A stretch of DNA of 50,462 nt. Source: a virus. Made by a program: the position numbers and the translations under genes. Where the stretch lies: IMG/VR virus record IMGVR_UViG_3300049437_000005. The stretch is one strand, 5' to 3'. Every line of letters starts with the position of its first letter. Position 1 is the stretch's first letter. The notes under the pieces were generated by a model, which had not been told where the DNA came from, made no database searches, and saw only the letters and a program-made list of their open reading frames with translations. This document shows, piece after piece, positions 1-50,462 of the stretch.

Positions 1-127
1 TTTGTAGTACGGCCCGTAATTAAGTTCCTCATCCCACTCGGTAACATGAAGAACCTTTTCTGATTTGACACCGTAAGTCACTAAGATATTCTCGCCTGGA
101 AGCCAGGCATCTCGACACCAGATTTTT
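1..127. repeat. Terminal exact direct repeat, copy 1 (identical to 50336..50462)
   Basis: Base-by-base comparison of the window start and end: tttgtagtacggcccgtaatt...caccagattttt matches over 127 nt. A length equal to a common assembler k-mer suggests circular-contig overlap rather than a biological repeat. Confidence 0.95.
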
Positions 128-783
128 TCTTTATAGAGAGTCGGCGTTTCGCTCGACGACATATTCTCCGCACGCTGTTCGCCCTCTTGGCCGATAACAG
201 AATACTCGTCTGCTTTCAGATTTCCGGCGCTGGATTTATCGAGCCAACTCGATTCCATTACTTCTTCGTAATCGAGCCAATAGTCGTTGCCTTCGTAGTC
301 GATGGTTTCCCACGATTTTGCCGCCATATCGCAGAAGTAATCGTCGCCGGTAATGAGATCGACGAACGACCTTCCGTATTCATGCCCCATCTGCGTTCCA
401 ACCGTGTGAAGTCCGACCTTGAACACACCCATGAAAAACAGGGCTTCGAGAACGCCGCGACGGAACGTATTTTCGAGCATGATTTCCTCTGGAATCTCGT
501 TGACGGCTAACTCGAAGTTCGCGGCAGTCGGCATGAAACTCTTATCGACCGTACTCATCATCGCTCTGGGCGCTTTCGGCGCAAGCAACCGGGCGTAGAT
601 ACTCGCGCCGAGGGCGATAGTATTCACCGGCTCACGCTTCGCACTTCCGTTCTCAGCGTAATGGAAACCGGCCTGCAATTTCGCGGCTTCGATACGCTTC
701 TTCCGCGCGAACTGCAACTGGCGACTTGACCACTTGATTGCCTTGTCGAGTTGTTGGAATTTCTTTTCAGCGAATGTTGCCAT
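1..783 (-). CDS. Portal protein, N-terminal part (gene wraps across the window ends)
   Basis: The minus-strand frame is open from the ATG at 783 to base 1. Through the 127-bp overlap it is in frame with ORF 49376..50416 (783 + 960 nt = 1743 nt, about 580 aa). It lies directly downstream of terL and upstream of scaffold and capsid. Confidence 0.6.
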   Translation of the reverse strand, partial: MATFAEKKFQQLDKAIKWSSRQLQFARKKRIEAAKLQAGFHYAENGSAKREPVNTIALGASIYARLLAPKAPRAMMSTVDKSFMPTAANFELAVNEIPEEIMLENTFRRGVLEALFFMGVFKVGLHTVGTQMGHEYGRSFVDLITGDDYFCDMAAKSWETIDYEGNDYWLDYEEVMESSWLDKSSAGNLKADEYSVIGQEGEQRAENMSSSETPTLYKEKIWCRDAWLPGENILVTYGVKSEKVLHVTEWDEELNYGPYYK

Positions 784-806
784 CGTTGTTCTTTCTGAGT
801 TGAGAG

Positions 807-2624
807 TTACCAGCCGTCATTGTCTTTCTTACGCTTCGCTTCCTCGCGTTGCTGATTCCTCCATGCGAGTGACCCATATGGAGCCTTCGGCTTCTCGGGT
901 TCCTTCGGCTTCGCGGTATTTCCTCCAATCAATTTCCACGCCAAGGCGTCGGCCATTGTTCGGTCGCCGTGATTGCTCTTTGCCCCGGATGGATCGGTCT
1001 TGTCTTGCGCCTTAGAGTGAATCGGGCAACCATCGGTCGCAAAAACGTATTCGAGGCAATCTTCCAACGATTCCTTGGATCGGTTAATGCACATCCCGCC
1101 CTCGACGATAGCCCTATATGCCGAGATGATCGCCCGTTTCGTTTCCCGCGTCTGCGCCACGCCAGGAATATCAGTCTGCTTCTTCGACAGCGATTCCTCG
1201 CTCATGCGAAGATAATAATTCGTGTAGCCGAGTTCGATGAGTTTGTCGCCGAACTGACGACCCGGCCCGCCGCTCTCCCAAATCAGCTTCGGATTTCCAA
1301 GCCATTTGGCGATTGCGTAAACTTGGACGGCGAACGGCTCGGGGCGAAGGTACGGATTGATATACTCCGCAATTTTCTCGCCGGTAACTTCGTTCCAGAA
1401 TTCAGCGCATGAATTCGACGCACCAGTTCCCGCTGAAATGTCACAACCGCCGACTAGTTTATGTTCGGGATTGATCGACGGTTTGTTGTTCTTATCAAGC
1501 AAGCACCACAATCGCAGCCGCCCGCCAGAATCTTCTCGAAACTCGGTCGGCTCGCCGGTCGTTAAGTCGTAATCCACGTCACCGACGCACTCAGGCGGGC
1601 GCGTGTCGCGCTTTATTACAACTTGAACCTTGTCCGAATCGAAATACTGCCCGCCGCTACCCTGATAGTCGATATCCAACTCGGTCGCAATCTCGCGCTT
1701 ACTTCCGGCCCGCTCGCATTCCTGATCGTACCAAGGCGAACGCAGCTTACCGTCGAGAATCGGCTTATAGTCTTGCGGATAATTCTCGGGATCGAGGACC
1801 TTCAGGTTTCCATCCTCGTCAGTCGTATAAAGACCCTTCGCCTTCTCTGGATGAATTGACCAATGGAAGCGAAGTTTTCGTATGTTGGTCTGACGTGTCG
1901 CATAGAATTCGTTGTTAGTTCCCGTATCAGGGTCGGGCGTCGAGTTGAAGATACGGCATTTCGTCGCATCGCGGGTCGCAGACTTGACTCTCGCACCATC
2001 TCGGACGGCTGCGAATTCGTCGAGCAGGATCGCAGTTCGCCGGTCGCCACGCGCGACGTTGGCCGTTGTCGATTCGCCGTCGATTACCGAACCGTTCTCC
2101 GGGTTCTCTACGTGCATCATTTTCCGATGCACTTCTGGATCGTATCCTCGCGGACGCAACCAAACCGGCATATTGTTTAGAAGGAAATCGAACTTCCAAA
2201 ACAGCGCCTTCGGATTGCCTGCCTTATCTACGTAATCTTCGACGCGGGAAACGTAGAGGAACGATTGCAGCGCCTTGAATCTCCAACACCATTTGGTCGC
2301 CGCAATACAAGCCCACGATGCCCCCATATCACGACTTTTCTCGACAAGAATATCGTGATGATTGATTGATTCGATAATTTCGATAATCGCCTCTTCCTGA
2401 AATGGATACAGGATGAAAGGCAACTTCGGGAACGGCTCGCATCTCGGATCGAACGTCCAGCCGAATCCGTTGATATAAAACAACGGGTCTTGAGAGCACG
2501 CATCGCGGATCGCCTCAGCGAATCCGATATCGTCGATCGCGCGACGATTCACCGCCGCACGCCAGTGTAGATTGGCGCGCACGTCTTTCGGTATTCTGTA
2601 ATTGAACGGAGTCGAGACTTTCAT
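807..2624 (-). CDS. terL: Terminase large subunit
   Basis: 605-aa ORF. Walker A-like EKSRDMGASW, Walker B-like AILLDEFA, and an N-terminal FYINGFGWTFDPR...LYPFQ pattern typical of phage large terminases. Its start overlaps the upstream stop (ATGA). Confidence 0.85.
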   Translation of the reverse strand: MKVSTPFNYRIPKDVRANLHWRAAVNRRAIDDIGFAEAIRDACSQDPLFYINGFGWTFDPRCEPFPKLPFILYPFQEEAIIEIIESINHHDILVEKSRDMGASWACIAATKWCWRFKALQSFLYVSRVEDYVDKAGNPKALFWKFDFLLNNMPVWLRPRGYDPEVHRKMMHVENPENGSVIDGESTTANVARGDRRTAILLDEFAAVRDGARVKSATRDATKCRIFNSTPDPDTGTNNEFYATRQTNIRKLRFHWSIHPEKAKGLYTTDEDGNLKVLDPENYPQDYKPILDGKLRSPWYDQECERAGSKREIATELDIDYQGSGGQYFDSDKVQVVIKRDTRPPECVGDVDYDLTTGEPTEFREDSGGRLRLWCLLDKNNKPSINPEHKLVGGCDISAGTGASNSCAEFWNEVTGEKIAEYINPYLRPEPFAVQVYAIAKWLGNPKLIWESGGPGRQFGDKLIELGYTNYYLRMSEESLSKKQTDIPGVAQTRETKRAIISAYRAIVEGGMCINRSKESLEDCLEYVFATDGCPIHSKAQDKTDPSGAKSNHGDRTMADALAWKLIGGNTAKPKEPEKPKAPYGSLAWRNQQREEAKRKKDNDGW

Positions 2625-3136
2625 TTAGCGAAGATTCCGCAAGCGTACCATGTTCCATTTTGGCCCAACGCCATCGCGTAGCCGTAGAATTCGCACTCGC
2701 CGTTCACCGCTGCCCAATGGCCGGAAGAGTATCGCCAGGAACGGTACATTTCGGCTGCGGCTGCTTCAGCAGATTGATTGGGCCAACTCTCGTTCGCCAC
2801 TTCAGCGAAGTCTCGACTTCCGGGTAAAGCGGCGCGGAGGGAAGCATACCGAAGGTTCCAACCCTGGTGGCCTTGCACACAAACTCGGGCCATGTAGTCT
2901 GCGTGTTGCTGCGCGTATCGTTGGAGATGTTCATTCGGTCTGCCGGATGATATGCTAAGAACGCCAATTCGTCTGCCGGTTTGTATGAGAATTTCATTTG
3001 GAGTAGGCGGAAGAGAAGGTTTGACGACGGGCGGCTTAATCGGGGCAACATCAGGGCGGGGTTGAGTTCGGTCGAGTAGCAGTAGTCCAGTGATAAGGAT
3101 GAGCAACGGCGGTATGGTCGATAGGATTTTCTTCAT
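2621..3136 (-). CDS. Exported CAP/SCP/PR1-like domain protein with N-terminal signal/anchor
   Basis: 171 aa. N-terminal MKKILSTIPPLLILITGLLLL hydrophobic segment and a Pro-rich linker. The C-terminal domain has HADYM...GHQGW...ESW...SSGHWAAV...YGYA...WYACGIF, resembling YkwD/CAP domains. Its stop overlaps the terL start. Confidence 0.6.
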   Translation of the reverse strand: MKKILSTIPPLLILITGLLLLDRTQPRPDVAPIKPPVVKPSLPPTPNEILIQTGRRIGVLSISSGRPNEHLQRYAQQHADYMARVCVQGHQGWNLRYASLRAALPGSRDFAEVANESWPNQSAEAAAAEMYRSWRYSSGHWAAVNGECEFYGYAMALGQNGTWYACGIFAK

Positions 3137-3356
3137 ATTTCGTCACGCATGGTTGTTTACAAAAGAACAGCCATTTCCCTTCGATCTTCTTCGTGAAGAT
3201 TCCATGAATCGATGCGCACGTCGCGGAACCTGCCGTTCGCTGCACATGACAGCCAAGCGGGTTCACGCAACAGTCGCAATGCGACACGATTTCGTGTTCG
3301 GGTTTCATGGCTTTTCGTTTCGGTAGTTTCGTAACTTTTAACCTAGCTCGTCGCAT
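3051..3356 (-). CDS. Cys-rich putative zinc-binding protein
   Basis: Start chosen at the ATG at 3356, preceded by GGAGAGAG. Motif SHCDCCVNPLGCH...C...FFCKQPC looks like a TRASH/MYM-type metal-binding pattern. Its 3' end overlaps the CAP gene start by 86 nt. Confidence 0.45.
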   Translation of the reverse strand: MRRARLKVTKLPKRKAMKPEHEIVSHCDCCVNPLGCHVQRTAGSATCASIHGIFTKKIEGKWLFFCKQPCVTKYEENPIDHTAVAHPYHWTTATRPNSTPP

Positions 3357-4104
3357 TACTTTCTCTCTCCAATTCATCGAGCATTGCTTCGATCTCGGCA
3401 ACCGACTTCTGGCCCGACTTGCGAGTGTTCTTTCTCTCTTCGCTCTCGCCGTCGCCCTTCGATTCCATCTGGCCGACTTTCGCAAGGAAATCTTTTGGCT
3501 CCGCTAAGGCTTGGCAGTATAGATACCAAGCCGCGTCACACGGACAAGAAGCCGGGTCTTGCCGAGTGCGAAGATAATTGCCTGCCGCTTCAATCGCCCA
3601 ACGAAGGCTGTCGCGATAACTCTGCTCTTTCCCCTCGTTTGCAACCTTCGCTCTCGACGGAGGCGCTGCGGATTGATTTCCGGATGCCTGGACAGCCGGT
3701 TGCGTCGAAGGGCTTGGATCGTGTTGTGAGAGATCGTATTCACGGAATAGGATATGAAGGCAGGGATAATCTTTCGACGCCTGGACGGTCGCCTGCTGCT
3801 TCGTGTAGCCCGACTCTTCGAGGGCCTGAACCTTCGCCTCCCACGCGGCGTAGGTCGGCTTCTCGGCCCCAACATCCTGCCGCCAGAGGGTAGCCCGCGC
3901 CCGGCTAGTGAATTCGGTAATGTCGCGGACGTTAATTGCCGATTCCGGCTCGCGCTTACCGCCGTGCTTCTTGGCATACTTTCCGACCGTTGGTTTCGAG
4001 ATTCCGAATTCCTCTGCCAACTTCGATTGAGATTCCCCGGCTGCGTAGCGCCGGGCAATCTCGATCTGCTGAGATTCGGGGAGTCCAGGGGGATTAGTTG
4101 CCAT
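3343..4104 (-). CDS. terS: Putative terminase small subunit (HTH DNA-binding protein)
   Basis: The N-terminal ESQSKLAEEFGISKPTVGKYAKKHGG helix-turn-helix and the position upstream of terL in the packaging operon support the call. Start taken at the ATG at 4104, 17 nt after the upstream stop. Confidence 0.5.
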   Translation of the reverse strand: MATNPPGLPESQQIEIARRYAAGESQSKLAEEFGISKPTVGKYAKKHGGKREPESAINVRDITEFTSRARATLWRQDVGAEKPTYAAWEAKVQALEESGYTKQQATVQASKDYPCLHILFREYDLSQHDPSPSTQPAVQASGNQSAAPPSRAKVANEGKEQSYRDSLRWAIEAAGNYLRTRQDPASCPCDAAWYLYCQALAEPKDFLAKVGQMESKGDGESEERKNTRKSGQKSVAEIEAMLDELERESNATS

Positions 4105-4121
4105 GCTAATATCTATTCTGA

Positions 4122-4658
4122 TTAAGGGGTCAGGGTCGCCGCCCAAGGCAGCGCGCCTGGAAGGCACGACGAGAACCTGGCGGATTCGTCGAGAACTACG
4201 GCCTGCTTCCGTTCACCGGTTGGATCGGGCGGAACAATCTGAAGTGAATCGAGGTTGCTGATCTGCGATGCGGCCTTCGGGGCGACCAACGGTATGTCTG
4301 TACCGTAGAGTTTCGGGGTCGGTCGATCCTCCGGGTAGAAGCTATCGAGAATCTGACGATGCTTCTTCGAGATCATGCGGAGATCGCCGCCAATCGCTTC
4401 TAGGTAGTCGGCACGGCTACCGACTTGAATCTTGCCGGTCTTTGCGCTCCAGCGTTGCAGGCGCTCCATTAGTTCGGCGTCGGTTAGTTGCTTACGCCGC
4501 CCGGCGTGAGGCTTCGCCGCCAGGGCAAGGCCCTTCACGATCATTTGCTCCCAACTGACGCCTCCCATGCGAACAACAACGCATACTGCCTTGTAGCAGT
4601 AAGGGCATAGCCCACGAGTAGTCGCCTCATGCTGACAGGATGGATTCAGACATTTCAT
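4122..4658 (-). CDS. Zn-ribbon protein with CxxxC...RGLCxxCY...W...GLA motif; first gene of the minus (late) arm
   Basis: Start at MKCLNPSC is preceded by GGTAGGAA. The N-terminal 55 aa are clearly homologous to ORF 10432..10716. Confidence 0.6.
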   Translation of the reverse strand: MKCLNPSCQHEATTRGLCPYCYKAVCVVVRMGGVSWEQMIVKGLALAAKPHAGRRKQLTDAELMERLQRWSAKTGKIQVGSRADYLEAIGGDLRMISKKHRQILDSFYPEDRPTPKLYGTDIPLVAPKAASQISNLDSLQIVPPDPTGERKQAVVLDESARFSSCLPGALPWAATLTP

Positions 4659-4887
4659 TTTGTCATTCCTACCGGCTGCTGAATTGAATTGCATACTTAC
4701 ACCTTTCATTTTGATTTTGGGGTCATACCATCTTGAACTTCCTGACCCCCATTACGACAGTTGCCGTAAGAGTCGCCGCGCCGGGCCGGCCAAGGCGACT
4801 TCTAATACAACCATTGGAGATCGCGGCCAGCAGGCGGTTTTAGCCGACCAATAGGCGATTCGGCGAGTGCGGTTCGGCAAAAGGGTG

Positions 4888-5038
4888 GTGTGCGCGCTGA
4901 GGTGCGCACACTTGCTGCACACTTGCGGCGGCGTCGAAACGCAGACCACCGATTGGTTCCAAGTGTGCAGAATTCGCAGACGTGTGTAGGGTCGAATCTA
5001 CACACATACGTCTGGTATTGGGTGGTTTAACACCACCC
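4888..5038. promoter_or_regulatory. Cluster of stem-loops and short repeats upstream of the late arm
   Basis: Hairpin GTGTGCGC/GCGCACAC (4888-4911). GCACACTTGC tandem at 4906-4915 and 4917-4926, with an inverted 9-nt copy at 4960-4968. A 15-bp interrupted hairpin CAGACGTGTGTGTAG..CTACACAC-AT-ACGTCTG (4977-5014). Hairpin GGGTGGT/ACCACCC (5020-5038). Confidence 0.6.
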
Positions 5039-5043
5039 GACTT

Positions 5044-5176
5044 AAAGAGAGGAGAGAGAAGGGTTTATGGAATATATATAATATATAAGTAATTATATGT
5101 AGTATGTGTGTGTGTAGGTGTGTAGCCCCCTGTTCTCCCTTTATTATTCCTTCCCTTACTACCCTTTTCTCTTTTA
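5044..5176. repeat. Low-complexity block: purine tract, (TA)n/(TG)n AT-rich core, pyrimidine tract
   Basis: AAAGAGAGGAGAGAGAAGGG (5044-5063). TA-rich and TG microsatellite-like sequence (5064-5125). C/T-rich CCCCCTGTTCTCCCTTTATTATTCCTTCCCTTACTACCCTTTTCTCTTTT (5126-5176). Confidence 0.8.
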
Positions 5177-5242
5177 TATAAGGCCCCGCACACGCGCACC
5201 CCACTTCTGGTTTCGGCAGAATTTCAGGTCATATTTTCAGAA

Positions 5243-5344
5243 GGGGGGTACTTAGAAATAGTGTGGAGCGGGGGAGGGGGGCTAACCGCTACCCCTGGAT
5301 CGGAAACGGGGCGAGGGAGGGGAAACGATTTCGACAATGGGGGG
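5243..5344 (+). repeat. Cluster of G-runs (G3-G6), potential G-quadruplex-forming region
   Basis: G-runs at 5243-5248, 5270-5274, 5276-5281, 5308-5311, 5315-5317, 5319-5322 and 5339-5344, all on the + strand. Confidence 0.6.
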
Positions 5345-5555
5345 CGAAATATGAGACTCTAACTACTTGCGCAGTATAGGGTTATGTACGGCACAAGATG
5401 AAACGTCTAATGCCAAAATGAGATTGAATAGTGGCTATTCATGCGCTGATTGTCTCGCGTTATGGAATGGCGCATGCAATCCAAGATAGCGCCCCCCGGC
5501 CCTGCCCCTATCGCCTAGCGTTACCCTTGCTACTCTGCCATACGATCTATCACCA

Positions 5556-5834
5556 TTACTTACTGAGGGGAATTACAGTCGTTTCCATCGCCATTCCATC
5601 GGGGCCAATAATCAAGTACCGACTAGGCGCTTTGCTGCGCCTCTTCTCTTCTGCCCTATTCTCGCGTTCTACTCTCTCCCTGCGCGCTTGATCTTGCGTT
5701 CTAATCCATTGTTCGCCCCATTGCGCCTCTTGTTTCGCGCGATCATTCCTAGCGCGTTCTATCGCCTTATCATCCCTTGCCGATACTGGCCAGCAAACAA
5801 GACAGGCGACGATTGCGAACAGTAACCGTTTCAT
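5556..5834 (-). CDS. Small putative lipoprotein / secreted charged protein
   Basis: Internal ATG at 5834 is preceded by GGAGGG at 7 nt. The N-terminus MKRLLFAIVAC has a lipobox-like IVAC. The rest is a highly charged R/E-rich sequence. Confidence 0.5.
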   Translation of the reverse strand: MKRLLFAIVACLVCWPVSARDDKAIERARNDRAKQEAQWGEQWIRTQDQARRERVERENRAEEKRRSKAPSRYLIIGPDGMAMETTVIPLSK

Positions 5835-6010
5835 CTTTGCGCCCTCCAATGATTGAGTATTCGCCCCCATTCAATCCTAGCTTGCGATTATCCCCACTAT
5901 ATAGGGGAATATAGAATAAGCTGCCAAAACGGCAGATACAGGATTGCGCCTAGCGAGTTCCGACGGGTTGACGTGATATCTGACTCAATTGCTGTCAGGC
6001 GCAAAAGAAT

Positions 6011-6029
6011 GGCCCCGATTAGCGGGGCC
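6011..6029. terminator. GC-rich hairpin, candidate bidirectional terminator
   Basis: GGCCCCG-attag-CGGGGCC. On the minus strand it is followed by ATTCTTTT, on the plus strand by GTTTG. Confidence 0.5.
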
Positions 6030-6142
6030 GTTTGCTGATTGCGCCGAGAGTGGCGCTAGATTGTATCTTGTGATTCGCACTCGAAACATGAATATCGCTC
6101 CCCTACCGCATATGAATAGATGGGGTTAGTGTGGCGAATATG

Positions 6143-6229
6143 TCAACAATCTAATTTAACCGATACTTTGCCGGTTTCTAAATTACGTTCGCTTTTAACT
6201 ACAACTCGAAGCGTATTCCGTTCGTCCAT
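6143..6229 (-). CDS. 28-aa micro-ORF with a perfect Shine-Dalgarno (MDERNTLRVVVKSERNLETGKVSVKLDC)
   Basis: GGAGG lies 8 nt upstream of the ATG at 6229. The ORF sits between the operator-like repeats and the 6011-6029 hairpin. It is too short for the ORF track. Confidence 0.3.
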   Translation of the reverse strand: MDERNTLRVVVKSERNLETGKVSVKLDC

Positions 6230-6410
6230 TGTCTAGTCCTCCAATATGTATGGTCTGTTGTTTGTGAACTAGCCACGCCGATCTTTACGCGTGGCTTGCG
6301 GGGCTTTCCCCCGCTCGGTTGCATCTTTACTGCCCTCCCTTCCTAACGGCATTTTCTGCCAATCTGAAAATGAAACGTTCGTCTAATCAAGTATTGCCGC
6401 GCTTTTCCAT

Positions 6411-6551
6411 GTAGTCAAGTATAATCGCCGAAATTCTCTCTTGCCATATAGTCGAGTATAAGCGCACTATTCGGCAATCCCCGCAATCGCGCGGATTATT
6501 TCCAGATATTTTCACCCGGTTATACTTGACTACAATATAGCCGGATATAAG
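6411..6551. promoter_or_regulatory. Four operator/iteron-like 14-mers (consensus TAGYCRRGTATAAK) in the divergent control region
   Basis: TAGTCAAGTATAAT (6412-6425, +), TAGTCGAGTATAAG (6449-6462, +), TAGTCAAGTATAAC (6520-6533, minus strand), TAGCCGGATATAAG (6538-6551, +). They embed TTGACT and TATAAT/TACAAT-like hexamers. Confidence 0.6.
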
Positions 6552-6569
6552 CTTGAATAGTGGTTGATC

Positions 6570-6648
6570 GATTGCGGGGGAATGATACGGCGGATTGAAT
6601 CGCAACCTTCCGCCTTATAGCAGAAACGGCGGTTATTCCCCCGCAATC
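6570..6648 (+). promoter_or_regulatory. Perfect 14-bp inverted repeat bracketing a 51-nt leader just upstream of the first early RBS
   Basis: GATTGCGGGGGAAT (6570-6583) and ATTCCCCCGCAATC (6635-6648). A related CCCCGCAATC is at 6479-6488. Internal ACGGCGG occurs twice plus one CCGCC. GGAGG is at 6658-6662 and the ATG at 6670. Confidence 0.6.
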
Positions 6649-6669
6649 TCCAGCAATGGAGGAAAAACA

Positions 6670-6792
6670 ATGAACGCTATCCGATCTTATCTCCGCCGAA
6701 ACCTAAATGCGAAGCGTCTTTCCCGTATCATCGCGAACGATAAGCAATGTGCTATGTTCGCGCGTTTCATCCGGGGGGCAAAACAATGCTGA
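6670..6792 (+). CDS. Early micro-protein (40 aa, basic)
   Basis: GGAGG lies 7 nt upstream. Conserved AAACAATG start context. Its stop overlaps the next start. Confidence 0.5.
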   Translation: MNAIRSYLRRNLNAKRLSRIIANDKQCAMFARFIRGAKQC

Positions 6793-6968
6793 TTATCAGA
6801 CTGAAAACCCGGCCAGACTTATATGTCTGCGAAAAACTTTGCGTGGTGATTACGTTTACGCAACCTTACGAATATGCCGCGCGGTTTCCTACTCGCGCCG
6901 CGGTTTCGCGTTTCGTTCGGAATACCGATCTAGCTGGAAACACCGAAACAGAGAGGGCGAAACAATGA
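6786..6968 (+). CDS. Early small protein (60 aa)
   Basis: GGGGGG-caaaACAATG start context, coupled to both neighbouring ORFs. Confidence 0.5.
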   Translation: MLIIRLKTRPDLYVCEKLCVVITFTQPYEYAARFPTRAAVSRFVRNTDLAGNTETERAKQ

Positions 6969-7084
6969 ACTATTCAACACTCGCAATCGAAGCGCACGCG
7001 CTTACCCTAGCAGGGCGCAGCGCTTATCTGGCTCGAAATCGTCGCAATCTCTTCTCGTTTATTCTCTCTTTATTTGGAGGGTGA
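6965..7084 (+). CDS. Early micro-protein (39 aa)
   Basis: GAGGG-cgaaACAATG context. ATGA overlap with the upstream stop. Confidence 0.45.
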   Translation: MNYSTLAIEAHALTLAGRSAYLARNRRNLFSFILSLFGG

Positions 7085-7088
7085 AACA

Positions 7089-7268
7089 ATGGACCCGACA
7101 GCATGCCTAGATTTGATACTGTCCGATCTTGTCGAGCGCAACCGGGAGGAAGCTATCGACGGATTGCGCAATCTTGCCGATTGGCTAGAGCGAGGCGGAT
7201 TCTTCCCGACAGTAAAAGCGCGTCTTGAATTCGACCACTTACGAAATGGGAGGGGCGAAGCAAAATAA
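7089..7268 (+). CDS. Early small acidic protein (59 aa)
   Basis: GGAGGG-tgaaACAATG context, 4 nt after the upstream stop. Confidence 0.5.
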   Translation: MDPTACLDLILSDLVERNREEAIDGLRNLADWLERGGFFPTVKARLEFDHLRNGRGEAK

Positions 7269-7325
7269 TCGTTCGCGTATCTTCTCAGTCCGATCTATCA
7301 CAATTTTCAACCGGGAGTATCTACA

Positions 7326-8237
7326 ATGTCGAAACAAAAAACCGTTTTTGATTCTCGCGAAATAGCCCATATTTGGGCGCATAGACTGGCCCACTACGGG
7401 TCAACCGGGTCGCGCGGAAATGTTTCGTTTAATTCCGATGGAATCTATAGCTATTCAACACTGATTGCGCGTTTCGTTGAAAACAAGCGCGGGGAGCGCG
7501 CTTGCGTTTTCAATTCAACGTCGTATTCCAATACGACAGCGAAAACGCAATCGCGCATCTTGCAATCGCTCCCCGATTCTATCCCCGTTTTCCGCATTAG
7601 CGGGCTAGGAATGGGGGAAGGGTTGCGCGACGTAACCGGGTCGCAGTTATTCAATCACGCAATCGAGTGCGCCGCCGGGTGCGCCAGAAAAGCAAAGCGC
7701 GCAAGATGCTACCGGGAATCGTACCTAGCGCATCAAGCGAACCTACTCGAATCGGCGCGGCGCATCAATTCGTTTTTCGGTCTGCGCCGCAAGGTTGACG
7801 AAAAGGCAATCGAGCGTCTTGCGAATATCAAGGCGAGGGAAGAGCGCCGGCAAGCGCGCGAGAGGGCAGAAAAGGAAAGACAATACGCAATCGATAATAA
7901 AGAACGATTGTCTAATTGGCTGGCGGGCGCTCTTGTCGAATTCCCCTATGGGATAAGTAAAGTCTATTTGCGGCAATGCACAACTAGCGCGGGCGATTTT
8001 ATGGAAACGTCGCGAGGGGTGCGCGTACCTATGGAAGATGCGCGGCGGGCGCTGTCGTTTATTTTGAAACATCGAAACGGGGAGGGCTGGCGCAGGAATG
8101 GGCAAGTTTTCCATATTGGAGATTATCAAATCGACAGCGTATCGGAAAACGGAGTCATTGCGGGTTGTCACCACGTTTCATGGGAGGAAATCGAGCGCTT
8201 TGCGGGCGCAATGGGCTGGACAGCTAGCGCCGAATAG
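7326..8237 (+). CDS. Hypothetical protein (303 aa)
   Basis: Long ORF with GGGAG upstream. The N-terminal IAHIWAH...GNVSF...IYSYSTLIA...YSNTTAKTQ pattern recalls a conserved phage/plasmid family of unknown function. Confidence 0.6.
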   Translation: MSKQKTVFDSREIAHIWAHRLAHYGSTGSRGNVSFNSDGIYSYSTLIARFVENKRGERACVFNSTSYSNTTAKTQSRILQSLPDSIPVFRISGLGMGEGLRDVTGSQLFNHAIECAAGCARKAKRARCYRESYLAHQANLLESARRINSFFGLRRKVDEKAIERLANIKAREERRQARERAEKERQYAIDNKERLSNWLAGALVEFPYGISKVYLRQCTTSAGDFMETSRGVRVPMEDARRALSFILKHRNGEGWRRNGQVFHIGDYQIDSVSENGVIAGCHHVSWEEIERFAGAMGWTASAE

Positions 8238-8269
8238 ATCGACAGTGAGAGGGTCGCGAGAGGGTCGCA

Positions 8270-8629
8270 ATGAAACAATCTATCCCGGTTTCCGGGGAGG
8301 GTCTAGCAATGCGGAAAGTCAAGGATTTTGAAGTATCCGATTTGGGAATGGAGAATTCCCAATACTTCCAAGGTTACGGGGTTGCGTTTACTCGTTTCGA
8401 ATATTGCGCCTATGGAATCGGCGATAATCCGCGCGAGGCGCTTGACGATTGCCTAGATCAAATTGCGAGCGCTTGCGACGTTGACACGACAGACCTAGAG
8501 CGCCGCATTATCGCGCTATATCCCGATTTCGCGAAACCGGAAAGCGAATTGCCTAGCGTTTCCGCTGAATACGGGGATGATTGCGAGGATACCTATTATC
8601 ACGTAGGGATTCGCTGGACTGTCGAATAG
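8270..8629 (+). CDS. Hypothetical acidic protein (alternative start 8309)
   Basis: ORF with GAGAGGG upstream of 8270 and GGGGAGGG upstream of 8309. Confidence 0.55.
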   Translation: MKQSIPVSGEGLAMRKVKDFEVSDLGMENSQYFQGYGVAFTRFEYCAYGIGDNPREALDDCLDQIASACDVDTTDLERRIIALYPDFAKPESELPSVSAEYGDDCEDTYYHVGIRWTVE

Positions 8630-8681
8630 ATCGGCGCAGGGTAAGCGAACGAAAACATCGAACCACAACAGGAAAGACACA

Positions 8682-9113
8682 ATGGGAATGATTACTTGGA
8701 ACACTGACGTTAATGCGCCATGTTGCCCCGGTGAAATCATCGGCCCCCGCTATCGCGACGACGAAACCGGGCGCTTTACGAATGATCGGATATTGATACA
8801 GACCGATTGGGACTATCCTGTGACAGCGCGAAGTTTTGGCTGGGATATGCGCACCGTACAGAGTGCGCCATACCGTGAATGCCCACAATGCGGCTACCGG
8901 GAAAACATCGACGATTGCGACGATGAATTCTGCCCCGATTGCCCCGATACGCGCATGGAATTGCACACAAGCGATTGCGAGCATAGAGGGACTGACGGGA
9001 CTGTTGATTGTCCAGAGTGCGGGCTAACCGCTAGCGCGTTTATCAGCGCCGCCGGGGACTGGTTAGATGAAAACGACGGGGCAACAGCGATTGACCCCGG
9101 ATACTTCGGCTAG
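8682..9113 (+). CDS. Cys-rich hypothetical protein with zinc-ribbon-like CxxC pairs
   Basis: CPQCG, CPDCPD and CPECG motifs. 143 aa. Confidence 0.55.
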   Translation: MGMITWNTDVNAPCCPGEIIGPRYRDDETGRFTNDRILIQTDWDYPVTARSFGWDMRTVQSAPYRECPQCGYRENIDDCDDEFCPDCPDTRMELHTSDCEHRGTDGTVDCPECGLTASAFISAAGDWLDENDGATAIDPGYFG

Positions 9114-9155
9114 ATCAATCAGAGTGCGCCAATAAACAGAGAGGGAATAGACAAA

Positions 9156-9440
9156 ATGAGAATCCCGGTTGTCTTTCGACGTTTTCGGGAGGGTGATTTG
9201 GTTGCCCTCTTCCCGACAATCCCAGCCGATAATTCTGGCCGATACTGCGATAGTTTCCAGCATATCGGCCAGCATGGCGGCGCAGATTACAGCGGGCTGA
9301 TTGCCGAGACAGCGCCCGCGCATATATCAGAGTGCGTCGCGCTGATTCGCGAACTAACAAGCGCGCCATACCATTACGACTTGCGCGTTATCAAGAGGGC
9401 AACAGCCAAAATGCACACAGAGAGGGTCAATCAATCGTGA
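9156..9440 (+). CDS. Hypothetical protein (94 aa)
   Basis: GAGAGGG RBS. Preceded by the CAGAGTGCGC box 36 nt upstream. Confidence 0.55.
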   Translation: MRIPVVFRRFREGDLVALFPTIPADNSGRYCDSFQHIGQHGGADYSGLIAETAPAHISECVALIRELTSAPYHYDLRVIKRATAKMHTERVNQS

Positions 9441-10132
9441 GAACTACATTACGCCAGCAAAATGTTATGCTGTCGGTCGAAACCGACAGCGCGATTGTCG
9501 ATTTCGACGATATCCTAGGCGCTACTGAGGTAGTGCCGGATGAATGTTCCCAAGATACGCCTTGGGACAATTGCGACGGATTCGAGCATACGGCGAAACC
9601 GTCGCGCGATCATTGCGATACAAAACGCAAGTCTCGCGGTTGCTGTTTGGATTCCGGCAACCGTCAACACGTCATTATCGAATTGCCGGAAGGGGAGGAT
9701 TATGGCGTTGCTGAATACCATAGCGAGCGCGGTGCGTCGCGGGGAGTCTGCGCCGAAATGGTAAGCATAGCGCGCCAGAAAACGCTCGATCTATTAACCG
9801 GATGGTATGAGAACGGCTGGCAGTATTGGGGCGTCAAGTGCGATTTCGAGCGATTGGGGCAAGACTTCTCAGATTCGATTTGGGGTATCGACGACGACAA
9901 ATATGCCGACGATTTGCGAGAGGAAATTGCGCTTAATGTCGCGAGCCAGCTTGAAATCGCGGGCTACACAGTAACCGGCAAGCCGGTTGCCGAGAAGCGA
10001 TTGACAGCCAAGCGATATACTGTTTGCGTAATCGCAGCCGGAATTACAGAAGGGTACTATCCGCGCTCGCTGTCGGCGCAGGAATGGCGGGAGGAATTCA
10101 AGCGTAACCTTCATTCACAAGACTGGAAATAG
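9437..10132 (+). CDS. Hypothetical protein (GTG start coupled by GTGA overlap; alternative ATG at 9467)
   Basis: In-frame GTG at 9437 overlaps the upstream stop, with GAGAGGG 10 nt upstream. The longer 9332 start would overlap the upstream gene by 109 nt. Confidence 0.5.
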   Translation: MRTTLRQQNVMLSVETDSAIVDFDDILGATEVVPDECSQDTPWDNCDGFEHTAKPSRDHCDTKRKSRGCCLDSGNRQHVIIELPEGEDYGVAEYHSERGASRGVCAEMVSIARQKTLDLLTGWYENGWQYWGVKCDFERLGQDFSDSIWGIDDDKYADDLREEIALNVASQLEIAGYTVTGKPVAEKRLTAKRYTVCVIAAGITEGYYPRSLSAQEWREEFKRNLHSQDWK

Positions 10133-10179
10133 CGCAGAGTGCGCAACCAGTAACGCAACCTAGATCGGAGGGAGTAATC

Positions 10180-10395
10180 TTGTCTCAGATTATCGACAGA
10201 GCGACGGCGCTGAAAATCATTGTCTTGTCATTCGAGAATTCATGCCTTAATGAACTGGCCGAAATTGTTTCCAACATAATGCAAGGCGAAGGCGTAGTTG
10301 TGAGCGACGGACTGCGCGAAAGCGCAGAATACCGAAACGGGGCGAAGGTAGCGGGCAAATCGAAGCGCCGTCGGCGCGACGGTAAACACGAATAG
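10180..10395 (+). CDS. Hypothetical small protein (TTG start)
   Basis: GGAGGGAG RBS upstream of the TTG. The CAGAGTGCGC box lies 45 nt upstream. Confidence 0.5.
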   Translation: MSQIIDRATALKIIVLSFENSCLNELAEIVSNIMQGEGVVVSDGLRESAEYRNGAKVAGKSKRRRRDGKHE

Positions 10396-10431
10396 CAGAG
10401 TTCGCGAACCATTAACAACGGGAGGATAACT

Positions 10432-10716
10432 GTGTACGAGTGCATTATTGACGGTTGCGAGAATCCGCATGGTCCTCGCGGATTGTGCGAGAAGCATTAC
10501 AAGAGGGCTGTACGCGCTGTACGTTGTGGCGATACCACTTGGGATTCACTGGTATCTCAGGGGCTTGCAAAAGAGGCTATGGCGCTTGGGTCGGTCAACG
10601 GACACAAGGGGCCAGAAAAATCCGAACTAGCGTTGCTCTATCGTGGCAACCAGCAACTTATCGACGCGCACCTAGGCAGAGTGCGCGAGAGAATTCTAGG
10701 GAGAATGTCGGCATGA
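10432..10716 (+). CDS. Zn-ribbon protein with CxxxC...RGLCxxHY...W...GLA motif (paralog of 4122..4658)
   Basis: GTG start with GGGAGGA RBS. MYECIIDGCENPHGPRGLCEKHYKRAVRAVRCGDTTWDSLVSQGLA aligns with MKCLNPSCQHEATTRGLCPYCYKAVCVVVRMGGVSWEQMIVKGLA. Confidence 0.6.
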   Translation: MYECIIDGCENPHGPRGLCEKHYKRAVRAVRCGDTTWDSLVSQGLAKEAMALGSVNGHKGPEKSELALLYRGNQQLIDAHLGRVRERILGRMSA

Positions 10717-11393
10717 ATGTTACAACCTACGCAAAACGCGCGATTATCTACACCCGTTTCTCGCCTCGCCCCGACGCCGAAACGTCGCAGTCTTGCGAGA
10801 AACAAGAGGAGCGCTGCCGCGCCTACTGCGAGAGAATGGGCTATCAGGTTATGGGAGTCTGCGCCGACAAAGACATTACGGGCGGAATTCTCGACCGGCC
10901 AAAACTACGCAAGGCTATTCAATTCCTGCGCCCCGGATGGGTACTCGTCATTGACGCAGGCGACAGACTCGCGCGTGATATGCTCGTCGAATTAACGATC
11001 CATGCGGAAGTCGAACGCGCAGAGTGCGCGATTGAATACGCCGATGGTTCGCCGACGCGCTCGACGCCAGAAGGCAACCTATTCCGCAATATGATGGGAG
11101 CGTTCGCGCAGTATGAGCGAGAACGTGTTGTCTTGCGCACAAAGCGCGGCCTGAAGAAGAAGCGCGATAACGGCGAGTGGCAAGGCAAGCCGCCCATTGG
11201 CTATCAATACGACAAGAGAAGCAAGACGCTTATCGAGCATCCCGGCGAGCAGATCGCACTTGCTTATCTTCGGCAGCTACCCGACGAAATGAATTCGGTA
11301 ACGAAGGCTAAATGGGTCACAAGTAAGCACGGCCCTATTCGCGGAAAGCCTTGGAGCGCCAGGACGGTGCGCAAGATTTTGGCTTCACGCTAG
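10713..11393 (+). CDS. Small serine recombinase (resolvase/invertase catalytic domain plus a truncated recombinase-type C-terminus)
   Basis: AIIYTRFSP (catalytic Ser context), DRLARD, FAQYERER, then GKPPIGYQYD...WSARTVRKIL. 226 aa. ATGA overlap with the upstream ORF. Confidence 0.8.
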   Translation: MNVTTYAKRAIIYTRFSPRPDAETSQSCEKQEERCRAYCERMGYQVMGVCADKDITGGILDRPKLRKAIQFLRPGWVLVIDAGDRLARDMLVELTIHAEVERAECAIEYADGSPTRSTPEGNLFRNMMGAFAQYERERVVLRTKRGLKKKRDNGEWQGKPPIGYQYDKRSKTLIEHPGEQIALAYLRQLPDEMNSVTKAKWVTSKHGPIRGKPWSARTVRKILASR

Positions 11394-11499
11394 AACGATT
11401 GTCAGTGAATAGAAACGCGCCTGTAACCATTTCTTATTCACAAAGGCGAGACTACTAGACTTGCCTTCGCATCAATGATCTTTCATCAGAAGGACTAGA

Positions 11500-11898
11500 A
11501 TGCTTTTCCTGCTAACTGATTGCGAGATTGTCACCATCATTAAAGAAGCGAAACGAAATGACGACGGCACACTACGCATACGTATGCCAGCAAACCGGCT
11601 GCAAGATAACGAACAGAGTGCGCCATTGATTCTTGAATTCGACGAATCTGCGCATACTGTATCGCTCGGCAAGCGAAGCGTTCGGCTGTCGAGAAAACAA
11701 TTTCATCTTCTGCGATACGTTTACATGCACGGCAAGGCCGGATACGAGGAACTGCAAGATTGCGTTTGGGATGGTCTTGTGACTGACAATACTATTCGAG
11801 CGACGTTATCAATCATCAACTCGAAGCTGCTTGACGCCGGATTACGAGCGGAATTGATTGCGTTTCGCAGCAAGGTGTCTATCGAGAGAGTTGCGTAG
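11500..11898 (+). CDS. Winged-helix (OmpR/PhoB-type Trans_reg_C-like) DNA-binding protein
   Basis: The C-terminal half VRLSRKQFHLLRYVYMHGKAGYEELQDCVWDG...TIRATLSIINSKL matches the effector-domain pattern. There is no receiver domain. Confidence 0.6.
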   Translation: MLFLLTDCEIVTIIKEAKRNDDGTLRIRMPANRLQDNEQSAPLILEFDESAHTVSLGKRSVRLSRKQFHLLRYVYMHGKAGYEELQDCVWDGLVTDNTIRATLSIINSKLLDAGLRAELIAFRSKVSIERVA

Positions 11899-11926
11899 CC
11901 TTACTATATAATACGTTCTCTTGCCG

Positions 11927-11948
11927 CCCGCTTCTCAGCGGGTTTTTT
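11927..11948 (+). terminator. Rho-independent terminator
   Basis: CCCGC-ttctca-GCGGG followed by TTTTTT, 29 nt after the stop of 11500..11898. Confidence 0.75.
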
Positions 11949-12071
11949 GTTGCGCATAGTGCGCCTTCTATTAGCAAGGAATCTATTGCTGTGAGCAAAA
12001 GCCCTCGAAGCATAATCGAGTTATCACTTGTCGATTGATTCACTTGTTTATCGCTTCGCCGGGAGAAAATC

Positions 12072-12263
12072 GTGAACCGCAAAGTCTGGATTATCTGCGA
12101 ACTAACGGAAGATTTCTGCATCGGAACAGTCGGACAGATTCTCGCAGACAGGCCGTTGAAAGACGGTTTGTTTGAAGCGGTTCAGGCAGTCGTTAAGGAA
12201 ATGGTCGCCGACGACAACTTCGACGTTGATTCCATCGAATTCACGATTGAGATTCGCAACTAA
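12072..12263 (+). CDS. Hypothetical small acidic protein (GTG start)
   Basis: GGGAGA lies 5 nt upstream of the GTG. Confidence 0.5.
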   Translation: MNRKVWIICELTEDFCIGTVGQILADRPLKDGLFEAVQAVVKEMVADDNFDVDSIEFTIEIRN

Positions 12264-12344
12264 CAGAGTGCGCGGCGGGCGAGGGAAAAGTCTCATCGCT
12301 GCCCCGCCCGTCGCCGCTCGCCAGAATAACTCACAGAGAGAATC

Positions 12345-13139
12345 ATGGCCTTTAATCTCGCTTCCATCACTAACGAAACCCGGCTTCGCGCACCTAGAAT
12401 CATTCTTCTCGGCGTCGAGAAGATCGGCAAGAGCAGCTTCGCGGCTGGCTCCGACCGGCCAATCTTCATCCCGGTAAGGGGCGAAGAGGGAATCGACGGC
12501 ATCGCCGTTCCGCAATACCCGACGTGCAAGACATTCGACGATGTTATGTCTTGCCTGTACTCACTCTATACAGAGAAGCATGAGTTCGGAACGTCGGTCA
12601 TCGACTCCTCTTCGACTCTTCAGCCGATCATCTTTGAGGAGATTTGCAGGAAGAACGGCAACGTCGATTCCATCGAGAAGGCTTGCGGAGGATACGGCAA
12701 GGGCTACGTCGAAGCGCTGTCGTACTGGCGTCGAATCACCGAAGCGCTGGATGCCCTACGCAATGATCGAGGTATGGCTTCGATCATCATTGGACACGTC
12801 ACCGTCAAGCGGTTCGACGATCCATGCGGCGAGAGCTACGACCAGTATCAATTCGACCTGCACGATGGCAAAAGTTCGAGCGCCGTACAACTCTTGTTCC
12901 GTTGGGCCGACGTTATTCTCTTCTGCAATACGAAAGTCATTGTCAGGAAAGAGGAAGTCGGCTTCAAGGGCGAGAAGCATCAAGGCGTCGATATCGGAAA
13001 CGGCGCTCGCTTTCTCTACACGCAGAAGCGACCGGCTCATCCTGGCGGCGGGCGCGGCGTCTATGGCCGACTCCCATACGAGTTGCCTTTGAACTTCGGT
13101 TCGTTCATGGATGCCGTTCAAGCGGCATCGAAACAATAG
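12345..13139 (+). CDS. AAA_24 / Sak4-like RecA-family ATPase (recombination)
   Basis: Walker A ILLGVEKIGKSSF. The size and overall pattern are typical of phage Sak4-like ATPases. It is followed by a DUF669-type SSB-like gene. Confidence 0.7.
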   Translation: MAFNLASITNETRLRAPRIILLGVEKIGKSSFAAGSDRPIFIPVRGEEGIDGIAVPQYPTCKTFDDVMSCLYSLYTEKHEFGTSVIDSSSTLQPIIFEEICRKNGNVDSIEKACGGYGKGYVEALSYWRRITEALDALRNDRGMASIIIGHVTVKRFDDPCGESYDQYQFDLHDGKSSSAVQLLFRWADVILFCNTKVIVRKEEVGFKGEKHQGVDIGNGARFLYTQKRPAHPGGGRGVYGRLPYELPLNFGSFMDAVQAASKQ

Positions 13140-13175
13140 CGCAGGAAGCAACACCCCGGAAGAGAGGTTTTTGAA

Positions 13176-13667
13176 ATGAAGGTTGGCGACATTGTAACGA
13201 TGTTCGACGTTTCGTATTCGATGATTCTCAAGGATGGTCGGTTTGTCAATACTCGCAATGGAAGCGGGTTATCCGGTATGAATCACGGCCTTGAGAAGTT
13301 GAAGTTCCGCGTCGTCGGCTTCGGTACATTCCCGTTCGATCCCGGCGTAAGCGGTTGCGGTAGTGCTAACGACGCAATGCTACAAGACGTAGCGAGCGGC
13401 ACTTACTACGTTTCGCATCAACGATTCCTCCGTAATTACATCGAACCGCCGACCATCGCGCAGGAAATCATGGCCGAGTACGAGCGGGCTACGAAGATTC
13501 ACGGCCCGATGAACGGCCCGCATGAAGCGTATGCCGTTATCAAGGAAGAGTTCGACGAGTTTTGGGATGAAGTCAAGGCGAAGAATCTTGATAAGGTCAA
13601 GGCACGGAAGGAACTGATTCAAGTCGCGGCGATGTGCGCCCGCGCGATTCACGATCTGAAGTTGTGA
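13176..13667 (+). CDS. Protein with a C-terminal MazG-like NTP pyrophosphohydrolase domain
   Basis: HEAYAVIKEEFDEFWDEVK...ELIQVAAMCARAI resembles the MazG/all-alpha NTP-PPase EExxE helix pair. The N-terminal ~90 aa are unassigned. Confidence 0.55.
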   Translation: MKVGDIVTMFDVSYSMILKDGRFVNTRNGSGLSGMNHGLEKLKFRVVGFGTFPFDPGVSGCGSANDAMLQDVASGTYYVSHQRFLRNYIEPPTIAQEIMAEYERATKIHGPMNGPHEAYAVIKEEFDEFWDEVKAKNLDKVKARKELIQVAAMCARAIHDLKL

Positions 13668-13806
13668 ACCATGCGAACGATCTTGTTTTGGATTGTCAAA
13701 AACGTACCGCTCGGCAGACTCGCGCCTTGGGTACTCGGTTTAGCGCTTGGCAGAATGCCGCGCCGGATTAAGTAGGAAGCAACACCCTTTGAAAGAGAGG
13801 TTTCTA

Positions 13807-14439
13807 GTGAGCGACTTGCAGAACATTTTTGGTCAGGGATTCGATACCGGGTCGGTCGAACCACAAGCCGACTTCGAGGTTATCCCGCCCGGCGACGTGC
13901 CGGTTCTCATCGAGAAGGCTGAAGTCAAGCAGACGAAAGCCAATACAGGCTACTACATAGCATTGACTCTCGACGTGATCGACGGCCCGCACAAGGGTCG
14001 GAAGTTGTTCGACAACATCAACATCGCCAACCAGAATAAGCAATGTGAGGAAATCGGTAGGAGAACCCTCGCTGCCCTCGGGCAGTCCATCGGCGTTCCG
14101 TTCATCCAAGACTGCTCGCAGCTTATCAACCGGGCCTGCATCGCTGCCGTCAAGGTCAAGGATGGCGACAACCAGATTCGTACCTACAAGCCGATGGGCG
14201 GCGTTCCTGCGCAGCCAGCGTACAACACGGCTGTCGCCTCGCAAGGCGCTGTCATGCCGACGACGCAGTATCAACCGCCCCAACAGCCGCAGCAGCAGTA
14301 CGCGGCCCCGCAGCAGCCTCAACAGGCTTATCAGCCGCCGACGCAGCCGCAGTACCATCCGCCGATGCAGCAGCAGCCGCAATACGCCGCGCCCGCAGCC
14401 CCGACCGGCCAGCCTACGCCCCCTTGGGTTCGCCGGTAG
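13807..14439 (+). CDS. DUF669-type phage ssDNA-binding-like protein with a Q/P-rich C-terminal tail
   Basis: GTG start with GAAAGAGAGG RBS. FEVIPPGDVPVLIEKAEVKQTKANTGYYIALTLDVIDGPHKGRKLFDNINI matches the DUF669 pattern that accompanies Sak4 ATPases. Confidence 0.65.
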   Translation: MSDLQNIFGQGFDTGSVEPQADFEVIPPGDVPVLIEKAEVKQTKANTGYYIALTLDVIDGPHKGRKLFDNINIANQNKQCEEIGRRTLAALGQSIGVPFIQDCSQLINRACIAAVKVKDGDNQIRTYKPMGGVPAQPAYNTAVASQGAVMPTTQYQPPQQPQQQYAAPQQPQQAYQPPTQPQYHPPMQQQPQYAAPAAPTGQPTPPWVRR

Positions 14440-14564
14440 TGAACGAGAAGGATCGGTAGCCGGGGCAGTGATGCCAATTACGGAGTAATCGTATGGAACT
14501 TTTCATTAGTAGGGCGGCACACAAAGCCCTGAGACTGATCTTCAAACCGAAAGAGAGTACCAAC

Positions 14565-14807
14565 ATGGCGAAACCCCAAGTCACCGACGTTGATTTCGTG
14601 AAAGCCTGCGTCAACAGTAAGACCGCCGAAGCCGTCGCTTCCGCGACCGGCCTGAAGCACTCGACCGTCCTCTCCCGCGCCGCCAAGCTGCGAAAGGCGG
14701 GCGTCAATCTCCCCGAATTCGATCGCGCCAAGAAGGTCCTGGACGTGAAGGCGCTGAATGCCCTCATCCCAGCCGCGCCGCCGCCCGCGAATCCGATGCT
14801 GAAGTAG
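14565..14807 (+). CDS. Small putative HTH DNA-binding protein (80 aa)
   Basis: Internal ATG with AAAGAGAG upstream. TAEAVASATGLKHSTVLSRAAKLRKAG is helix-turn-helix-like. Confidence 0.45.
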   Translation: MAKPQVTDVDFVKACVNSKTAEAVASATGLKHSTVLSRAAKLRKAGVNLPEFDRAKKVLDVKALNALIPAAPPPANPMLK

Positions 14808-15005
14808 CGAGTTGTTCCGTTGAGAAGGTCGAGCGAGTTGGGGCGAAGTCGGAAATCTACCCGCCGCCCGCAAGGCTCGTTCAATGCTCGAAAGGATGCG
14901 AGCAAAGCGCGCTCTCTTCTGCTGGTTGATAGCCGGGGGAAGTAAACCAGCCTAACCCGGCGATAAGAGAGCAGCTTTGTTCGCACCCTAACCTCGGAGA
15001 ATGAA

Positions 15006-15434
15006 ATGTCAAACGGCCTTTATGAGAACGACCCGCCACCGGCAGCTACCCTTCCGCAACTCGTCAGTGATTTACTCCTCGCCAAGCTGACCGAAGAGAA
15101 CGCGAAGAAGGCGCGTATCGAAGTCGAAGAGAAGATCGCCGCCATTATTCCCGGACCCGAACGGGGACAGAAAACGGCGAAGATCGAAGGATTCAGCGTC
15201 ACCGTCGAGCGCGGCTTCAACTATAAGGCCAACGTGCAGGCCATTGTTGACGACTGGCCGAAGATCGAGAACTGCCCGGCTCCGATCAAGACGAAAGCGA
15301 CCGTCGAGTTGGACGAAAAGGGCTACGAGTATTACCGCGAGAACGTGCAGCCCTTGTTCGACAAGCATCTCGCGCCAAACGTCCAAGTCACGCCGAAGAA
15401 AATCTCCGTCACCCTGAAGGAAACGAAGAAATGA
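15006..15434 (+). CDS. Hypothetical protein (142 aa) of the recombination module
   Basis: GGAGAATGAA RBS. N-terminal coiled-coil-like segment. No confident family assignment. Confidence 0.55.
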   Translation: MSNGLYENDPPPAATLPQLVSDLLLAKLTEENAKKARIEVEEKIAAIIPGPERGQKTAKIEGFSVTVERGFNYKANVQAIVDDWPKIENCPAPIKTKATVELDEKGYEYYRENVQPLFDKHLAPNVQVTPKKISVTLKETKK

Positions 15435-15629
15435 AGCTACCGGCAGCCGTCGTCGCTGTCCTGATAGCCTTCCTTCCGTTTTGTCCGTGTCGAACGCTTT
15501 GTCGAAGCCGAGGGCCGATAAGTCGAAGTAGCCCTCGGCCCAATACTGAAGGCATCCAAGATGCGGCAAGGCCGCGCCAAGAGGCAAGTACATACGGCTA
15601 GTGAAGGCTAAAACTAAAAGATGAAGCGC

Positions 15630-15667
15630 GCCCGGCAGAAGCCGCAAGAAACTGCCGGGCTTTTTTT
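15630..15667 (+). terminator. Rho-independent terminator
   Basis: GCCCGGCAG-(13 nt)-CTGCCGGGC followed by TTTTTTT. Confidence 0.8.
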
Positions 15668-15679
15668 ACCGAGGGAACA

Positions 15680-15937
15680 ATGATAACAGCCGCCGAACTT
15701 CTAAACTCTCCGAACTGCAACTCTCCTATCGTGATTGCATTCCGCAATCATCTAGGCGGAAAGGAAGCGACGAAACGCAAGGCTCGCGAATTCCTACATA
15801 CCTTCGGCGCGCAGTACGGCCTTCGGCCCCGCAAGCCGATCTATCGAACGCCGGAAGAGAAGAAGCAATGCCAAATGCCTATTCACATAGGCGGCTCGAC
15901 GATGAAAATTCTCCGTGAGATTATGGGGAAGAAATGA
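15680..15937 (+). CDS. Hypothetical protein (85 aa)
   Basis: ORF starts 12 nt after the terminator T-tract, with GAGGGAAC upstream. ATGA overlap with the next ORF. Confidence 0.5.
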   Translation: MITAAELLNSPNCNSPIVIAFRNHLGGKEATKRKAREFLHTFGAQYGLRPRKPIYRTPEEKKQCQMPIHIGGSTMKILREIMGKK

Positions 15938-16167
15938 AGGCAATCGAGTTTTTCAGATTGATGGGTGCGTTGCAGTTTCATCTTCAGTATGAAACTGGGG
16001 TCTTAATCCATTCGGTGTTTAATCCGAACGATAAGGTCATAACGTACACAGGCGAGGCAGAGAAGCTCTATTACTATTACCTCCCCGCTGACGACCTGAT
16101 TGCCATGAGAGATGGCAGCTTGCTTGAACTTGCGATGAAAATAATCACGGAATGGAAAACGCTCTAA
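15934..16167 (+). CDS. Hypothetical protein (77 aa)
   Basis: Translationally coupled ORF with no recognisable motif. Confidence 0.45.
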   Translation: MKAIEFFRLMGALQFHLQYETGVLIHSVFNPNDKVITYTGEAEKLYYYYLPADDLIAMRDGSLLELAMKIITEWKTL

Positions 16168-17504
16168 TGGCCGACATTGCCCAACATCTCCCGACCGACT
16201 CGCAGACCATAGAGGCAATTTATGCAGCCTACAAGAAAGCTGGCGATTCTGAACAGCCTCGCGGATATCTCGGCGCTTCGCTCATCGGTCACAGTTGCGA
16301 GAGGTATCTGTGGTACACGTTTCGTTACTGCTACCGACCTGAATTCTCTGGAAGAATGTATCGGCTGTTCGAGACAGGCGACTTTGAAGAGGCTCGTTTT
16401 GTTAGCGACCTGCGCTCAATCGGCTGCGAAGTCCATGAACGCGACGAAGCCGGAAATCAATTCGCCGTAAGCGCACTCGGCGGGCATTTCTCGGGTCACA
16501 TGGATAGCGGCATTTTGGGCGTTATTGAAGCGCCTAAGACTTGGCACGTTGGCGAATTCAAAACGCACAATGCCAAATCGTTCGCCAAGCTGAAGAAGGA
16601 AGGCGTCAAGAAGGCGAAGCCACAACACTACGCTCAGATGATGGTTTACATGGGCCTTAGCGGAATGACCCGCGCCCTCTATCTCGCTCGCAACAAGGAT
16701 ACCGACGAACTGTATTCGGAGCGCGTTCGCTTCGATAAGGCCGAATTCGATTCCCTCATGGGACGCGCCGAACGAATCATCAAGGCGACGGAACCGCCCG
16801 CCCGAATCTCGAACCGGCCCGACTACTACGAATGCGGATACTGCGATGCAAAAGAAATTTGTTGGGGTTCGGCCCGGTCTGCTCTGCCTATACCGGCGAT
16901 TTCATGTCGCCAGTGTTGTCATTCAACTCCCACAATGGATGGCGAAGCACGTTGGACGTGCGAAAAACACGCACGCGGTCTGTCTGTTTCGGATCAATCA
17001 AGAGGGTGCGACGACCATTTGGTTTTGCCGGGTCTGATCTCGTTCGCCGAACCCGTCGATTACGGCGACTATTGCGGCTCGCAATGTATTACGTTCCAAA
17101 ATCTCGAAAGCATCGAGAAGTGGATTCACGGCAAGGGCAACGGCGCTTTCGGCACAAAGGAATTGATGGCGCTTTCGAGAAGCGACCTAACGAATCCGCT
17201 TGTCGAGTCGGCAAAGGAACTTCTCGGCGCTACCGTTACCGGGGCGTCAACCTCGATCTTGGCCCGCTACCCGGAAGCCGACACTCGAATCGTTTGGCGC
17301 GGCAACCAGAAGGAATTGCTCGCCAATTGGCTTCTTGTCTATCAGAAGGATATGAAGTCGGAAACGATTCTCGCCAAGGAAGATAACGTAATCAACCGAG
17401 TAGCTGAATTCGAGGGCGGGCGGATTGCGATTATCTGGACAACGATTCAGGAACCGGCAGACGGCGCTTGGTTCGACGCCGAAATTCGGGAGGGAGTCAG
17501 CTAA
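16152..17504 (+). CDS. PD-(D/E)xK Cas4/RecB-like exonuclease with an extra C-terminal domain (alternative start 16167)
   Basis: GHMD...VGEFKT (D...ExK), QHYAQMMVYM (QxxxY), N-terminal GHSCERY, and YYECGYCDAKEIC resembling a Cas4-type Cys cluster. About 200 further aa have unknown function. Confidence 0.7.
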   Translation: MENALMADIAQHLPTDSQTIEAIYAAYKKAGDSEQPRGYLGASLIGHSCERYLWYTFRYCYRPEFSGRMYRLFETGDFEEARFVSDLRSIGCEVHERDEAGNQFAVSALGGHFSGHMDSGILGVIEAPKTWHVGEFKTHNAKSFAKLKKEGVKKAKPQHYAQMMVYMGLSGMTRALYLARNKDTDELYSERVRFDKAEFDSLMGRAERIIKATEPPARISNRPDYYECGYCDAKEICWGSARSALPIPAISCRQCCHSTPTMDGEARWTCEKHARGLSVSDQSRGCDDHLVLPGLISFAEPVDYGDYCGSQCITFQNLESIEKWIHGKGNGAFGTKELMALSRSDLTNPLVESAKELLGATVTGASTSILARYPEADTRIVWRGNQKELLANWLLVYQKDMKSETILAKEDNVINRVAEFEGGRIAIIWTTIQEPADGAWFDAEIREGVS

Positions 17505-17698
17505 TGCCAATGTTCGACTACGTTTGCCACGATTGCGGCGCTGTTGAAGAAGTCCATGTCAAGTACCCTCACGTTGCGCCAGCCAAGAGAGAATGCAAGT
17601 GCGGCGCTATGGCCGTTCGCCAGTTCCCGACGCCTCACGTCATTCAGACCGGGTACAAGCCGGGCGATGCTCGCTACGGTCGCGGCAAAGGTCAGTAG
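17504..17698 (+). CDS. FmdB-like zinc-ribbon small protein
   Basis: TAATG-coupled start with GGGAGGGAG RBS. MPMFDYVCHDCG...CKCG pattern. Confidence 0.55.
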   Translation: MPMFDYVCHDCGAVEEVHVKYPHVAPAKRECKCGAMAVRQFPTPHVIQTGYKPGDARYGRGKGQ

Positions 17699-17731
17699 AT
17701 TTCTATTCACCCCTGTTTTTGGAGATGCACC

Positions 17732-18619
17732 ATGAAGTATGTTGCTGCTGTGATTGCGTTGCTCTGTTTGCCGATGCTGGCGAGCGCAGGCGTTCCCGAT
17801 GATCTTCAGGATGTGAGCGTTACGATCAAGTCTGGAAACGCCCAAGGCTCGGGCAACCTCGTTACGCGGAAGATCGGCGACGACACGATTACCTTCGTTT
17901 GGACGGCGGCGCACGTCGTTGACAACCTACGCACTTCTCGCACGGTCGTTACGGCCAACGGCGCGACAAAAACCATTATCGAATACAAAGACGCGGAAAT
18001 CGTTCAAGAGCGCCAGCAAGACGGTCGCCGGGTCGGCGAAGTGAAGTACAACGCCAAGGTTATCAAGGTCAGCGATGCCGACTACGGCGAGGATTTGGCG
18101 CTGCTTATGGTTCGATGCAATGGCGCGTATCCGCTCTCGGCCAGTACGAAGTTTCATCTCGAAGAAGGCTACATCCCAGATATCGGCGTCGAGTTGGCCC
18201 ATTGCGGCAGCTTGCTCGGCCAGTTCGGAGCCAACAGCTATACGACCGGCGTTCTCTCACAGACCGGTCGCACGTTGCCGATGAAGGGCGCGAACGTCAA
18301 GACCTTCGATCAAGTGACGACCGTATCTTTCCCCGGCTCATCTGGCGGCGGTATGTACTTGAAGGCTGACGGGACATACATCGGAATGCTGACGCAAGGC
18401 GTCAATCAGCTTCAGGGCTTCAACTTCATTGTCCCGGTTCGCCGGATGAACGCATGGGCGAAGTCGGCCAAGATCGAATGGGCCATGAACCCGGATATCG
18501 AGATGCCGACGCTGGCCGAGATCGAAGCCATGCCAGTTGAGGAAGCCGCGACTATGATCGGAGGCGTCGGGTCGAATATGGACCCGGACGGATTCGACAT
18601 TCTCTCGTTTCTGTTCTAG
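17732..18619 (+). CDS. Secreted trypsin-like (S1/Trypsin_2-type) serine peptidase
   Basis: Signal peptide MKYVAAVIALLCLPMLASAG. Catalytic-triad contexts TAAHVV (His), EDLALL (Asp) and PGSSGGGMY (Ser). Confidence 0.7.
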   Translation: MKYVAAVIALLCLPMLASAGVPDDLQDVSVTIKSGNAQGSGNLVTRKIGDDTITFVWTAAHVVDNLRTSRTVVTANGATKTIIEYKDAEIVQERQQDGRRVGEVKYNAKVIKVSDADYGEDLALLMVRCNGAYPLSASTKFHLEEGYIPDIGVELAHCGSLLGQFGANSYTTGVLSQTGRTLPMKGANVKTFDQVTTVSFPGSSGGGMYLKADGTYIGMLTQGVNQLQGFNFIVPVRRMNAWAKSAKIEWAMNPDIEMPTLAEIEAMPVEEAATMIGGVGSNMDPDGFDILSFLF

Positions 18620-18656
18620 TTAGAGCGCGCTGTTGGCTACGACGTAACCAACTGAA

Positions 18657-18727
18657 TGATCGGTAGTGAAATGGTATCACTCCCGGCGAGAAGCTATGGA
18701 ATTGCGGGTTCGACTCCCGCCCGATCA
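18657..18727 (+). tRNA. tRNA-like element with canonical geometry but a degenerate anticodon stem-loop (possible pseudo-tRNA or non-decoding tRNA mimic)
   Basis: Acceptor TGATCGG/CCGATCA pairs 7 of 7. U8 and A14 are present. D-arm GTGA-AATGGTA-TCAC. T-arm GCGGG-TTCGACT-CCCGC. 5-nt variable loop. The anticodon arm CCCGG-CGAGAAG-CTATG pairs at only 3 of 5 positions and lacks U33. Confidence 0.45.
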
Positions 18728-18734
18728 TTTTATT

Positions 18735-20378
18735 ATGTTTCAACTTCGCCCATACCAACTCGAAGCAATCGACGCGCTGCACAAGCATATCTGCGAGAAG
18801 CAGACGAACCCTTGCGTAGTGCTTCCGACCGGCAGCGGAAAGTCTGTCGTCATGGCTGGCATGATCCAGCGTTGGAAAGAGCAGGCCCCTTGGGTGCGCG
18901 GTTGCGTTCTCGCTCACCGTAAAGAACTGGTACAGCAAAATGCAGACAAATTACGCACGGCAGTACGCAAAAATACAGACGCTCCGACTTACGGATTCGG
19001 ACAGGGAGATATTGGAGTGTTTAGCGCTGGACTTGGAAAGAGAGATTACGACTCTCCAATCCTTTTCGCGTCGATTGATTCCGTTTACAACAAAGCCGGT
19101 GATTTCCAGCCGTTCGATTTCCTTTTCGTCGATGAAGCTCACAGAATTCCTCCAAGCGGCGAAGGAAAATATCGAACGTTTATTGGGGAATGTAAACGCT
19201 TTAACCCGTCCATTCGTGTAATAGGTTGGACTGCTACTCCGTTCAGAATGGGATGCGGCGCAATCTGCCACAAAGACCATATCCTTAACGAAGTATGTTA
19301 CGACGCAAAGATTACCGACCTAATAGCGCAGGGATATCTCTGTAGCCTTCGCTCGAAGGTCGGCGAGACTCAGCCTGATCTGAAAGAAGTTCGCCGCAAT
19401 TCGGGCGGCGATTACATTATCGACTCACTAGCTGAAGCGACTAACAATGATCGAATTGTTTCTACGGCCATTGCCGAAGCCGTGCGAATTATGTCGGCGG
19501 AACAACGCCGCGCCGCCGTGTTTTTCTGCGTCGATATCGAACATTGCGAAAAAGTGTCCCGCGCTCTTAGGAGCTACGGAATCAACGCTCCGTACCTTAC
19601 CGGAAAAACGAGGCAATCAGACCGCGACCGACTAATTGCAGATTTCAAGACCGGCGCAGTTCGCGCCGTCTGTAACGTCAACGTCTTAACGGAGGGTTTC
19701 GATGCGCCACATATTGATACCGTCGTATTACTCCGGCCTACGCTATCGCCTGGGCTATTCTCGCAAATGGTCGGTAGAGGTTTACGCATTCACTCCTCTA
19801 AGTCGTACTGTCTTGTGTTGGATTTCGCTGGTTGCATTGAAGAACATGGTCCGATTGATTTGCTTGGAGGCGATAAAGTCGTCATGGCGACTTGTCAAGA
19901 GTGCCGCGAATCTTTCAGTCGAGCTATCCGCGTCTGCCCTGCTTGCGGCTGGGAGATTCCTAAGCAGGAAGTTGATCGACTTGAAGCCGTCGAGAAGGAG
20001 CGCAGGATGCACGGCGCGAAGGCGTCGAGCAAATCCATTCTTTCTTCGGAGCCTGAAACGCTGAAAGTCGATTCTGTTTACTTCGCCAGACACGCGAAAG
20101 AAGGATCGCCCGATTCACTTCGCGTTCAATACAGATGCGGACTTTCAATGTTTCGTGAATGGGTTTGCCTTGACCACACAGGCTTGGCGGGCCATAAGGC
20201 GCAGCAATGGTGGAAAACTCGATTCGGCGGAAGAGAGAGAGTAACGATGAGTGATGCGCTCGGAAATATGCTATTTCCTCAGCAACTCATCGAATGGACG
20301 AAAACAATCACGGTCAAGAAGAACGGAAAGTTCTTCGAGATCGTTGGATACAACAAGCCATTGCATGAGGCAACATGA
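18735..20378 (+). CDS. SF2 DEAD/DEAH-box (ResIII-type) DNA helicase with a C-terminal zinc ribbon
   Basis: LRPYQLEAI, LPTGSGKS (motif I), FVDEAHR (motif II), TATPFR (motif III), CQECRE...CPACG. Start taken at MFQLRPYQ, downstream of the tRNA-like element. Confidence 0.8.
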   Translation: MFQLRPYQLEAIDALHKHICEKQTNPCVVLPTGSGKSVVMAGMIQRWKEQAPWVRGCVLAHRKELVQQNADKLRTAVRKNTDAPTYGFGQGDIGVFSAGLGKRDYDSPILFASIDSVYNKAGDFQPFDFLFVDEAHRIPPSGEGKYRTFIGECKRFNPSIRVIGWTATPFRMGCGAICHKDHILNEVCYDAKITDLIAQGYLCSLRSKVGETQPDLKEVRRNSGGDYIIDSLAEATNNDRIVSTAIAEAVRIMSAEQRRAAVFFCVDIEHCEKVSRALRSYGINAPYLTGKTRQSDRDRLIADFKTGAVRAVCNVNVLTEGFDAPHIDTVVLLRPTLSPGLFSQMVGRGLRIHSSKSYCLVLDFAGCIEEHGPIDLLGGDKVVMATCQECRESFSRAIRVCPACGWEIPKQEVDRLEAVEKERRMHGAKASSKSILSSEPETLKVDSVYFARHAKEGSPDSLRVQYRCGLSMFREWVCLDHTGLAGHKAQQWWKTRFGGRERVTMSDALGNMLFPQQLIEWTKTITVKKNGKFFEIVGYNKPLHEAT

Positions 20379-22627
20379 ATAATTTCCTCGAAACAGCCCT
20401 GAAGTATGCAAGCCTCGGTTGGCATATCTTCCCGATCGCGCCGGGCCAGAAGGTTCCGATTACGTCGCACGGCGTAAAGGATGCGACGACGGACCCGGCG
20501 AAGATCAACGAATGGTGGGGGCGTTGGCCTAATGCGAACATCGCGGTTGCGCTTGGCGAGATCAGCGGAGCCTATGTCGTTGACGTTGACGTGTCTGCTG
20601 ACGGAAGCGTGAATGGCCTGGAATCGCTGAAGGAATTTCCGCTGCTTCCGACTACAGTAAAGCAAGACACTCCGCGCGGAGGATTCCATGCGTTTTACAA
20701 GACTGATCGCGCTCCTGCTAACCGAAATAGCTTTCGTCCTGGCATTGACATACGCGGGAATGGCTATTACGTCGTCCTTGCGCCAAGCATTCATCCTAAT
20801 GGTGGTCGCTACGCTTGGAGTCCTAACCTCGCATTTGGAGAGATCGAACTAGCCGAGTATCCCGACTTCATGCGGCCAGTTACCCGCGCGCCGTGGGCTA
20901 ATCCGGCACCACCGGTTTCTGCCGTAACGGCCCAGGCGCGTCGGGACTTTTCAGCAACTCACGACGATACGATTCTCCGCGCAAGCTTGTACCTCGCGGA
21001 AGTCGCGCCAGCGATTCAAGGTCAAGCAGGGCACAACGCTCTGCTTTGGGCCTGTACGTGCATGGTTCGCGGTTGCAGGCTGCCGGAAGGCCAAGCTTAC
21101 GACATTCTCGCCCGCGAGTACAACCCCCGCTGCGTCCCGCCGTGGGATTTGAGTAATCCAGCGGACGAGAAGGATTTCCGACGCAAGATCAGCGAATCGG
21201 CAAGGCTGCCATGCGATAAGGCCGATGGTTGGATTCTGGACGACCCGACTTATGCACCGCTCGATCTAAATTGTGCCGACTACGACGGGATGATTGTTCG
21301 GAGCATTCAAAGCCAGCCGCAAATCGTCCTACCGCCTGCGCCGAACAACGAACTTCAATTCCTTACGCAACCGACCGGCCTGCTCGGAGAAATCTGCTCA
21401 TGGATCAACTCGACAGCAATCAAGGAACAGCCGTTTTTGTCTCTTGCCTGCTCGCTGGCTTTCCTTGGGGCGTTGTTTGGACGCAAGATAAAGGATTCGC
21501 TTGGATCGCGTACCAACCTCTATTGCATGGGAATCGCCCCGTCGAGTGCTGGCAAGGCTCATGCGATGAACCAGATACGGAGATTGTGCGCCGAGGCTGG
21601 CGCGACTGATCTTCTCGGTGGCGACGATATCGCTTCAGACTCGGCAATCGAAGATCGCATAAGCCGGGTCGAATCGACGTTGTTCTTATGGGATGAGATC
21701 GGGCATCTGCTTGCCCATATCAAATCCGGCGTCAGCAAGCACCATGCGCAAGTTGTTTCATTGCTAATGAAACTGTACTCGGCAGCCGGGAACATCTATA
21801 AGGGAAAAGAATATGCCGAACAAGAAAAGCAGCGAACCATCATCCAACCCTGCTGCTGCATCTACGGAACTTCAACGCCTGAGAGATTTACTGGCGGAAT
21901 TTCCCCCGCTGAGTTACAAGACGGCTGGCTATCTCGCTGCCTTGTGTTTTGTTCGCCAGTCAGCCCCGCCAAGAAGCGAGGAAGAAATGAACAGCCTGTC
22001 CCCGAAGCAATTATCAATCTCGTTCGAGGTTGGTATCAGCGAAAGTTTCCAACCGAGAATGATGGGCATTCACTCAGCCAATTCGTAACGACTTCGGGCG
22101 AGAAACCGGCTCCGAAGCAGATCGTCATTCCGACGACGCCCGAAGCTGACGTAATTTTTACCGACTTCGATAACGAAACCATTCTCTTCGGTCGGCAGAA
22201 TCCGCAACTCTCTTGCCTATGGGGTAAGGGCGAGGAAAACGCTCGTCGTATCGCGCTCATCGTCGCGGCAGGCGAGAACTTTAACAACGCCGTTATTACC
22301 CCGGCGATTGCGAACTATGCCTGCCGACTCGTTCGATTTCTGCTAATCGACTTCGCCGAAACGATTGTTCCCGAAATCGCCAACAGCGTTATAGAGAACA
22401 ACAAGCGCCGACTCGTCAACGCAATTAAGCCGTTCGGAGTTTCCGGGGCAATCAAGCGTGAGGTTACATTCTCCTCGCGTTGGGCCGACAAGAGAACGCG
22501 AGACAACCTCTTGGCCGACCTTATCGAATCGGGCGAGATCGTCTGCACGATGGATAAGGGGAAGAAGTCGGTTCGCTATTGGACGGCAGAAAACTACCAG
22601 AAGTATTTACTCAGTAATGACGCCTGA
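20375..22627 (+). CDS. Bifunctional Prim-Pol primase fused to a P-loop (DUF3987/helicase-like) domain
   Basis: N-terminal ALKYASLGWHIFPIAPGQKVP...ATTD...WW...NIAVALG..SGAYVVDVD matches the Prim-Pol N-terminal domain. Central GIAPSSAGKA is a Walker A. Confidence 0.8.
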   Translation: MNNFLETALKYASLGWHIFPIAPGQKVPITSHGVKDATTDPAKINEWWGRWPNANIAVALGEISGAYVVDVDVSADGSVNGLESLKEFPLLPTTVKQDTPRGGFHAFYKTDRAPANRNSFRPGIDIRGNGYYVVLAPSIHPNGGRYAWSPNLAFGEIELAEYPDFMRPVTRAPWANPAPPVSAVTAQARRDFSATHDDTILRASLYLAEVAPAIQGQAGHNALLWACTCMVRGCRLPEGQAYDILAREYNPRCVPPWDLSNPADEKDFRRKISESARLPCDKADGWILDDPTYAPLDLNCADYDGMIVRSIQSQPQIVLPPAPNNELQFLTQPTGLLGEICSWINSTAIKEQPFLSLACSLAFLGALFGRKIKDSLGSRTNLYCMGIAPSSAGKAHAMNQIRRLCAEAGATDLLGGDDIASDSAIEDRISRVESTLFLWDEIGHLLAHIKSGVSKHHAQVVSLLMKLYSAAGNIYKGKEYAEQEKQRTIIQPCCCIYGTSTPERFTGGISPAELQDGWLSRCLVFCSPVSPAKKRGRNEQPVPEAIINLVRGWYQRKFPTENDGHSLSQFVTTSGEKPAPKQIVIPTTPEADVIFTDFDNETILFGRQNPQLSCLWGKGEENARRIALIVAAGENFNNAVITPAIANYACRLVRFLLIDFAETIVPEIANSVIENNKRRLVNAIKPFGVSGAIKREVTFSSRWADKRTRDNLLADLIESGEIVCTMDKGKKSVRYWTAENYQKYLLSNDA

Positions 22628-23003
22628 ATCAATCACTATCGTACTGCCGCTGCCAGCCAGGGGACTGCAACCGAACTGCACGATTGGCAGCTTCGGAGGG
22701 CGAATGATGAGGGCGTCGGCGACGAAGAGATACAAACGCTTAACGTGCGAGGCAATTGAGAATGAAGATATTCAAACGCGACCCTGGAAGGTTGCTTTGG
22801 TTGAGGCCAAGTTTTATTTCAAAACGAAACGAGGCCGCGATACTGATAATGCTGTTGGGTCGCTCAAGTCGGCGTATGACGGCATTGTTGTCTCTGGTCT
22901 TATTCCCAATGACACCCCGGAATTCATGCGACGCTCTTGGCCTGAGCTACTGGTTGACTCCAAAAACCCGCGCGTCGAAATCAAGATAACGAGGATCGAA
23001 TGA
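22617..23003 (+). CDS. rusA: RusA-like Holliday junction resolvase
   Basis: KRGRDTDNAVGSLKSAYDGIVVSGLIPNDTP matches the RusA D.DN..K...D pattern. 128 aa. Confidence 0.7.
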   Translation: MTPESITIVLPLPARGLQPNCTIGSFGGRMMRASATKRYKRLTCEAIENEDIQTRPWKVALVEAKFYFKTKRGRDTDNAVGSLKSAYDGIVVSGLIPNDTPEFMRRSWPELLVDSKNPRVEIKITRIE

Positions 23004-23476
23004 TTACCGAAACCGACAGCAAACGAATCACGAAGATGATCGAGGCCGGTATGCGAATCAAGGAAATTGTTCGCACAACCGGAATCGCAAGGAACACGGT
23101 TCGACGTGTCGTTCGAGAGTACCGGCTGCTCTCAACAATAACGAGTGAGCAAGAAGCACAGGTATCCAAACTGCTAAAAGTTGGCCTGCCGGTAGGCGCG
23201 GTCGAAGCCGAAACGAAAATTCCAAGGTTAGCAGTAACCGCATTGAAGCGCAAGACTGCGAAACCAGCCGACCAAAAAAAAGAAGATGCCGTCGAATGCG
23301 GACTTGTTTTCCTTACGACACCTAATGATTCTCCAAGCGTCAGGCGTCTATGCGATATCGTCGCCGACGTTGCGAACCTCGGGAATCTTCACTTGATATC
23401 CCATCCACTGTTCTATCAACTGGCTCGCCGCGCAAAAAAACTAATGGAGAAAATCAATGCGAACGAAACCGTCTGA
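23000..23476 (+). CDS. Putative HTH DNA-binding protein (resolvase/IS-type HTH)
   Basis: RIKEIVRTTGIARNTVRRVVRE helix-turn-helix, with a second HTH-like segment downstream. Confidence 0.5.
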   Translation: MITETDSKRITKMIEAGMRIKEIVRTTGIARNTVRRVVREYRLLSTITSEQEAQVSKLLKVGLPVGAVEAETKIPRLAVTALKRKTAKPADQKKEDAVECGLVFLTTPNDSPSVRRLCDIVADVANLGNLHLISHPLFYQLARRAKKLMEKINANETV

Positions 23477-23693
23477 ATTAGTTGCGAAGGCAATAGGTCG
23501 GTCAAAGGCTAAGACTTGGCTAGAGCGACTTCCGGCGAAGGATCGCGCCTACGTCAGCGAGATCGTCAAAGAAATCCGCAAGACACCCGGCGTCAATATA
23601 CAGGCTATAGTTCGCCTGATTGTTAGCGAATTGCATCTGAATGTTTCGCTAATCACCGTTCGCCAAACCATCTCGGAGTTAATCAATGCGTAA
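23457..23693 (+). CDS. Hypothetical small protein (78 aa)
   Basis: ORF overlaps both neighbours by 20 nt and 8 nt. No confident motif. Confidence 0.4.
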   Translation: MRTKPSELVAKAIGRSKAKTWLERLPAKDRAYVSEIVKEIRKTPGVNIQAIVRLIVSELHLNVSLITVRQTISELINA

Positions 23694-24717
23694 GCCAAAA
23701 GACCTTATCAAAGACGCCGTGAATATCGAGATAGCCAAGGCTCGCGGCGATGCGTCGATCTGGAAGGCGAAGCACAATGAAGCCGTCGCCAGCGCCATTA
23801 CGCTCGAAAAGCAACTCGACACCCTGCTGAGCATCCCGAAGCCGTCCAAGAGGAAAGTCGAGCGGCTTTCTCGAAGCAGGCCAGAAGGCGTTGCGGCGAT
23901 TATTCCGGCGACCGATTGGCACGTCGAGGAATCGGTCAGCCTCGAACAGACGAACGGCAAGAATTCATTCGATCTCACGGAAGCGGAGCGCCGCATCGAC
24001 CGCTTCTACAACAAGACCATCGAGTTAATCGACTGGCAGGGCTACCTTGCGCCGGTTGCCGAGTTGTGGCATCCGTTACTTGGCGACTTACTGACCGGCT
24101 ACATTCACGAAGAGTTGATGGAAAGCAACGCTTGCAGCCCGACCGAAGCCTGCGTTTTCCTGCAAGATCGCATATGCTCTGGCATCGACTTTCTGCTCGC
24201 CAAGACGAAGCTGCCGATCTTCGTGCCGTGTTGCGTCGGCAATCACGGTCGCACGACGCCGAAGAAGCGAATAAAGACCAGCTTCAAGAACAGCTACGAA
24301 TGGCTGCTCTACATGACGCTCGCCAAGAGTTATGCGAAGAACCATCGCGTGCAGTTTGTTGTGTCTAAGGGATACCACAACATCTGTCACATTATGGGTC
24401 GCCGCGTTCGCTTCCATCATGGCGACGGCTTACGTTATCAGGGCGGCGTCGGCGGAATTACGATTCCGGTCAACAAGTCGATCGCGCAATGGAACAAGGC
24501 TACGCCGGTTGACTTCGATATCTTCGGCCACTGGCACACGTTCCTAGCGAACTACCCGACTTGGATTTCTTGTGGCTCGCTCATGGGCTACTCGGAATTC
24601 TCGGTCGAGATCAAGGCCGACTTCCAACACCCGACGCAAACATTCATCGTCATTGACCGGCGATACGGTCTGACGCAGGCGACTCCGATCTTTCTCACGA
24701 AACCGAATCGGAGCTAA
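23686..24717 (+). CDS. Calcineurin-like metallophosphoesterase
   Basis: ATDWH (DxH), GDLLTG (GD), GNHG (GNH), HHGD and GHWH motifs occur in the canonical order. Confidence 0.7.
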   Translation: MRKPKDLIKDAVNIEIAKARGDASIWKAKHNEAVASAITLEKQLDTLLSIPKPSKRKVERLSRSRPEGVAAIIPATDWHVEESVSLEQTNGKNSFDLTEAERRIDRFYNKTIELIDWQGYLAPVAELWHPLLGDLLTGYIHEELMESNACSPTEACVFLQDRICSGIDFLLAKTKLPIFVPCCVGNHGRTTPKKRIKTSFKNSYEWLLYMTLAKSYAKNHRVQFVVSKGYHNICHIMGRRVRFHHGDGLRYQGGVGGITIPVNKSIAQWNKATPVDFDIFGHWHTFLANYPTWISCGSLMGYSEFSVEIKADFQHPTQTFIVIDRRYGLTQATPIFLTKPNRS

Positions 24718-24719
24718 TC

Positions 24720-25442
24720 ATGCCAAAATACCCACCCGGATTTCTTGAAATGCACCCTGAATACGCAATCACGGAGAAGCAGCCAATGACGAAGAAAGAA
24801 CGGCAGGCCGAAGCCTATGTCGCGGAACAGATTAAGAACGCCAAAGACGGAACTGTCGCGTTTGACGTAACAAAACATGATGCCGATATCGCCAAAATGG
24901 CAAAGCATCTAGGCCCGATGTTTAGCGAGAAAGCGAATCGGCTTTTAGAGGAAATGGGCGCAGCGGTTCGCACCTTCGAGACGGGCGCGACACGCGACAC
25001 GGACGACGGCAAGTTCGACTACGAAGGTTTCTTGTCGCCGTTGGTTCTTGAACGCTACGGCGCGTATATGCACTCGCACCGCAAACAAGCGGACGGCAAG
25101 CTGCGCGATAGCGACAACTGGCAGAAGGGAATCCCGCTTGTAGCCTACATTAAGTCGCTTTGGCGTCACTTCTTCGACGTGTGGAAGATTTATCGCGGCC
25201 TTGGACCGATCAACGATAAGAAAGACGGCCATTTAGTCACGATAGATGAAGCACTATGCGCAGTGATTTTCAACGCTTCTGGGTATCTCCATGAAATCCT
25301 GAAGAAGCAACTTGACCATGAGCGTAAATGCAAGTCTTGTGGTCGAGAAGCAAAGGGCGAATGCTCTTACGCAGCCTGTCCGCGCGACGACACGTTTTTC
25401 GTTGCCGAAGTATTCGCTCCCATCGACGGAGACGCTCAATGA
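24720..25442 (+). CDS. DUF5664-like (dATP/dGTP diphosphohydrolase N-terminal-type) protein with a C-terminal Cys cluster
   Basis: FETGATRDTDDGKFDYEGFLSP...DSDNWQKGIP...SLWRHF resembles the phage dNTP diphosphohydrolase domain. CKSCG...C...C lies at the C-terminus. Confidence 0.5.
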   Translation: MPKYPPGFLEMHPEYAITEKQPMTKKERQAEAYVAEQIKNAKDGTVAFDVTKHDADIAKMAKHLGPMFSEKANRLLEEMGAAVRTFETGATRDTDDGKFDYEGFLSPLVLERYGAYMHSHRKQADGKLRDSDNWQKGIPLVAYIKSLWRHFFDVWKIYRGLGPINDKKDGHLVTIDEALCAVIFNASGYLHEILKKQLDHERKCKSCGREAKGECSYAACPRDDTFFVAEVFAPIDGDAQ

Positions 25443-26035
25443 TTACACGAATCTACCTCGATCTCGACGACGTTTTGAACTACCTAGCGCCATACGTGTT
25501 GAACTGCGTCGGCTGCCCAATAGGGGCGACAGACTACAACAGCTACCCAGGCGATGAAGTTGGCTACGATATCGTCGCGGCTGCTAACATGATGCACCCG
25601 ACGAAGGAATTCACAAAAGAAGAATTTTGGGGCGCAATCACTCGTAAGATATGGGCTGCTGCTCCAAGGTCCGAAGAATACTCCGATATTCTGCGACTTT
25701 GCTTCGACTCCGTTGGCGAAAGAAATATCCATATCCTAACGCGGGCGACAGACAATGCAGACTGCTACTCAGGTAAGAAGGACTGGATGGACCGCAACGT
25801 TCCTGGCGGTATGCGGCGTCAACATCTGATCGTGGGCGAGGATTGCAAGGAACTGCTCGCGCGACCTGATACGCTACTCATCGACGACAACGAGAAAAAC
25901 ATCTCCGCTTTTCGTAAGTCTGGTGGAATGGCTATCACTGTTCCGAGACCCTGGAACCGACTTCGAGGGTGCGCCAACACTTCTCTATATCTAAAAGGAA
26001 TGTTTGAAATCATCTTCGGACGGAGAGCGGCGTAA
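25439..26035 (+). CDS. HAD-family 5'(3')-deoxyribonucleotidase-like protein
   Basis: IYLDLDDVL (DxDxV/T motif I), KKDW and LLIDDN motifs. ATGA coupling. Confidence 0.6.
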   Translation: MITRIYLDLDDVLNYLAPYVLNCVGCPIGATDYNSYPGDEVGYDIVAAANMMHPTKEFTKEEFWGAITRKIWAAAPRSEEYSDILRLCFDSVGERNIHILTRATDNADCYSGKKDWMDRNVPGGMRRQHLIVGEDCKELLARPDTLLIDDNEKNISAFRKSGGMAITVPRPWNRLRGCANTSLYLKGMFEIIFGRRAA

Positions 26036-26343
26036 TGAGATCGAAGGAATGGCGAAAGCTATTGAAGTGGATACGTAGGCAGTACCCGATTGTCGGGACT
26101 GTTCACGTTTCTCGCAGGCCGGTCAAGAACGACGCTGGCAATACTGGTATCCGCGTCAAGCGAAGCGCCTGGACATTTTGGATTCACATTGACTCGAAGC
26201 AGGAATGGGCAGGGCAAGTCGATACGCTGCTTCACGAATGGTCGCATATTCGGGCCATTCAAGAAGCCTGCGACCATCTTGGAAGATGGGCAACCACATA
26301 CGGAGAAATCTACACCGAATGGACAACCTTCAACAATGATTAA
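26035..26343 (+). CDS. Small HExxH protein (putative zinc metallopeptidase-like)
   Basis: LLHEWSHIRAIQEACDH contains HExxH. 102 aa. Confidence 0.4.
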   Translation: MRSKEWRKLLKWIRRQYPIVGTVHVSRRPVKNDAGNTGIRVKRSAWTFWIHIDSKQEWAGQVDTLLHEWSHIRAIQEACDHLGRWATTYGEIYTEWTTFNND

Positions 26344-27094
26344 GCACGAACTTTTCAATTGCGATTGCGTCGAGTTTTTGGAGAACGACACGCGATGTTG
26401 GGATACGATTTTCGCAGACCCGCCTGATAACATCGGACTAAATTACAGGGAGTACCGCGACCGTAAGCCGGAAGAAGAATACGTCAACTGGCTAGAAACG
26501 TGCCTCGATATGTTCATGCGCAAATCGCAGACGTTATGGTTCAGCTTCAACGCTCGCTGGACGTTCGCGGTCGGCAACATCTTCTACAAGCTACTGAAGC
26601 ACTACGACGCTTGGGAAGCGAAGCCATGCGTACAAGTCTTCACCTTTGGTCAGCATAACCACAACGACCTTGGGAACAACCATAGGCCGCTATGGCGGAT
26701 TCGGCGGAAAGACGCACCGCTGTTCCCCGACGCGGTTCGGGTTCCGTCCTGGCGGCAGGAACATGGCGACAAGCGGGCCGACCCTCGCGGGCGCGTTCCG
26801 GGAGATGTTTTCGATTTTACACGCGTTACAGGCAACAGCGAGCAGCGTCGTGCATGGCATCCGACGCAACTTAATGAGGGCCTTGTCGAGCGATGTCTTA
26901 AACTGACGACTCCTCCGGACGGAACTGTTCTCGATCCATTCGGAGGAACAGGGACCACTCTGAGGGTCTGCAAGCGGTTAGAACTGCCTTGCGTTATCGT
27001 CGAGTTGGACCAGACGTATTGCGAGAAGATTTTCGAGGAACACCGTCAGGGCGACTTGGCACGCGGGTCGCTCGAATTCACGAAGCCCTCTTAA
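26336..27094 (+). CDS. DNA methyltransferase (N6-A/N4-C, PF01555-like) with an atypical DPPD motif IV
   Basis: IFADPPDNIG (motif IV-like, Asp where Tyr/Phe is usual) and DPFGGTGTT (motif I) in beta-class order. Confidence 0.7.
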   Translation: MIKHELFNCDCVEFLENDTRCWDTIFADPPDNIGLNYREYRDRKPEEEYVNWLETCLDMFMRKSQTLWFSFNARWTFAVGNIFYKLLKHYDAWEAKPCVQVFTFGQHNHNDLGNNHRPLWRIRRKDAPLFPDAVRVPSWRQEHGDKRADPRGRVPGDVFDFTRVTGNSEQRRAWHPTQLNEGLVERCLKLTTPPDGTVLDPFGGTGTTLRVCKRLELPCVIVELDQTYCEKIFEEHRQGDLARGSLEFTKPS

Positions 27095-27317
27095 CTTTCC
27101 GCTTCGGCTTGATCGAAATATCGACTTCAACGCCAAGGCCCTCGGCAATCGCTTCTAGCGTACTTAGCTTTACGTCTTTGTAAATTCCGTTTGAGAACCG
27201 AGAGTAGGCAACAGTCGTAAGGCCAGCCGCCTCGGCGGCTTCGGCCTTTGTCATTTCGATCTGCTCTCTGTGCTTCTCGAACAATCTCTGCACTTGCTTA
27301 GCTAGGATGTTCTTCAT
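27078..27317 (-). CDS. XRE-family HTH regulator
   Basis: MTKAEAAEAAGLTTVAYSRFSNG...LSTLEAIAEGLG matches HTH_3. Its start overlaps the integrase stop (ATGA). Its 3' end overlaps the convergent MTase gene by 17 nt. Confidence 0.75.
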   Translation of the reverse strand: MKNILAKQVQRLFEKHREQIEMTKAEAAEAAGLTTVAYSRFSNGIYKDVKLSTLEAIAEGLGVEVDISIKPKRKVKRAS

Positions 27318-28291
27318 GTTGCGATCTCCTCTTCTTCATGTGTGGTTTTACCGAACAGCCAATCATGTACCCTATCGGCAAGTTTCTTCAGCCTCGGTAG
27401 CTTATCCAAGTGTCTTTTCGCATAAAATCTTGCTTGTATGCTTGATGGGGTGTGACCCATCGTTAAGTTAATCATCGTCTTGTCGCCCGATCTGTCAATT
27501 ACAGCCGAGTACGTATGCCGAAGCGAACCAATGCTGACGCCTTTTGTTCGGTATCCTATGTCGTCAAGCATTTTGCTGAATGCGTCAATTACCTTTCGGC
27601 CTTCTCCGTCTTTCGTATGCGGCTTTCCGTACCGGGTCAGGATGATCGTATGCTCGCTTTGGTTGTGGCATCGCCGGTAGTTGGATCGGTAGTCTAGAAT
27701 CGCGGCGACAGTCTCGGGCCAGAGTACCGCCATTCTGGCACGTCCATTCTTCACTCGCCGGAAGTCATGGTACGGAATCTTCGTATCGACGGTATGAACG
27801 TGGTCGAAGGTCAGTGCTATTGAATCTCCGGGGTAGAATCCGCAATTTATCCCCAACAGAATCGCAACCTTCATGGCCGGTTTCGCCCGCCGAAGAGACG
27901 CAAGTATCGCCTCGCGTTCAATGAATCGATCTGGGCTTTTCTTTTCCTGCTCGATCTCGATATCGTTGCTTCCTGGAGGATCAAATTCGCCGCCGTACCT
28001 TATGACATTACTAATGTATCCGCGTTTCTCGCCCCAATTAAACACTGATCTAACAGACATTATAGCATTGCGTCTTGTCTTTAATCGCCACCCAGTATCA
28101 TAAATCCGCTTTCGAATCGTGAGAAAAACTTCTGGGCCTACCGACTTTAACTTCACCCCTCTAATCGAAGGGATTTCCAGCACGGCATCTAGTCTGCTGT
28201 AGTCCTTGATGGTTCTTTGGCTGCGTTCTCCCATTGCAACCTTTTCTGTGATTGCAATACGATGTTTGTCAAACAAGTCCCCAATCGTCAT
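27314..28291 (-). CDS. int: Tyrosine recombinase / phage integrase
   Basis: 325 aa. An N-terminal SAM-like region and a C-terminal GSLRHTYS...MGHT...Y pattern. Adjacent to a tRNA 3' fragment. Confidence 0.8.
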   Translation of the reverse strand: MTIGDLFDKHRIAITEKVAMGERSQRTIKDYSRLDAVLEIPSIRGVKLKSVGPEVFLTIRKRIYDTGWRLKTRRNAIMSVRSVFNWGEKRGYISNVIRYGGEFDPPGSNDIEIEQEKKSPDRFIEREAILASLRRAKPAMKVAILLGINCGFYPGDSIALTFDHVHTVDTKIPYHDFRRVKNGRARMAVLWPETVAAILDYRSNYRRCHNQSEHTIILTRYGKPHTKDGEGRKVIDAFSKMLDDIGYRTKGVSIGSLRHTYSAVIDRSGDKTMINLTMGHTPSSIQARFYAKRHLDKLPRLKKLADRVHDWLFGKTTHEEEEIAT

Positions 28292-28395
28292 TTGATGTGC
28301 CTTAAAACTGCTGCCTCTACTACAATGATAGCATACGCTTCATTTAGCGTATTTTCTATCGTTGTAAAGTCAAGCAGAATAAGGGGTTACAAGAG

Positions 28396-28432
28396 TGCGG
28401 ACGGTGGGACTTGAACCCACACCTAAACGGTT
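28396..28432 (-). other. attP candidate: 3' fragment of a class II (long variable arm, Leu-like) tRNA gene
   Basis: The minus strand reads ACCGTTTAGGT-GTGGG-TTCAAGT-CCCAC-CGTCCGC-A (variable arm, T-arm, 3' acceptor strand, discriminator). No matching 5' acceptor GCGGACG or anticodon arm lies upstream, so this is a fragment rather than a gene. Confidence 0.65.
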
Positions 28433-28547
28433 ATACAGCAAGGACTTACGGCACGTCGAAAATAACCAGAAAAAAACTTTCGACCCCTACAATCGTATAG
28501 TCAACTACAAGGCCCTAGAATGCGTACTGTTGCGTTGGGCAGAAGGC

Positions 28548-28580
28548 CAACAAAGAAGGCCGACCAAAGGGCGGTCGGCC
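28548..28580 (-). terminator. Rho-independent terminator ending the late/envelope operon
   Basis: The minus strand reads GGCCGACC-gcccttt-GGTCGGCC followed by TTCTTTGTT, 33 nt after the thioredoxin stop. Confidence 0.7.
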
Positions 28581-28612
28581 AAGAGAAGAGAGGCGAGGGC
28601 GTAGGCGACGGC

Positions 28613-29110
28613 TTATGGAGTAAGCGCCGCGACGGCGTTCGGATCGTGCGTTCGGTTTTCCCCGCCGCCTGTGTGGATTACGAATGTGGGCACTGAGGTA
28701 ATCGCGTACTGCCGGGCGAGATCGGGCCGGGAGTCAATGTCAATCTCTTCGATGTTGATTCCTCGCTTACGGGCGGCGGCGATGGTCGGCTTAGCTCTCT
28801 GGCAAGGCCCGCACCACGTCGCAGTGAAGGCCAACACCCTCACAGGGGCGCAAGCTGGCGGCATAGGGCGATTGTCGCCCTGGCGCGCCGGAACACCGGT
28901 CTTACCGGGCAATCGAGGCTTGCATGGGCATGGAACAGGGCATGGCTGATCTGGCTCCGGCTCTACCTTGACGGCTGCGGGGACGGCTGGCTTGATAGTC
29001 TTCCTGTTTTTTGCGGCGCTATGTTCCTTCCATACATAGCCAACAACGAGCGCTGCGATAAGGAAAATTCCAGCAAAAAAAACAACACGATCTTCTTTCT
29101 TCTGGCCCAT
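28613..29110 (-). CDS. Membrane-anchored thioredoxin-fold protein (WCGPC active site)
   Basis: N-terminal MGQKKEDR plus the VVFFAGIFLIAALVVGYVW TM segment. A Pro/Cys-rich linker (PCPVPCPCKP). Thioredoxin motif FTATWCGPCQ and the cis-Pro context SVPTF. Confidence 0.8.
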   Translation of the reverse strand: MGQKKEDRVVFFAGIFLIAALVVGYVWKEHSAAKNRKTIKPAVPAAVKVEPEPDQPCPVPCPCKPRLPGKTGVPARQGDNRPMPPACAPVRVLAFTATWCGPCQRAKPTIAAARKRGINIEEIDIDSRPDLARQYAITSVPTFVIHTGGGENRTHDPNAVAALTP

Positions 29111-29120
29111 ACATCAACTC

Positions 29121-29531
29121 CTAATTCGACTGTAGGATGGTGCGTAACTTTTCGTGAATCTTTTCGCAGTCTTTCGACACATCGACGCCGACGCCTTTTC
29201 CGAACGCCTCAATCGCATTGGCAAAGTTATGCCCGGCATCGCAGAGGTTGGCGATATTGACGGCGGCGGCGCTTGACGCCTTTGCGTGAGAAGCGAGTAT
29301 GCTGGCGTTGTCGGCGCTTGACTTCCCGACGCCTTCAAGAAAAGCGTCGAGTCGATCCATGAGTTTGCCGCCTAACTTGTATGCGATAAAGCCTAGCCCT
29401 AGAACGACGACGCCTACCAATACGAAGCAAAGCACGATAAAGAACCATCCGGGGCCGAGATGCCTCGCCAGTTCGGCAACATCGACGTTCGTATTGGTTG
29501 TGGCTTCAGCGAACAGGATAGACTGGATCAT
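29121..29531 (-). CDS. Single-pass membrane protein (holin-like candidate)
   Basis: One long TM segment GWFFIVLCFVLVGVVVLGLGFIAY. 136 aa. Lies in the envelope cassette. Confidence 0.45.
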   Translation of the reverse strand: MIQSILFAEATTNTNVDVAELARHLGPGWFFIVLCFVLVGVVVLGLGFIAYKLGGKLMDRLDAFLEGVGKSSADNASILASHAKASSAAAVNIANLCDAGHNFANAIEAFGKGVGVDVSKDCEKIHEKLRTILQSN

Positions 29532-29534
29532 GGT

Positions 29535-30290
29535 TTACCTCGAATAAGTCACTTCGCGAACAACGTAGGCATCGCGGAAGATTTTCTGCCTTCCAAGAAG
29601 CAGCATATCGTCGTCTGGTTGCCAAGAGTTTCGTTCCCAAATACCGAATTCGTTGCCATGCTTCTGCAACTCTTCGGCATCCATCGCGTGCGCCATGAAG
29701 TTGACGGCGTTCCACACGGCATCGCCATTCAGCAACGCCGAAACTGTCTCGTCGTACATATCGACAGAGCCAAGACGATAGAATTCAAGCGGTACGCAAT
29801 CCTTTGCAGCTTCCTGCCAGCCAGGCTTGAAGCGATTGGGATTGAATTCGTACTGCGGGATGAAATCGCGGGTTGCCATGCCGTTCTTGACAACGAATTC
29901 CATCGCGTCGTCGAGCGTACTGCCCTCGTCGGCCCAACCAAACGTACCTTTGATTGATTCTGGCCCGAGTGTTCGGTACGGCAGATTCATCTTGGATCGC
30001 GCGCATTCAAGATGCTGCGCCAGCGAGTACCGCCAGCAAATCGGATGCGGCCCTTGATTGTGGTGAATCGGATTAAACCGATCCTTGCGTTGACGTGCAA
30101 ATTTGCCGATCATCGCATCATAACGAGAAGCCCACTTGCTTCTCGGAATTAACTCGACAACTTCCGCGTAGCTCGGTCCAGCGTAGAGTTGCTTCGCCTG
30201 CGAACGCGGCAGCAGGCCACAAAGCCGCGAGTCGCGGGCCTGAATCTTCTCGGCAAACTCGGACCAATTTCCATCGTGAATCGTAATCAT
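29535..30290 (-). CDS. Papain-like (clan CA, C1-like) cysteine peptidase
   Basis: NQGPHPICWRYS has papain Q19-C25 spacing. AHAM gives the His context. ERNSWQPD matches the papain N175-S-W context. No signal peptide is seen. Confidence 0.6.
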   Translation of the reverse strand: MITIHDGNWSEFAEKIQARDSRLCGLLPRSQAKQLYAGPSYAEVVELIPRSKWASRYDAMIGKFARQRKDRFNPIHHNQGPHPICWRYSLAQHLECARSKMNLPYRTLGPESIKGTFGWADEGSTLDDAMEFVVKNGMATRDFIPQYEFNPNRFKPGWQEAAKDCVPLEFYRLGSVDMYDETVSALLNGDAVWNAVNFMAHAMDAEELQKHGNEFGIWERNSWQPDDDMLLLGRQKIFRDAYVVREVTYSR

Positions 30291-30730
30291 TGAAGCGCCC
30301 CCAATGCTGCTGGTTCGTTCGCGGGAAGAGGAATAGCCGTCACCTTCCCGTTGCCATGTCGATAGGCAAGCGCCGGGTAGTCTTTGACTTTCAAGGACGC
30401 TTCAGCGAGATACGGAACGAGATAGGCGGGCGGATTACCGTCACGATCAACCACGTCTTTGTCGATACAGCCCAAGAATGTTCCGCCGCTTTGTTCGATT
30501 ACGTCGATGAACGAACCAGAGGCAAGAATCGCGGCCTGCCCGTCGGGCAGCTTCGACCTCATCTTCGTTTCCTCGATAATACAAACCGTCAATGGACCGC
30601 TCTCGATCCAGTACGACGGAGTGAGCCAAACCGGAGCGTCAGGTAGTTTCGGTAGTCTGAAGTCGCCGGAACGGAGCAGCAGCCCGATTCCAAGCAGCAA
30701 CAGCGCAAGTGGTGCGTAAGCCTTACTCAT
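30287..30730 (-). CDS. Signal-anchored/exported hypothetical protein
   Basis: N-terminal APLALLLLGIGLLL hydrophobic segment. ATGA-coupled to the peptidase gene. Confidence 0.5.
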   Translation of the reverse strand: MSKAYAPLALLLLGIGLLLRSGDFRLPKLPDAPVWLTPSYWIESGPLTVCIIEETKMRSKLPDGQAAILASGSFIDVIEQSGGTFLGCIDKDVVDRDGNPPAYLVPYLAEASLKVKDYPALAYRHGNGKVTAIPLPANEPAALGALQ

Positions 30731-30737
30731 ACTTCCC

Positions 30738-31016
30738 TCACGCTGCTGGTTTCACGGAATCGTCAGCGAGTTTCGCCAGCGAAACCCTCACGTCTGCGAC
30801 CTGCGCGGCCAACTCCGAATCGCCGCGTTTCTTGGCAATCGCCGTGATCGCGAAGCAAGCCGACATACCTGCGACGATATCTGCGTAGTCGTCGATCTTG
30901 TTCGCTGCCGCCTCTACCTTAGCGCCAGCAAACGATACGCCCTTGCTTTTCAAGTAATTGATACCGATAGCAGCAAGCCACAAGCCACCAGCCAGAATCA
31001 GAATCCAAGACAACAT
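30738..31016 (-). CDS. Small membrane protein (holin/antiholin-like candidate)
   Basis: TM SWILILAGGLWLAAIGINYL plus a second hydrophobic stretch. GAAGGGAGAA RBS. Confidence 0.5.
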   Translation of the reverse strand: MLSWILILAGGLWLAAIGINYLKSKGVSFAGAKVEAAANKIDDYADIVAGMSACFAITAIAKKRGDSELAAQVADVRVSLAKLADDSVKPAA

Positions 31017-31028
31017 ACTTTCTCCCTT

Positions 31029-31196
31029 CTAAATGAGTTTCAAGGCGCGCTCTCTTGTTTCGCGAAGTATCTTTAGCCCCGCCAAGAATCTCTTCTCAGC
31101 GTCGGGGCTTTCGTTGATTCTGTTTACGAGAAAAGTCCTGAAGAATTCCGACGTAGCAGACTCGTAGGCAGACTGAATTACTTCTGCGTCGGACAT
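31029..31196 (-). CDS. 55-aa hypothetical protein (below ORF-track cutoff)
   Basis: ATG at 31196 is preceded by GAGGGG at 6 nt. Translation MSDAEVIQSAYESATSEFFRTFLVNRINESPDAEKRFLAGLKILRETRERALKLI. Confidence 0.4.
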   Translation of the reverse strand: MSDAEVIQSAYESATSEFFRTFLVNRINESPDAEKRFLAGLKILRETRERALKLI

Positions 31197-31432
31197 GGCT
31201 GCCCCTCGTCCCGAAGGATCGGGAATATGCGACCGCGGCGCTGGTCGTCGTCGCCATGTTCCTGTTGCTGCCGGTCACGTAGCGGGAACAATCGCGGACG
31301 GTCACAGCCCTTGCTTGCTACGACAACACCTAAAAGGAAACAAACAAGGCATAGCCAAACTGTAGGCGGAAGCGCCTTCAGGACTGCCCATATTACGGAA
31401 ACAACTGAACCGAGAATAGTAAGAATAGCCAC
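31178..31432 (-). CDS. Two-TM small membrane protein (class II holin-like candidate)
   Basis: TM segments ILTILGSVVSVIWAVL and VWLCLVCFLLGVVVA, with a charged C-terminus. Confidence 0.5.
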   Translation of the reverse strand: MAILTILGSVVSVIWAVLKALPPTVWLCLVCFLLGVVVASKGCDRPRLFPLRDRQQQEHGDDDQRRGRIFPILRDEGQPCPTQK

Positions 31433-31481
31433 AAGATTCTCCTCTACTTATATTGTGTTCAAGGGGTCAGAGTCGAATGAA

Positions 31482-34400
31482 TTATTGACCCCCGTTGTAC
31501 CGACTACGCAGCCGACGCTTCCACTCAATAATCGCTTCTTGCTTGTACCCGCGTTTCTTTAGGTCTTTCTCAATCGCCTGCGATAGCTGGCTTTGTGTAA
31601 TGCCGAACTTCTTCGCTTGAGCAACGATCTGCGATACGTCGCGCCGGTAGTCGAACTTTTCCTTCGTATCCTTGTTCATCCCTTTTAGTTCGGGATGCTG
31701 CGAGATTTTGAAGGCGAAATCTTCTGCCTTGGCATTGCTGTAGTTTTGAATGCCCATTCCGAAGATAACCAAAGTTGACAGCGCCACCTTCTTATCAACA
31801 CCTTCAGACTTCATTGCCTCGTAGATGTCGCGGAACGATAACGGCGTCACGTTGCGAAGAACAGCTTGGCCGGGAGAAAGTTCCTCGCCGACCACGTTCG
31901 CACCGGATACAGTGTCGATGATCGTTCCTTGGATAGGCGCTAACTTGCTTCGGAGAAATCGCGTCCAAACGTCAGGCATCGTCATGCTGCCAAACTTGAC
32001 CTTGCCAGCGCCGAAGTTCCATACGTTTCGCAGGGCGACGGTTTCGCCGGTCGAAGCCTTGGCCTGCCCTGTGATGTTTCTGGCCGAGAACACTGTCACT
32101 TGCGATAGTCCCGAAAGCGGGTCAACCCGCAAGTCACCGAAGCGAACCTTACCGAAGTCGGCAGACCGCGGATCGAATTCAAAGACCGGGCGGTTCTTCT
32201 TGTCGCCGGTTATCTGCGCGTATGCCGCTCCGTAAGCCGCAATCGACCCATAGAACGCCGTCATTCCGATGAGCGTTTTGGCATACTCTTTTGCAATCAG
32301 CAGCCGCGTTCGAGCGGTTCCGCGCCACATGGGCTGACCAGATATGAGTTGGAAGCGGGACAGTAAGTAACGGGGCGAGAAGAAGTACGTCGCCAGCGCG
32401 TCAGCCGCGCCGCTGTACTTACCGAAGTCACCGCGCCCGGTCGCCGCGTTGACGTAGTTGGCAATGATCCTATCTTCGTAGGCGGTAGCCTCGCCGCTCT
32501 TACGCAGCCAACCGCCGCGTTGCAAGTCGGCAGTCATTACGTCGAACAAGTTGGCCCGCAAGTCATTCAACGTAGCGACATAGGCCCGCTCGGAAGCGTT
32601 CACGCCTTCGGCTGCCCATGCGATAGGCTTACCGGCTAGCCCGAACTTCTTGGCAAGTTCCGGTATCTTGTGAAGGATGCTGCCCATATAGGCTTCTTCT
32701 TGACTCGACAACCGGCCCTCGGTCACGGTCAAAGCCAAACCAGACTTGTCGTATCGCGGAGCGTTCGGTCGGCTGCGTATCTCCTCCATTGTCTCGAATT
32801 CACCTTTCTTCGAGAGCATCGACTTCACCGCCGACTTCTGCGACTTCACGCCAATTGACGGATGCCCGTAAGCGACCCAACCGCCCTGGCGTAAGATCGC
32901 AGACATATCGTAGGAAGTCATAATCGCGCGAGTCGCGTTGAATACTTCGGGAACCATCTTCCCGGTTTTCTGAAGCGGCGTCATTTTCTGATACTTCAGG
33001 CCCTCTTCTAACGCCTTGAACTTCAGTTGCTCCTCTTTAATTTGGAACTTCAAGTCGGTCGCTTCCTTATCTAGAACCCGCTTCTTCACCGGCTTCTCGG
33101 GCGGGAAGAATCCTTGCTCGACCAATTCCTTATCTTCCTGAATGCCTTCGAGCTTCTTCCTGAGACTGTTCTTGTACTTATCCTCTTCGGAGAGTTTGCG
33201 GGATTTAACCAGCGCCTTCTTCTCTTCGAGTAACTTATCCAACTCGGCCTTCTTCGCTTCGACTTCCGGCGTGATACCAACCCAGGAACCCTCGGCCTTC
33301 TTGGCTTCGACGCCCGTAAGGAACATCGTCACCTTCTGAATCGACTCGTCTAGACTCTTAGCCTTCGCGTCGATTCGTTCATCTTCCGGGTTGAGGAGAT
33401 CGCGCTTCTGCCGACGCAGTTCCGCAAGTCGTTCCTTCTTGATCCTGATTCCGACCGTATCTTCCGGTAGCTTACTCGGAACCTTCAGATTCCCGGTTCG
33501 CAATTCCTCTTCGAGTTTGCGGATATCTCGGTCAAGACCTTCGGCCCGTTTACCTTGGGTATGCTGCATCCAAGCCGCGATGAGAGTATCCTTGTGTTCG
33601 TCGAATCCCTCTTTGAGATTTTCCTTGGCTTTCGACAAGAAATCTTCGACCGTAGCAACGCCCATCTTCGCGTAGGCTTTCGCCAGCCTCACGCCCGAAG
33701 CGAGGAGATCGACATTCAACGCGCCGGATTCGCCGGTAGCAGTTTTCTTGAACGACTCACGAAGCTGATTGAATTCCTCCCATGCGGAATCGACAGCCTT
33801 CTTGGCCTGCGCAACCTTCGTCGATTGCTTCACGAATCCACGCTTCTCTTTCGGCGCAGATGCGGCAACCTCTTTTGCGTCGAGTTTCTTCTGCAACTCG
33901 GCAATCTTCGCTGCCATCTCTTTTATTTTCGCGTGTTCTTCTGGCGTGACGCTTTCGCCGTTCTTTGCGACAACAGCGCGACGGAGTAGGTTAGCGAGGG
34001 AATAATCCTTCGCCAGTTCGATCCTACGCGCGTTCAATGCCTCACTCGCAGTCGAACCGAACCTACGATAGTCGCGTTCAACCTCATCGAGTTTCTTGCG
34101 GATCGAGTCAGCCGATGCCCTGGCGGCGTCGATCTCGATTTCGTTACCAGACTTCTGCGCCTCAACCAGCCTGTCGGCGGCAATCGCGTAGTCGTTATTA
34201 AGTTGGCGATATTGAAGCTGGACAGCCGCCGTCTGAACGCCGTTAAGCGCCATACCGGTTTTCTTCGCGGCAGCCATTACGTTTTCGGCGTAAGACGGTT
34301 CTTGCTGAACCCGCGATTTCGCTTCGTCGAGATACTTCTGGAAAGCGCCATCGCCGGTCGGGTTACTAACAAGCGGTTCGTCGCCGCGACTTGGGCGAAG

Positions 34401-35915
34401 ATCGTTGACTCCTTGATTCTTAATGCTAGTAGCCGGGGGAATGTCGGCTGGTAGTTGACCGGCAGGCGGCGGCTCCGTGGGCGGCGCAGCCTGTTCGACC
34501 TTCGCTTGCTCGACTGCCGCCTCAATCTCCGGTTTCGTAGGATTGTCAATAATCGACGGCGCAGCCTCGGGCGGAGCAACCTCGGCGGGCGGCTGCTCGA
34601 AGTTCTCGGGCGCGGCGGGCGCAGCATTAGGGTCTTGCGGGGCCTGCTGACCCATGAGTTCGTCAGCCAAGCGACGAACCTCATCGCGTCGGTAGGTTTC
34701 GCTGAACTGCTTGGCGGGCGGTTTCTTCAGGCCCCAATCCTTCCACTGTGCGCGGGTAGGAGTTTCGCCGCTTCGGGCCGCGTTGATAATCTCTTGATTG
34801 ACTCGCTCTTGCTTGATCGTGCCGGTAGTGACGTTCCCTTGCTCGCCACCTTGACCGATACGAGTCAGCGAACCGGGCAATCCTACAACGGCGTTCGGGC
34901 CGAGAGACTTCAGATAGGTATCGGCGGCGGTATAGATGTACTTACGAACGTCGGGGTCTTGACCCATTGCAAAGTCTTTAATCGCTTCGTCGATTGCCTT
35001 CCCGCCAGCCATAGCGGAAGGTCCGTGAATACCAGCCGTCTTGATATAATGCTTCACGAAGCCATCGGCGAGTTGACCGCGAACCGCTTGCTCGCTCCAT
35101 CCCTTCGGCATTAACTTCTTCTGGAACCCAACGAACAAGGCGCTCTGAAGGGCCGCGCTTGAAGCTGCCGCCCATCGGGCCGTGCTTGGAGCAACCCCCT
35201 TATCAATCAATTCGTCGTAGGTCGCCTGATACATTCCGGGGGCAAAAGTCGCGGCACCGGAGATGTTCTCGGCAGCCCCGGCGATGCCCTTACCAGCGCC
35301 AACAGCCTTAGCGCCCATGCCAACGAGACTTCCGGCAGCGTTCGCGGCCATTAACGAAGGAACCATCTCGACGGCGTTACCAAGCGATTCCTTCGGGCTG
35401 TACCACGCAGCGCCAGGATCGCGCACCGGATCAGCCTTCTCCCAAACCGCCATAACTTGCCGGGCAAACTTCCGCTGCTCATCGGTCGCACCTTCGGCGT
35501 TTCCGATTCGCCCGACCGTCGAAGTCAAGTCTGCCATGCCTCGCATGAGTCGGTCGAGAGTCTTGCCCGCAACGCCTTGGCTCGAATACGACTTCTTCTT
35601 GCCCCCAAGTTCGTAAACGGCATCAAGGAATTCTTCTTGCTGCTCGGGCGGTATCCGCATCGCGGCGTCGAGCGAGGCAACGCTATTCGGCGCAACGCTC
35701 GTCAACTTGTCGGCGACCCTGTAGGCGGGCGATTGATAGTCGGGATTACCGGCCAGCTTATCAAACTGATCGATGGCAGACTTATCGACAGCCGCCTTGG
35801 GCTGCATCGGCTCGGCTCCGTACATCGCGTCAAACTTCGCCAGCGGATCGCTGTCGGAAGGCTGCGCGGAATCGGCCCCAAACATCTCGTCAAATTTGTT
35901 GATTAAGTCGGTCAT
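31482..35915 (-). CDS. Giant virion protein (1477 aa), T7 gp16-like internal/ejection protein candidate
   Basis: Largest ORF, at the end of the structural operon after smaller core-like ORFs. K/E-rich coiled-coil centre. N-terminal triple KFDxMxGA repeats. No tail-tube or chaperone context that would suggest a tape measure. Confidence 0.5.
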   Translation of the reverse strand: MTDLINKFDEMFGADSAQPSDSDPLAKFDAMYGAEPMQPKAAVDKSAIDQFDKLAGNPDYQSPAYRVADKLTSVAPNSVASLDAAMRIPPEQQEEFLDAVYELGGKKKSYSSQGVAGKTLDRLMRGMADLTSTVGRIGNAEGATDEQRKFARQVMAVWEKADPVRDPGAAWYSPKESLGNAVEMVPSLMAANAAGSLVGMGAKAVGAGKGIAGAAENISGAATFAPGMYQATYDELIDKGVAPSTARWAAASSAALQSALFVGFQKKLMPKGWSEQAVRGQLADGFVKHYIKTAGIHGPSAMAGGKAIDEAIKDFAMGQDPDVRKYIYTAADTYLKSLGPNAVVGLPGSLTRIGQGGEQGNVTTGTIKQERVNQEIINAARSGETPTRAQWKDWGLKKPPAKQFSETYRRDEVRRLADELMGQQAPQDPNAAPAAPENFEQPPAEVAPPEAAPSIIDNPTKPEIEAAVEQAKVEQAAPPTEPPPAGQLPADIPPATSIKNQGVNDLRPSRGDEPLVSNPTGDGAFQKYLDEAKSRVQQEPSYAENVMAAAKKTGMALNGVQTAAVQLQYRQLNNDYAIAADRLVEAQKSGNEIEIDAARASADSIRKKLDEVERDYRRFGSTASEALNARRIELAKDYSLANLLRRAVVAKNGESVTPEEHAKIKEMAAKIAELQKKLDAKEVAASAPKEKRGFVKQSTKVAQAKKAVDSAWEEFNQLRESFKKTATGESGALNVDLLASGVRLAKAYAKMGVATVEDFLSKAKENLKEGFDEHKDTLIAAWMQHTQGKRAEGLDRDIRKLEEELRTGNLKVPSKLPEDTVGIRIKKERLAELRRQKRDLLNPEDERIDAKAKSLDESIQKVTMFLTGVEAKKAEGSWVGITPEVEAKKAELDKLLEEKKALVKSRKLSEEDKYKNSLRKKLEGIQEDKELVEQGFFPPEKPVKKRVLDKEATDLKFQIKEEQLKFKALEEGLKYQKMTPLQKTGKMVPEVFNATRAIMTSYDMSAILRQGGWVAYGHPSIGVKSQKSAVKSMLSKKGEFETMEEIRSRPNAPRYDKSGLALTVTEGRLSSQEEAYMGSILHKIPELAKKFGLAGKPIAWAAEGVNASERAYVATLNDLRANLFDVMTADLQRGGWLRKSGEATAYEDRIIANYVNAATGRGDFGKYSGAADALATYFFSPRYLLSRFQLISGQPMWRGTARTRLLIAKEYAKTLIGMTAFYGSIAAYGAAYAQITGDKKNRPVFEFDPRSADFGKVRFGDLRVDPLSGLSQVTVFSARNITGQAKASTGETVALRNVWNFGAGKVKFGSMTMPDVWTRFLRSKLAPIQGTIIDTVSGANVVGEELSPGQAVLRNVTPLSFRDIYEAMKSEGVDKKVALSTLVIFGMGIQNYSNAKAEDFAFKISQHPELKGMNKDTKEKFDYRRDVSQIVAQAKKFGITQSQLSQAIEKDLKKRGYKQEAIIEWKRRLRSRYNGGQ

Positions 35916-35921
35916 TGTGAG

Positions 35922-36881
35922 TTATTGCGAAAGGAAGCGTCGGGCGGCTCGGGCGCGGGCGGCGAAGTCGGGGTCTTTCATCTTCTCGGGATTAGCGATT
36001 GCGTCTTGGATAATCGCACTCGCATTCTGCCTTCCAGTATCCGTCGATGAAACGGACTGCTGAGTAACCGCTGGCGGCTGTGCGCCTGGCTGCTGCAACT
36101 CAGCTTCGATTGCGGGTTGCTGCCAGCCACCTTCCAGGCCCCACAACTCTTGCTGTTCACGAACGAACTGCTGCTTCTCGGCGAAGGTTGCATCACGCGT
36201 AGCAGCCGGATCGTCGGCAGTCGGAGATGGCATCGTAAGGCCCTTGACTTCATCCGAAATCATCTTCAGCTTAGCAATTCGCCAAGCGCTATGATCGGCG
36301 AGTTGCTGCTTCGTGATGTTGTGTTCGTTTTGAATCGCCATGACCATCGGCGAATTCTTGTCGGGCGTGAACGTCGAAACGGAACCGTCAGGCTTTCGCG
36401 TGACAGCGCCGTATTGAGGGTGATCCCAAATGTCGCCGATACCCTGCCCATCGGGATAGGACGATAGGCGAGGAAGATCGGCGGGCTGGATGCCGAGTTT
36501 CTTTATCTGAACCGCACGATGAGCGGCAACACGTTCAGCTTCCGTGAAGTTCGGATTGTTGTCGATCTCGTTTTCAACAGCCGACAGCCGGGTAAGTTCG
36601 GCCTTCTGCTTCGCCGTGTACCGCTTCTCGAAGTTGGCGGCGTCGAATTGGGCCTTCGCCTGAATGGCCTGCATTCGTGCGTCGGATTGCTGCTGAACGA
36701 TTCGCTCGGCTTCCGTAGGGATACCCATGCGTTGCCGCTGGTAATCCTCGCGGATACCTTGATGCCGCATCTCCTGCGCAAAATCCTGCTGGCGCTGAAG
36801 TTCCAATCCTCCCCAATCCGGCTCGGCGGTATAGGACGGCTCGGTTATGTGCGTACCGGGATAATATCGACGACTCGGCAT
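35922..36881 (-). CDS. Virion-associated hypothetical protein (internal core candidate)
   Basis: 319-aa ORF in the structural operon, Q/A-rich. Call is by position only. Confidence 0.4.
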   Translation of the reverse strand: MPSRRYYPGTHITEPSYTAEPDWGGLELQRQQDFAQEMRHQGIREDYQRQRMGIPTEAERIVQQQSDARMQAIQAKAQFDAANFEKRYTAKQKAELTRLSAVENEIDNNPNFTEAERVAAHRAVQIKKLGIQPADLPRLSSYPDGQGIGDIWDHPQYGAVTRKPDGSVSTFTPDKNSPMVMAIQNEHNITKQQLADHSAWRIAKLKMISDEVKGLTMPSPTADDPAATRDATFAEKQQFVREQQELWGLEGGWQQPAIEAELQQPGAQPPAVTQQSVSSTDTGRQNASAIIQDAIANPEKMKDPDFAARARAARRFLSQ

Positions 36882-36890
36882 GATCTGATC

Positions 36891-37412
36891 CTACAGAGAA
36901 AAGGTCGGAAGTTTCGGGGCAAGGGCGCTGATCGCAGTCGAAGTAACTTGAGGGTCCATGCCCTGATAATTGAATCCTTGCATGACGCCAAGTTTCGTGC
37001 CTAGCATCTGGTCGGCGAGGCGGTTCAGCGCGCCACTCTGCTCGCGCTGAATGCCGGCCTGGACAGTAGGAGCGATGGTTGTATTCGCCATCCCAAGGCG
37101 GGCAAGTTGCTGCATTGAGTCTGCACGCTGCTTGTTGAAACCGGCGATTGTGTCGGCTTTCTGCTGTCCAGAGACTTGATTGACAAGTCCAAGCTGCTGC
37201 TGGTATTTCTGCTCGTTTGCAGCCTTAGCAGCGTTATATGCGTTGTTGTACTGATCGAGCAGGCTATTCATTCCTCCTTGAACTTGCTGCTGTTGTCCAA
37301 GCAGGCCTTGATAAAGGCCGTACTTCAGATTAAATTGGCGCTTTTCTTCTTTCGCCTGATCGACGGCAAGCGCTGACTGTACTGGATCAAGATTCATCGA
37401 CTGGAAACCCAT
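36891..37412 (-). CDS. Q-rich virion-associated hypothetical protein
   Basis: 173-aa ORF. Call is by position only. Confidence 0.4.
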   Translation of the reverse strand: MGFQSMNLDPVQSALAVDQAKEEKRQFNLKYGLYQGLLGQQQQVQGGMNSLLDQYNNAYNAAKAANEQKYQQQLGLVNQVSGQQKADTIAGFNKQRADSMQQLARLGMANTTIAPTVQAGIQREQSGALNRLADQMLGTKLGVMQGFNYQGMDPQVTSTAISALAPKLPTFSL

Positions 37413-37421
37413 TGCAATCTC

Positions 37422-38318
37422 CTATTCTTCTGAAACGGTACACGTTCCGTTTCCATGAGTTGTTATTGTGAAACTACGATCATAAGACTCGCTATACACT
37501 CCATACGAAGAAGCATCCATTGGATATGACTCGCTGAATATCTCTTCGCTTCCATTTAACACCCTCAGTACAAATGTAGAGCTTACAGATGAATTAGCGC
37601 CTTCTGCCGATGATGCCGCTAGCGACCCAATGTTAAGCGTATAAACTATTTCGCCTGAGTTTTGCTCAATAACTCCAACAGCAACAGGAAGATTAACTGT
37701 CGAGTGGCCAATTCCAACGTCTCCATCTCCGGTAGAAGTTGAGTCGTCAACGCCGTTTCCGTTGCTTATGCTCGCTGCGCAGAAATTCACTCCATCTGAC
37801 AAGTTAAATCCGGCAGCAGCATTCGCGTCGTCAGTTGAAGTTGCAGTCGCAGTCAATGTAACTTCAACCCTCATCATGCTTACTGTGTTTATTACTGTAG
37901 ATGATTCGTTTTGTAGGACAGTCCCAAGCCCGAATGGGTCGCTTGAAGCCGACCAGTTAATTGTCTTTCCTGCGTCTGACGCCTGAGTTGAAACCTCAAC
38001 GCTTCCAGAGTAAAACAAATCTCCATCAATTGAAAATGAAGATGCGCCTACATGCTCATTCTCATCTCCGTCAAGTAATCCCGTAAGGCTTAATGCACCA
38101 GATGGAGCAGAAGTTCTATACGTTCCATGATCGTACACTGTGACAATTGCAGTTGCCGTCTGTCCAGGATTAACGGATAGCGGAGCGCTAATTACGATTG
38201 AATATGACGGCTCGTACCCTGGCGGGAATGCCCCAGGAAACGGCCAGTCGATCTTCCATCCGGGAGGATAGTCAGAGGCAACGACGACAGCGGGTTTTGC
38301 GACGTAAGCGCCTGACAT
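37422..38318 (-). CDS. Hypothetical S/T/G-rich beta-rich protein of the low-GC fibre cassette
   Basis: 298 aa. Low-GC coding sequence. TAATG-coupled to the tailspike gene. Confidence 0.45.
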   Translation of the reverse strand: MSGAYVAKPAVVVASDYPPGWKIDWPFPGAFPPGYEPSYSIVISAPLSVNPGQTATAIVTVYDHGTYRTSAPSGALSLTGLLDGDENEHVGASSFSIDGDLFYSGSVEVSTQASDAGKTINWSASSDPFGLGTVLQNESSTVINTVSMMRVEVTLTATATSTDDANAAAGFNLSDGVNFCAASISNGNGVDDSTSTGDGDVGIGHSTVNLPVAVGVIEQNSGEIVYTLNIGSLAASSAEGANSSVSSTFVLRVLNGSEEIFSESYPMDASSYGVYSESYDRSFTITTHGNGTCTVSEE

Positions 38319-39682
38319 TATGTTGCAACCTGAATGTATGAGTTGTTATTCGCAATCGTGTCTGCTGTCGGGCTTACGTTCGTTCCGTTGTTAGCAACAG
38401 ATGAGTTTACTGCGGTTATGTAGCTGCCGTTGTGGCACCACATTCCAGTACCAGTGTTGTAGCTTACGACGCTCGCAGAAGTAGCAGAATAGACGTAGCT
38501 TGCGTTAACAACGTCCATTCCAGTAGTATTTCCGCATACAATTGCGTAACACTCGCCGTTGGAATTAGTGAAGTACACCCCAGTCGTGTTTCCACTAAAA
38601 ATTCCGTTGTTCATCCTAGCTACTGACGACCACACATACACTCCGTATGTGCAGCCACTAGCCATGCAGGCTGCGAAGCCGGAAATTCCATTACCGTAGA
38701 TTAAGTATCCATATAGGCATCCGACAATACCGAACGGAGCAGTCGCCGTAAAGTTTGCATTGCTTACACTTACTCCTCTTCCAGTCGAATTGCCCACAAG
38801 AACTATTTTAGTTATATTTGCGAGATTAGCCCCGGCAGACAGCGCAAGAACATTCGTGCCAGCAGTAGAAGATCGAATTACCGTCTTAACGACAGTAGCA
38901 GTTCCAGCAACCGCGCCTGATGGTGCTGAACTGTACTTGCTTGTTGACGCAACTGTAATTCTGTTATTTGGCTCGTCAACATTCGTAATCGCCCAACAGC
39001 CCATCAATGTTTCCGGTCGCGTTCCGCCAGTGCAGCCGGATATTAAAGCGTAGTCTCCAACCACTACATTAGTGACGTTATTCAAATTAAGGATAATCGA
39101 ATATGCGCCAGCGGAACCAGACGACGACTGAATCGAACTAATCGTCTTTGCGTATGAATTAGTTCCTGTAATCGTTATCCTGTTCGCGTCTTTATGGGTG
39201 ACTGTCGTATTGGCCCAATCGAAGGTTCCGTCACCGATGTTGATTATAACTGACACGCCGGAACCAATAGAATAGCTGTTGAGGTACGTTAATGCCTGAC
39301 TTAAAGTGGCCCAAGGGTTCCCAGATGTACCGTCGCCAGTCGAATCGCTTCCAGCAGCAGACACATACAAGTTCGTAGGGTTAGTCAGTATGATTCGCTG
39401 GGTGTCGTTGCCCCACGACGTTCCGTTGAAGTACGAGAAGTAGTTCGTCGTCTCATTCCAAATCTGCCAACCCTCGCTCGGAGTATCGAACGTCCAGACA
39501 GGACCCGTTGCGTTACTGCACCACGCAATTTTGTTCTCTTGGCTAGTCCATGCGCCAGTTGCCGTAGCAACAACCAAGTACCGATCTCCCTTCGCCGGTC
39601 CTGCTGGTGGAGAAGAAAGCGACCCCCTGACAGTTTGCTGCCAAGGAAACGAGCCAAGTTCAGGAACGCGATATTGAGTCAT
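38318..39682 (-). CDS. Tailspike with parallel beta-helix (pectate-lyase-like) repeats; putative polysaccharide depolymerase
   Basis: The N-terminal ~95 aa are homologous to 39689..40663. The C-terminal part has repeated GNSTGRG / GNTTGVY / GNTTGMD / NTGTGMW turns typical of PbH1 beta-helix repeats. Confidence 0.6.
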   Translation of the reverse strand: MTQYRVPELGSFPWQQTVRGSLSSPPAGPAKGDRYLVVATATGAWTSQENKIAWCSNATGPVWTFDTPSEGWQIWNETTNYFSYFNGTSWGNDTQRIILTNPTNLYVSAAGSDSTGDGTSGNPWATLSQALTYLNSYSIGSGVSVIINIGDGTFDWANTTVTHKDANRITITGTNSYAKTISSIQSSSGSAGAYSIILNLNNVTNVVVGDYALISGCTGGTRPETLMGCWAITNVDEPNNRITVASTSKYSSAPSGAVAGTATVVKTVIRSSTAGTNVLALSAGANLANITKIVLVGNSTGRGVSVSNANFTATAPFGIVGCLYGYLIYGNGISGFAACMASGCTYGVYVWSSVARMNNGIFSGNTTGVYFTNSNGECYAIVCGNTTGMDVVNASYVYSATSASVVSYNTGTGMWCHNGSYITAVNSSVANNGTNVSPTADTIANNNSYIQVAT

Positions 39683-39688
39683 GTTTGC

Positions 39689-40663
39689 CTATAACACAGT
39701 AAGCATCTTGTATGTGCATTTCCAATTGATTGTTGTCGCAGCAGCGCCGGTAACTTGCATCCTGACATTAACTCCATCAATCACGCAGGTAGCGTTCCAT
39801 GCACCAATTGATTCGCTAGTGTAAGTGTTGCCAACACCAGTCAATACTACGGCCAAAGCACCAGTTGGATTTGCGTAGTTTGTTGTGCGTATATACCCTG
39901 CTATATTCGCCTTATTTCCCATATCGACGCCAATAAAGCGCGCTTCAAGTAGAACGCAAGCGCCATTTGGTATTTCGACACTCGCTATCGTTGTAGGCGT
40001 AGCATCAGTCGTCGTTGCAGTGTACTCGTTTAATTCGCTAACAGAATTCCAAGAATCAACGTCGCCTTGCGTTATTCCAGCGGCAACAGATGCGGAGAAT
40101 ACTGGGTCGCTCTCTTCAGTTAAGTACCCTGCAATCGCATGGCTTCCCCAGCTATAAGCAGTATCCCAATTAGAGTGATTGTCATAGGCTGACTGCCATG
40201 AGGAAAATACAGGATCAGTTTCAGTGTACGGATTAGGCCCCGAACCGCTAGTTAAGAGGCAATCTAAGTCCGCGTCGATTACTAGGCTAGATTCCCATGC
40301 GTCGTCCCAATTCTCGTGGTGGTCGTATGCCGATTCCCATGCAACAAAAACAGGGTCAGACTCCTCCTCAAGACCACCAGTTACAAGTTCTCCCCATGCG
40401 GAACCGTCAAAGCAAAAGTACTTACTAGCTGCCCTATTCCACGAAATCCATCCCTCGCTCGGAGCGTCAAGCGTCCATATAGGCCCAGTCTCGTTGCTGC
40501 ACCACGCGACTTCACCATCATGCCCAACCCAGTCGCCGGTAGCAGAACTGTCTATGATATACCTATCTCCACGCAGCGGAGAGGCTGGCGGCGATGCTAG
40601 TACATCAATAACTTGCTGCTGCCAGCAAAATGTTCCTAACTCTGGTAGCCTAAGTATTGCCAT
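39689..40663 (-). CDS. Tail fibre protein
   Basis: Shares the N-terminal domain (PELG.F.WQQ...SPPA.P..GDRY......G.W......IAWCSN.TGP.WT.D.PSEGW) with the tailspike. Shares E(S/T)DP(V/L)F...NWD.AY.WG.HA.AGYLT repeats with 40937..41875. Confidence 0.65.
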   Translation of the reverse strand: MAILRLPELGTFCWQQQVIDVLASPPASPLRGDRYIIDSSATGDWVGHDGEVAWCSNETGPIWTLDAPSEGWISWNRAASKYFCFDGSAWGELVTGGLEEESDPVFVAWESAYDHHENWDDAWESSLVIDADLDCLLTSGSGPNPYTETDPVFSSWQSAYDNHSNWDTAYSWGSHAIAGYLTEESDPVFSASVAAGITQGDVDSWNSVSELNEYTATTTDATPTTIASVEIPNGACVLLEARFIGVDMGNKANIAGYIRTTNYANPTGALAVVLTGVGNTYTSESIGAWNATCVIDGVNVRMQVTGAAATTINWKCTYKMLTVL

Positions 40664-40932
40664 TATGGTTTGCTGGCAGAAGATTGTGACTCGATAGACT
40701 CTTTAATCGCAATACACTGTCCTAGCCTAACAGAAGATTGTTCTATGATATCTTGCTCTGCACTAATGTATGAGTCTATTTTCGCTTTTGTCCCAATGAA
40801 AACAAGTACAGGAACGATTGTGTCCTTTTCTCCGTCATATACAGAAACGGTAGAGTCCATATCATACACTTCGTATGAATCTGGATATTCTGGCGATTTC
40901 TCTTCTGGTATTTTTACTGCTTTTAGTCTCAT
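40663..40932 (-). CDS. Small hypothetical protein between fibre genes (possible fibre chaperone)
   Basis: 89 aa. TAATG-coupled. Call is by position only. Confidence 0.35.
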   Translation of the reverse strand: MRLKAVKIPEEKSPEYPDSYEVYDMDSTVSVYDGEKDTIVPVLVFIGTKAKIDSYISAEQDIIEQSSVRLGQCIAIKESIESQSSASKP

Positions 40933-40936
40933 GGCA

Positions 40937-41875
40937 TTATTGGCATAATTCTTCTAGCGTTGCGTTAACACCTGAAATTGACACAGTATTGCTTGTTCCG
41001 GCGCGAGTTATCATAACATCAAACCAATATGTAGTTGACGTAGATAAGCCAGTTAATATGATGTTCTTTGACCACAATCTATTGTCTCCGGCAGTTCCGG
41101 AAACGGCAAATTGAGACGCAACTCCAATTGTTGTTCCAGCCGGAACTGCGCCATTTATCGGCGCAGTTCCAGTTCCGTATTTTACGGTGACAGTAATTGT
41201 CGATCCCGCACCATTCGCATATGCAACGCCATCGATTGTAAATCTAATTATTCCAGAGCTAGTTGGCGCAAAATGGATCGTCGATCCAAGCCCCATCATA
41301 ACTCCACCAGATGAAGTTGTTCCGGTTGGGTTTGAAGGCTTCAGATTTACTGAAGCAGTTCCAGAAGTAAGATATCCAGCTACCGAGTGATCTCCCCATC
41401 CATAAGCCAAATCCCAATTTGCACTGTTATCTGTAACTATTGAATAACTGCCAGACGACGCGCCCCTCTTTATTAACCCTTGACTAGAGAAATCTCCGTC
41501 AACAACTACGTCTGAATGAGAAGTCTCTGAAGTCAAATATCCAGCGCTAGCGTGATTTCCCCAACCATACGCAGAATCCCAGTTTGCGCTGTGATCGTAT
41601 GAAGCCTGCCATGCCGTAAACAGCGGGTCAGTTTCTTCTGATGTTCCGCCTCCATCAACAGTTGTAGCGCATACGAGGTCCGCGTCGTACTGAATTGCTG
41701 ATTCTGTTGCAAGGTTCCAAGAATCAACATCTTCTTGAGTTATCTCAGCAGCAACAGATGCAGAAAAAACTGGGTCTGATTCTGATATAACTACGCTATC
41801 CAATATAGAGAATAGCTGCGTAAATGCTCGCCTAACTTCTTCTGTGCTGTGAGTATTTGGAATTCTGTATGGCAT
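40937..41875 (-). CDS. Tail fibre protein
   Basis: SDPVFSASVAAEITQEDVDSWN and ETDPLFTAWQASYDHSANWDSAYGWGNHASAGYLT repeats are shared with 39689..40663. TAATG-coupled to the upstream 778-aa gene. Confidence 0.6.
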   Translation of the reverse strand: MPYRIPNTHSTEEVRRAFTQLFSILDSVVISESDPVFSASVAAEITQEDVDSWNLATESAIQYDADLVCATTVDGGGTSEETDPLFTAWQASYDHSANWDSAYGWGNHASAGYLTSETSHSDVVVDGDFSSQGLIKRGASSGSYSIVTDNSANWDLAYGWGDHSVAGYLTSGTASVNLKPSNPTGTTSSGGVMMGLGSTIHFAPTSSGIIRFTIDGVAYANGAGSTITVTVKYGTGTAPINGAVPAGTTIGVASQFAVSGTAGDNRLWSKNIILTGLSTSTTYWFDVMITRAGTSNTVSISGVNATLEELCQ

Positions 41876-44211
41876 TACGGAATCCTCCGTGAACCGGCTT
41901 CAGCTATAACCGCCGTGATATTTTCAACCGCCCAACGGCGATTAGCAGCGCCAGTTAACTTGATCGTGCAGGCTTGCCCCCGGCAGGCTGGATGAACCGT
42001 CGAGTTGATTCCGGCAACCCAGGTTCCGGTATCAGAAACAGCAGCGCTTGCAGCGCCCTCGAACGTCAGAGATGGGCTTAGCGCCCAAGTCACGCTTCCG
42101 CTGTTCTCTGCAATGTCGGCGTCAATCGAGATTATCTTCCCAACCAGCGAATCCTTATTTAGCGCGATCGGCCCTATTACGGCGTAACTCGATATTGCAG
42201 TTCCGCAATCGTTTTCCGCAAGGTTCGTAAAGCGTCTAATAATTCCATCTCTTCCGCCAAGCAATACCCCAGAATCCTCAATAGCTGTAGCTTGAAGAGT
42301 ACAAGTCGTAGTTGGTTCATGGTCTGCGTCAAGCGTAAGGGGCCAGAAGGTCTTTCTATCCCAATCTAGCCACCAGTGAAGCCGCGAGTTTGCTTGCTCG
42401 GAAGTCAAGAAGATATGAACCCCGCGACCCTCAACGTCGTATTCGAGTGATGCCGTCACCATATCAGGGTTGATATTCAGGAATTCACGCGGAAGCATCT
42501 CACGCGAAAGCTGGATCGGGTAGGAGTCGCCGCCAGGGGGAAGCGCGTAGATTCCATCCATCGACAGGAAAATCAACTCGCCTGAAGGCCCTAGCGTCCA
42601 CGCTCGCTGCCCGACGATACCGACCGTGTGACTTACGCTATTTAGACTGCCGCCGTAAGCAGGATCGCCCTGCATTCGCCACAACTCATTCCGGCAGGCA
42701 ATCAGTAGGTAGTCGTCGCTATGGGGAATTAGTGCGGTTATTGGGCTGCCTGGAACCCCAGCCTCACTTGAAGTTCCAGCAACGGCCCGCTGGCTATCCT
42801 CTTGGGTGTAATCCCAATCAGCGTAGTTACCTTGCCTGCTGCAATACCAGACGTGTGGGGCAATCTCGGCCCCAGCCAAAAACAGCCGGTCGAGATACCG
42901 ACAGACTAGTGGGCAGCCGGTCGGTACTTGGCCTGTAGTCGCAGACCATATCGAGATCGTGTTCGTAAGCGGGGCGTAAACCTTCGGCGCTCGCTCGATT
43001 CGATAGGCGCAGTTCCCGGTTCCTGCTGCCGTAGTCAGCGTAAGCGACCCTGCCGCGACCGTCTGAATCTTGTATGTTTGTGCAACTGCGGTTCCAGTCG
43101 GGTTCGAGACTACAACCACGTCGGTATCTTTGTCGATACCTAGGGTTGTCCAGTCTGCTACGCCGGTAGCGTCGAATGCAGTACCGACTACGCTTCCATC
43201 GGTTCCAGTAGCTCGAACGTCGCCATAGTCGGCAATCATTAACTCTTGCCCGCTTTGGGCCGCGCATAAAACAACGTCGTCGCGGAGATCGATTACCGAG
43301 GAAACCGCCGCCATTCGACCGTAGAAAGATTCGTAGTAGAGCGAACCACCCGCCGATGCAACGGCCATTGAACGTAAGGTATTGACTGGTGAAGTCGAAT
43401 AGTATTGAGCGCGGAACACGTTCGATAGTGCAAGCCCGCCGTCAACAGTGCATTTCAATCCAAAACCGACTCGCTTGCCGGTTTGGGCGTCAACGGCCTG
43501 CGTGAGAATCAACGTGCCGTTCCAGTAAACCTTGATCGTATTCCCGTTGACTTCAGCAGACAACCAACCGGGCTGCACCGCAATCGTGCCAGGAGTAAAC
43601 GTGTAGCTCGTAACAACACCGCTGATAACAGACCGAAGATATCCGGTATAAGCCCCGGTCGTTCCGGTCTGAGTCAACTCGACTAAAACGCCGTCTTGCG
43701 CGATATCCGGCGTTGTATCGTCTAGCCTGAGATACAGCCGATAGCTTCCGTGCCAAGCACCAGCCCAAGGCGTAAGGAACATCTCGACAACGTAAACCTC
43801 GCCCGTATCAATCGGCAACACGTCGGCAACAGCTTCGCCTTCAGAAGTCGAGTAGTCGATACTCGCCAGCGAGGTCGTTAGAACGCTCGGCATCGCAGAC
43901 GCCCAAGCTGCCTGCGTCCAAGCCTCAGCCATCGACGAACCGGCGAAGGTATCGGACCATGACGTAAAGCCGTCACCGAGAGCGAGAACCATCGACGTAA
44001 GAAGGCGAACGGGCGAACCGCTGCCGAGAGTGTCGATATGAGCGAGAACAAGACCGGGGCGGCTGCCTCCGCGTTCCCGACCTTCAAGGCCGGTCACGGC
44101 CCGAACATTTAAGAGATCGGGCGAAGTGTACGGCGGCTGCTGCCGATATGCACCCTTACGATTAAGACCCGCTAAGGGGAACTGGACGGAGATTTGGCGC
44201 TTCTTAGCCAT
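41875..44211 (-). CDS. Large tail protein (T7 gp12 / nozzle-like candidate)
   Basis: 778 aa, located after the adaptor-like gene and before the fibre genes, as in podoviruses. No motif-level proof. Confidence 0.45.
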   Translation of the reverse strand: MAKKRQISVQFPLAGLNRKGAYRQQPPYTSPDLLNVRAVTGLEGRERGGSRPGLVLAHIDTLGSGSPVRLLTSMVLALGDGFTSWSDTFAGSSMAEAWTQAAWASAMPSVLTTSLASIDYSTSEGEAVADVLPIDTGEVYVVEMFLTPWAGAWHGSYRLYLRLDDTTPDIAQDGVLVELTQTGTTGAYTGYLRSVISGVVTSYTFTPGTIAVQPGWLSAEVNGNTIKVYWNGTLILTQAVDAQTGKRVGFGLKCTVDGGLALSNVFRAQYYSTSPVNTLRSMAVASAGGSLYYESFYGRMAAVSSVIDLRDDVVLCAAQSGQELMIADYGDVRATGTDGSVVGTAFDATGVADWTTLGIDKDTDVVVVSNPTGTAVAQTYKIQTVAAGSLTLTTAAGTGNCAYRIERAPKVYAPLTNTISIWSATTGQVPTGCPLVCRYLDRLFLAGAEIAPHVWYCSRQGNYADWDYTQEDSQRAVAGTSSEAGVPGSPITALIPHSDDYLLIACRNELWRMQGDPAYGGSLNSVSHTVGIVGQRAWTLGPSGELIFLSMDGIYALPPGGDSYPIQLSREMLPREFLNINPDMVTASLEYDVEGRGVHIFLTSEQANSRLHWWLDWDRKTFWPLTLDADHEPTTTCTLQATAIEDSGVLLGGRDGIIRRFTNLAENDCGTAISSYAVIGPIALNKDSLVGKIISIDADIAENSGSVTWALSPSLTFEGAASAAVSDTGTWVAGINSTVHPACRGQACTIKLTGAANRRWAVENITAVIAEAGSRRIP

Positions 44212-44287
44212 GAGTGTTCTCTGCGCTAGAAGATGAAAATTGCTGTCGTCTATTGAGGGCTAGAGACAGCGAGAGAGCCACTTCACA

Positions 44288-44503
44288 CTACGCAACGGTC
44301 ACGGCGTCGAAGTCGCAGGAAGTTGCGCTTCCTTCGTTGACGTACAGCGCGGTTCCAGCGCCTCCATCTGTATGCTGAAACAGACAGCCGGTTTGATAAC
44401 CAGCATCCCCATCGGTCGGAACCGTCGTTCCGCTTGCAAGAAGCAGACCGGAATTCAAGGCGGGTTTCTTGATTTTCAGAAGCGAACAAATTCGGTCAAT
44501 CAT
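44288..44503 (-). CDS. Small virion-associated hypothetical protein
   Basis: 71-aa G/T-rich ORF in the head-tail region. Confidence 0.35.
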   Translation of the reverse strand: MIDRICSLLKIKKPALNSGLLLASGTTVPTDGDAGYQTGCLFQHTDGGAGTALYVNEGSATSCDFDAVTVA

Positions 44504-44574
44504 GGTGCGGTTCCTTCAGTTAGATGGTAGGTGACACTTGGCCGGTACTTTTACCCGGCAGTTGAAACTCGAAA

Positions 44575-44871
44575 TTATCCAGCAGCAGGCGTCGGGCCTG
44601 GAACGTATGTTACTTCCCCTCCATCCTGATATGTGCCAGCGCCAGTGTTTCCAATAGCGTAAATTGCCGCGCGGGCGTTAGGGCCGCGAAGTAACACTGA
44701 GTCGCCGATGTTGGTCAGTTGGATTCCCTTGCCAGCTTCAGCCGCCTCGCCGATACCAATGGCAACGGCGACTGCATTCGTGATCTTTTGGATGAACAGG
44801 AATTCGCGGTTCGCGTCGGCGGCAACGATGATCGAACTTGAAGCAGTCGCAGCCCATGAGCCTTTGGACAT
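44575..44871 (-). CDS. Small virion-associated hypothetical protein
   Basis: 98-aa A/G-rich ORF in the head-tail region. Confidence 0.4.
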   Translation of the reverse strand: MSKGSWAATASSSIIVAADANREFLFIQKITNAVAVAIGIGEAAEAGKGIQLTNIGDSVLLRGPNARAAIYAIGNTGAGTYQDGGEVTYVPGPTPAAG

Positions 44872-44880
44872 AATTAAACC

Positions 44881-45087
44881 TTAGACCTTACGTTCGTATC
44901 CAGTTAAGACATTCGTAAGGGCATCCATTCCGACCTGATTCCTCTTCGGCTGCCTCTGCAACTGCTGCTGTTGTTTCTGCTTCTTTATCTTGTTTTGGCG
45001 CTGCAATTCGTCCCACTCTGCCTGCTTGCGTTTTTGCTGCTCGGCCTGCTTCTGCTGCTGCCTGACTTGTTCGGGTGTGAGGGCCAT
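44881..45087 (-). CDS. Q/K-rich coiled-coil small protein
   Basis: 68 aa. QQQKQAEQQKRKQAEWDELQRQNKIKKQKQQQQLQRQ. TAATG-coupled to the upstream gene. Confidence 0.4.
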   Translation of the reverse strand: MALTPEQVRQQQKQAEQQKRKQAEWDELQRQNKIKKQKQQQQLQRQPKRNQVGMDALTNVLTGYERKV

Positions 45088-45878
45088 TAGATCGAAACTC
45101 CCTTATAGGTTATCGGGTAAGTCGTTCCGGTAATCCCTCGACGGAAGCTGCTATCCTCGCAATCTTGCGGCTGTCCCATCTGGCCGAACCGCCGGGGGCC
45201 GCGCTTTTGGTCGCGAGTAATCGCGTCAACAAGCAGCGCCTTGAATTGCTCGGTATGCGTACCCGGCGAATCCTCTATACGAGACTCAGCAACAGATAGA
45301 CAAGATTCAATGTAAAGTTCGGCAAGCTGCATTCCACCGAGAGGATACGGGTTGCTAGCCGATAGAGCGCCGCTGTAGGCTTCATACTCATAACTCAGTG
45401 TCCGTGCCGTGTCTGGTTCCGGGTAGAACAGAATCTCTTGTCGCTGGCCGTTCGTTCCATCCGACGCCTTATAGCGAGTAGCGGCATACATCGGATCGCC
45501 GGAAAGGTCGCTGCTTGCTCGCATCGCAAGTAAACGATTTACAGCTATTATCGCAATCGGCGGCAAGTACGCTGCTGCCGGGTAATTGATCTCGCCAATC
45601 AAACGCCCGAAATCATCCGGCAAGTCGTAGTCGCCATCGGAAGCCGCAATCTCCAGGGTCTTAGTCGGGCGAAGCCAAGACCATTCGTATCCAGCAAACC
45701 GCTCGGCATCCAACGCAGTCGGATAGTAAACTCGACGAACACCAGACTGAACCAAACGGTTAAGTTCCGATTGCTGTCCGGCTGCATATGACGCATACGC
45801 CTTATAGCCGTAGCCAAGGAAGTTGCCTGTCTCTCCAATCAACTCGGGATAGCCAACCGAAAGCGATGATTCAGCCAT
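45087..45878 (-). CDS. Head-tail adaptor/connector candidate
   Basis: 263-aa ORF downstream of the capsid genes and upstream of the large tail protein. Call is by position only. Confidence 0.4.
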   Translation of the reverse strand: MAESSLSVGYPELIGETGNFLGYGYKAYASYAAGQQSELNRLVQSGVRRVYYPTALDAERFAGYEWSWLRPTKTLEIAASDGDYDLPDDFGRLIGEINYPAAAYLPPIAIIAVNRLLAMRASSDLSGDPMYAATRYKASDGTNGQRQEILFYPEPDTARTLSYEYEAYSGALSASNPYPLGGMQLAELYIESCLSVAESRIEDSPGTHTEQFKALLVDAITRDQKRGPRRFGQMGQPQDCEDSSFRRGITGTTYPITYKGVSI

Positions 45879-45948
45879 AGCAACCTCCGAGAGAAAAGCG
45901 GGCGGGCCAGGAAGAGAGAACTGGCCCGCCCTAACCGCGCGGCAAATA

Positions 45949-46785
45949 CTACGCTAGAACGCTGCCGAGTACGTGGTAAGCGTACCACTGGCCGTTCGCT
46001 TCGCTGCCGCCCCAATAGAGGAAGCATTCCTCGTCGTCGGCGTCGAGGGTAATTGTAGCCAACGCGACGAGCGGGCTGGCGTTACCCATACCCTGCAAAC
46101 CACTCGTCACCGTAATGACAACATCGCTGGTGGTCATAGTCGCCATGCACTTGAAGCCCTTCTTCAAGCCGGGGATCGTCGAATCCGCCAGCGTGAAGGT
46201 CGAGTTCGCGGCGAGGGTAATCGGAGCTTCGAAGATCGTGACTCCACCTACCATGAATGTTTCAGCCCCGCCAGCCGGGGTCAACGTAGGAGTGCTACCG
46301 GCAGCGATATAGACTTCGATCAAGCCCGATTGCGGGCCATCTTCGAGTTCGGCGAGGCACAGGCCAGCCGTCGAAGAACGGTCGATGGTTTGCAGCGGCT
46401 TCGCGGAACCCTTGCCCTCGAACCCGGCGTACTGAAAGTAACCGGCGTAAGTGCCGCCCGCGATGCAAGTCGTTCGACCGGAGCCAAGCGTGTTGGAAGC
46501 CTTCGAGAGAATGTTGCAGGTCGAACCCGGAACGTAAATCTCGATGAGTTGGCCGGTCGCATGAGCGGAGTAGTCTCGCGCAGCGACACCGGCGAAATAC
46601 TGCGCGTTCGTGATGCTCGGAAGTTCGACGCGATTCGTTCGGCGACCATCGGCGCTTGCCGCCGTGCCGTAATCGTAGTTGTAGCAAACGCCCTGACCTT
46701 CTTTCAGCGCCGTAGCGCCCTCGAACCACACCCATTTCGAGCGAACGTCGTTTAGTTTTTGCGGACCATTAACGGAAACGTCCAT
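45949..46785 (-). CDS. Virion hypothetical protein immediately after the major capsid gene (decoration/head-fibre candidate)
   Basis: 278-aa G/A/T-rich ORF. Call is by position only. Confidence 0.4.
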   Translation of the reverse strand: MDVSVNGPQKLNDVRSKWVWFEGATALKEGQGVCYNYDYGTAASADGRRTNRVELPSITNAQYFAGVAARDYSAHATGQLIEIYVPGSTCNILSKASNTLGSGRTTCIAGGTYAGYFQYAGFEGKGSAKPLQTIDRSSTAGLCLAELEDGPQSGLIEVYIAAGSTPTLTPAGGAETFMVGGVTIFEAPITLAANSTFTLADSTIPGLKKGFKCMATMTTSDVVITVTSGLQGMGNASPLVALATITLDADDEECFLYWGGSEANGQWYAYHVLGSVLA

Positions 46786-46900
46786 TGAAGCACACCTTTC
46801 GATTGATTGTAAAAACTTAGTTCTTCCTACTTACTCCACCCATCCTTGTCGCAACACAAAATGTAGGGGAGTTTTTACGCTCCCCTACGAATCGCAACTA

Positions 46901-47944
46901 CTACACCGTAGCGAACACGGCCTGACGGCGCAGGTTCGTGCAGACCATTTCGAGTGTCGCATCGAGATCGACGCGGCTGACGAGATGCTTGTTGGGGACC
47001 ATGTACGGAGCGGTCAGGTTGTTTTCCCAGCCGGGCATGGTTCCAATCGCCATCCACTGCCAGTCGATCATGTAGATCGGATTCTGCGTGTCGTCGTCCA
47101 GCTTCGGGGCGTAGGTCATCGGCGTTCCCTTGAACAAGGTGCGCCCGCCCATGCTGTCGAGATCGGTTCCGAGGTTCATGTTCTGCGCTTCCAACGCCTC
47201 TTCGAGCAAGCCGAGAACGGCGTCGTTCGTGTAGATGCCGTTCTTCGTCTTGGCGTTCAAGTCGGGTTGCGCGTGCGAAACCGGCGACACGAAGCGGGTC
47301 TTACGATGCCCCTTCCGCATCTTGCGAACCAAATCCTCTTTCGTGATCTGGTCGTAGTCGGAGAACCAGTTCGCCCAACGCGGCTGCGCGGACGAAAGGA
47401 TGTGGGCGCGGCCAATGGCTTCGTAGCCGGTCGGGTCGAGTCCGTAGAATCCGCTCTGGCCGGACGTGCCCTTCTGAATCCAGAAGGAAATTCCGTGCGG
47501 AGTCTTATCGTCGGAAGCCGATGGGGAACCCCACAGCATTTCTTCCAACAGTTCGTAGAACGAAACCATCATCGCGACGTATTTCGTCTGGACTAGATCG
47601 ACAATTGCCTTGCCGCCGAGTTGGAATGCCTTCTCGCGCTTGTCGTAGATGTAGTGCGCGTTGACGTGACGGGGCTGCATGTAGCCCTTAATCATCGTGT
47701 CGCCGATAGACGACCCATCGGTTTCGTACATTCCGACAGCGCGCGCCGAATGGTTGTGGTCGATCTGCGCGTCGAAACGCCAGTCGTCGCCGCCCTCGAA
47801 TTTCTTCAGACGGTTCTTCCAAATCTCGCGCACGGCGACGTGATCGGAGAGGTCGGTCTGCAAGTCGAGAAACGCGCCCTTCTTAACCAAATTCTCTTGG
47901 GTCAGAAGAACGGCATCGTCAACATCTTTGTACTGAAGAGTCAT
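46901..47944 (-). CDS. Major capsid protein (HK97-fold, T7 gp10-like by size and position)
   Basis: 347-aa ORF directly downstream of the acidic scaffold-like ORF and the portal. Confidence 0.65.
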   Translation of the reverse strand: MTLQYKDVDDAVLLTQENLVKKGAFLDLQTDLSDHVAVREIWKNRLKKFEGGDDWRFDAQIDHNHSARAVGMYETDGSSIGDTMIKGYMQPRHVNAHYIYDKREKAFQLGGKAIVDLVQTKYVAMMVSFYELLEEMLWGSPSASDDKTPHGISFWIQKGTSGQSGFYGLDPTGYEAIGRAHILSSAQPRWANWFSDYDQITKEDLVRKMRKGHRKTRFVSPVSHAQPDLNAKTKNGIYTNDAVLGLLEEALEAQNMNLGTDLDSMGGRTLFKGTPMTYAPKLDDDTQNPIYMIDWQWMAIGTMPGWENNLTAPYMVPNKHLVSRVDLDATLEMVCTNLRRQAVFATV

Positions 47945-47984
47945 TGAAAAGCACTTTCAATTCTACCCCGTTCGATCTCGACGA

Positions 47985-48980
47985 CTATCGCGCGAAATAC
48001 TTCGCGTCGAGCAATGCCGCCGTTTCATCCAACGGGTTGTTGTTGTTGGTTTGTTTACCGCCGCCTGCACGTTGAATGTGCCGTTGGCTACGCTTCGCAA
48101 GGTCGCCTGAAATCTTCTTCAGTTCGATCTTTTGGTACTCGTCCATGAGAACCAGCTTCGCCGCCGTATCAAAAACTTGATCTCGCGGTGGCGCTTGCTG
48201 ACCGGCTGCTTTGTAACCGGCCAAAAGTACAGCAGCTTGGTTGGCGATTGCCTCTCGCTTTTGATACTGCGAGCTTGCCGGATCAAGGGCACTGCGCGGT
48301 CCCTTGCCAAGCGCATCCTCGAAGTCGGCTCCGAGGGCTGCGGTTTGTTTGTCAAACCACGACTCAACTTCATGCTTCGCAGCGTCTTGCTGCAACTGCA
48401 CGGTACTCTGCGAGTATTCTTGAAGGCTTTTGATCGCCTTGTTTTGCTGTTCGATGATCTCTTTGAACTTACCGAAAGCAGCCTTCACTTCCGGTTGCCA
48501 CTCGACTTCTTCCGTATCCTCGAAGGAAGGAAGATCGGCGAACAAGTCCGCTTCCGGCTCCGGTTCGACGGGCGGAAGATTCTTCTTCGACGCTTCGAGA
48601 ACACGGTAAACGACGGACTTCAGCAGCGCTTCGTTACCGAACTGCCGGGCCTGTTCTAGCGAGAACCCGGCCTGAACGGCGGAGGTTAGGGCTGCATCGC
48701 TGATCGCGGGCGGCGTAACGGGCGTTTCCTTGCCAGCTTCTCCCTTATTCGCTTCGCTTCCGTCAGCATGGGTTCCCGATCCATCGGAATTTGATACGTC
48801 GCCGCCATCGCTTCCAGCAGGAAGATCATCTTCCGCATTTCCGCTTCCGTCATGTACCTTGGCTTCACCTTCGACGACTTGCTGATTCGCATTCTCGTTG
48901 TTCTCTTCGGGTGCGGATTCGACGGTCGCCTCTTCAACGGCTGAATTGATCTCAGCCACAAAAGTCTCTTCGAGCGCCAT
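47985..48980 (-). CDS. Scaffolding protein
   Basis: 331 aa, strongly acidic, E/A/Q-rich and predicted helical, located between the portal and the major capsid gene. Confidence 0.6.
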   Translation of the reverse strand: MALEETFVAEINSAVEEATVESAPEENNENANQQVVEGEAKVHDGSGNAEDDLPAGSDGGDVSNSDGSGTHADGSEANKGEAGKETPVTPPAISDAALTSAVQAGFSLEQARQFGNEALLKSVVYRVLEASKKNLPPVEPEPEADLFADLPSFEDTEEVEWQPEVKAAFGKFKEIIEQQNKAIKSLQEYSQSTVQLQQDAAKHEVESWFDKQTAALGADFEDALGKGPRSALDPASSQYQKREAIANQAAVLLAGYKAAGQQAPPRDQVFDTAAKLVLMDEYQKIELKKISGDLAKRSQRHIQRAGGGKQTNNNNPLDETAALLDAKYFAR

Positions 48981-48989
48981 GTGTCTCTC

Positions 48990-49331
48990 CTAGTAAAATG
49001 AGTTTCGGTCATGCAAACCGCGCAGTTTCAACGCTCTCTTGCGATGCTGCGGGTCGCGGTAAATGGGGTTGCCGTCGCGGGAAACTTCGGTCGGACAGCC
49101 GTGCGAAGCGAAGAACTGACGCAGTTCCCCGGCTTGCTCGGCGTTCACGCCCGACGCAACGCATTCCAACGGCCAGCCGCCGCCTGCGCGCCGAGGGTCA
49201 TGCTCGGCGCTGAAGTCGCGCAAGAGAACTGCCCCGTTCTCGGCTACGATCTCTCTGGGTGCGTCCCCCATGCGGAAGAAGCGTTCCTCATACTGGCCCT
49301 CATCGTTTGAATAGGCGTAAGTCGGCATCAT
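48990..49331 (-). CDS. Hypothetical protein (113 aa) between portal and scaffold
   Basis: ORF in the head operon with no motif recognised. Confidence 0.45.
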   Translation of the reverse strand: MMPTYAYSNDEGQYEERFFRMGDAPREIVAENGAVLLRDFSAEHDPRRAGGGWPLECVASGVNAEQAGELRQFFASHGCPTEVSRDGNPIYRDPQHRKRALKLRGLHDRNSFY

Positions 49332-49375
49332 TGAACCTCTAAAACATTCATTATGGTTAGAGGGTTATGTCGCCA

Positions 49376-50462
49376 CTAAGAACCTGACCCCTGCGGAGAA
49401 GCGCCGCCAGGATCGCCGCCCATGAGAAGTTGCGTCATTGCAGCCGTCGATCCTTGCCGCGTCATTCCGGGGCGACCGACGCGGTTGTAAGTACGAGTCG
49501 TATTCGACGGCATCGGAAGCGACATATTCCCTCCGCCAGCAGCAGGTTCGGCGGCTTGCTCTGGGAACATGACGATATCGATCACGTCTGGCGGAAGGCC
49601 GGAATACTTCGCGGCAGCCTTGATAATCTTCTCGGCATCGACGGTTCCTCCGCCTTGCTGAATTAGCGGAGCCATAGGAACGACAACGCGCTCTACGAAC
49701 GCGAGCAGTTTTGCGAGCAGTAGTTGCGGCGAGTCGTCTTGCAGGGAGTAAATGTCGATCTTCAGATGGTATTGACCGAACTTGCCTTTCTTCGCGTTTC
49801 GATTCCATTCAACGGGAATCGAATCTTCGACGCCAGGAATAGGCTTCTGAAGCGTGCGCTCCTTAATCGGGTCAGTCCATTCGTAGTAAGCCAGCGCCTT
49901 AAACACCCCTTTCATACAACTAACTGTACGGTCGGCCATATCTCGAAGTTGAGCGCCAGCCGCCTCGCCAAGCAGCTTCTCTTGGCCGACAGTTTGGGCC
50001 ATTAACCCAAGCCCGCCGAGAGAATCGAGGTTACCCATGAAGTACGATGCGAGATCGCGGGTCTGCAAGTAGAAGGCCAGACTCGTCGGATCGATTCCGC
50101 CAGCCTTTAGTTCCTTCGGCTCGGTTCCAGTCCATTTAACGCCTTCGCCGTCGCCCGCCTTCTTGAAGTCGTCAACGGCCTGATCGTCGTTACCGCCGAA
50201 GCCGAGAACTTTCTTCTGCGATTTCGCACCGTCGCCGAGTTTACGGAACACTTCATTTCCTAGCTCATGCAAATCACGCCACAACGCTACGGGTGGAAGC
50301 GGCAGAAGATTACCAACAACCTCGCCGTAGCCGAGTTTGTAGTACGGCCCGTAATTAAGTTCCTCATCCCACTCGGTAACATGAAGAACCTTTTCTGATT
50401 TGACACCGTAAGTCACTAAGATATTCTCGCCTGGAAGCCAGGCATCTCGACACCAGATTTTT
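49376..50462 (-). CDS. Portal protein, C-terminal part (continues upstream through the overlap into 783..1)
   Basis: The ORF-track entry 49376..50416 is in frame with the minus-strand frame of 1..783 after collapsing the 127-bp overlap. Confidence 0.6.
   Translation of the reverse strand, partial: KIWCRDAWLPGENILVTYGVKSEKVLHVTEWDEELNYGPYYKLGYGEVVGNLLPLPPVALWRDLHELGNEVFRKLGDGAKSQKKVLGFGGNDDQAVDDFKKAGDGEGVKWTGTEPKELKAGGIDPTSLAFYLQTRDLASYFMGNLDSLGGLGLMAQTVGQEKLLGEAAGAQLRDMADRTVSCMKGVFKALAYYEWTDPIKERTLQKPIPGVEDSIPVEWNRNAKKGKFGQYHLKIDIYSLQDDSPQLLLAKLLAFVERVVVPMAPLIQQGGGTVDAEKIIKAAAKYSGLPPDVIDIVMFPEQAAEPAAGGGNMSLPMPSNTTRTYNRVGRPGMTRQGSTAAMTQLLMGGDPGGASPQGSGS
50336..50462. repeat. Terminal exact direct repeat, copy 2 (identical to 1..127)
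   Basis: Same comparison as copy 1. Confidence 0.95.

Follow-up and report, generated by a model that had tools for sequence, protein, structure and literature searches.

What does a 10-nt word do that recurs, on one strand only, within a short part of a phage genome? The window, by which we mean the whole stretch of 50,462 nt analysed (IMG/VR record IMGVR_UViG_3300049437_000005), is a complete circular temperate phage genome of ~50.3 kb, whose host is a planctomycete of the Pirellulales; the same phage is present as an integrated copy in a Pirellulales (Planctomycetota) chromosome. The + strand shows a single canonical promoter region, and the main divergent promoter and operator region carries its own 13-bp box and does not contain the 10-mer CAGAGTGCGC (Table 1). 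Copies of the 10-mer occupy the distal half of the one early operon and the start of the transcription unit behind it, a distribution that does not establish the ‘middle-gene set’ proposed in the preliminary description, and the array adjoins a recombination/replication module (Sak4-like protein, SSB, Cas4-type exonuclease, helicase and Prim-Pol).

Through a mismatch search of both strands, we recovered the seven exact and four one-mismatch copies described beforehand, all on the + strand and co-oriented with transcription, between 8859 and 12273 (3.4 kb, ~7% of the genome). No exact copy occurs elsewhere in the genome on either strand. Allowing one mismatch gives 13 matches genome-wide, of which the two outside the cluster (− strand, 16471 and 19258) do not exceed the 4.3 expected by chance; the box is thus absent from the other 47 kb. 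In 100 shuffles the exact word appeared 0.11 times on average (maximum 2) and never reached seven. The conserved element is exactly 10 nt long and G+C-rich, with unrelated flanks and no conservation outside the box, and boxes are spaced ~340 bp apart on average; the closest neighbours are 107 bp apart and three copies fall within 260 bp. Intragenic copies are read as QSAP (twice), xECx (three times) and GRVRE (once), while further copies lie in spacers; use of all three reading frames as well as spacers indicates a nucleotide-level signal rather than a coding repeat, as had been suggested.

Table 1. Box copies and other features of the phage, with positions in the window.
Feature	Coordinates	Strand	Remarks
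Main divergent promoter and operator region	6412..6532	.	Three copies of 13-bp TAGTCRAGTATAA
Box copy 1, exact	8859..8868	+	Inside gene 8682-9113, frame QSAP; upstream arm GCGCAC at 8849-8854
Box copy 2, CAGAGTGCGG, 1 mismatch	9013..9022	+	Inside gene 8682-9113; upstream arm absent
Box copy 3, exact	9120..9129	+	Intergenic; 6 nt past stop 9113, 36 nt before ATG 9156
Box copy 4, CAGAGTGCGT, 1 mismatch	9328..9337	+	Inside gene 9156-9440; 109 nt before GTG 9437; arm GCGCA at 9318-9322, variant T still pairs as G.U in RNA
Box copy 5, exact	10135..10144	+	2 nt past stop 10132; 45 nt before TTG 10180; in perfect dyad GCGCAGAGTGCGC, 10132-10144
71-aa protein	10180..10395	+	Arginine-rich C-terminal tail KSKRRRRDGKHE; between boxes 5 and 6; from sequence only
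Box copy 6, CAGAGTTCGC, 1 mismatch	10396..10405	+	Directly behind stop 10395; 36 nt before GTG 10432; variant base yields palindrome GTTCGCGAAC
Zinc-finger protein, 94 aa	10432..10716	+	C-x4-C-x9-C-x2-H, resembles N-terminus of HNH endonucleases; two paralogues in relative L002
Box copy 7, exact	10677..10686	+	3′ end of gene 10432-10716, frame GRVRE; 36 nt before ATG 10713; upstream arm CGCGCAC at 10665-10671
Small serine recombinase, 226 aa	10713..11393	+	Next to Sak4-like gene also in relatives L001 and L002
Box copy 8, exact	11020..11029	+	Inside serine recombinase gene, frame AECA; dyad CGCGCAGAGTGCGCG, 11016-11030
Orphan, stand-alone PhoB/OmpR-type winged-helix DNA-binding domain, 132 aa (gp11500)	11500..11898	+	Homology and structure searches
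Box copy 9, exact	11614..11623	+	Inside PhoB/OmpR-type gene 11500-11898, frame QSAP
Intrinsic terminator	11926..11949	+	GCCCGCTTCTCAGCGGGT and T-run; closes first early transcription unit
Box copy 10, CATAGTGCGC, 1 mismatch	11955..11964	+	6 nt past terminator T-run; 117 nt before GTG 12072; in dyad GCGCATAGTGCGC, 11952-11964, mismatch alters loop alone
Box copy 11, exact	12264..12273	+	Directly behind stop 12263; 81 nt before ATG 12345 (Sak4-like gene); 3′ end opens strong GC hairpin, arms 12272-12284 and 12302-12314

Could the box be without function, whether as an effect of chance or composition, as an oligonucleotide found throughout the host or as a repeat in coding sequence? This genome is rich in GCGC-containing words in general, and the same 10-mer recurs in some other viral contigs; there, however, every recurrence either is a chance pair or belongs to a longer coding repeat. 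Related phages, including relatives L001 and L002, lack the box, which also has 0 copies in 1.34 Mb of host-related Planctomycetota chromosome sequence and is therefore not a host-wide oligonucleotide. Its sub-words are not enriched in the same 1.34 Mb (observed/expected ~1), and a host Chi, uptake or REP sequence is thereby ruled out as well. As the word is confined to its cluster, with a similar density found neither genome-wide nor in host-related DNA, the signal stands. Between the shuffle counts, the restriction to one strand and a small part of the genome, the bounded conservation, the absence from host DNA and the nature of the matches in other contigs, the reading without function is refuted, its probability being negligible.

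The placement of the copies is also non-random. Four of the 11 lie 0–6 nt behind a stop codon (P = 1.2e-5, or 4e-4 conditional on intergenic location), and three begin exactly 36 nt ahead of a start codon, leaving 26 nt from the box end (P = 5e-4), with Shine-Dalgarno positions that differ among the three. Seven copies have a start codon no more than 120 nt downstream (P = 0.009), and every gene from 9156 to 12345 is preceded by a box within this distance, the regulator gene 11500-11898 excepted; five copies are well inside genes. On recomputation, the start-codon distances given previously (36, 36, 36, 45 and 81 nt) were all reproduced. Since the 11 same-strand copies lie mostly just past a stop and before the next start, the box is a real, phage-private, sense-strand control signal tied to cistron boundaries.

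A GCGCA arm is found 3–11 nt upstream of the TGCGC half in six of the 11 copies, as compared to 11 of 165 (6.7%) other genomic TGCGC sites, and the other five are without a pairing arm. Arm–box spacing varies, with loops of 3 or 8–10 nt, a variation more in keeping with a hairpin in a single strand than with a rigid protein dimer. Only three copies form a tight hairpin, and box windows are not predicted to fold with a better energy than other TGCGC windows. The dyads GCGCA-GAG-TGCGC (10132-10144 and 11017-11029) and the post-terminator variant GCGCATAGTGCGC reported in the preliminary description are all present, and the mismatched copies are compatible with structure in that 9328 retains a G.U pair and the change in 11955 is confined to the loop. 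An AACCAKTAAC box, also reported there, does follow the 10135 and 10396 copies but is not significant alone (seven one-mismatch matches versus 3.1 expected).

Our tentative preference, held at well under an even chance, is for an mRNA-level cistron-boundary signal; we infer that RNA rather than DNA is read, that a trans-acting factor reads it, and what that factor does. The box would mark where cistrons meet, both in the early operon's distal 3.4 kb and at the front of the unit transcribed next, and is most likely read in the transcript directly behind the end (stop or terminator) of the upstream unit and at a fixed 26 nt before the next start, where its TGCGC half can close a small GC hairpin with the upstream GCGCA arm in about half of the copies. 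A sequence-specific factor may bind or cut RNA at the box and would thereby fix both the 3′ terminus of one cistron and the short leader on the 5′ side of its successor; these ends could in turn control stability or translation of individual early cistrons. Intragenic copies may down-regulate their messages or supply extra binding sites, and a processed Sak4 message would begin with the strong hairpin into which the 12264 box runs. We identified no RNA-binding protein, nuclease or complementary RNA as trans-acting reader, and no plausible small RNA of the phage carries a complementary 10-mer; the 71-aa protein with the arginine-rich tail is, speculatively, an RNA-binding candidate. Points against a transcript-level reading are the five well-intragenic copies, the five arm-less copies and the DNA-binding regulator gene inside the array. 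Because a terminator that looks efficient lies just upstream of the 11955 copy, only read-through transcription would include that copy. No close relative was found in which to look for covariation.

If the box instead acts in DNA, gp11500 is the candidate reader. The earlier identification of a winged-helix protein is supported by PDB phmmer (E=0.02), NCBIfam PhoB (E=0.003) and Foldseek, whose best matches are OmpR/PhoB DNA-binding domains; among 5.8e9 proteins gp11500 matches itself alone, and its JGI label is OmpR-family regulator. The boxes would then form an operator array for a monomeric sequence-specific DNA-binding protein, most plausibly gp11500, with bound co-oriented boxes halting host RNA polymerase along the distal early operon as polar roadblocks or shut-off sites, in a stoperator-like manner and with negative feedback on the regulator’s own gene. 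We consider this possible, if on the unlikely side, and somewhat less probable than reading in the transcript. An asymmetric 10-bp site corresponds to one helical turn and to the size of one OmpR/PhoB half-site, all copies follow transcription, and the regulator is as phage-unique as the box, its gene having its own 106-nt upstream spacer, a downstream terminator and a box within the reading frame. A roadblock array would naturally accommodate intragenic copies, the 11955 copy would not need transcription, and stoperators offer a precedent of 13-bp asymmetric, orientation-dependent sites in short intergenic spaces (PMC9283540). However, the main early promoter/operator region has no copy and carries a different 13-bp box, and no second half-site, normally needed by OmpR/PhoB proteins, is seen at ±10–11 bp. 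The exact 36-nt start spacing, the stop-codon abutment and the variable-distance GCGCA arms are left unexplained, a roadblock 0–6 nt past a stop would stall polymerase before that stop codon is transcribed, and it is nothing unusual for 3.4 kb of phage early region to contain a DNA-binding gene.

Fixed spacing and an association with gene starts could also point to promoters. A conventional promoter finds no support, as no −35/−10 conservation surrounds the box and neither an RNA polymerase nor a recognisable sigma factor was found in the phage. An unconventional promoter, whether a single element or a site for an activator or an appropriated sigma factor like T4 late TATAAATA or MotA boxes, would restart transcription before most early cistrons and directly past the terminator, with leaders of ~20 nt; this we regard as rather improbable. 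One copy, 6 nt past the terminator and ahead of the next gene, does lie where transcription requires a new promoter, and related planctomycete phages have dispersed, highly conserved promoters at equivalent early-array positions, including directly upstream of the 9437 homologue. Yet the box is G+C-rich and lacks a conserved −35/−10-like partner, and 26 nt to the start excludes a −35-type or PhoB-type site unless messages are leaderless, in which case a usable −10 exists in one of three cases and one of the three starts is GTG. Eleven promoters per 3.4 kb, three of them in 260 bp, would be redundant, and the pairing arms find no explanation.

The serine recombinase identification was upheld, but its proposed role as binder was not: the boxes are isolated, of 10-bp half-site size, in direct orientation and scattered over 3.4 kb, which does not support a serine-recombinase site. 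Other DNA transactions (a nick, Prim-Pol priming, an iteron-like origin, a Chi-like nuclease attenuator or a packaging site) seem very unlikely. A sharply bounded one-strand word would suit exact, enzyme-like recognition, hairpin-prone copies could fold in single-stranded DNA, the array abuts the recombination/replication module, and localised strand-specific nicks with a consensus reportedly occur in phages (T5, Pseudomonas phage tf). However, no variant explains placement relative to stop and start codons, the mean spacing is unlike iterons or pac/cos sites, box and sub-words are not enriched in host-related DNA, and no nickase or HUH gene was recognised in the phage.

Known systems resemble the box in part. 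OmpR/PhoB sites (pho box) share a ~10-bp asymmetric unit, and a domain of this type is encoded in the array, but they consist of at least two direct repeats with 10–11 bp periodicity beside a −10 element, whereas the box is isolated, without a degenerate second half-site or −10 partner. T4 late TATAAATA (gp55/gp33) and MotA boxes are A+T-rich or −10-paired and depend on identified phage factors. Like the box, they are short invariant words, co-oriented with genes and just upstream of cistrons, sometimes in the preceding gene; unlike them, the box is G+C-rich and unpaired with a −10, and no such factor is recognisable. Lambda and P22 nut boxB hairpins (P22 boxB, GCGCU-GACAA-AGCGC) are read by arginine-rich N proteins, occur once per operon, require boxA and have a 5-nt GNRA-like loop. 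The likeness lies in a small GC stem in early transcripts and in the arginine-rich-tail protein encoded between two boxes, the difference in 11 copies, a tight hairpin in three only and no detected N homologue.

The closest known analogues are mycobacteriophage SAS/ESAS and stoperators. SAS/ESAS (Start-Associated Sequences and extended SAS) of Cluster K mycobacteriophages is a short asymmetric repeat of 10–20 copies in a single orientation, restricted to non-structural genes, tied to downstream starts and absent from the host genome, with inverted repeats of variable spacer at about half of the sites and a protein or RNA as proposed reader (PMC3203893). The box shares the asymmetry, single orientation, non-structural half, start association, host absence and inverted repeats in about half of copies, and in both an upstream stop codon often lies within or beside the element. 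SAS, however, is a 13-bp element (GGGATAGGAGCCC) with a Shine-Dalgarno core inside, 3–7 bp from the start codon and conserved across a phage cluster, whereas the box is 10 bp, without such a core, at least 36 nt from the start and hard against the preceding stop, has five copies inside genes and is seen in one phage only; the host phyla also differ. Stoperators of Cluster A mycobacteriophages (L5, TipsytheTRex) are asymmetric sites bound by a monomer, with orientation following transcription (PMC9283540). They too are many, belong to a temperate phage and lie in short intergenic spaces and within operons, but they are 13 bp, number more than 20 genome-wide and also overlap the early lytic promoter as operator, as opposed to 11 boxes in 3.4 kb with none at the early promoter. 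Their reader is an immunity repressor with HTH and ‘stoperator’ domains, that of the box would be a PhoB/OmpR-type winged helix, and the fixed start-codon spacing and hairpin arms set the box apart from stoperators.

Within the window, the 10-mer CAGAGTGCGC (the box) occurs in seven exact copies, all on the plus strand, against 0.11 copies expected and a maximum of two in dinucleotide-preserving shuffles of the 50,462 bases. Allowing one mismatch adds four plus-strand copies inside the same interval; the remaining one-mismatch matches, two on the minus strand outside the array, are compatible with a chance background of 4.3, and two-mismatch matches are scattered over both strands at background level. 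The sites are confined to 3.4 kb of the 50.3 kb, 107-807 bp from their neighbours, and all 11 share the coding strand of a block of genes that run in one direction. When the 11 copies are profiled for information content together with 45 nt on either side, conservation covers exactly 10 near-invariant positions, and the flanks are unrelated save for a weak S then A 3′ of the box and a weak A at –6. Copies occur in spacers as well as within genes, where every reading frame is represented (QSAP twice, xECx three times, GRVRE once). All factual statements of the preliminary description, those on exact and one-mismatch copies, strand, frames and distances among them, were reproduced; the AACCAKTAAC box that it had reported is indeed present after two copies and carries no significance by itself.

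The preliminary description had named a similar density across the phage or host genome as the mark of a general oligonucleotide bias. [quoted passage not shown] In the same 80 loci, 6- to 9-nt sub-words of the box occur at 0.7-1.5 times the frequency expected under a Markov model. The condition named in the preliminary description therefore does not hold. Since the box is absent from this 1.34 Mb of related DNA and from the 9.3-kb flank, and its sub-words are not enriched in the 1.34 Mb, a host-wide oligonucleotide of the Chi, DNA uptake sequence or REP type is excluded as far as the sampled DNA goes. The proposed search of related phages and host-related DNA was run and found the box in neither; the fetched phage loci were reached through Sak4 (72-57% identity), the 7326 protein (51%) and the 9437 protein (41-59%), and relatives with a 47% identical serine recombinase gave no box. 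When IMG/VR was scanned for pairs of boxes spaced by 245-275 nt, 12 loci emerged; in each, the 10-mer is part of a longer coding repeat with conserved flanks or a chance pair; none of the 12 has isolated boxes like those of this phage. In unrelated viral contigs (L165 3986-5171, L154/L155/L157/L163, L160 and L161), the 10-mer belongs to repeated coding units of greater length, beta-propeller-like repeats and an ECAELR coiled-coil repeat among them, so that exact recurrence of the 10-mer alone is not diagnostic. For the boxes of this phage, a coding repeat as origin is ruled out, since copies lie in three frames and in spacers and their flanks are unrelated. No Rfam families or tRNAs were found at the boxes, and no antisense partner RNA was found within the phage, G·U pairs allowed.

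A 127-bp terminal direct repeat at its ends identifies the window as a complete, circularly assembled genome of ~50.3 kb. It is JGI contig 3300048558 Ga0496011_0000603, with near-identical copies in a dozen related samples. The phage is temperate, with an integrated copy in a host contig (3300048072 Ga0496014_0000285, 75,668 bp), where the att core, which resembles a tRNA 3′ end, is identical at both prophage junctions (L060 1-260; L067 10900-11400). Past the att core lie chromosomal genes for a GFO/IDH/MocA oxidoreductase, HEAT-repeat proteins, ACPS, HflX and RsgA, at 61% G+C; HflX is 90-93% identical to that of Pirellulales MAGs, which makes the host a planctomycete of the order Pirellulales. 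A TerL search of genome contigs found no prophage relatives. Outside the box array, the 8-mer AGAGTGCG occurs once, exactly at the att core edge, in the context AAGAGTGCGG, which is the tRNA-like 3′ end with its trailer in reverse complement, and a minus-strand transcript entering the integrase gene would bear 8-9 nt of box complement; as such an 8-mer is expected ~1.5 times per genome by chance, the match is probably a coincidence.

Structural and packaging genes are on the minus strand, and the plus strand from ~6.6 to 27 kb carries the early, recombination and replication genes, including those for a Sak4-like AAA_24 protein, SSB, a Cas4-type exonuclease, a helicase, a Prim-Pol and a methyltransferase. 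The SU10-type adaptor hints at a podovirus-like virion. The 1477-aa protein encoded among the tail/virion genes is devoid of polymerase motifs and without a match in PHROG, Pfam or the PDB; an internal or ejection role is probable for it. The predicted tRNA-Ser had no Rfam match at the gathering threshold. On the plus strand, the first transcription unit is a tightly packed operon running from a divergent control region to a strong intrinsic terminator. The box array begins 2.2 kb into this unit, covers genes 8682 to 11898 and reaches 300 nt into the second unit; its genes are small, and few have an assigned function. In the control region, the copies of a different, 13-bp box overlap –35/–10-like hexamers and are probably operators of the lysis-lysogeny switch.

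Coordinates of the boxes and of other features in the phage genome
Feature	Position	Strand	Remarks
Box, exact copies	8859, 9120, 10135, 10677, 11020, 11614, 12264	+	
Box, one-mismatch copies	9013, 9328, 10396, 11955	+	
Boxes in tight dyad	10135, 11020, 11955		GCGCA-GAG/TAG-TGCGC
Boxes with arm and 8-10 nt loop	8859, 9328, 10677		
GC hairpin	12272-12314		–47 kcal/mol (region), z = –4.7, no U-tract; between 63-aa gene and Sak4-like gene; begins at last bases of box 11
Terminase genes	807-4167	–	Strand opposite boxes
Stretch with no convincing genes	~5871-6670		0.8 kb; holds the 13-bp box copies
13-bp box TAGTCRAGTATAA	6412-6424 (+), 6449-6461 (+), 6520-6532 (–)		Three copies, 0.05 expected
Zinc-finger protein	10432 gene		94 aa; in box block; remote relatives only
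Serine recombinase			226 aa; in box block; Pfam 1.4e-29; adjoins Sak4 also in box-less relatives
Imperfect inverted repeat	11405-11441		GTGAATAGAAA-N14-TTTCTTATTCAC; in 106-nt spacer upstream of PhoB/OmpR-type gene
gp11500	11500-11898		132 aa; predicted stand-alone PhoB/OmpR-type winged-helix DNA-binding domain
Terminator of first unit	11926-11949		Strong, intrinsic
Second unit	12072 to near 15640		Ends at terminator
Repeated leader	13144-13175, 13775-13806		GGAAGCAACACCC-N3-5-GAA(A)GAGAGGTTT; directly upstream of gene 13176 and SSB gene
tRNA-Ser (anticodon AGA)	18656-18729	+	74 nt; ARAGORN; in 115-nt spacer before helicase gene
Xre/RstR-like HTH protein	27078-27317		79 aa; follows integrase
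Integrase	27314-28291	–	
att core	28391-28484		94 bp
8-mer AGAGTGCG	28392-28399	+	
1477-aa protein	31482-35915	–	Coiled-coil-rich, with hydrophobic segments
SU10-type adaptor	45087-45878		

The boxes are placed with respect to genes in a defined manner. In statistics computed after the pattern had been seen, against random positions within 8859-12264, five of the 11 boxes lie wholly in spacers (P = 0.003), seven precede a start codon by at most 120 nt (P = 0.009), three have an identical 36-nt distance to the start (P = 5e-4), and four lie 0-6 nt 3′ of a stop codon (P = 1.2e-5, or 4e-4 conditional on being intergenic). Shine-Dalgarno distances to the start differ among the three 36-nt genes. 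The box in the 173-nt spacer sits 6 nt past the terminator T-run. With the exception of regulator gene 11500, all genes from 9156 to 12345 are preceded by a box at a distance of at most 120 nt. The rule appears to be that a box follows immediately upon the end of the preceding unit and, with little or no spacer, lies 26 nt before the next start. The box is a signal read on the sense strand and linked to the boundaries between cistrons.

Among the functions first suggested for the box was a dedicated promoter. A conventional one is excluded, as there is no conserved –35/–10, the start codons are too near for the box to stand in for a –35 element in anything but a leaderless message, and no phage RNA polymerase or sigma-like protein was found among the phage proteins. 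For a sigma-70-type promoter (–35/–10, 16-18 bp spacer), the profile is flat outside the 10-mer and a promoter scan is blank at the boxes; canonical plus-strand promoter-like sequences in non-coding DNA occur only at ~6500-6545, in the divergent control region. A leaderless promoter with the box as a –35 substitute would have a usable –10 in only one of three cases. The N4-type hairpin promoter (5-7 bp stem, 3-nt loop), which a virion RNA polymerase recognises, finds its hairpin in only three of 11 copies and its polymerase absent. Related planctomycete phages do carry repeated full sigma-70 promoters and conserved leaders at equivalent positions of the early array, dispersed in L053 (5386, 5796, 9005, 9816, 12061), L153, and L050 and L052 (~4640, 7040, 9920). 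These promoters, in 4-7 highly conserved copies with conserved spacer and leader, have the versions TTGACTTTCCCGAAAAGTGTGCTATGCT and TTGACTTAC..CCTTCTG..TATTAT, and a C/A-rich leader GGAGCAAGCAACC preceding ATG in the relatives is similar to the repeated leader of this phage. Judged from these sequences, early cistron heads may be where planctomycete phages place expression signals. An unconventional promoter element at the boxes strikes us as improbable.

Upstream of six of the 11 copies stands a GCGCA(C) able to pair with the (G)TGCGC half of the box through arms of 5-7 nt, an enrichment (P ~3e-5) over the 6.7% seen at the other 165 TGCGC words of the genome. Four of the six arms are within coding sequence, and five copies have no arm. 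In the 9328 variant (C to T) a G·U pair is retained, in the 11955 variant the change is confined to the loop, and box 12264 continues into the 5′ arm of a strong hairpin. Box windows are not predicted to be unusually stable, their mean being –10.0 versus –9.6 kcal/mol for other TGCGC windows.

A reading at the level of mRNA gives the best account of both the stop/start placement and the variable-distance pairing arms. On the view, to which we lean tentatively, that the box is an RNA-level boundary signal, the transcript would be bound or cut there, so that one cistron receives its 3′ end and its successor a short leader of uniform length. The reader is putative, and the intragenic and post-terminator copies are not predicted by this reading. 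A fuller version, which we consider rather doubtful, is sequence-specific mRNA punctuation: the 10-nt box, often on a small hairpin, would be read in the early polycistronic transcript by a new phage factor, and the message cut or clamped behind each stop to yield cistron-sized messages with uniform 26-nt leaders. Candidates for the factor are the Arg-tailed 71-aa protein (10180-10395), one of the zinc-ribbon proteins, or a guide RNA. The logic would be like that of CRISPR-repeat or RegB processing, with a much longer recognition word.

The winged-helix protein proposed earlier as a binder, gp11500, leads to a possible alternative, to which we give somewhat less credence, namely a DNA operator array of stoperator-like roadblocks read by this regulator. 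Several lines of evidence, each weak, concordantly point to an OmpR/PhoB winged-helix effector fold: phmmer against the PDB matched OmpR-family effector domains (best E = 0.02), NCBIfam PhoB models matched the DNA-binding part (E = 0.003, far under the curated cut-off), Foldseek placed the PhoP, SaeR, CadC and NsrR DNA-binding domains on top (prob 0.9-0.99, from a single-sequence AlphaFold model of low confidence, pLDDT 59), and the JGI name is that of an OmpR-family regulator. No homologues of gp11500 were found among 5.8 billion clustered proteins or in IMG/VR. The inverted repeat upstream of its gene may be its operator or an RNA hairpin. In favour of the array, the site is asymmetric and 10 bp long, every copy is co-oriented with transcription, regulator and box are both exclusive to this phage, intragenic copies are natural among roadblocks, and one copy sits past a terminator. 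Nevertheless, the early promoter has no box, though a box at the promoter defines stoperators, and the two strongest statistical features, stop/start positioning and variable-distance arms, are left unexplained. The predicted fold of the candidate reader is like that of OmpR/PhoB regulons, whose sites, unlike these boxes, are tandem direct repeats with a 10-11 bp period; the boxes are isolated, the closest being 107 bp apart, and show no excess box similarity at ±8 to 24 bp where a second half-site might lie. A classical OmpR/PhoB site, with a degenerate second half-site one helical turn off, was accordingly rejected. In L002, a relative with 64% identical Sak4, the divergent control region holds three tandem 10-bp repeats TGATGCGGAC plus an inverted set of three, flanking a 116-bp centre (2738-2767 (+), 2884-2913 (–), 3126 (+)); these adjoin two paralogues of the 10432 zinc-finger protein, and their repeat unit has the core GA(G)TGCG in common with the box.

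A role in some other DNA transaction (nick, priming, iteron or Chi-like site) is distinctly unlikely. Origin iterons and pac or cos repeats cluster within a few hundred bp, usually in non-coding DNA or within the initiator or terminase gene; the boxes are spread over 3.4 kb, and the terminase genes stand apart from them on the opposite strand. The serine recombinase, also put forward as a binder, would act on paired inverted half-sites of ~12 bp around a central dinucleotide, usually at two sites; the boxes are isolated 10-mers in direct orientation, the longest dyad measuring 13-15 bp, and such a site was discarded. A box without function has practically no weight with us, and what probability remains belongs to mechanisms we have not thought of.

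To our knowledge, almost nothing is known about gene regulation in Planctomycetota phages. The box is a clean, statistically unambiguous cis-element, and its 11 copies, defined stop/start geometry and one obvious protein candidate make it directly testable by simple assays. Under either reading, an exact 10-nt word recognised by a reader of the phage's own could serve as an orthogonal regulatory part.

Two classes of phage repeats invite comparison. Stoperators of Cluster A mycobacteriophages number more than 20 sites dispersed over both genome arms, the same site is also the operator overlapping the early lytic promoter, and the reader is an immunity repressor with an HTH and a stoperator domain (PMC9283540). 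Like stoperators, the box is asymmetric and its orientation follows transcription in all 11 copies; unlike them, it has only 11 sites, all in one short array, and 6400-6560 holds no box (at most one mismatch) and instead the 13-bp box. The similarity of gp11500, the only protein compared, is to OmpR/PhoB domains and not to the stoperator repressor. Should the boxes prove a DNA roadblock array, stoperator-like polar silencing would have evolved independently outside Actinobacteria, with a PhoB/OmpR-type monomer. The SAS/ESAS repeats of Cluster K mycobacteriophages consist of the 13-bp GGGATAGGAGCCC, which contains a Shine-Dalgarno core and lies 3-8 bp upstream of the start; about half have an inverted repeat with a variable spacer (PMC3203893). 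The box differs in sequence, length and distance from starts (36-117 nt), and it has no Shine-Dalgarno core. It resembles them in its single orientation, its restriction to non-structural genes, its absence from the sampled host-related DNA, and its inverted repeat in six of 11 copies (loops of 3-10 nt, with arms of only 5-7 nt). SAS/ESAS are a striking descriptive precedent for the mRNA-level reading, and an RNA-level boundary signal would offer a mechanism for this long-unexplained class. The box behaves like the dispersed one-orientation repeats of actinobacteriophages, yet falls outside both classes, since sequence, length and position differ, no copy lies at the early promoter, and the family of the candidate reader and the host phylum are different.

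Follow-up and report, generated by a model that had tools for sequence, protein, structure and literature searches.

A virus genome in IMG/VR (record IMGVR_UViG_3300049437_000005) carries at the end of its late genes a compact set of seven small minus-strand genes built around a papain-family cysteine peptidase and an exported partner protein. The whole stretch of DNA analysed, called the window below (50,462 nts), has an exact overlap of 127 bp between its ends and is thus a complete genome, circular and 50,335 bp long. In the reading that we hold with moderate confidence, the seven genes form a lysis (envelope-breaching) cassette of a temperate, podovirus-like phage with a genome of 50.3 kb. 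The effector would be a leaderless C1 peptidase which takes the usual place of the endolysin at the end of the late genes and docks on a partner exported beforehand. Partner and peptidase constitute a two-gene core module widespread in uncultured phages, and a thioredoxin encoded in the same cassette would serve as a clade-specific redox accessory. If this is true, many uncultured phages have the same arrangement, and lysis by a papain-type protease may be a mode of host bursting that has so far escaped description.

Table 1. Position and main characteristics of the cassette genes and of the features that follow them in the window
Feature	Position	Strand	Description
g84	31178..31432	-	84 aa; hydrophobic helices at 2-18 and 24-40, then a charged tail
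g55	31029..31196	-	55-aa soluble ORF of doubtful status
g92	30738..31016	-	92 aa; two hydrophobic segments and a charged C-tail
g147	30287..30730	-	N-terminal signal/anchor and conserved C-terminal domain of ~105 aa; partner of the peptidase
g251	29535..30290	-	251 aa; leaderless papain-family peptidase (MEROPS C1, clan CA)
g136	29121..29531	-	single-pass membrane protein, TM 30-46; helical C-terminal domain with conserved LCDAGH
g165	28613..29110	-	165-aa membrane-tethered thioredoxin; TM 9-25, Pro/Cys-rich hinge, TrxA-type domain
Intrinsic-terminator-like hairpin	28558..28580	-	closes the late operon
tRNA-Leu 3' fragment	28397-28425		beyond the terminator
Integrase	27314-28291		phrog_1 match at 3.9e-20; beyond the terminator

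All seven ORFs of the initial annotation are present with unchanged coordinates (Table 1), tightly packed behind the gene of a 1477-aa protein. The gaps between them range from -19 to +49 nts, and Shine-Dalgarno-like purine runs precede most of the ORFs. The cassette has the orientation of the virion genes, is packed against them and shares with them one strong terminator, a hairpin with a 9-bp stem (7 GC pairs) and the T-run TTCTTTGTTG, located 33 nts past the thioredoxin stop codon. Its GC content is that of the rest of the genome, and no promoter-like site above chance was detected within it. The data support the view that the cassette belongs to the late virion operon, whose 3' end it forms, and behaves like a lysis cassette. 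The genes are real and syntenic: six of the seven ORFs are kept in order in the related phage contigs L001-L004, with protein identities of 35-66 %. Elsewhere in this genome, most of which carries no annotation, exported enzymes are encoded as well, namely a CAP-like and a trypsin-like protein.

Sequence comparison and structure prediction identify g251 as a divergent papain-family peptidase. Profile, Pfam and Foldseek searches thus narrow the clan-CA assignment made initially to family C1, and the enzyme is neither of the NlpC/P60 type, a possibility that had been raised, nor a CHAP peptidase. It displays the papain motifs Q79-x5-C85-W86, H201 and N221-S-W; of these catalytic residues, Q79 and C85 show no variation among 140 family members, in which H201 and N221 are conserved in at least 90 %. 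The family profile retrieves procerain (1.3e-17) and cathepsin K (5e-17) from the PDB, and half of the relatives (70/140) match Pfam Peptidase_C1. The AF2 model of g251, the one protein of the genome covered by structure prediction, has a pLDDT of 92.9 and finds procathepsin K/B and xylellain as best Foldseek matches. The N-terminal ~75 aa resemble a propeptide, no signal peptide is present and the structural disulfides of papain are all missing. With 672 clusters at 50 % identity (E <= 1e-3) and an intein placed exactly at the catalytic Cys in several members, the family has the marks of a phage gene that is conserved and matters functionally. In some relatives one secreted chain unites a signal peptide (or lipobox) with Ig-like domains and a C1 domain, and in P0109 a lipoprotein is fused directly to C1; these exported single-chain versions argue that the enzyme works outside the cytoplasm. 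A partner-like stretch gives only a weak signal in such chains (E about 1e-3, search of 17 sequences). Phage proteins that are structural neighbours include the C1-fold A0A6J5MXS7 (“Peptidoglycan binding-like”) and A0A8S5SPG9 (“Copper amine oxidase”), both known by their UniProt names alone, and these names point to wall-binding modules.

The constant companion of the peptidase is g147, not the thioredoxin. According to an HMM of the g147 domain, the partner gene lies directly upstream of the peptidase gene in 40 of 45 phage loci. The two genes are translationally coupled: the g147 stop overlaps the g251 start (ATGA), and the 4-nt overlap is common to 18 of the 33 non-redundant pairs. They also differ consistently in their export signals. 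A hydrophobic N-terminus, corresponding to a Sec or lipoprotein signal, occurs in 31/33 non-redundant partners and in 0/33 peptidases, so that an export signal is missing from the enzyme at all 33 loci. In the window, one N-terminal hydrophobic segment agrees with the earlier description of g147 as signal-anchored, and none was computed for g251. Q25, P79, L95 and P96 are invariant in the partner-domain alignment; the domain has no match in Pfam or the PDB.

That g165 is a thioredoxin with WCGPC behind a Pro/Cys-rich linker proved to be correct. The motif occupies residues 99-103 (W99-C-G-P-C103), followed by the cis-Pro motif VPT, and the protein matches Pfam Thioredoxin PF00085 at 5.5e-13 and PDB thioredoxins at about 1e-10. 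At the CxxC motif, the orthologues of L002-L004 carry CKPC, CGPC and CSPC. The linker reads CPVPCPC (57-63), and this CPxPCPC hinge is conserved. Among relatives from outside, the nearest (P0263-P0265, 53-56 % identity) are lipoproteins whose linker is Pro-rich, and L001, of the same clade as g165, has the lipobox IASC, so the anchor alternates between lipobox and TM. As its closest outside relatives are lipoproteins, g165, with its one N-terminal hydrophobic segment, is most likely extracytoplasmic. The “N-in” topology assigned initially draws support from this homology, although the flank charges (N +1, C +4) do not favour a C-out orientation. The proposed general partnership with the peptidase does not hold: the thioredoxin is found at only 4/45 peptidase loci (the window and L002-L004; L001 is probably cut by its contig end), and close thioredoxin relatives also occur in a contig that lacks the peptidase. 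Its absence from about 90 % of the module loci means that it is not essential to the mechanism of the family. Within the thioredoxin-bearing clade, Cys24 in the pro-like N-terminal segment of the peptidase is invariant (8/8), versus 16 % in the wider family, a pattern compatible with, though no proof of, a thiol switch specific to this clade.

The surroundings of the module, up to 1.5 kb away, show a 3.3-fold enrichment in small membrane proteins (18 % versus 6 %, Fisher p = 3e-5), in a test that rests on crude ORF calls and related loci. The “holin-like” label given to g84 is doubtful. Its sole conserved part is the N-terminus with its two hydrophobic segments (residues 1-58), which shares 41-48 % identity with the N-terminal part of proteins of 171-200 aa in L002-L004; the C-terminal part of these proteins has weak staphylococcal-nuclease-like (SNase) matches (Pfam E = 6e-4 and 0.017), and the window keeps no trace of the SNase-like domain. 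The protein is a membrane anchor, and a holin function is no more than possible. The best holin/pinholin-like candidate, a role assigned from its features, would be g92; the proteins encoded at this site in L002-L004 share 54-66 % identity with it. The membrane nature of g92 was recognised initially, but there are two hydrophobic segments (1-17 and a weaker, Ala/Gly-rich one at 45-61) where one had been seen. For g136, one segment confirms the single-TM protein described before; it is 35-61 % identical to its positional counterparts in L001-L004, and its flank charges are N -1 and C +2. Neither g92 nor g136 has a family match. Lastly, g55 overlaps g84 by 19 nts, has neither a homologue in the related loci nor a Pfam or PHROGs family match, and may be no gene.

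The absence of a recognisable endolysin, noted at the outset, stands for the complete circular genome. Pfam and PHROGs searches, which covered nearly every ORF from 90 aa upwards, the 1477-aa protein included, gave no lysozyme, amidase, transglycosylase, M15/M23 or NlpC/CHAP domain. Unannotated ORFs may still contain a strongly diverged muralytic fold. As to the reported lack of a spanin lipoprotein, there is no lipobox ORF within the cassette, and no cassette protein matches holin or spanin families in Pfam or PHROGs. Moreover, no muralytic Pfam family recurs among 136 proteins neighbouring the module or appears on genes called within +-10 kb in ten module contexts. Neither cultured phages nor the literature searched yielded a comparable system.

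The lysis hypothesis of the initial annotation is therefore retained in part, with its cysteine peptidase (now C1), its exported thioredoxin and the lack of a muralytic domain, but without the general thioredoxin partnership and the holin label of g84. We infer the lysis role, the order of events, the docking, the substrate and the thioredoxin target as follows. The partner g147 would be secreted early and anchored on the periplasmic face, and g251 would build up in the reducing cytoplasm, possibly kept inactive by its propeptide-like N-terminal 75 residues. Permeabilisation of the inner membrane by g92, perhaps together with g84 and g136, would let the peptidase enter the periplasm and dock on g147; the lack of an export signal at 33/33 loci fits such a release at lysis. 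The enzyme would then cleave peptide bonds on which the cohesion of the wall depends, possibly in peptidoglycan stem peptides or cross-links, or else in proteins tethering the outer membrane to the wall. To our knowledge no C1-family enzyme cuts peptidoglycan, and none was found in the literature searched. In the thioredoxin clade only, the hinge-tethered periplasmic thioredoxin would most plausibly keep the catalytic Cys85 and Cys24 reduced despite the oxidising periplasm; alternatively, it may reduce envelope disulfides.

Two other explanations keep lysis and distribute the tasks differently. An unlikely but substantial one places a divergent canonical muralytic enzyme elsewhere in the genome and makes the C1 peptidase an accessory, comparable to mycobacteriophage LysB, that cuts outer-membrane or surface-layer tether proteins whose disulfides are opened by the thioredoxin. 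C1 enzymes are proteases of ordinary L-peptide bonds, as illustrated by Cwp84 acting on S-layer precursors, a hidden muralytic fold is conceivable in a largely unannotated genome, and without a detectable spanin another outer-membrane solution is needed. Such an enzyme is nevertheless neither seen in this genome nor recurrent beside the module in other phages, and the peptidoglycan-binding labels on some C1-fold phage proteins also speak against this explanation. Rather improbable is the idea that peptidase and partner are an endolysin equivalent that works without the thioredoxin, which would form with g136 a separate spanin-like outer-membrane step, thiol-disulfide exchange driving or licensing the complex; g136 would be the helical member in the inner membrane, and the Pro-rich-tethered or lipoprotein member would come second. 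Spanins depend on intermolecular disulfides, the order g136-thioredoxin is conserved in L001-L004, the thioredoxin is missing from 41/45 peptidase loci, and its anchor switches between lipobox and TM with the CPxPCPC hinge preserved. In addition, L051, which has no C1 module, encodes a thioredoxin lipoprotein with a Pro-rich linker right behind a 132-aa protein that has a coiled coil and a TM at its N-terminus. However, this protein and g136 lack sequence similarity, the thioredoxin of the window has no lipobox and hence no lipid anchoring to the outer membrane, the flank charges of g136 suggest that its C-terminal domain may be cytoplasmic, and no spanin family is matched.

The remaining explanations do without lysis. 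A role of the cassette in remodelling the envelope, during infection or in the lysogen, is quite unlikely. It could consist in the exclusion of superinfecting phages, the destruction of receptors or the lysogenic conversion that had been offered as an alternative, and would rely on export of the protease system, on a reductase in the periplasm and, in relatives, on a nuclease held at the membrane. In its favour, attP and the integrase adjoin the cassette in the window and L002, many components are membrane or periplasmic proteins, relatives have on their 2-TM anchor an SNase-like domain well suited to degrading DNA that enters the cell, and the genome encodes further exported enzymes, CAP-like and trypsin-like, outside the cassette. 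Against lysogenic conversion, the cassette does not keep its place next to attP, as it lacks a neighbouring integrase in L003, and the core module resides inside structural gene blocks in phage contigs of 70-220 kb. The late-operon organisation described above (orientation, packing, shared terminator, no promoter-like site above chance), the unremarkable GC content and the leaderless peptidase weigh in the same direction. A point against the lysis reading is that in L013, L050 and L049 the module lies between head, adaptor and tail genes, not at an operon end, a position that P2-like phages also use for lysis genes. A role in morphogenesis or within the virion, with the enzyme processing capsid or ejection proteins (the 1477-aa protein, for instance) or being ejected to act on the envelope at entry, is highly improbable. 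The peptidase does adjoin the giant virion protein in the window and L014, is flanked by head genes and tail genes in L013 and L050, is leaderless and has the propeptide-like N-terminus typical of regulated proteases. Yet a coupled partner with a Sec or lipoprotein signal (31/33) and the secreted fusions are incompatible with cytoplasmic virion assembly, and the prohead proteases that we know of belong to other families (S78, U35, S49, S80).

Read as a lysis cassette with a C1 effector, the locus resembles holin-endolysin-spanin cassettes of the lambda S/R/Rz/Rz1 type, in which small membrane proteins accompany one soluble leaderless enzyme at the end of or inside the late operon, and the enzyme would likewise reach the periplasm upon membrane permeabilisation. 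It differs in using a C1 peptidase instead of a muramidase, transglycosylase, amidase or M15/M23/NlpC/CHAP peptidase, in its obligatory exported partner gene and periplasmic thioredoxin, and in having no recognisable holin or spanin family member. CHAP and NlpC/P60 endolysins (CHAPk of LysK, PlyCA of PlyC) are also clan-CA Cys-His enzymes that phages use against the wall, and PlyC splits catalysis and targeting over two gene products; g251, in contrast, has the C1 Gln-Cys-His-Asn tetrad, the NSW motif, a pro-like N-terminus, cathepsin matches and a different topology, and its partner, unlike PlyCB, is exported separately through Sec. Prokaryotic papain-family enzymes with pro-regions are exemplified by Cwp84 and by xylellain, which is among the best structural matches and whose N-terminal pro-region covers the active site, but these are cellular enzymes outside a phage lysis context and without a coupled exported partner. 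Baculovirus V-CATH, a virus-encoded C1 papain-family enzyme co-expressed with the chitinase ChiA, is made late as a latent, partner-dependent pro-form and degrades host structures for progeny release; it comes from a eukaryotic virus, is ER-retained and acts on tissue proteins, and no homology between the partners is implied. The thioredoxin recalls TlpA/ResA/CcmG-type and lipoprotein thioredoxins, WCxxC folds facing the periplasm on an N-terminal TM or lipid, except that its domain is short and TrxA-like (Pfam Thioredoxin, not Redoxin/AhpC-TSA), phage-encoded and placed behind a CPxPCPC hinge in a late/lysis operon. Control of a lysis enzyme by the periplasmic redox state has a precedent in the SAR endolysin Lyz of phage P1, whose catalytic cysteine is caged by a disulfide; Lyz, a lysozyme, uses its SAR domain to rearrange a disulfide of its own, whereas here, by analogy, a separate thioredoxin gene would act.

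The window is a complete circular genome of 50,335 bp, as follows from the exact 127-bp repeat at its two ends. Besides the genes listed in the table, it encodes DUF2793 tail fibres, a Prim-Pol, a helicase, a methylase and an SU10-type adaptor, which suggests a podovirus-like particle. All seven ORFs that the initial annotation placed in the cassette were recovered on the minus strand with the same boundaries. Named here by their length in amino acids (g84, g55, g92, g147, g251, g136 and g165), they come after the ORF for the 1477-aa giant virion protein with spacings of -19 to +49 nt; Shine-Dalgarno-like sequences precede most of them. The order of six of the seven is kept in four related phage contigs (L001-L004, 35-66 % identity), in which the 55-aa ORF g55 has no conserved counterpart.

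Features of the window, with noteworthy loci in related and more distant phage contigs
Sequence	Coordinates (strand)	Feature	Remarks
Window	1-127, 50336-50462	Terminal repeat	Exact, 127 bp
Window	807-2624	Terminase	phrog_5989
Window	2621-3136 (-)	171-aa exported protein	Adjoins terminase
Window	5556-5834 (-)	Lipobox-like ORF (MKRLLFAIVAC...)	Alone between divergent gene blocks
Window	17732-18619 (+)	295-aa protein with signal peptide	Within replication module
Window	18656-18729 (+)	tRNA-Ser (anticodon AGA)	ARAGORN
Window	18666-20378	Longest helicase ORF	5' end overlapped by tRNA-Ser
Window	26035-26343 (+)	102-aa ORF, HExxH motif (LLHEWSHI)	No Pfam or PHROG match
Window	27314-28291	Tyrosine integrase	Beyond cassette terminator
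Window	28397-28425	attP core	29 nt identical to T-arm and acceptor 3' end of tRNA-Leu(TAA); beyond terminator
Window	28580-28558	Terminator-like hairpin	9-bp GC-rich stem and T-run, 33 nt past last cassette ORF
Window	28613-29110 (-)	g165, thioredoxin	Cassette
Window	29535-30290 (-)	g251, C1 peptidase	Cassette
Window	30287-30730 (-)	g147, exported partner	Cassette
L002	8564-9079	First cassette gene	2-TM anchor and Cys-rich SNase-like domain
L003	8603-9205	First cassette gene	As in L002
L004	8778-9311	First cassette gene	As in L002
L005	10870-11352	Small protein beside module
L010	8992-9345	Small protein beside module
L011	10814-11008, 11583-11795	Small proteins beside module
L013	8636-8938	Small protein beside module
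L014	8533-8975	Small protein beside module
L048	6621-8450	Peptidase homologue with intein	Hint/homing endonuclease at catalytic Cys
L051	5426-8360	Thioredoxin lipoprotein cluster	Five genes

On its family alignment and modelled fold, g251 is a member of peptidase family C1 (the papain family, clan CA) with a two-lobed papain fold and predicted catalytic activity. Used as a single query, it matched nothing in Pfam, PHROGs or the PDB. A profile from its eight close relatives retrieved 672 clusters (50 % identity), 267 of them at E <= 1e-10. Q79 and C85 are invariant among 140 aligned family members, with H201 and N221 conserved in at least 90 %; in a second alignment, of 107 members, there is no variation at W86, H201 or N221 either. 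The protein thus carries the papain signature, a Gln-Cys-His-Asn tetrad in papain order with Q-x5-C-W and N-S-W-like motifs. Against the PDB, the family profile finds procerain (1.3e-17), cathepsin K (5e-17), ficins and chymopapain, with E-values ranging from 1e-17 to 1e-15, and 70 of the 140 relatives match PF00112 (Peptidase_C1) individually (best E = 1.1e-13). None of the structural disulfides of papain is conserved in the family, whose sole universal cysteine is C85.

A reliable AF2 model needed the 107-sequence alignment (pLDDT 92.9, pTM 0.92), the eight close homologues alone giving a pLDDT of 34. The top structural matches of this model in the PDB (Foldseek) are zymogens, namely procathepsin K (E = 5e-9, TM 0.60), procathepsin B and xylellain; mature cathepsins and cruzain score TMt 0.62-0.65. 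The zymogens align over 274-301 columns and the mature enzymes over only 212-220, a difference which points to a propeptide-like position for the ~75 conserved residues at the N-terminus of g251. In a comparison with predicted viral structures, "Peptidase C1A" proteins from uncultured Caudovirales match best, and two C1-fold phage proteins bear UniProt names that suggest wall-binding modules ("Peptidoglycan binding-like" and, for an N-domain of that type, "Copper amine oxidase"). Being a matter of names, these are the sole and indirect hints of an action on peptidoglycan. Tetrad, family profile and modelled fold therefore bear out the papain-like clan-CA peptidase first read from the sequence. 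The NlpC/P60 endopeptidase considered as an alternative at that stage found no counterpart: g251 has no profile or fold match to C40 or C51 (NlpC/P60, CHAP) and no NlpC or CHAP match in Pfam, its sequence and structure matches being all to C1.

Some homologues of the peptidase are interrupted. An intein of the Hint/homing-endonuclease type lies directly before the catalytic Cys in P0011, P0026, P0039, P0041, P0131 and P0146, and likewise in a homologue on contig L048. The junctions read ...C|FPxGTLIRM...VHN|CW..., with the catalytic Cys as the +1 nucleophile. We know of no inteins described in a lysis-type peptidase.

The closest associate of the peptidase is g147, whose stop codon overlaps the g251 start (ATGA). 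An HMM built from the C-terminal ~105 residues of g147 was applied to 45 loci, comprising the window, ten contigs found via protein identity and 34 IMG/VR loci, and in 40 of them the gene directly upstream of the peptidase encodes a partner homologue. Among the 33 pairs from non-redundant loci, 18 share the 4-nt overlap. A strongly hydrophobic N-terminus (Sec signal, lipobox or anchor) is present in 31 of the 33 partners and in none of the 33 peptidases, which supports the signal-anchored nature proposed for g147 at the outset. The longer partners carry an extra Ig-like region and a Pro-rich linker. Furthermore, some relatives are single secreted chains that combine a signal peptide or lipobox with He_PIG or TIG domains and a C1 domain, and P0109 is a lipoprotein directly fused to C1. 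Taken together, the upstream position of the partner, the restriction of the signal to it and the secreted fusions argue for a conserved two-gene unit, an exported partner and a leaderless C1 peptidase, both of which would work outside the cytoplasm. Weak colinear matches between the partner domain and the long secreted C1 relatives (E about 1e-3 in a 17-sequence database) are suggestive of a "Rosetta stone" fusion of partner and C1, but do not prove it. The partner domain has no relative in Pfam or the PDB. It was also compared with thioredoxins as a possible CxxC-less version of their fold, which hhalign did not support (probability 0.4 % against a thioredoxin alignment).

The last cassette gene encodes a TrxA-type thioredoxin. 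Residues 88-165 of g165 form a domain with WCGPC and cis-Pro motifs that matches PF00085 (5.5e-13) and thioredoxins in the PDB (about 1e-10), and in the alignment with E. coli TrxA W12, C13, P15, C16 and P54-T55 are invariant. These results uphold the WCGPC thioredoxin behind a Pro/Cys-rich linker recognised in the initial annotation. Ahead of the domain there is one N-terminal TM segment followed by a Pro-rich hinge with CPVPCPC, a motif type kept in L002-L004. The charges flanking the TM segment (N +1, C +4) count against export of the C-terminus. Several features speak for export, namely the TM segment itself, the conserved Cys-rich hinge, the closest homologues from beyond the clade (P0263-P0265, 53-56 % identity), which are lipoproteins whose linker is also rich in Pro, and the canonical lipobox of the truncated L001 orthologue, so that the thioredoxin domain is probably periplasmic.

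The proposed link between peptidase and thioredoxin held in part. A thioredoxin is present in only four of the 45 peptidase loci, and a close relative of g165 occurs in L051, a contig without the C1 module, downstream of an N-terminally anchored coiled-coil protein. The thioredoxin is thus a clade-specific accessory, outside the core mechanism of the peptidase family. Within the clade, all eight close homologues of g251 have Cys24 in the pro-like segment, against a mere 16 % of the wider family, a correlation that favours a redox link between the two proteins there. The thioredoxin lipoprotein of L051 is clustered with a weak Peptidase_C92 candidate (E = 0.01), a second lipoprotein, an exported protein anchored at its C-terminus, and the coiled-coil protein, and may represent a second kind of cassette combining a cysteine peptidase with a thioredoxin. 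Two of its neighbours had been considered cysteine peptidases by motif; one is backed by the sub-threshold C92 match and the other by none, and neither assignment is relied on here.

The other conserved cassette proteins are small and have hydrophobic segments. The ORF g84 corresponds to just the 2-TM N-terminus of proteins of 171-200 aa in L002-L004, in which the anchor is followed by a Cys-rich domain with weak Pfam SNase matches (E = 6e-4 and 0.017). No remnant of this domain was found in the window, which, to judge from these relatives, has lost it. With two hydrophobic segments and a charged tail, g92 appears to be a better holin candidate than g84. Both fit holins in size and TM pattern, yet neither they nor g136, which spans the membrane once and has the conserved motif LCDAGH, match any holin or spanin family in Pfam or PHROGs. 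No similarity was detected between g136 and the L051 coiled-coil protein.

Does such a cassette serve lysis? Small membrane proteins are 3.3-fold enriched within 1.5 kb of the module (18 % vs 6 %, p = 3e-5), a figure that rests on crude gene calls and related loci, and in distant phages the module is repeatedly flanked by a 2-TM protein and by small proteins that have a signal peptide and an Arg-rich C-terminus. The late-operon position of the cassette counts for lysis, and the location of the module between head and tail genes in some phages counts against it, where the peptidase could rather be a virion protease. The cassette might also be devoted to envelope remodelling or superinfection exclusion, and here again its late-operon position weighs on the side of lysis. 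A third rival makes the peptidase an accessory to an undetected endolysin. Such a fold may hide among window ORFs that Pfam and PHROGs do not recognise, and we know of no C1 enzyme that cuts peptidoglycan. Nevertheless, neither collection revealed a lysozyme, transglycosylase, amidase or M15/M23/NlpC/CHAP domain in the cassette or anywhere in the complete genome, in agreement with the first reading of the sequence. Muralytic domains are equally missing from the called genes of ten module contexts, and no recurrent muralytic Pfam family occurs among 136 module-neighbour proteins in the 25 of 58 families listed.

It could further be argued that the thioredoxin and g136 together provide a spanin-like outer-membrane step. 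In none of the frames does a lipobox ORF lie within or close to the cassette, in line with the lack of a spanin lipoprotein remarked on earlier. Lysogenic conversion, initially suggested by the neighbouring attP, is unlikely because the L003 cassette occurs without an integrase and no autonomous promoter signal is apparent: five promoter-like sites were found in the cassette region vs 4.7 expected after shuffling. Nor does the GC content (0.52-0.53, the same as in the rest of the genome) mark the cassette as a moron.

The small proteins beside the module in distant phages (see table) are of three recurring kinds: one in which a signal peptide and paired Cys are combined with an amphipathic, Arg-rich C-terminus (perhaps disruptin-like), a conserved 2-TM protein of 70-80 aa, and one of ~100 aa with the hydrophobic end 'W..LL.FL..LP.IL.LI'. 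In the IMG/VR loci (alignment A7), two module neighbours match the caspase domain Peptidase_C14 (best E = 5e-19); the others are mostly capsid, head-tail and tail proteins.

For the window, we propose a lysis cassette in which a C1 peptidase acts on an exported partner, a mechanism to which, as a whole, we give an even chance. The partner g147 would be exported and anchored while g251 builds up in the cytoplasm, possibly in a latent form. Once cassette membrane proteins had permeabilised the inner membrane, g251 would enter the periplasm, dock on its partner and cleave either peptide links of the wall or wall-tethering proteins. The thioredoxin of this clade, itself tethered, would then shield or unmask the catalytic thiol, or reduce envelope disulfides. 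A bolder version appears improbable to us, namely a proteolytic, redox-gated lysis that replaces both endolysin and spanin. A papain-family zymogen would leave the cytoplasm and be captured by the pre-exported docking protein, and the periplasmic thioredoxin would switch it on, e.g., by detaching the catalytic Cys85 from Cys24, the cysteine of the pro-segment that is specific to this clade, or would unlock disulfide-bonded wall or outer-membrane proteins for cleavage.

Other exported proteins are encoded elsewhere in the genome. The 171-aa protein next to the terminase combines a signal anchor at its N-terminus with a Pro-rich linker and a weakly matching CAP/SCP (PR-1-like) domain (Pfam E = 0.0064, sub-threshold), and so resembles g165 in its succession of anchor, linker and domain. 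The 295-aa protein in the replication module contains trypsin-like triad motifs (TAAHV, DLALL, GSSGG) and would be a second exported protease; it has no Pfam match and matches only phrog_11383 (unknown function, 4.7e-8). The only lipobox-like ORF of the genome encodes a small, highly charged product that could be a moron or exclusion lipoprotein. Finally, the overlap with the tRNA-Ser gene indicates that the true helicase start is probably downstream of 18666.

Clues to the host are weak. In 185,579 species genomes the attP 28-mer occurs in only four alphaproteobacterial MAGs (Hyphomonadaceae, Amaricoccus and one unclassified), where it matches tRNA-Leu genes over no more than the T-arm and acceptor stem. 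Fibres with DUF2793 occur widely in Alphaproteobacteria, and together with the attP core they hint at an alphaproteobacterial host. The sample accessions lead to a study of a landfill. The terminase relatives, about 30 % identical, are uninformative in this respect, and no integration junction was found in metagenome contigs. A profile search of 185,579 representative genomes returned no prophage with the peptidase. Likewise, tblastn searches of 50,697 GenBank phage records gave no match to three members of the peptidase family and no relatives of the 1477-aa protein.

The folds of the components are known. Their combination, i.e., a C1 peptidase in the position of an endolysin, an exported partner and a thioredoxin in a lysis operon, turned up neither in cultured phages nor in the literature searched, which yielded nothing relevant on C1/papain-type endolysins or on thioredoxin in lysis cassettes. 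To our knowledge, the established phage lysis enzymes all come from a short list of muralytic families; the sole candidate for a lysis enzyme here belongs, by its sequence, to a large phage-specific papain-type C1 family of about 670 clusters. If this peptidase is a lysis effector, it would account for "endolysin-less" uncultured phages and be a source of fresh scaffolds for enzybiotics. No other lysis cassette known to us has a redox component dedicated to it, and the thioredoxin would be the first. Compared with known systems, such an effector would add a new catalytic class to phage lysis and a new two-component logic, in which a leaderless enzyme meets a partner that has been exported beforehand.
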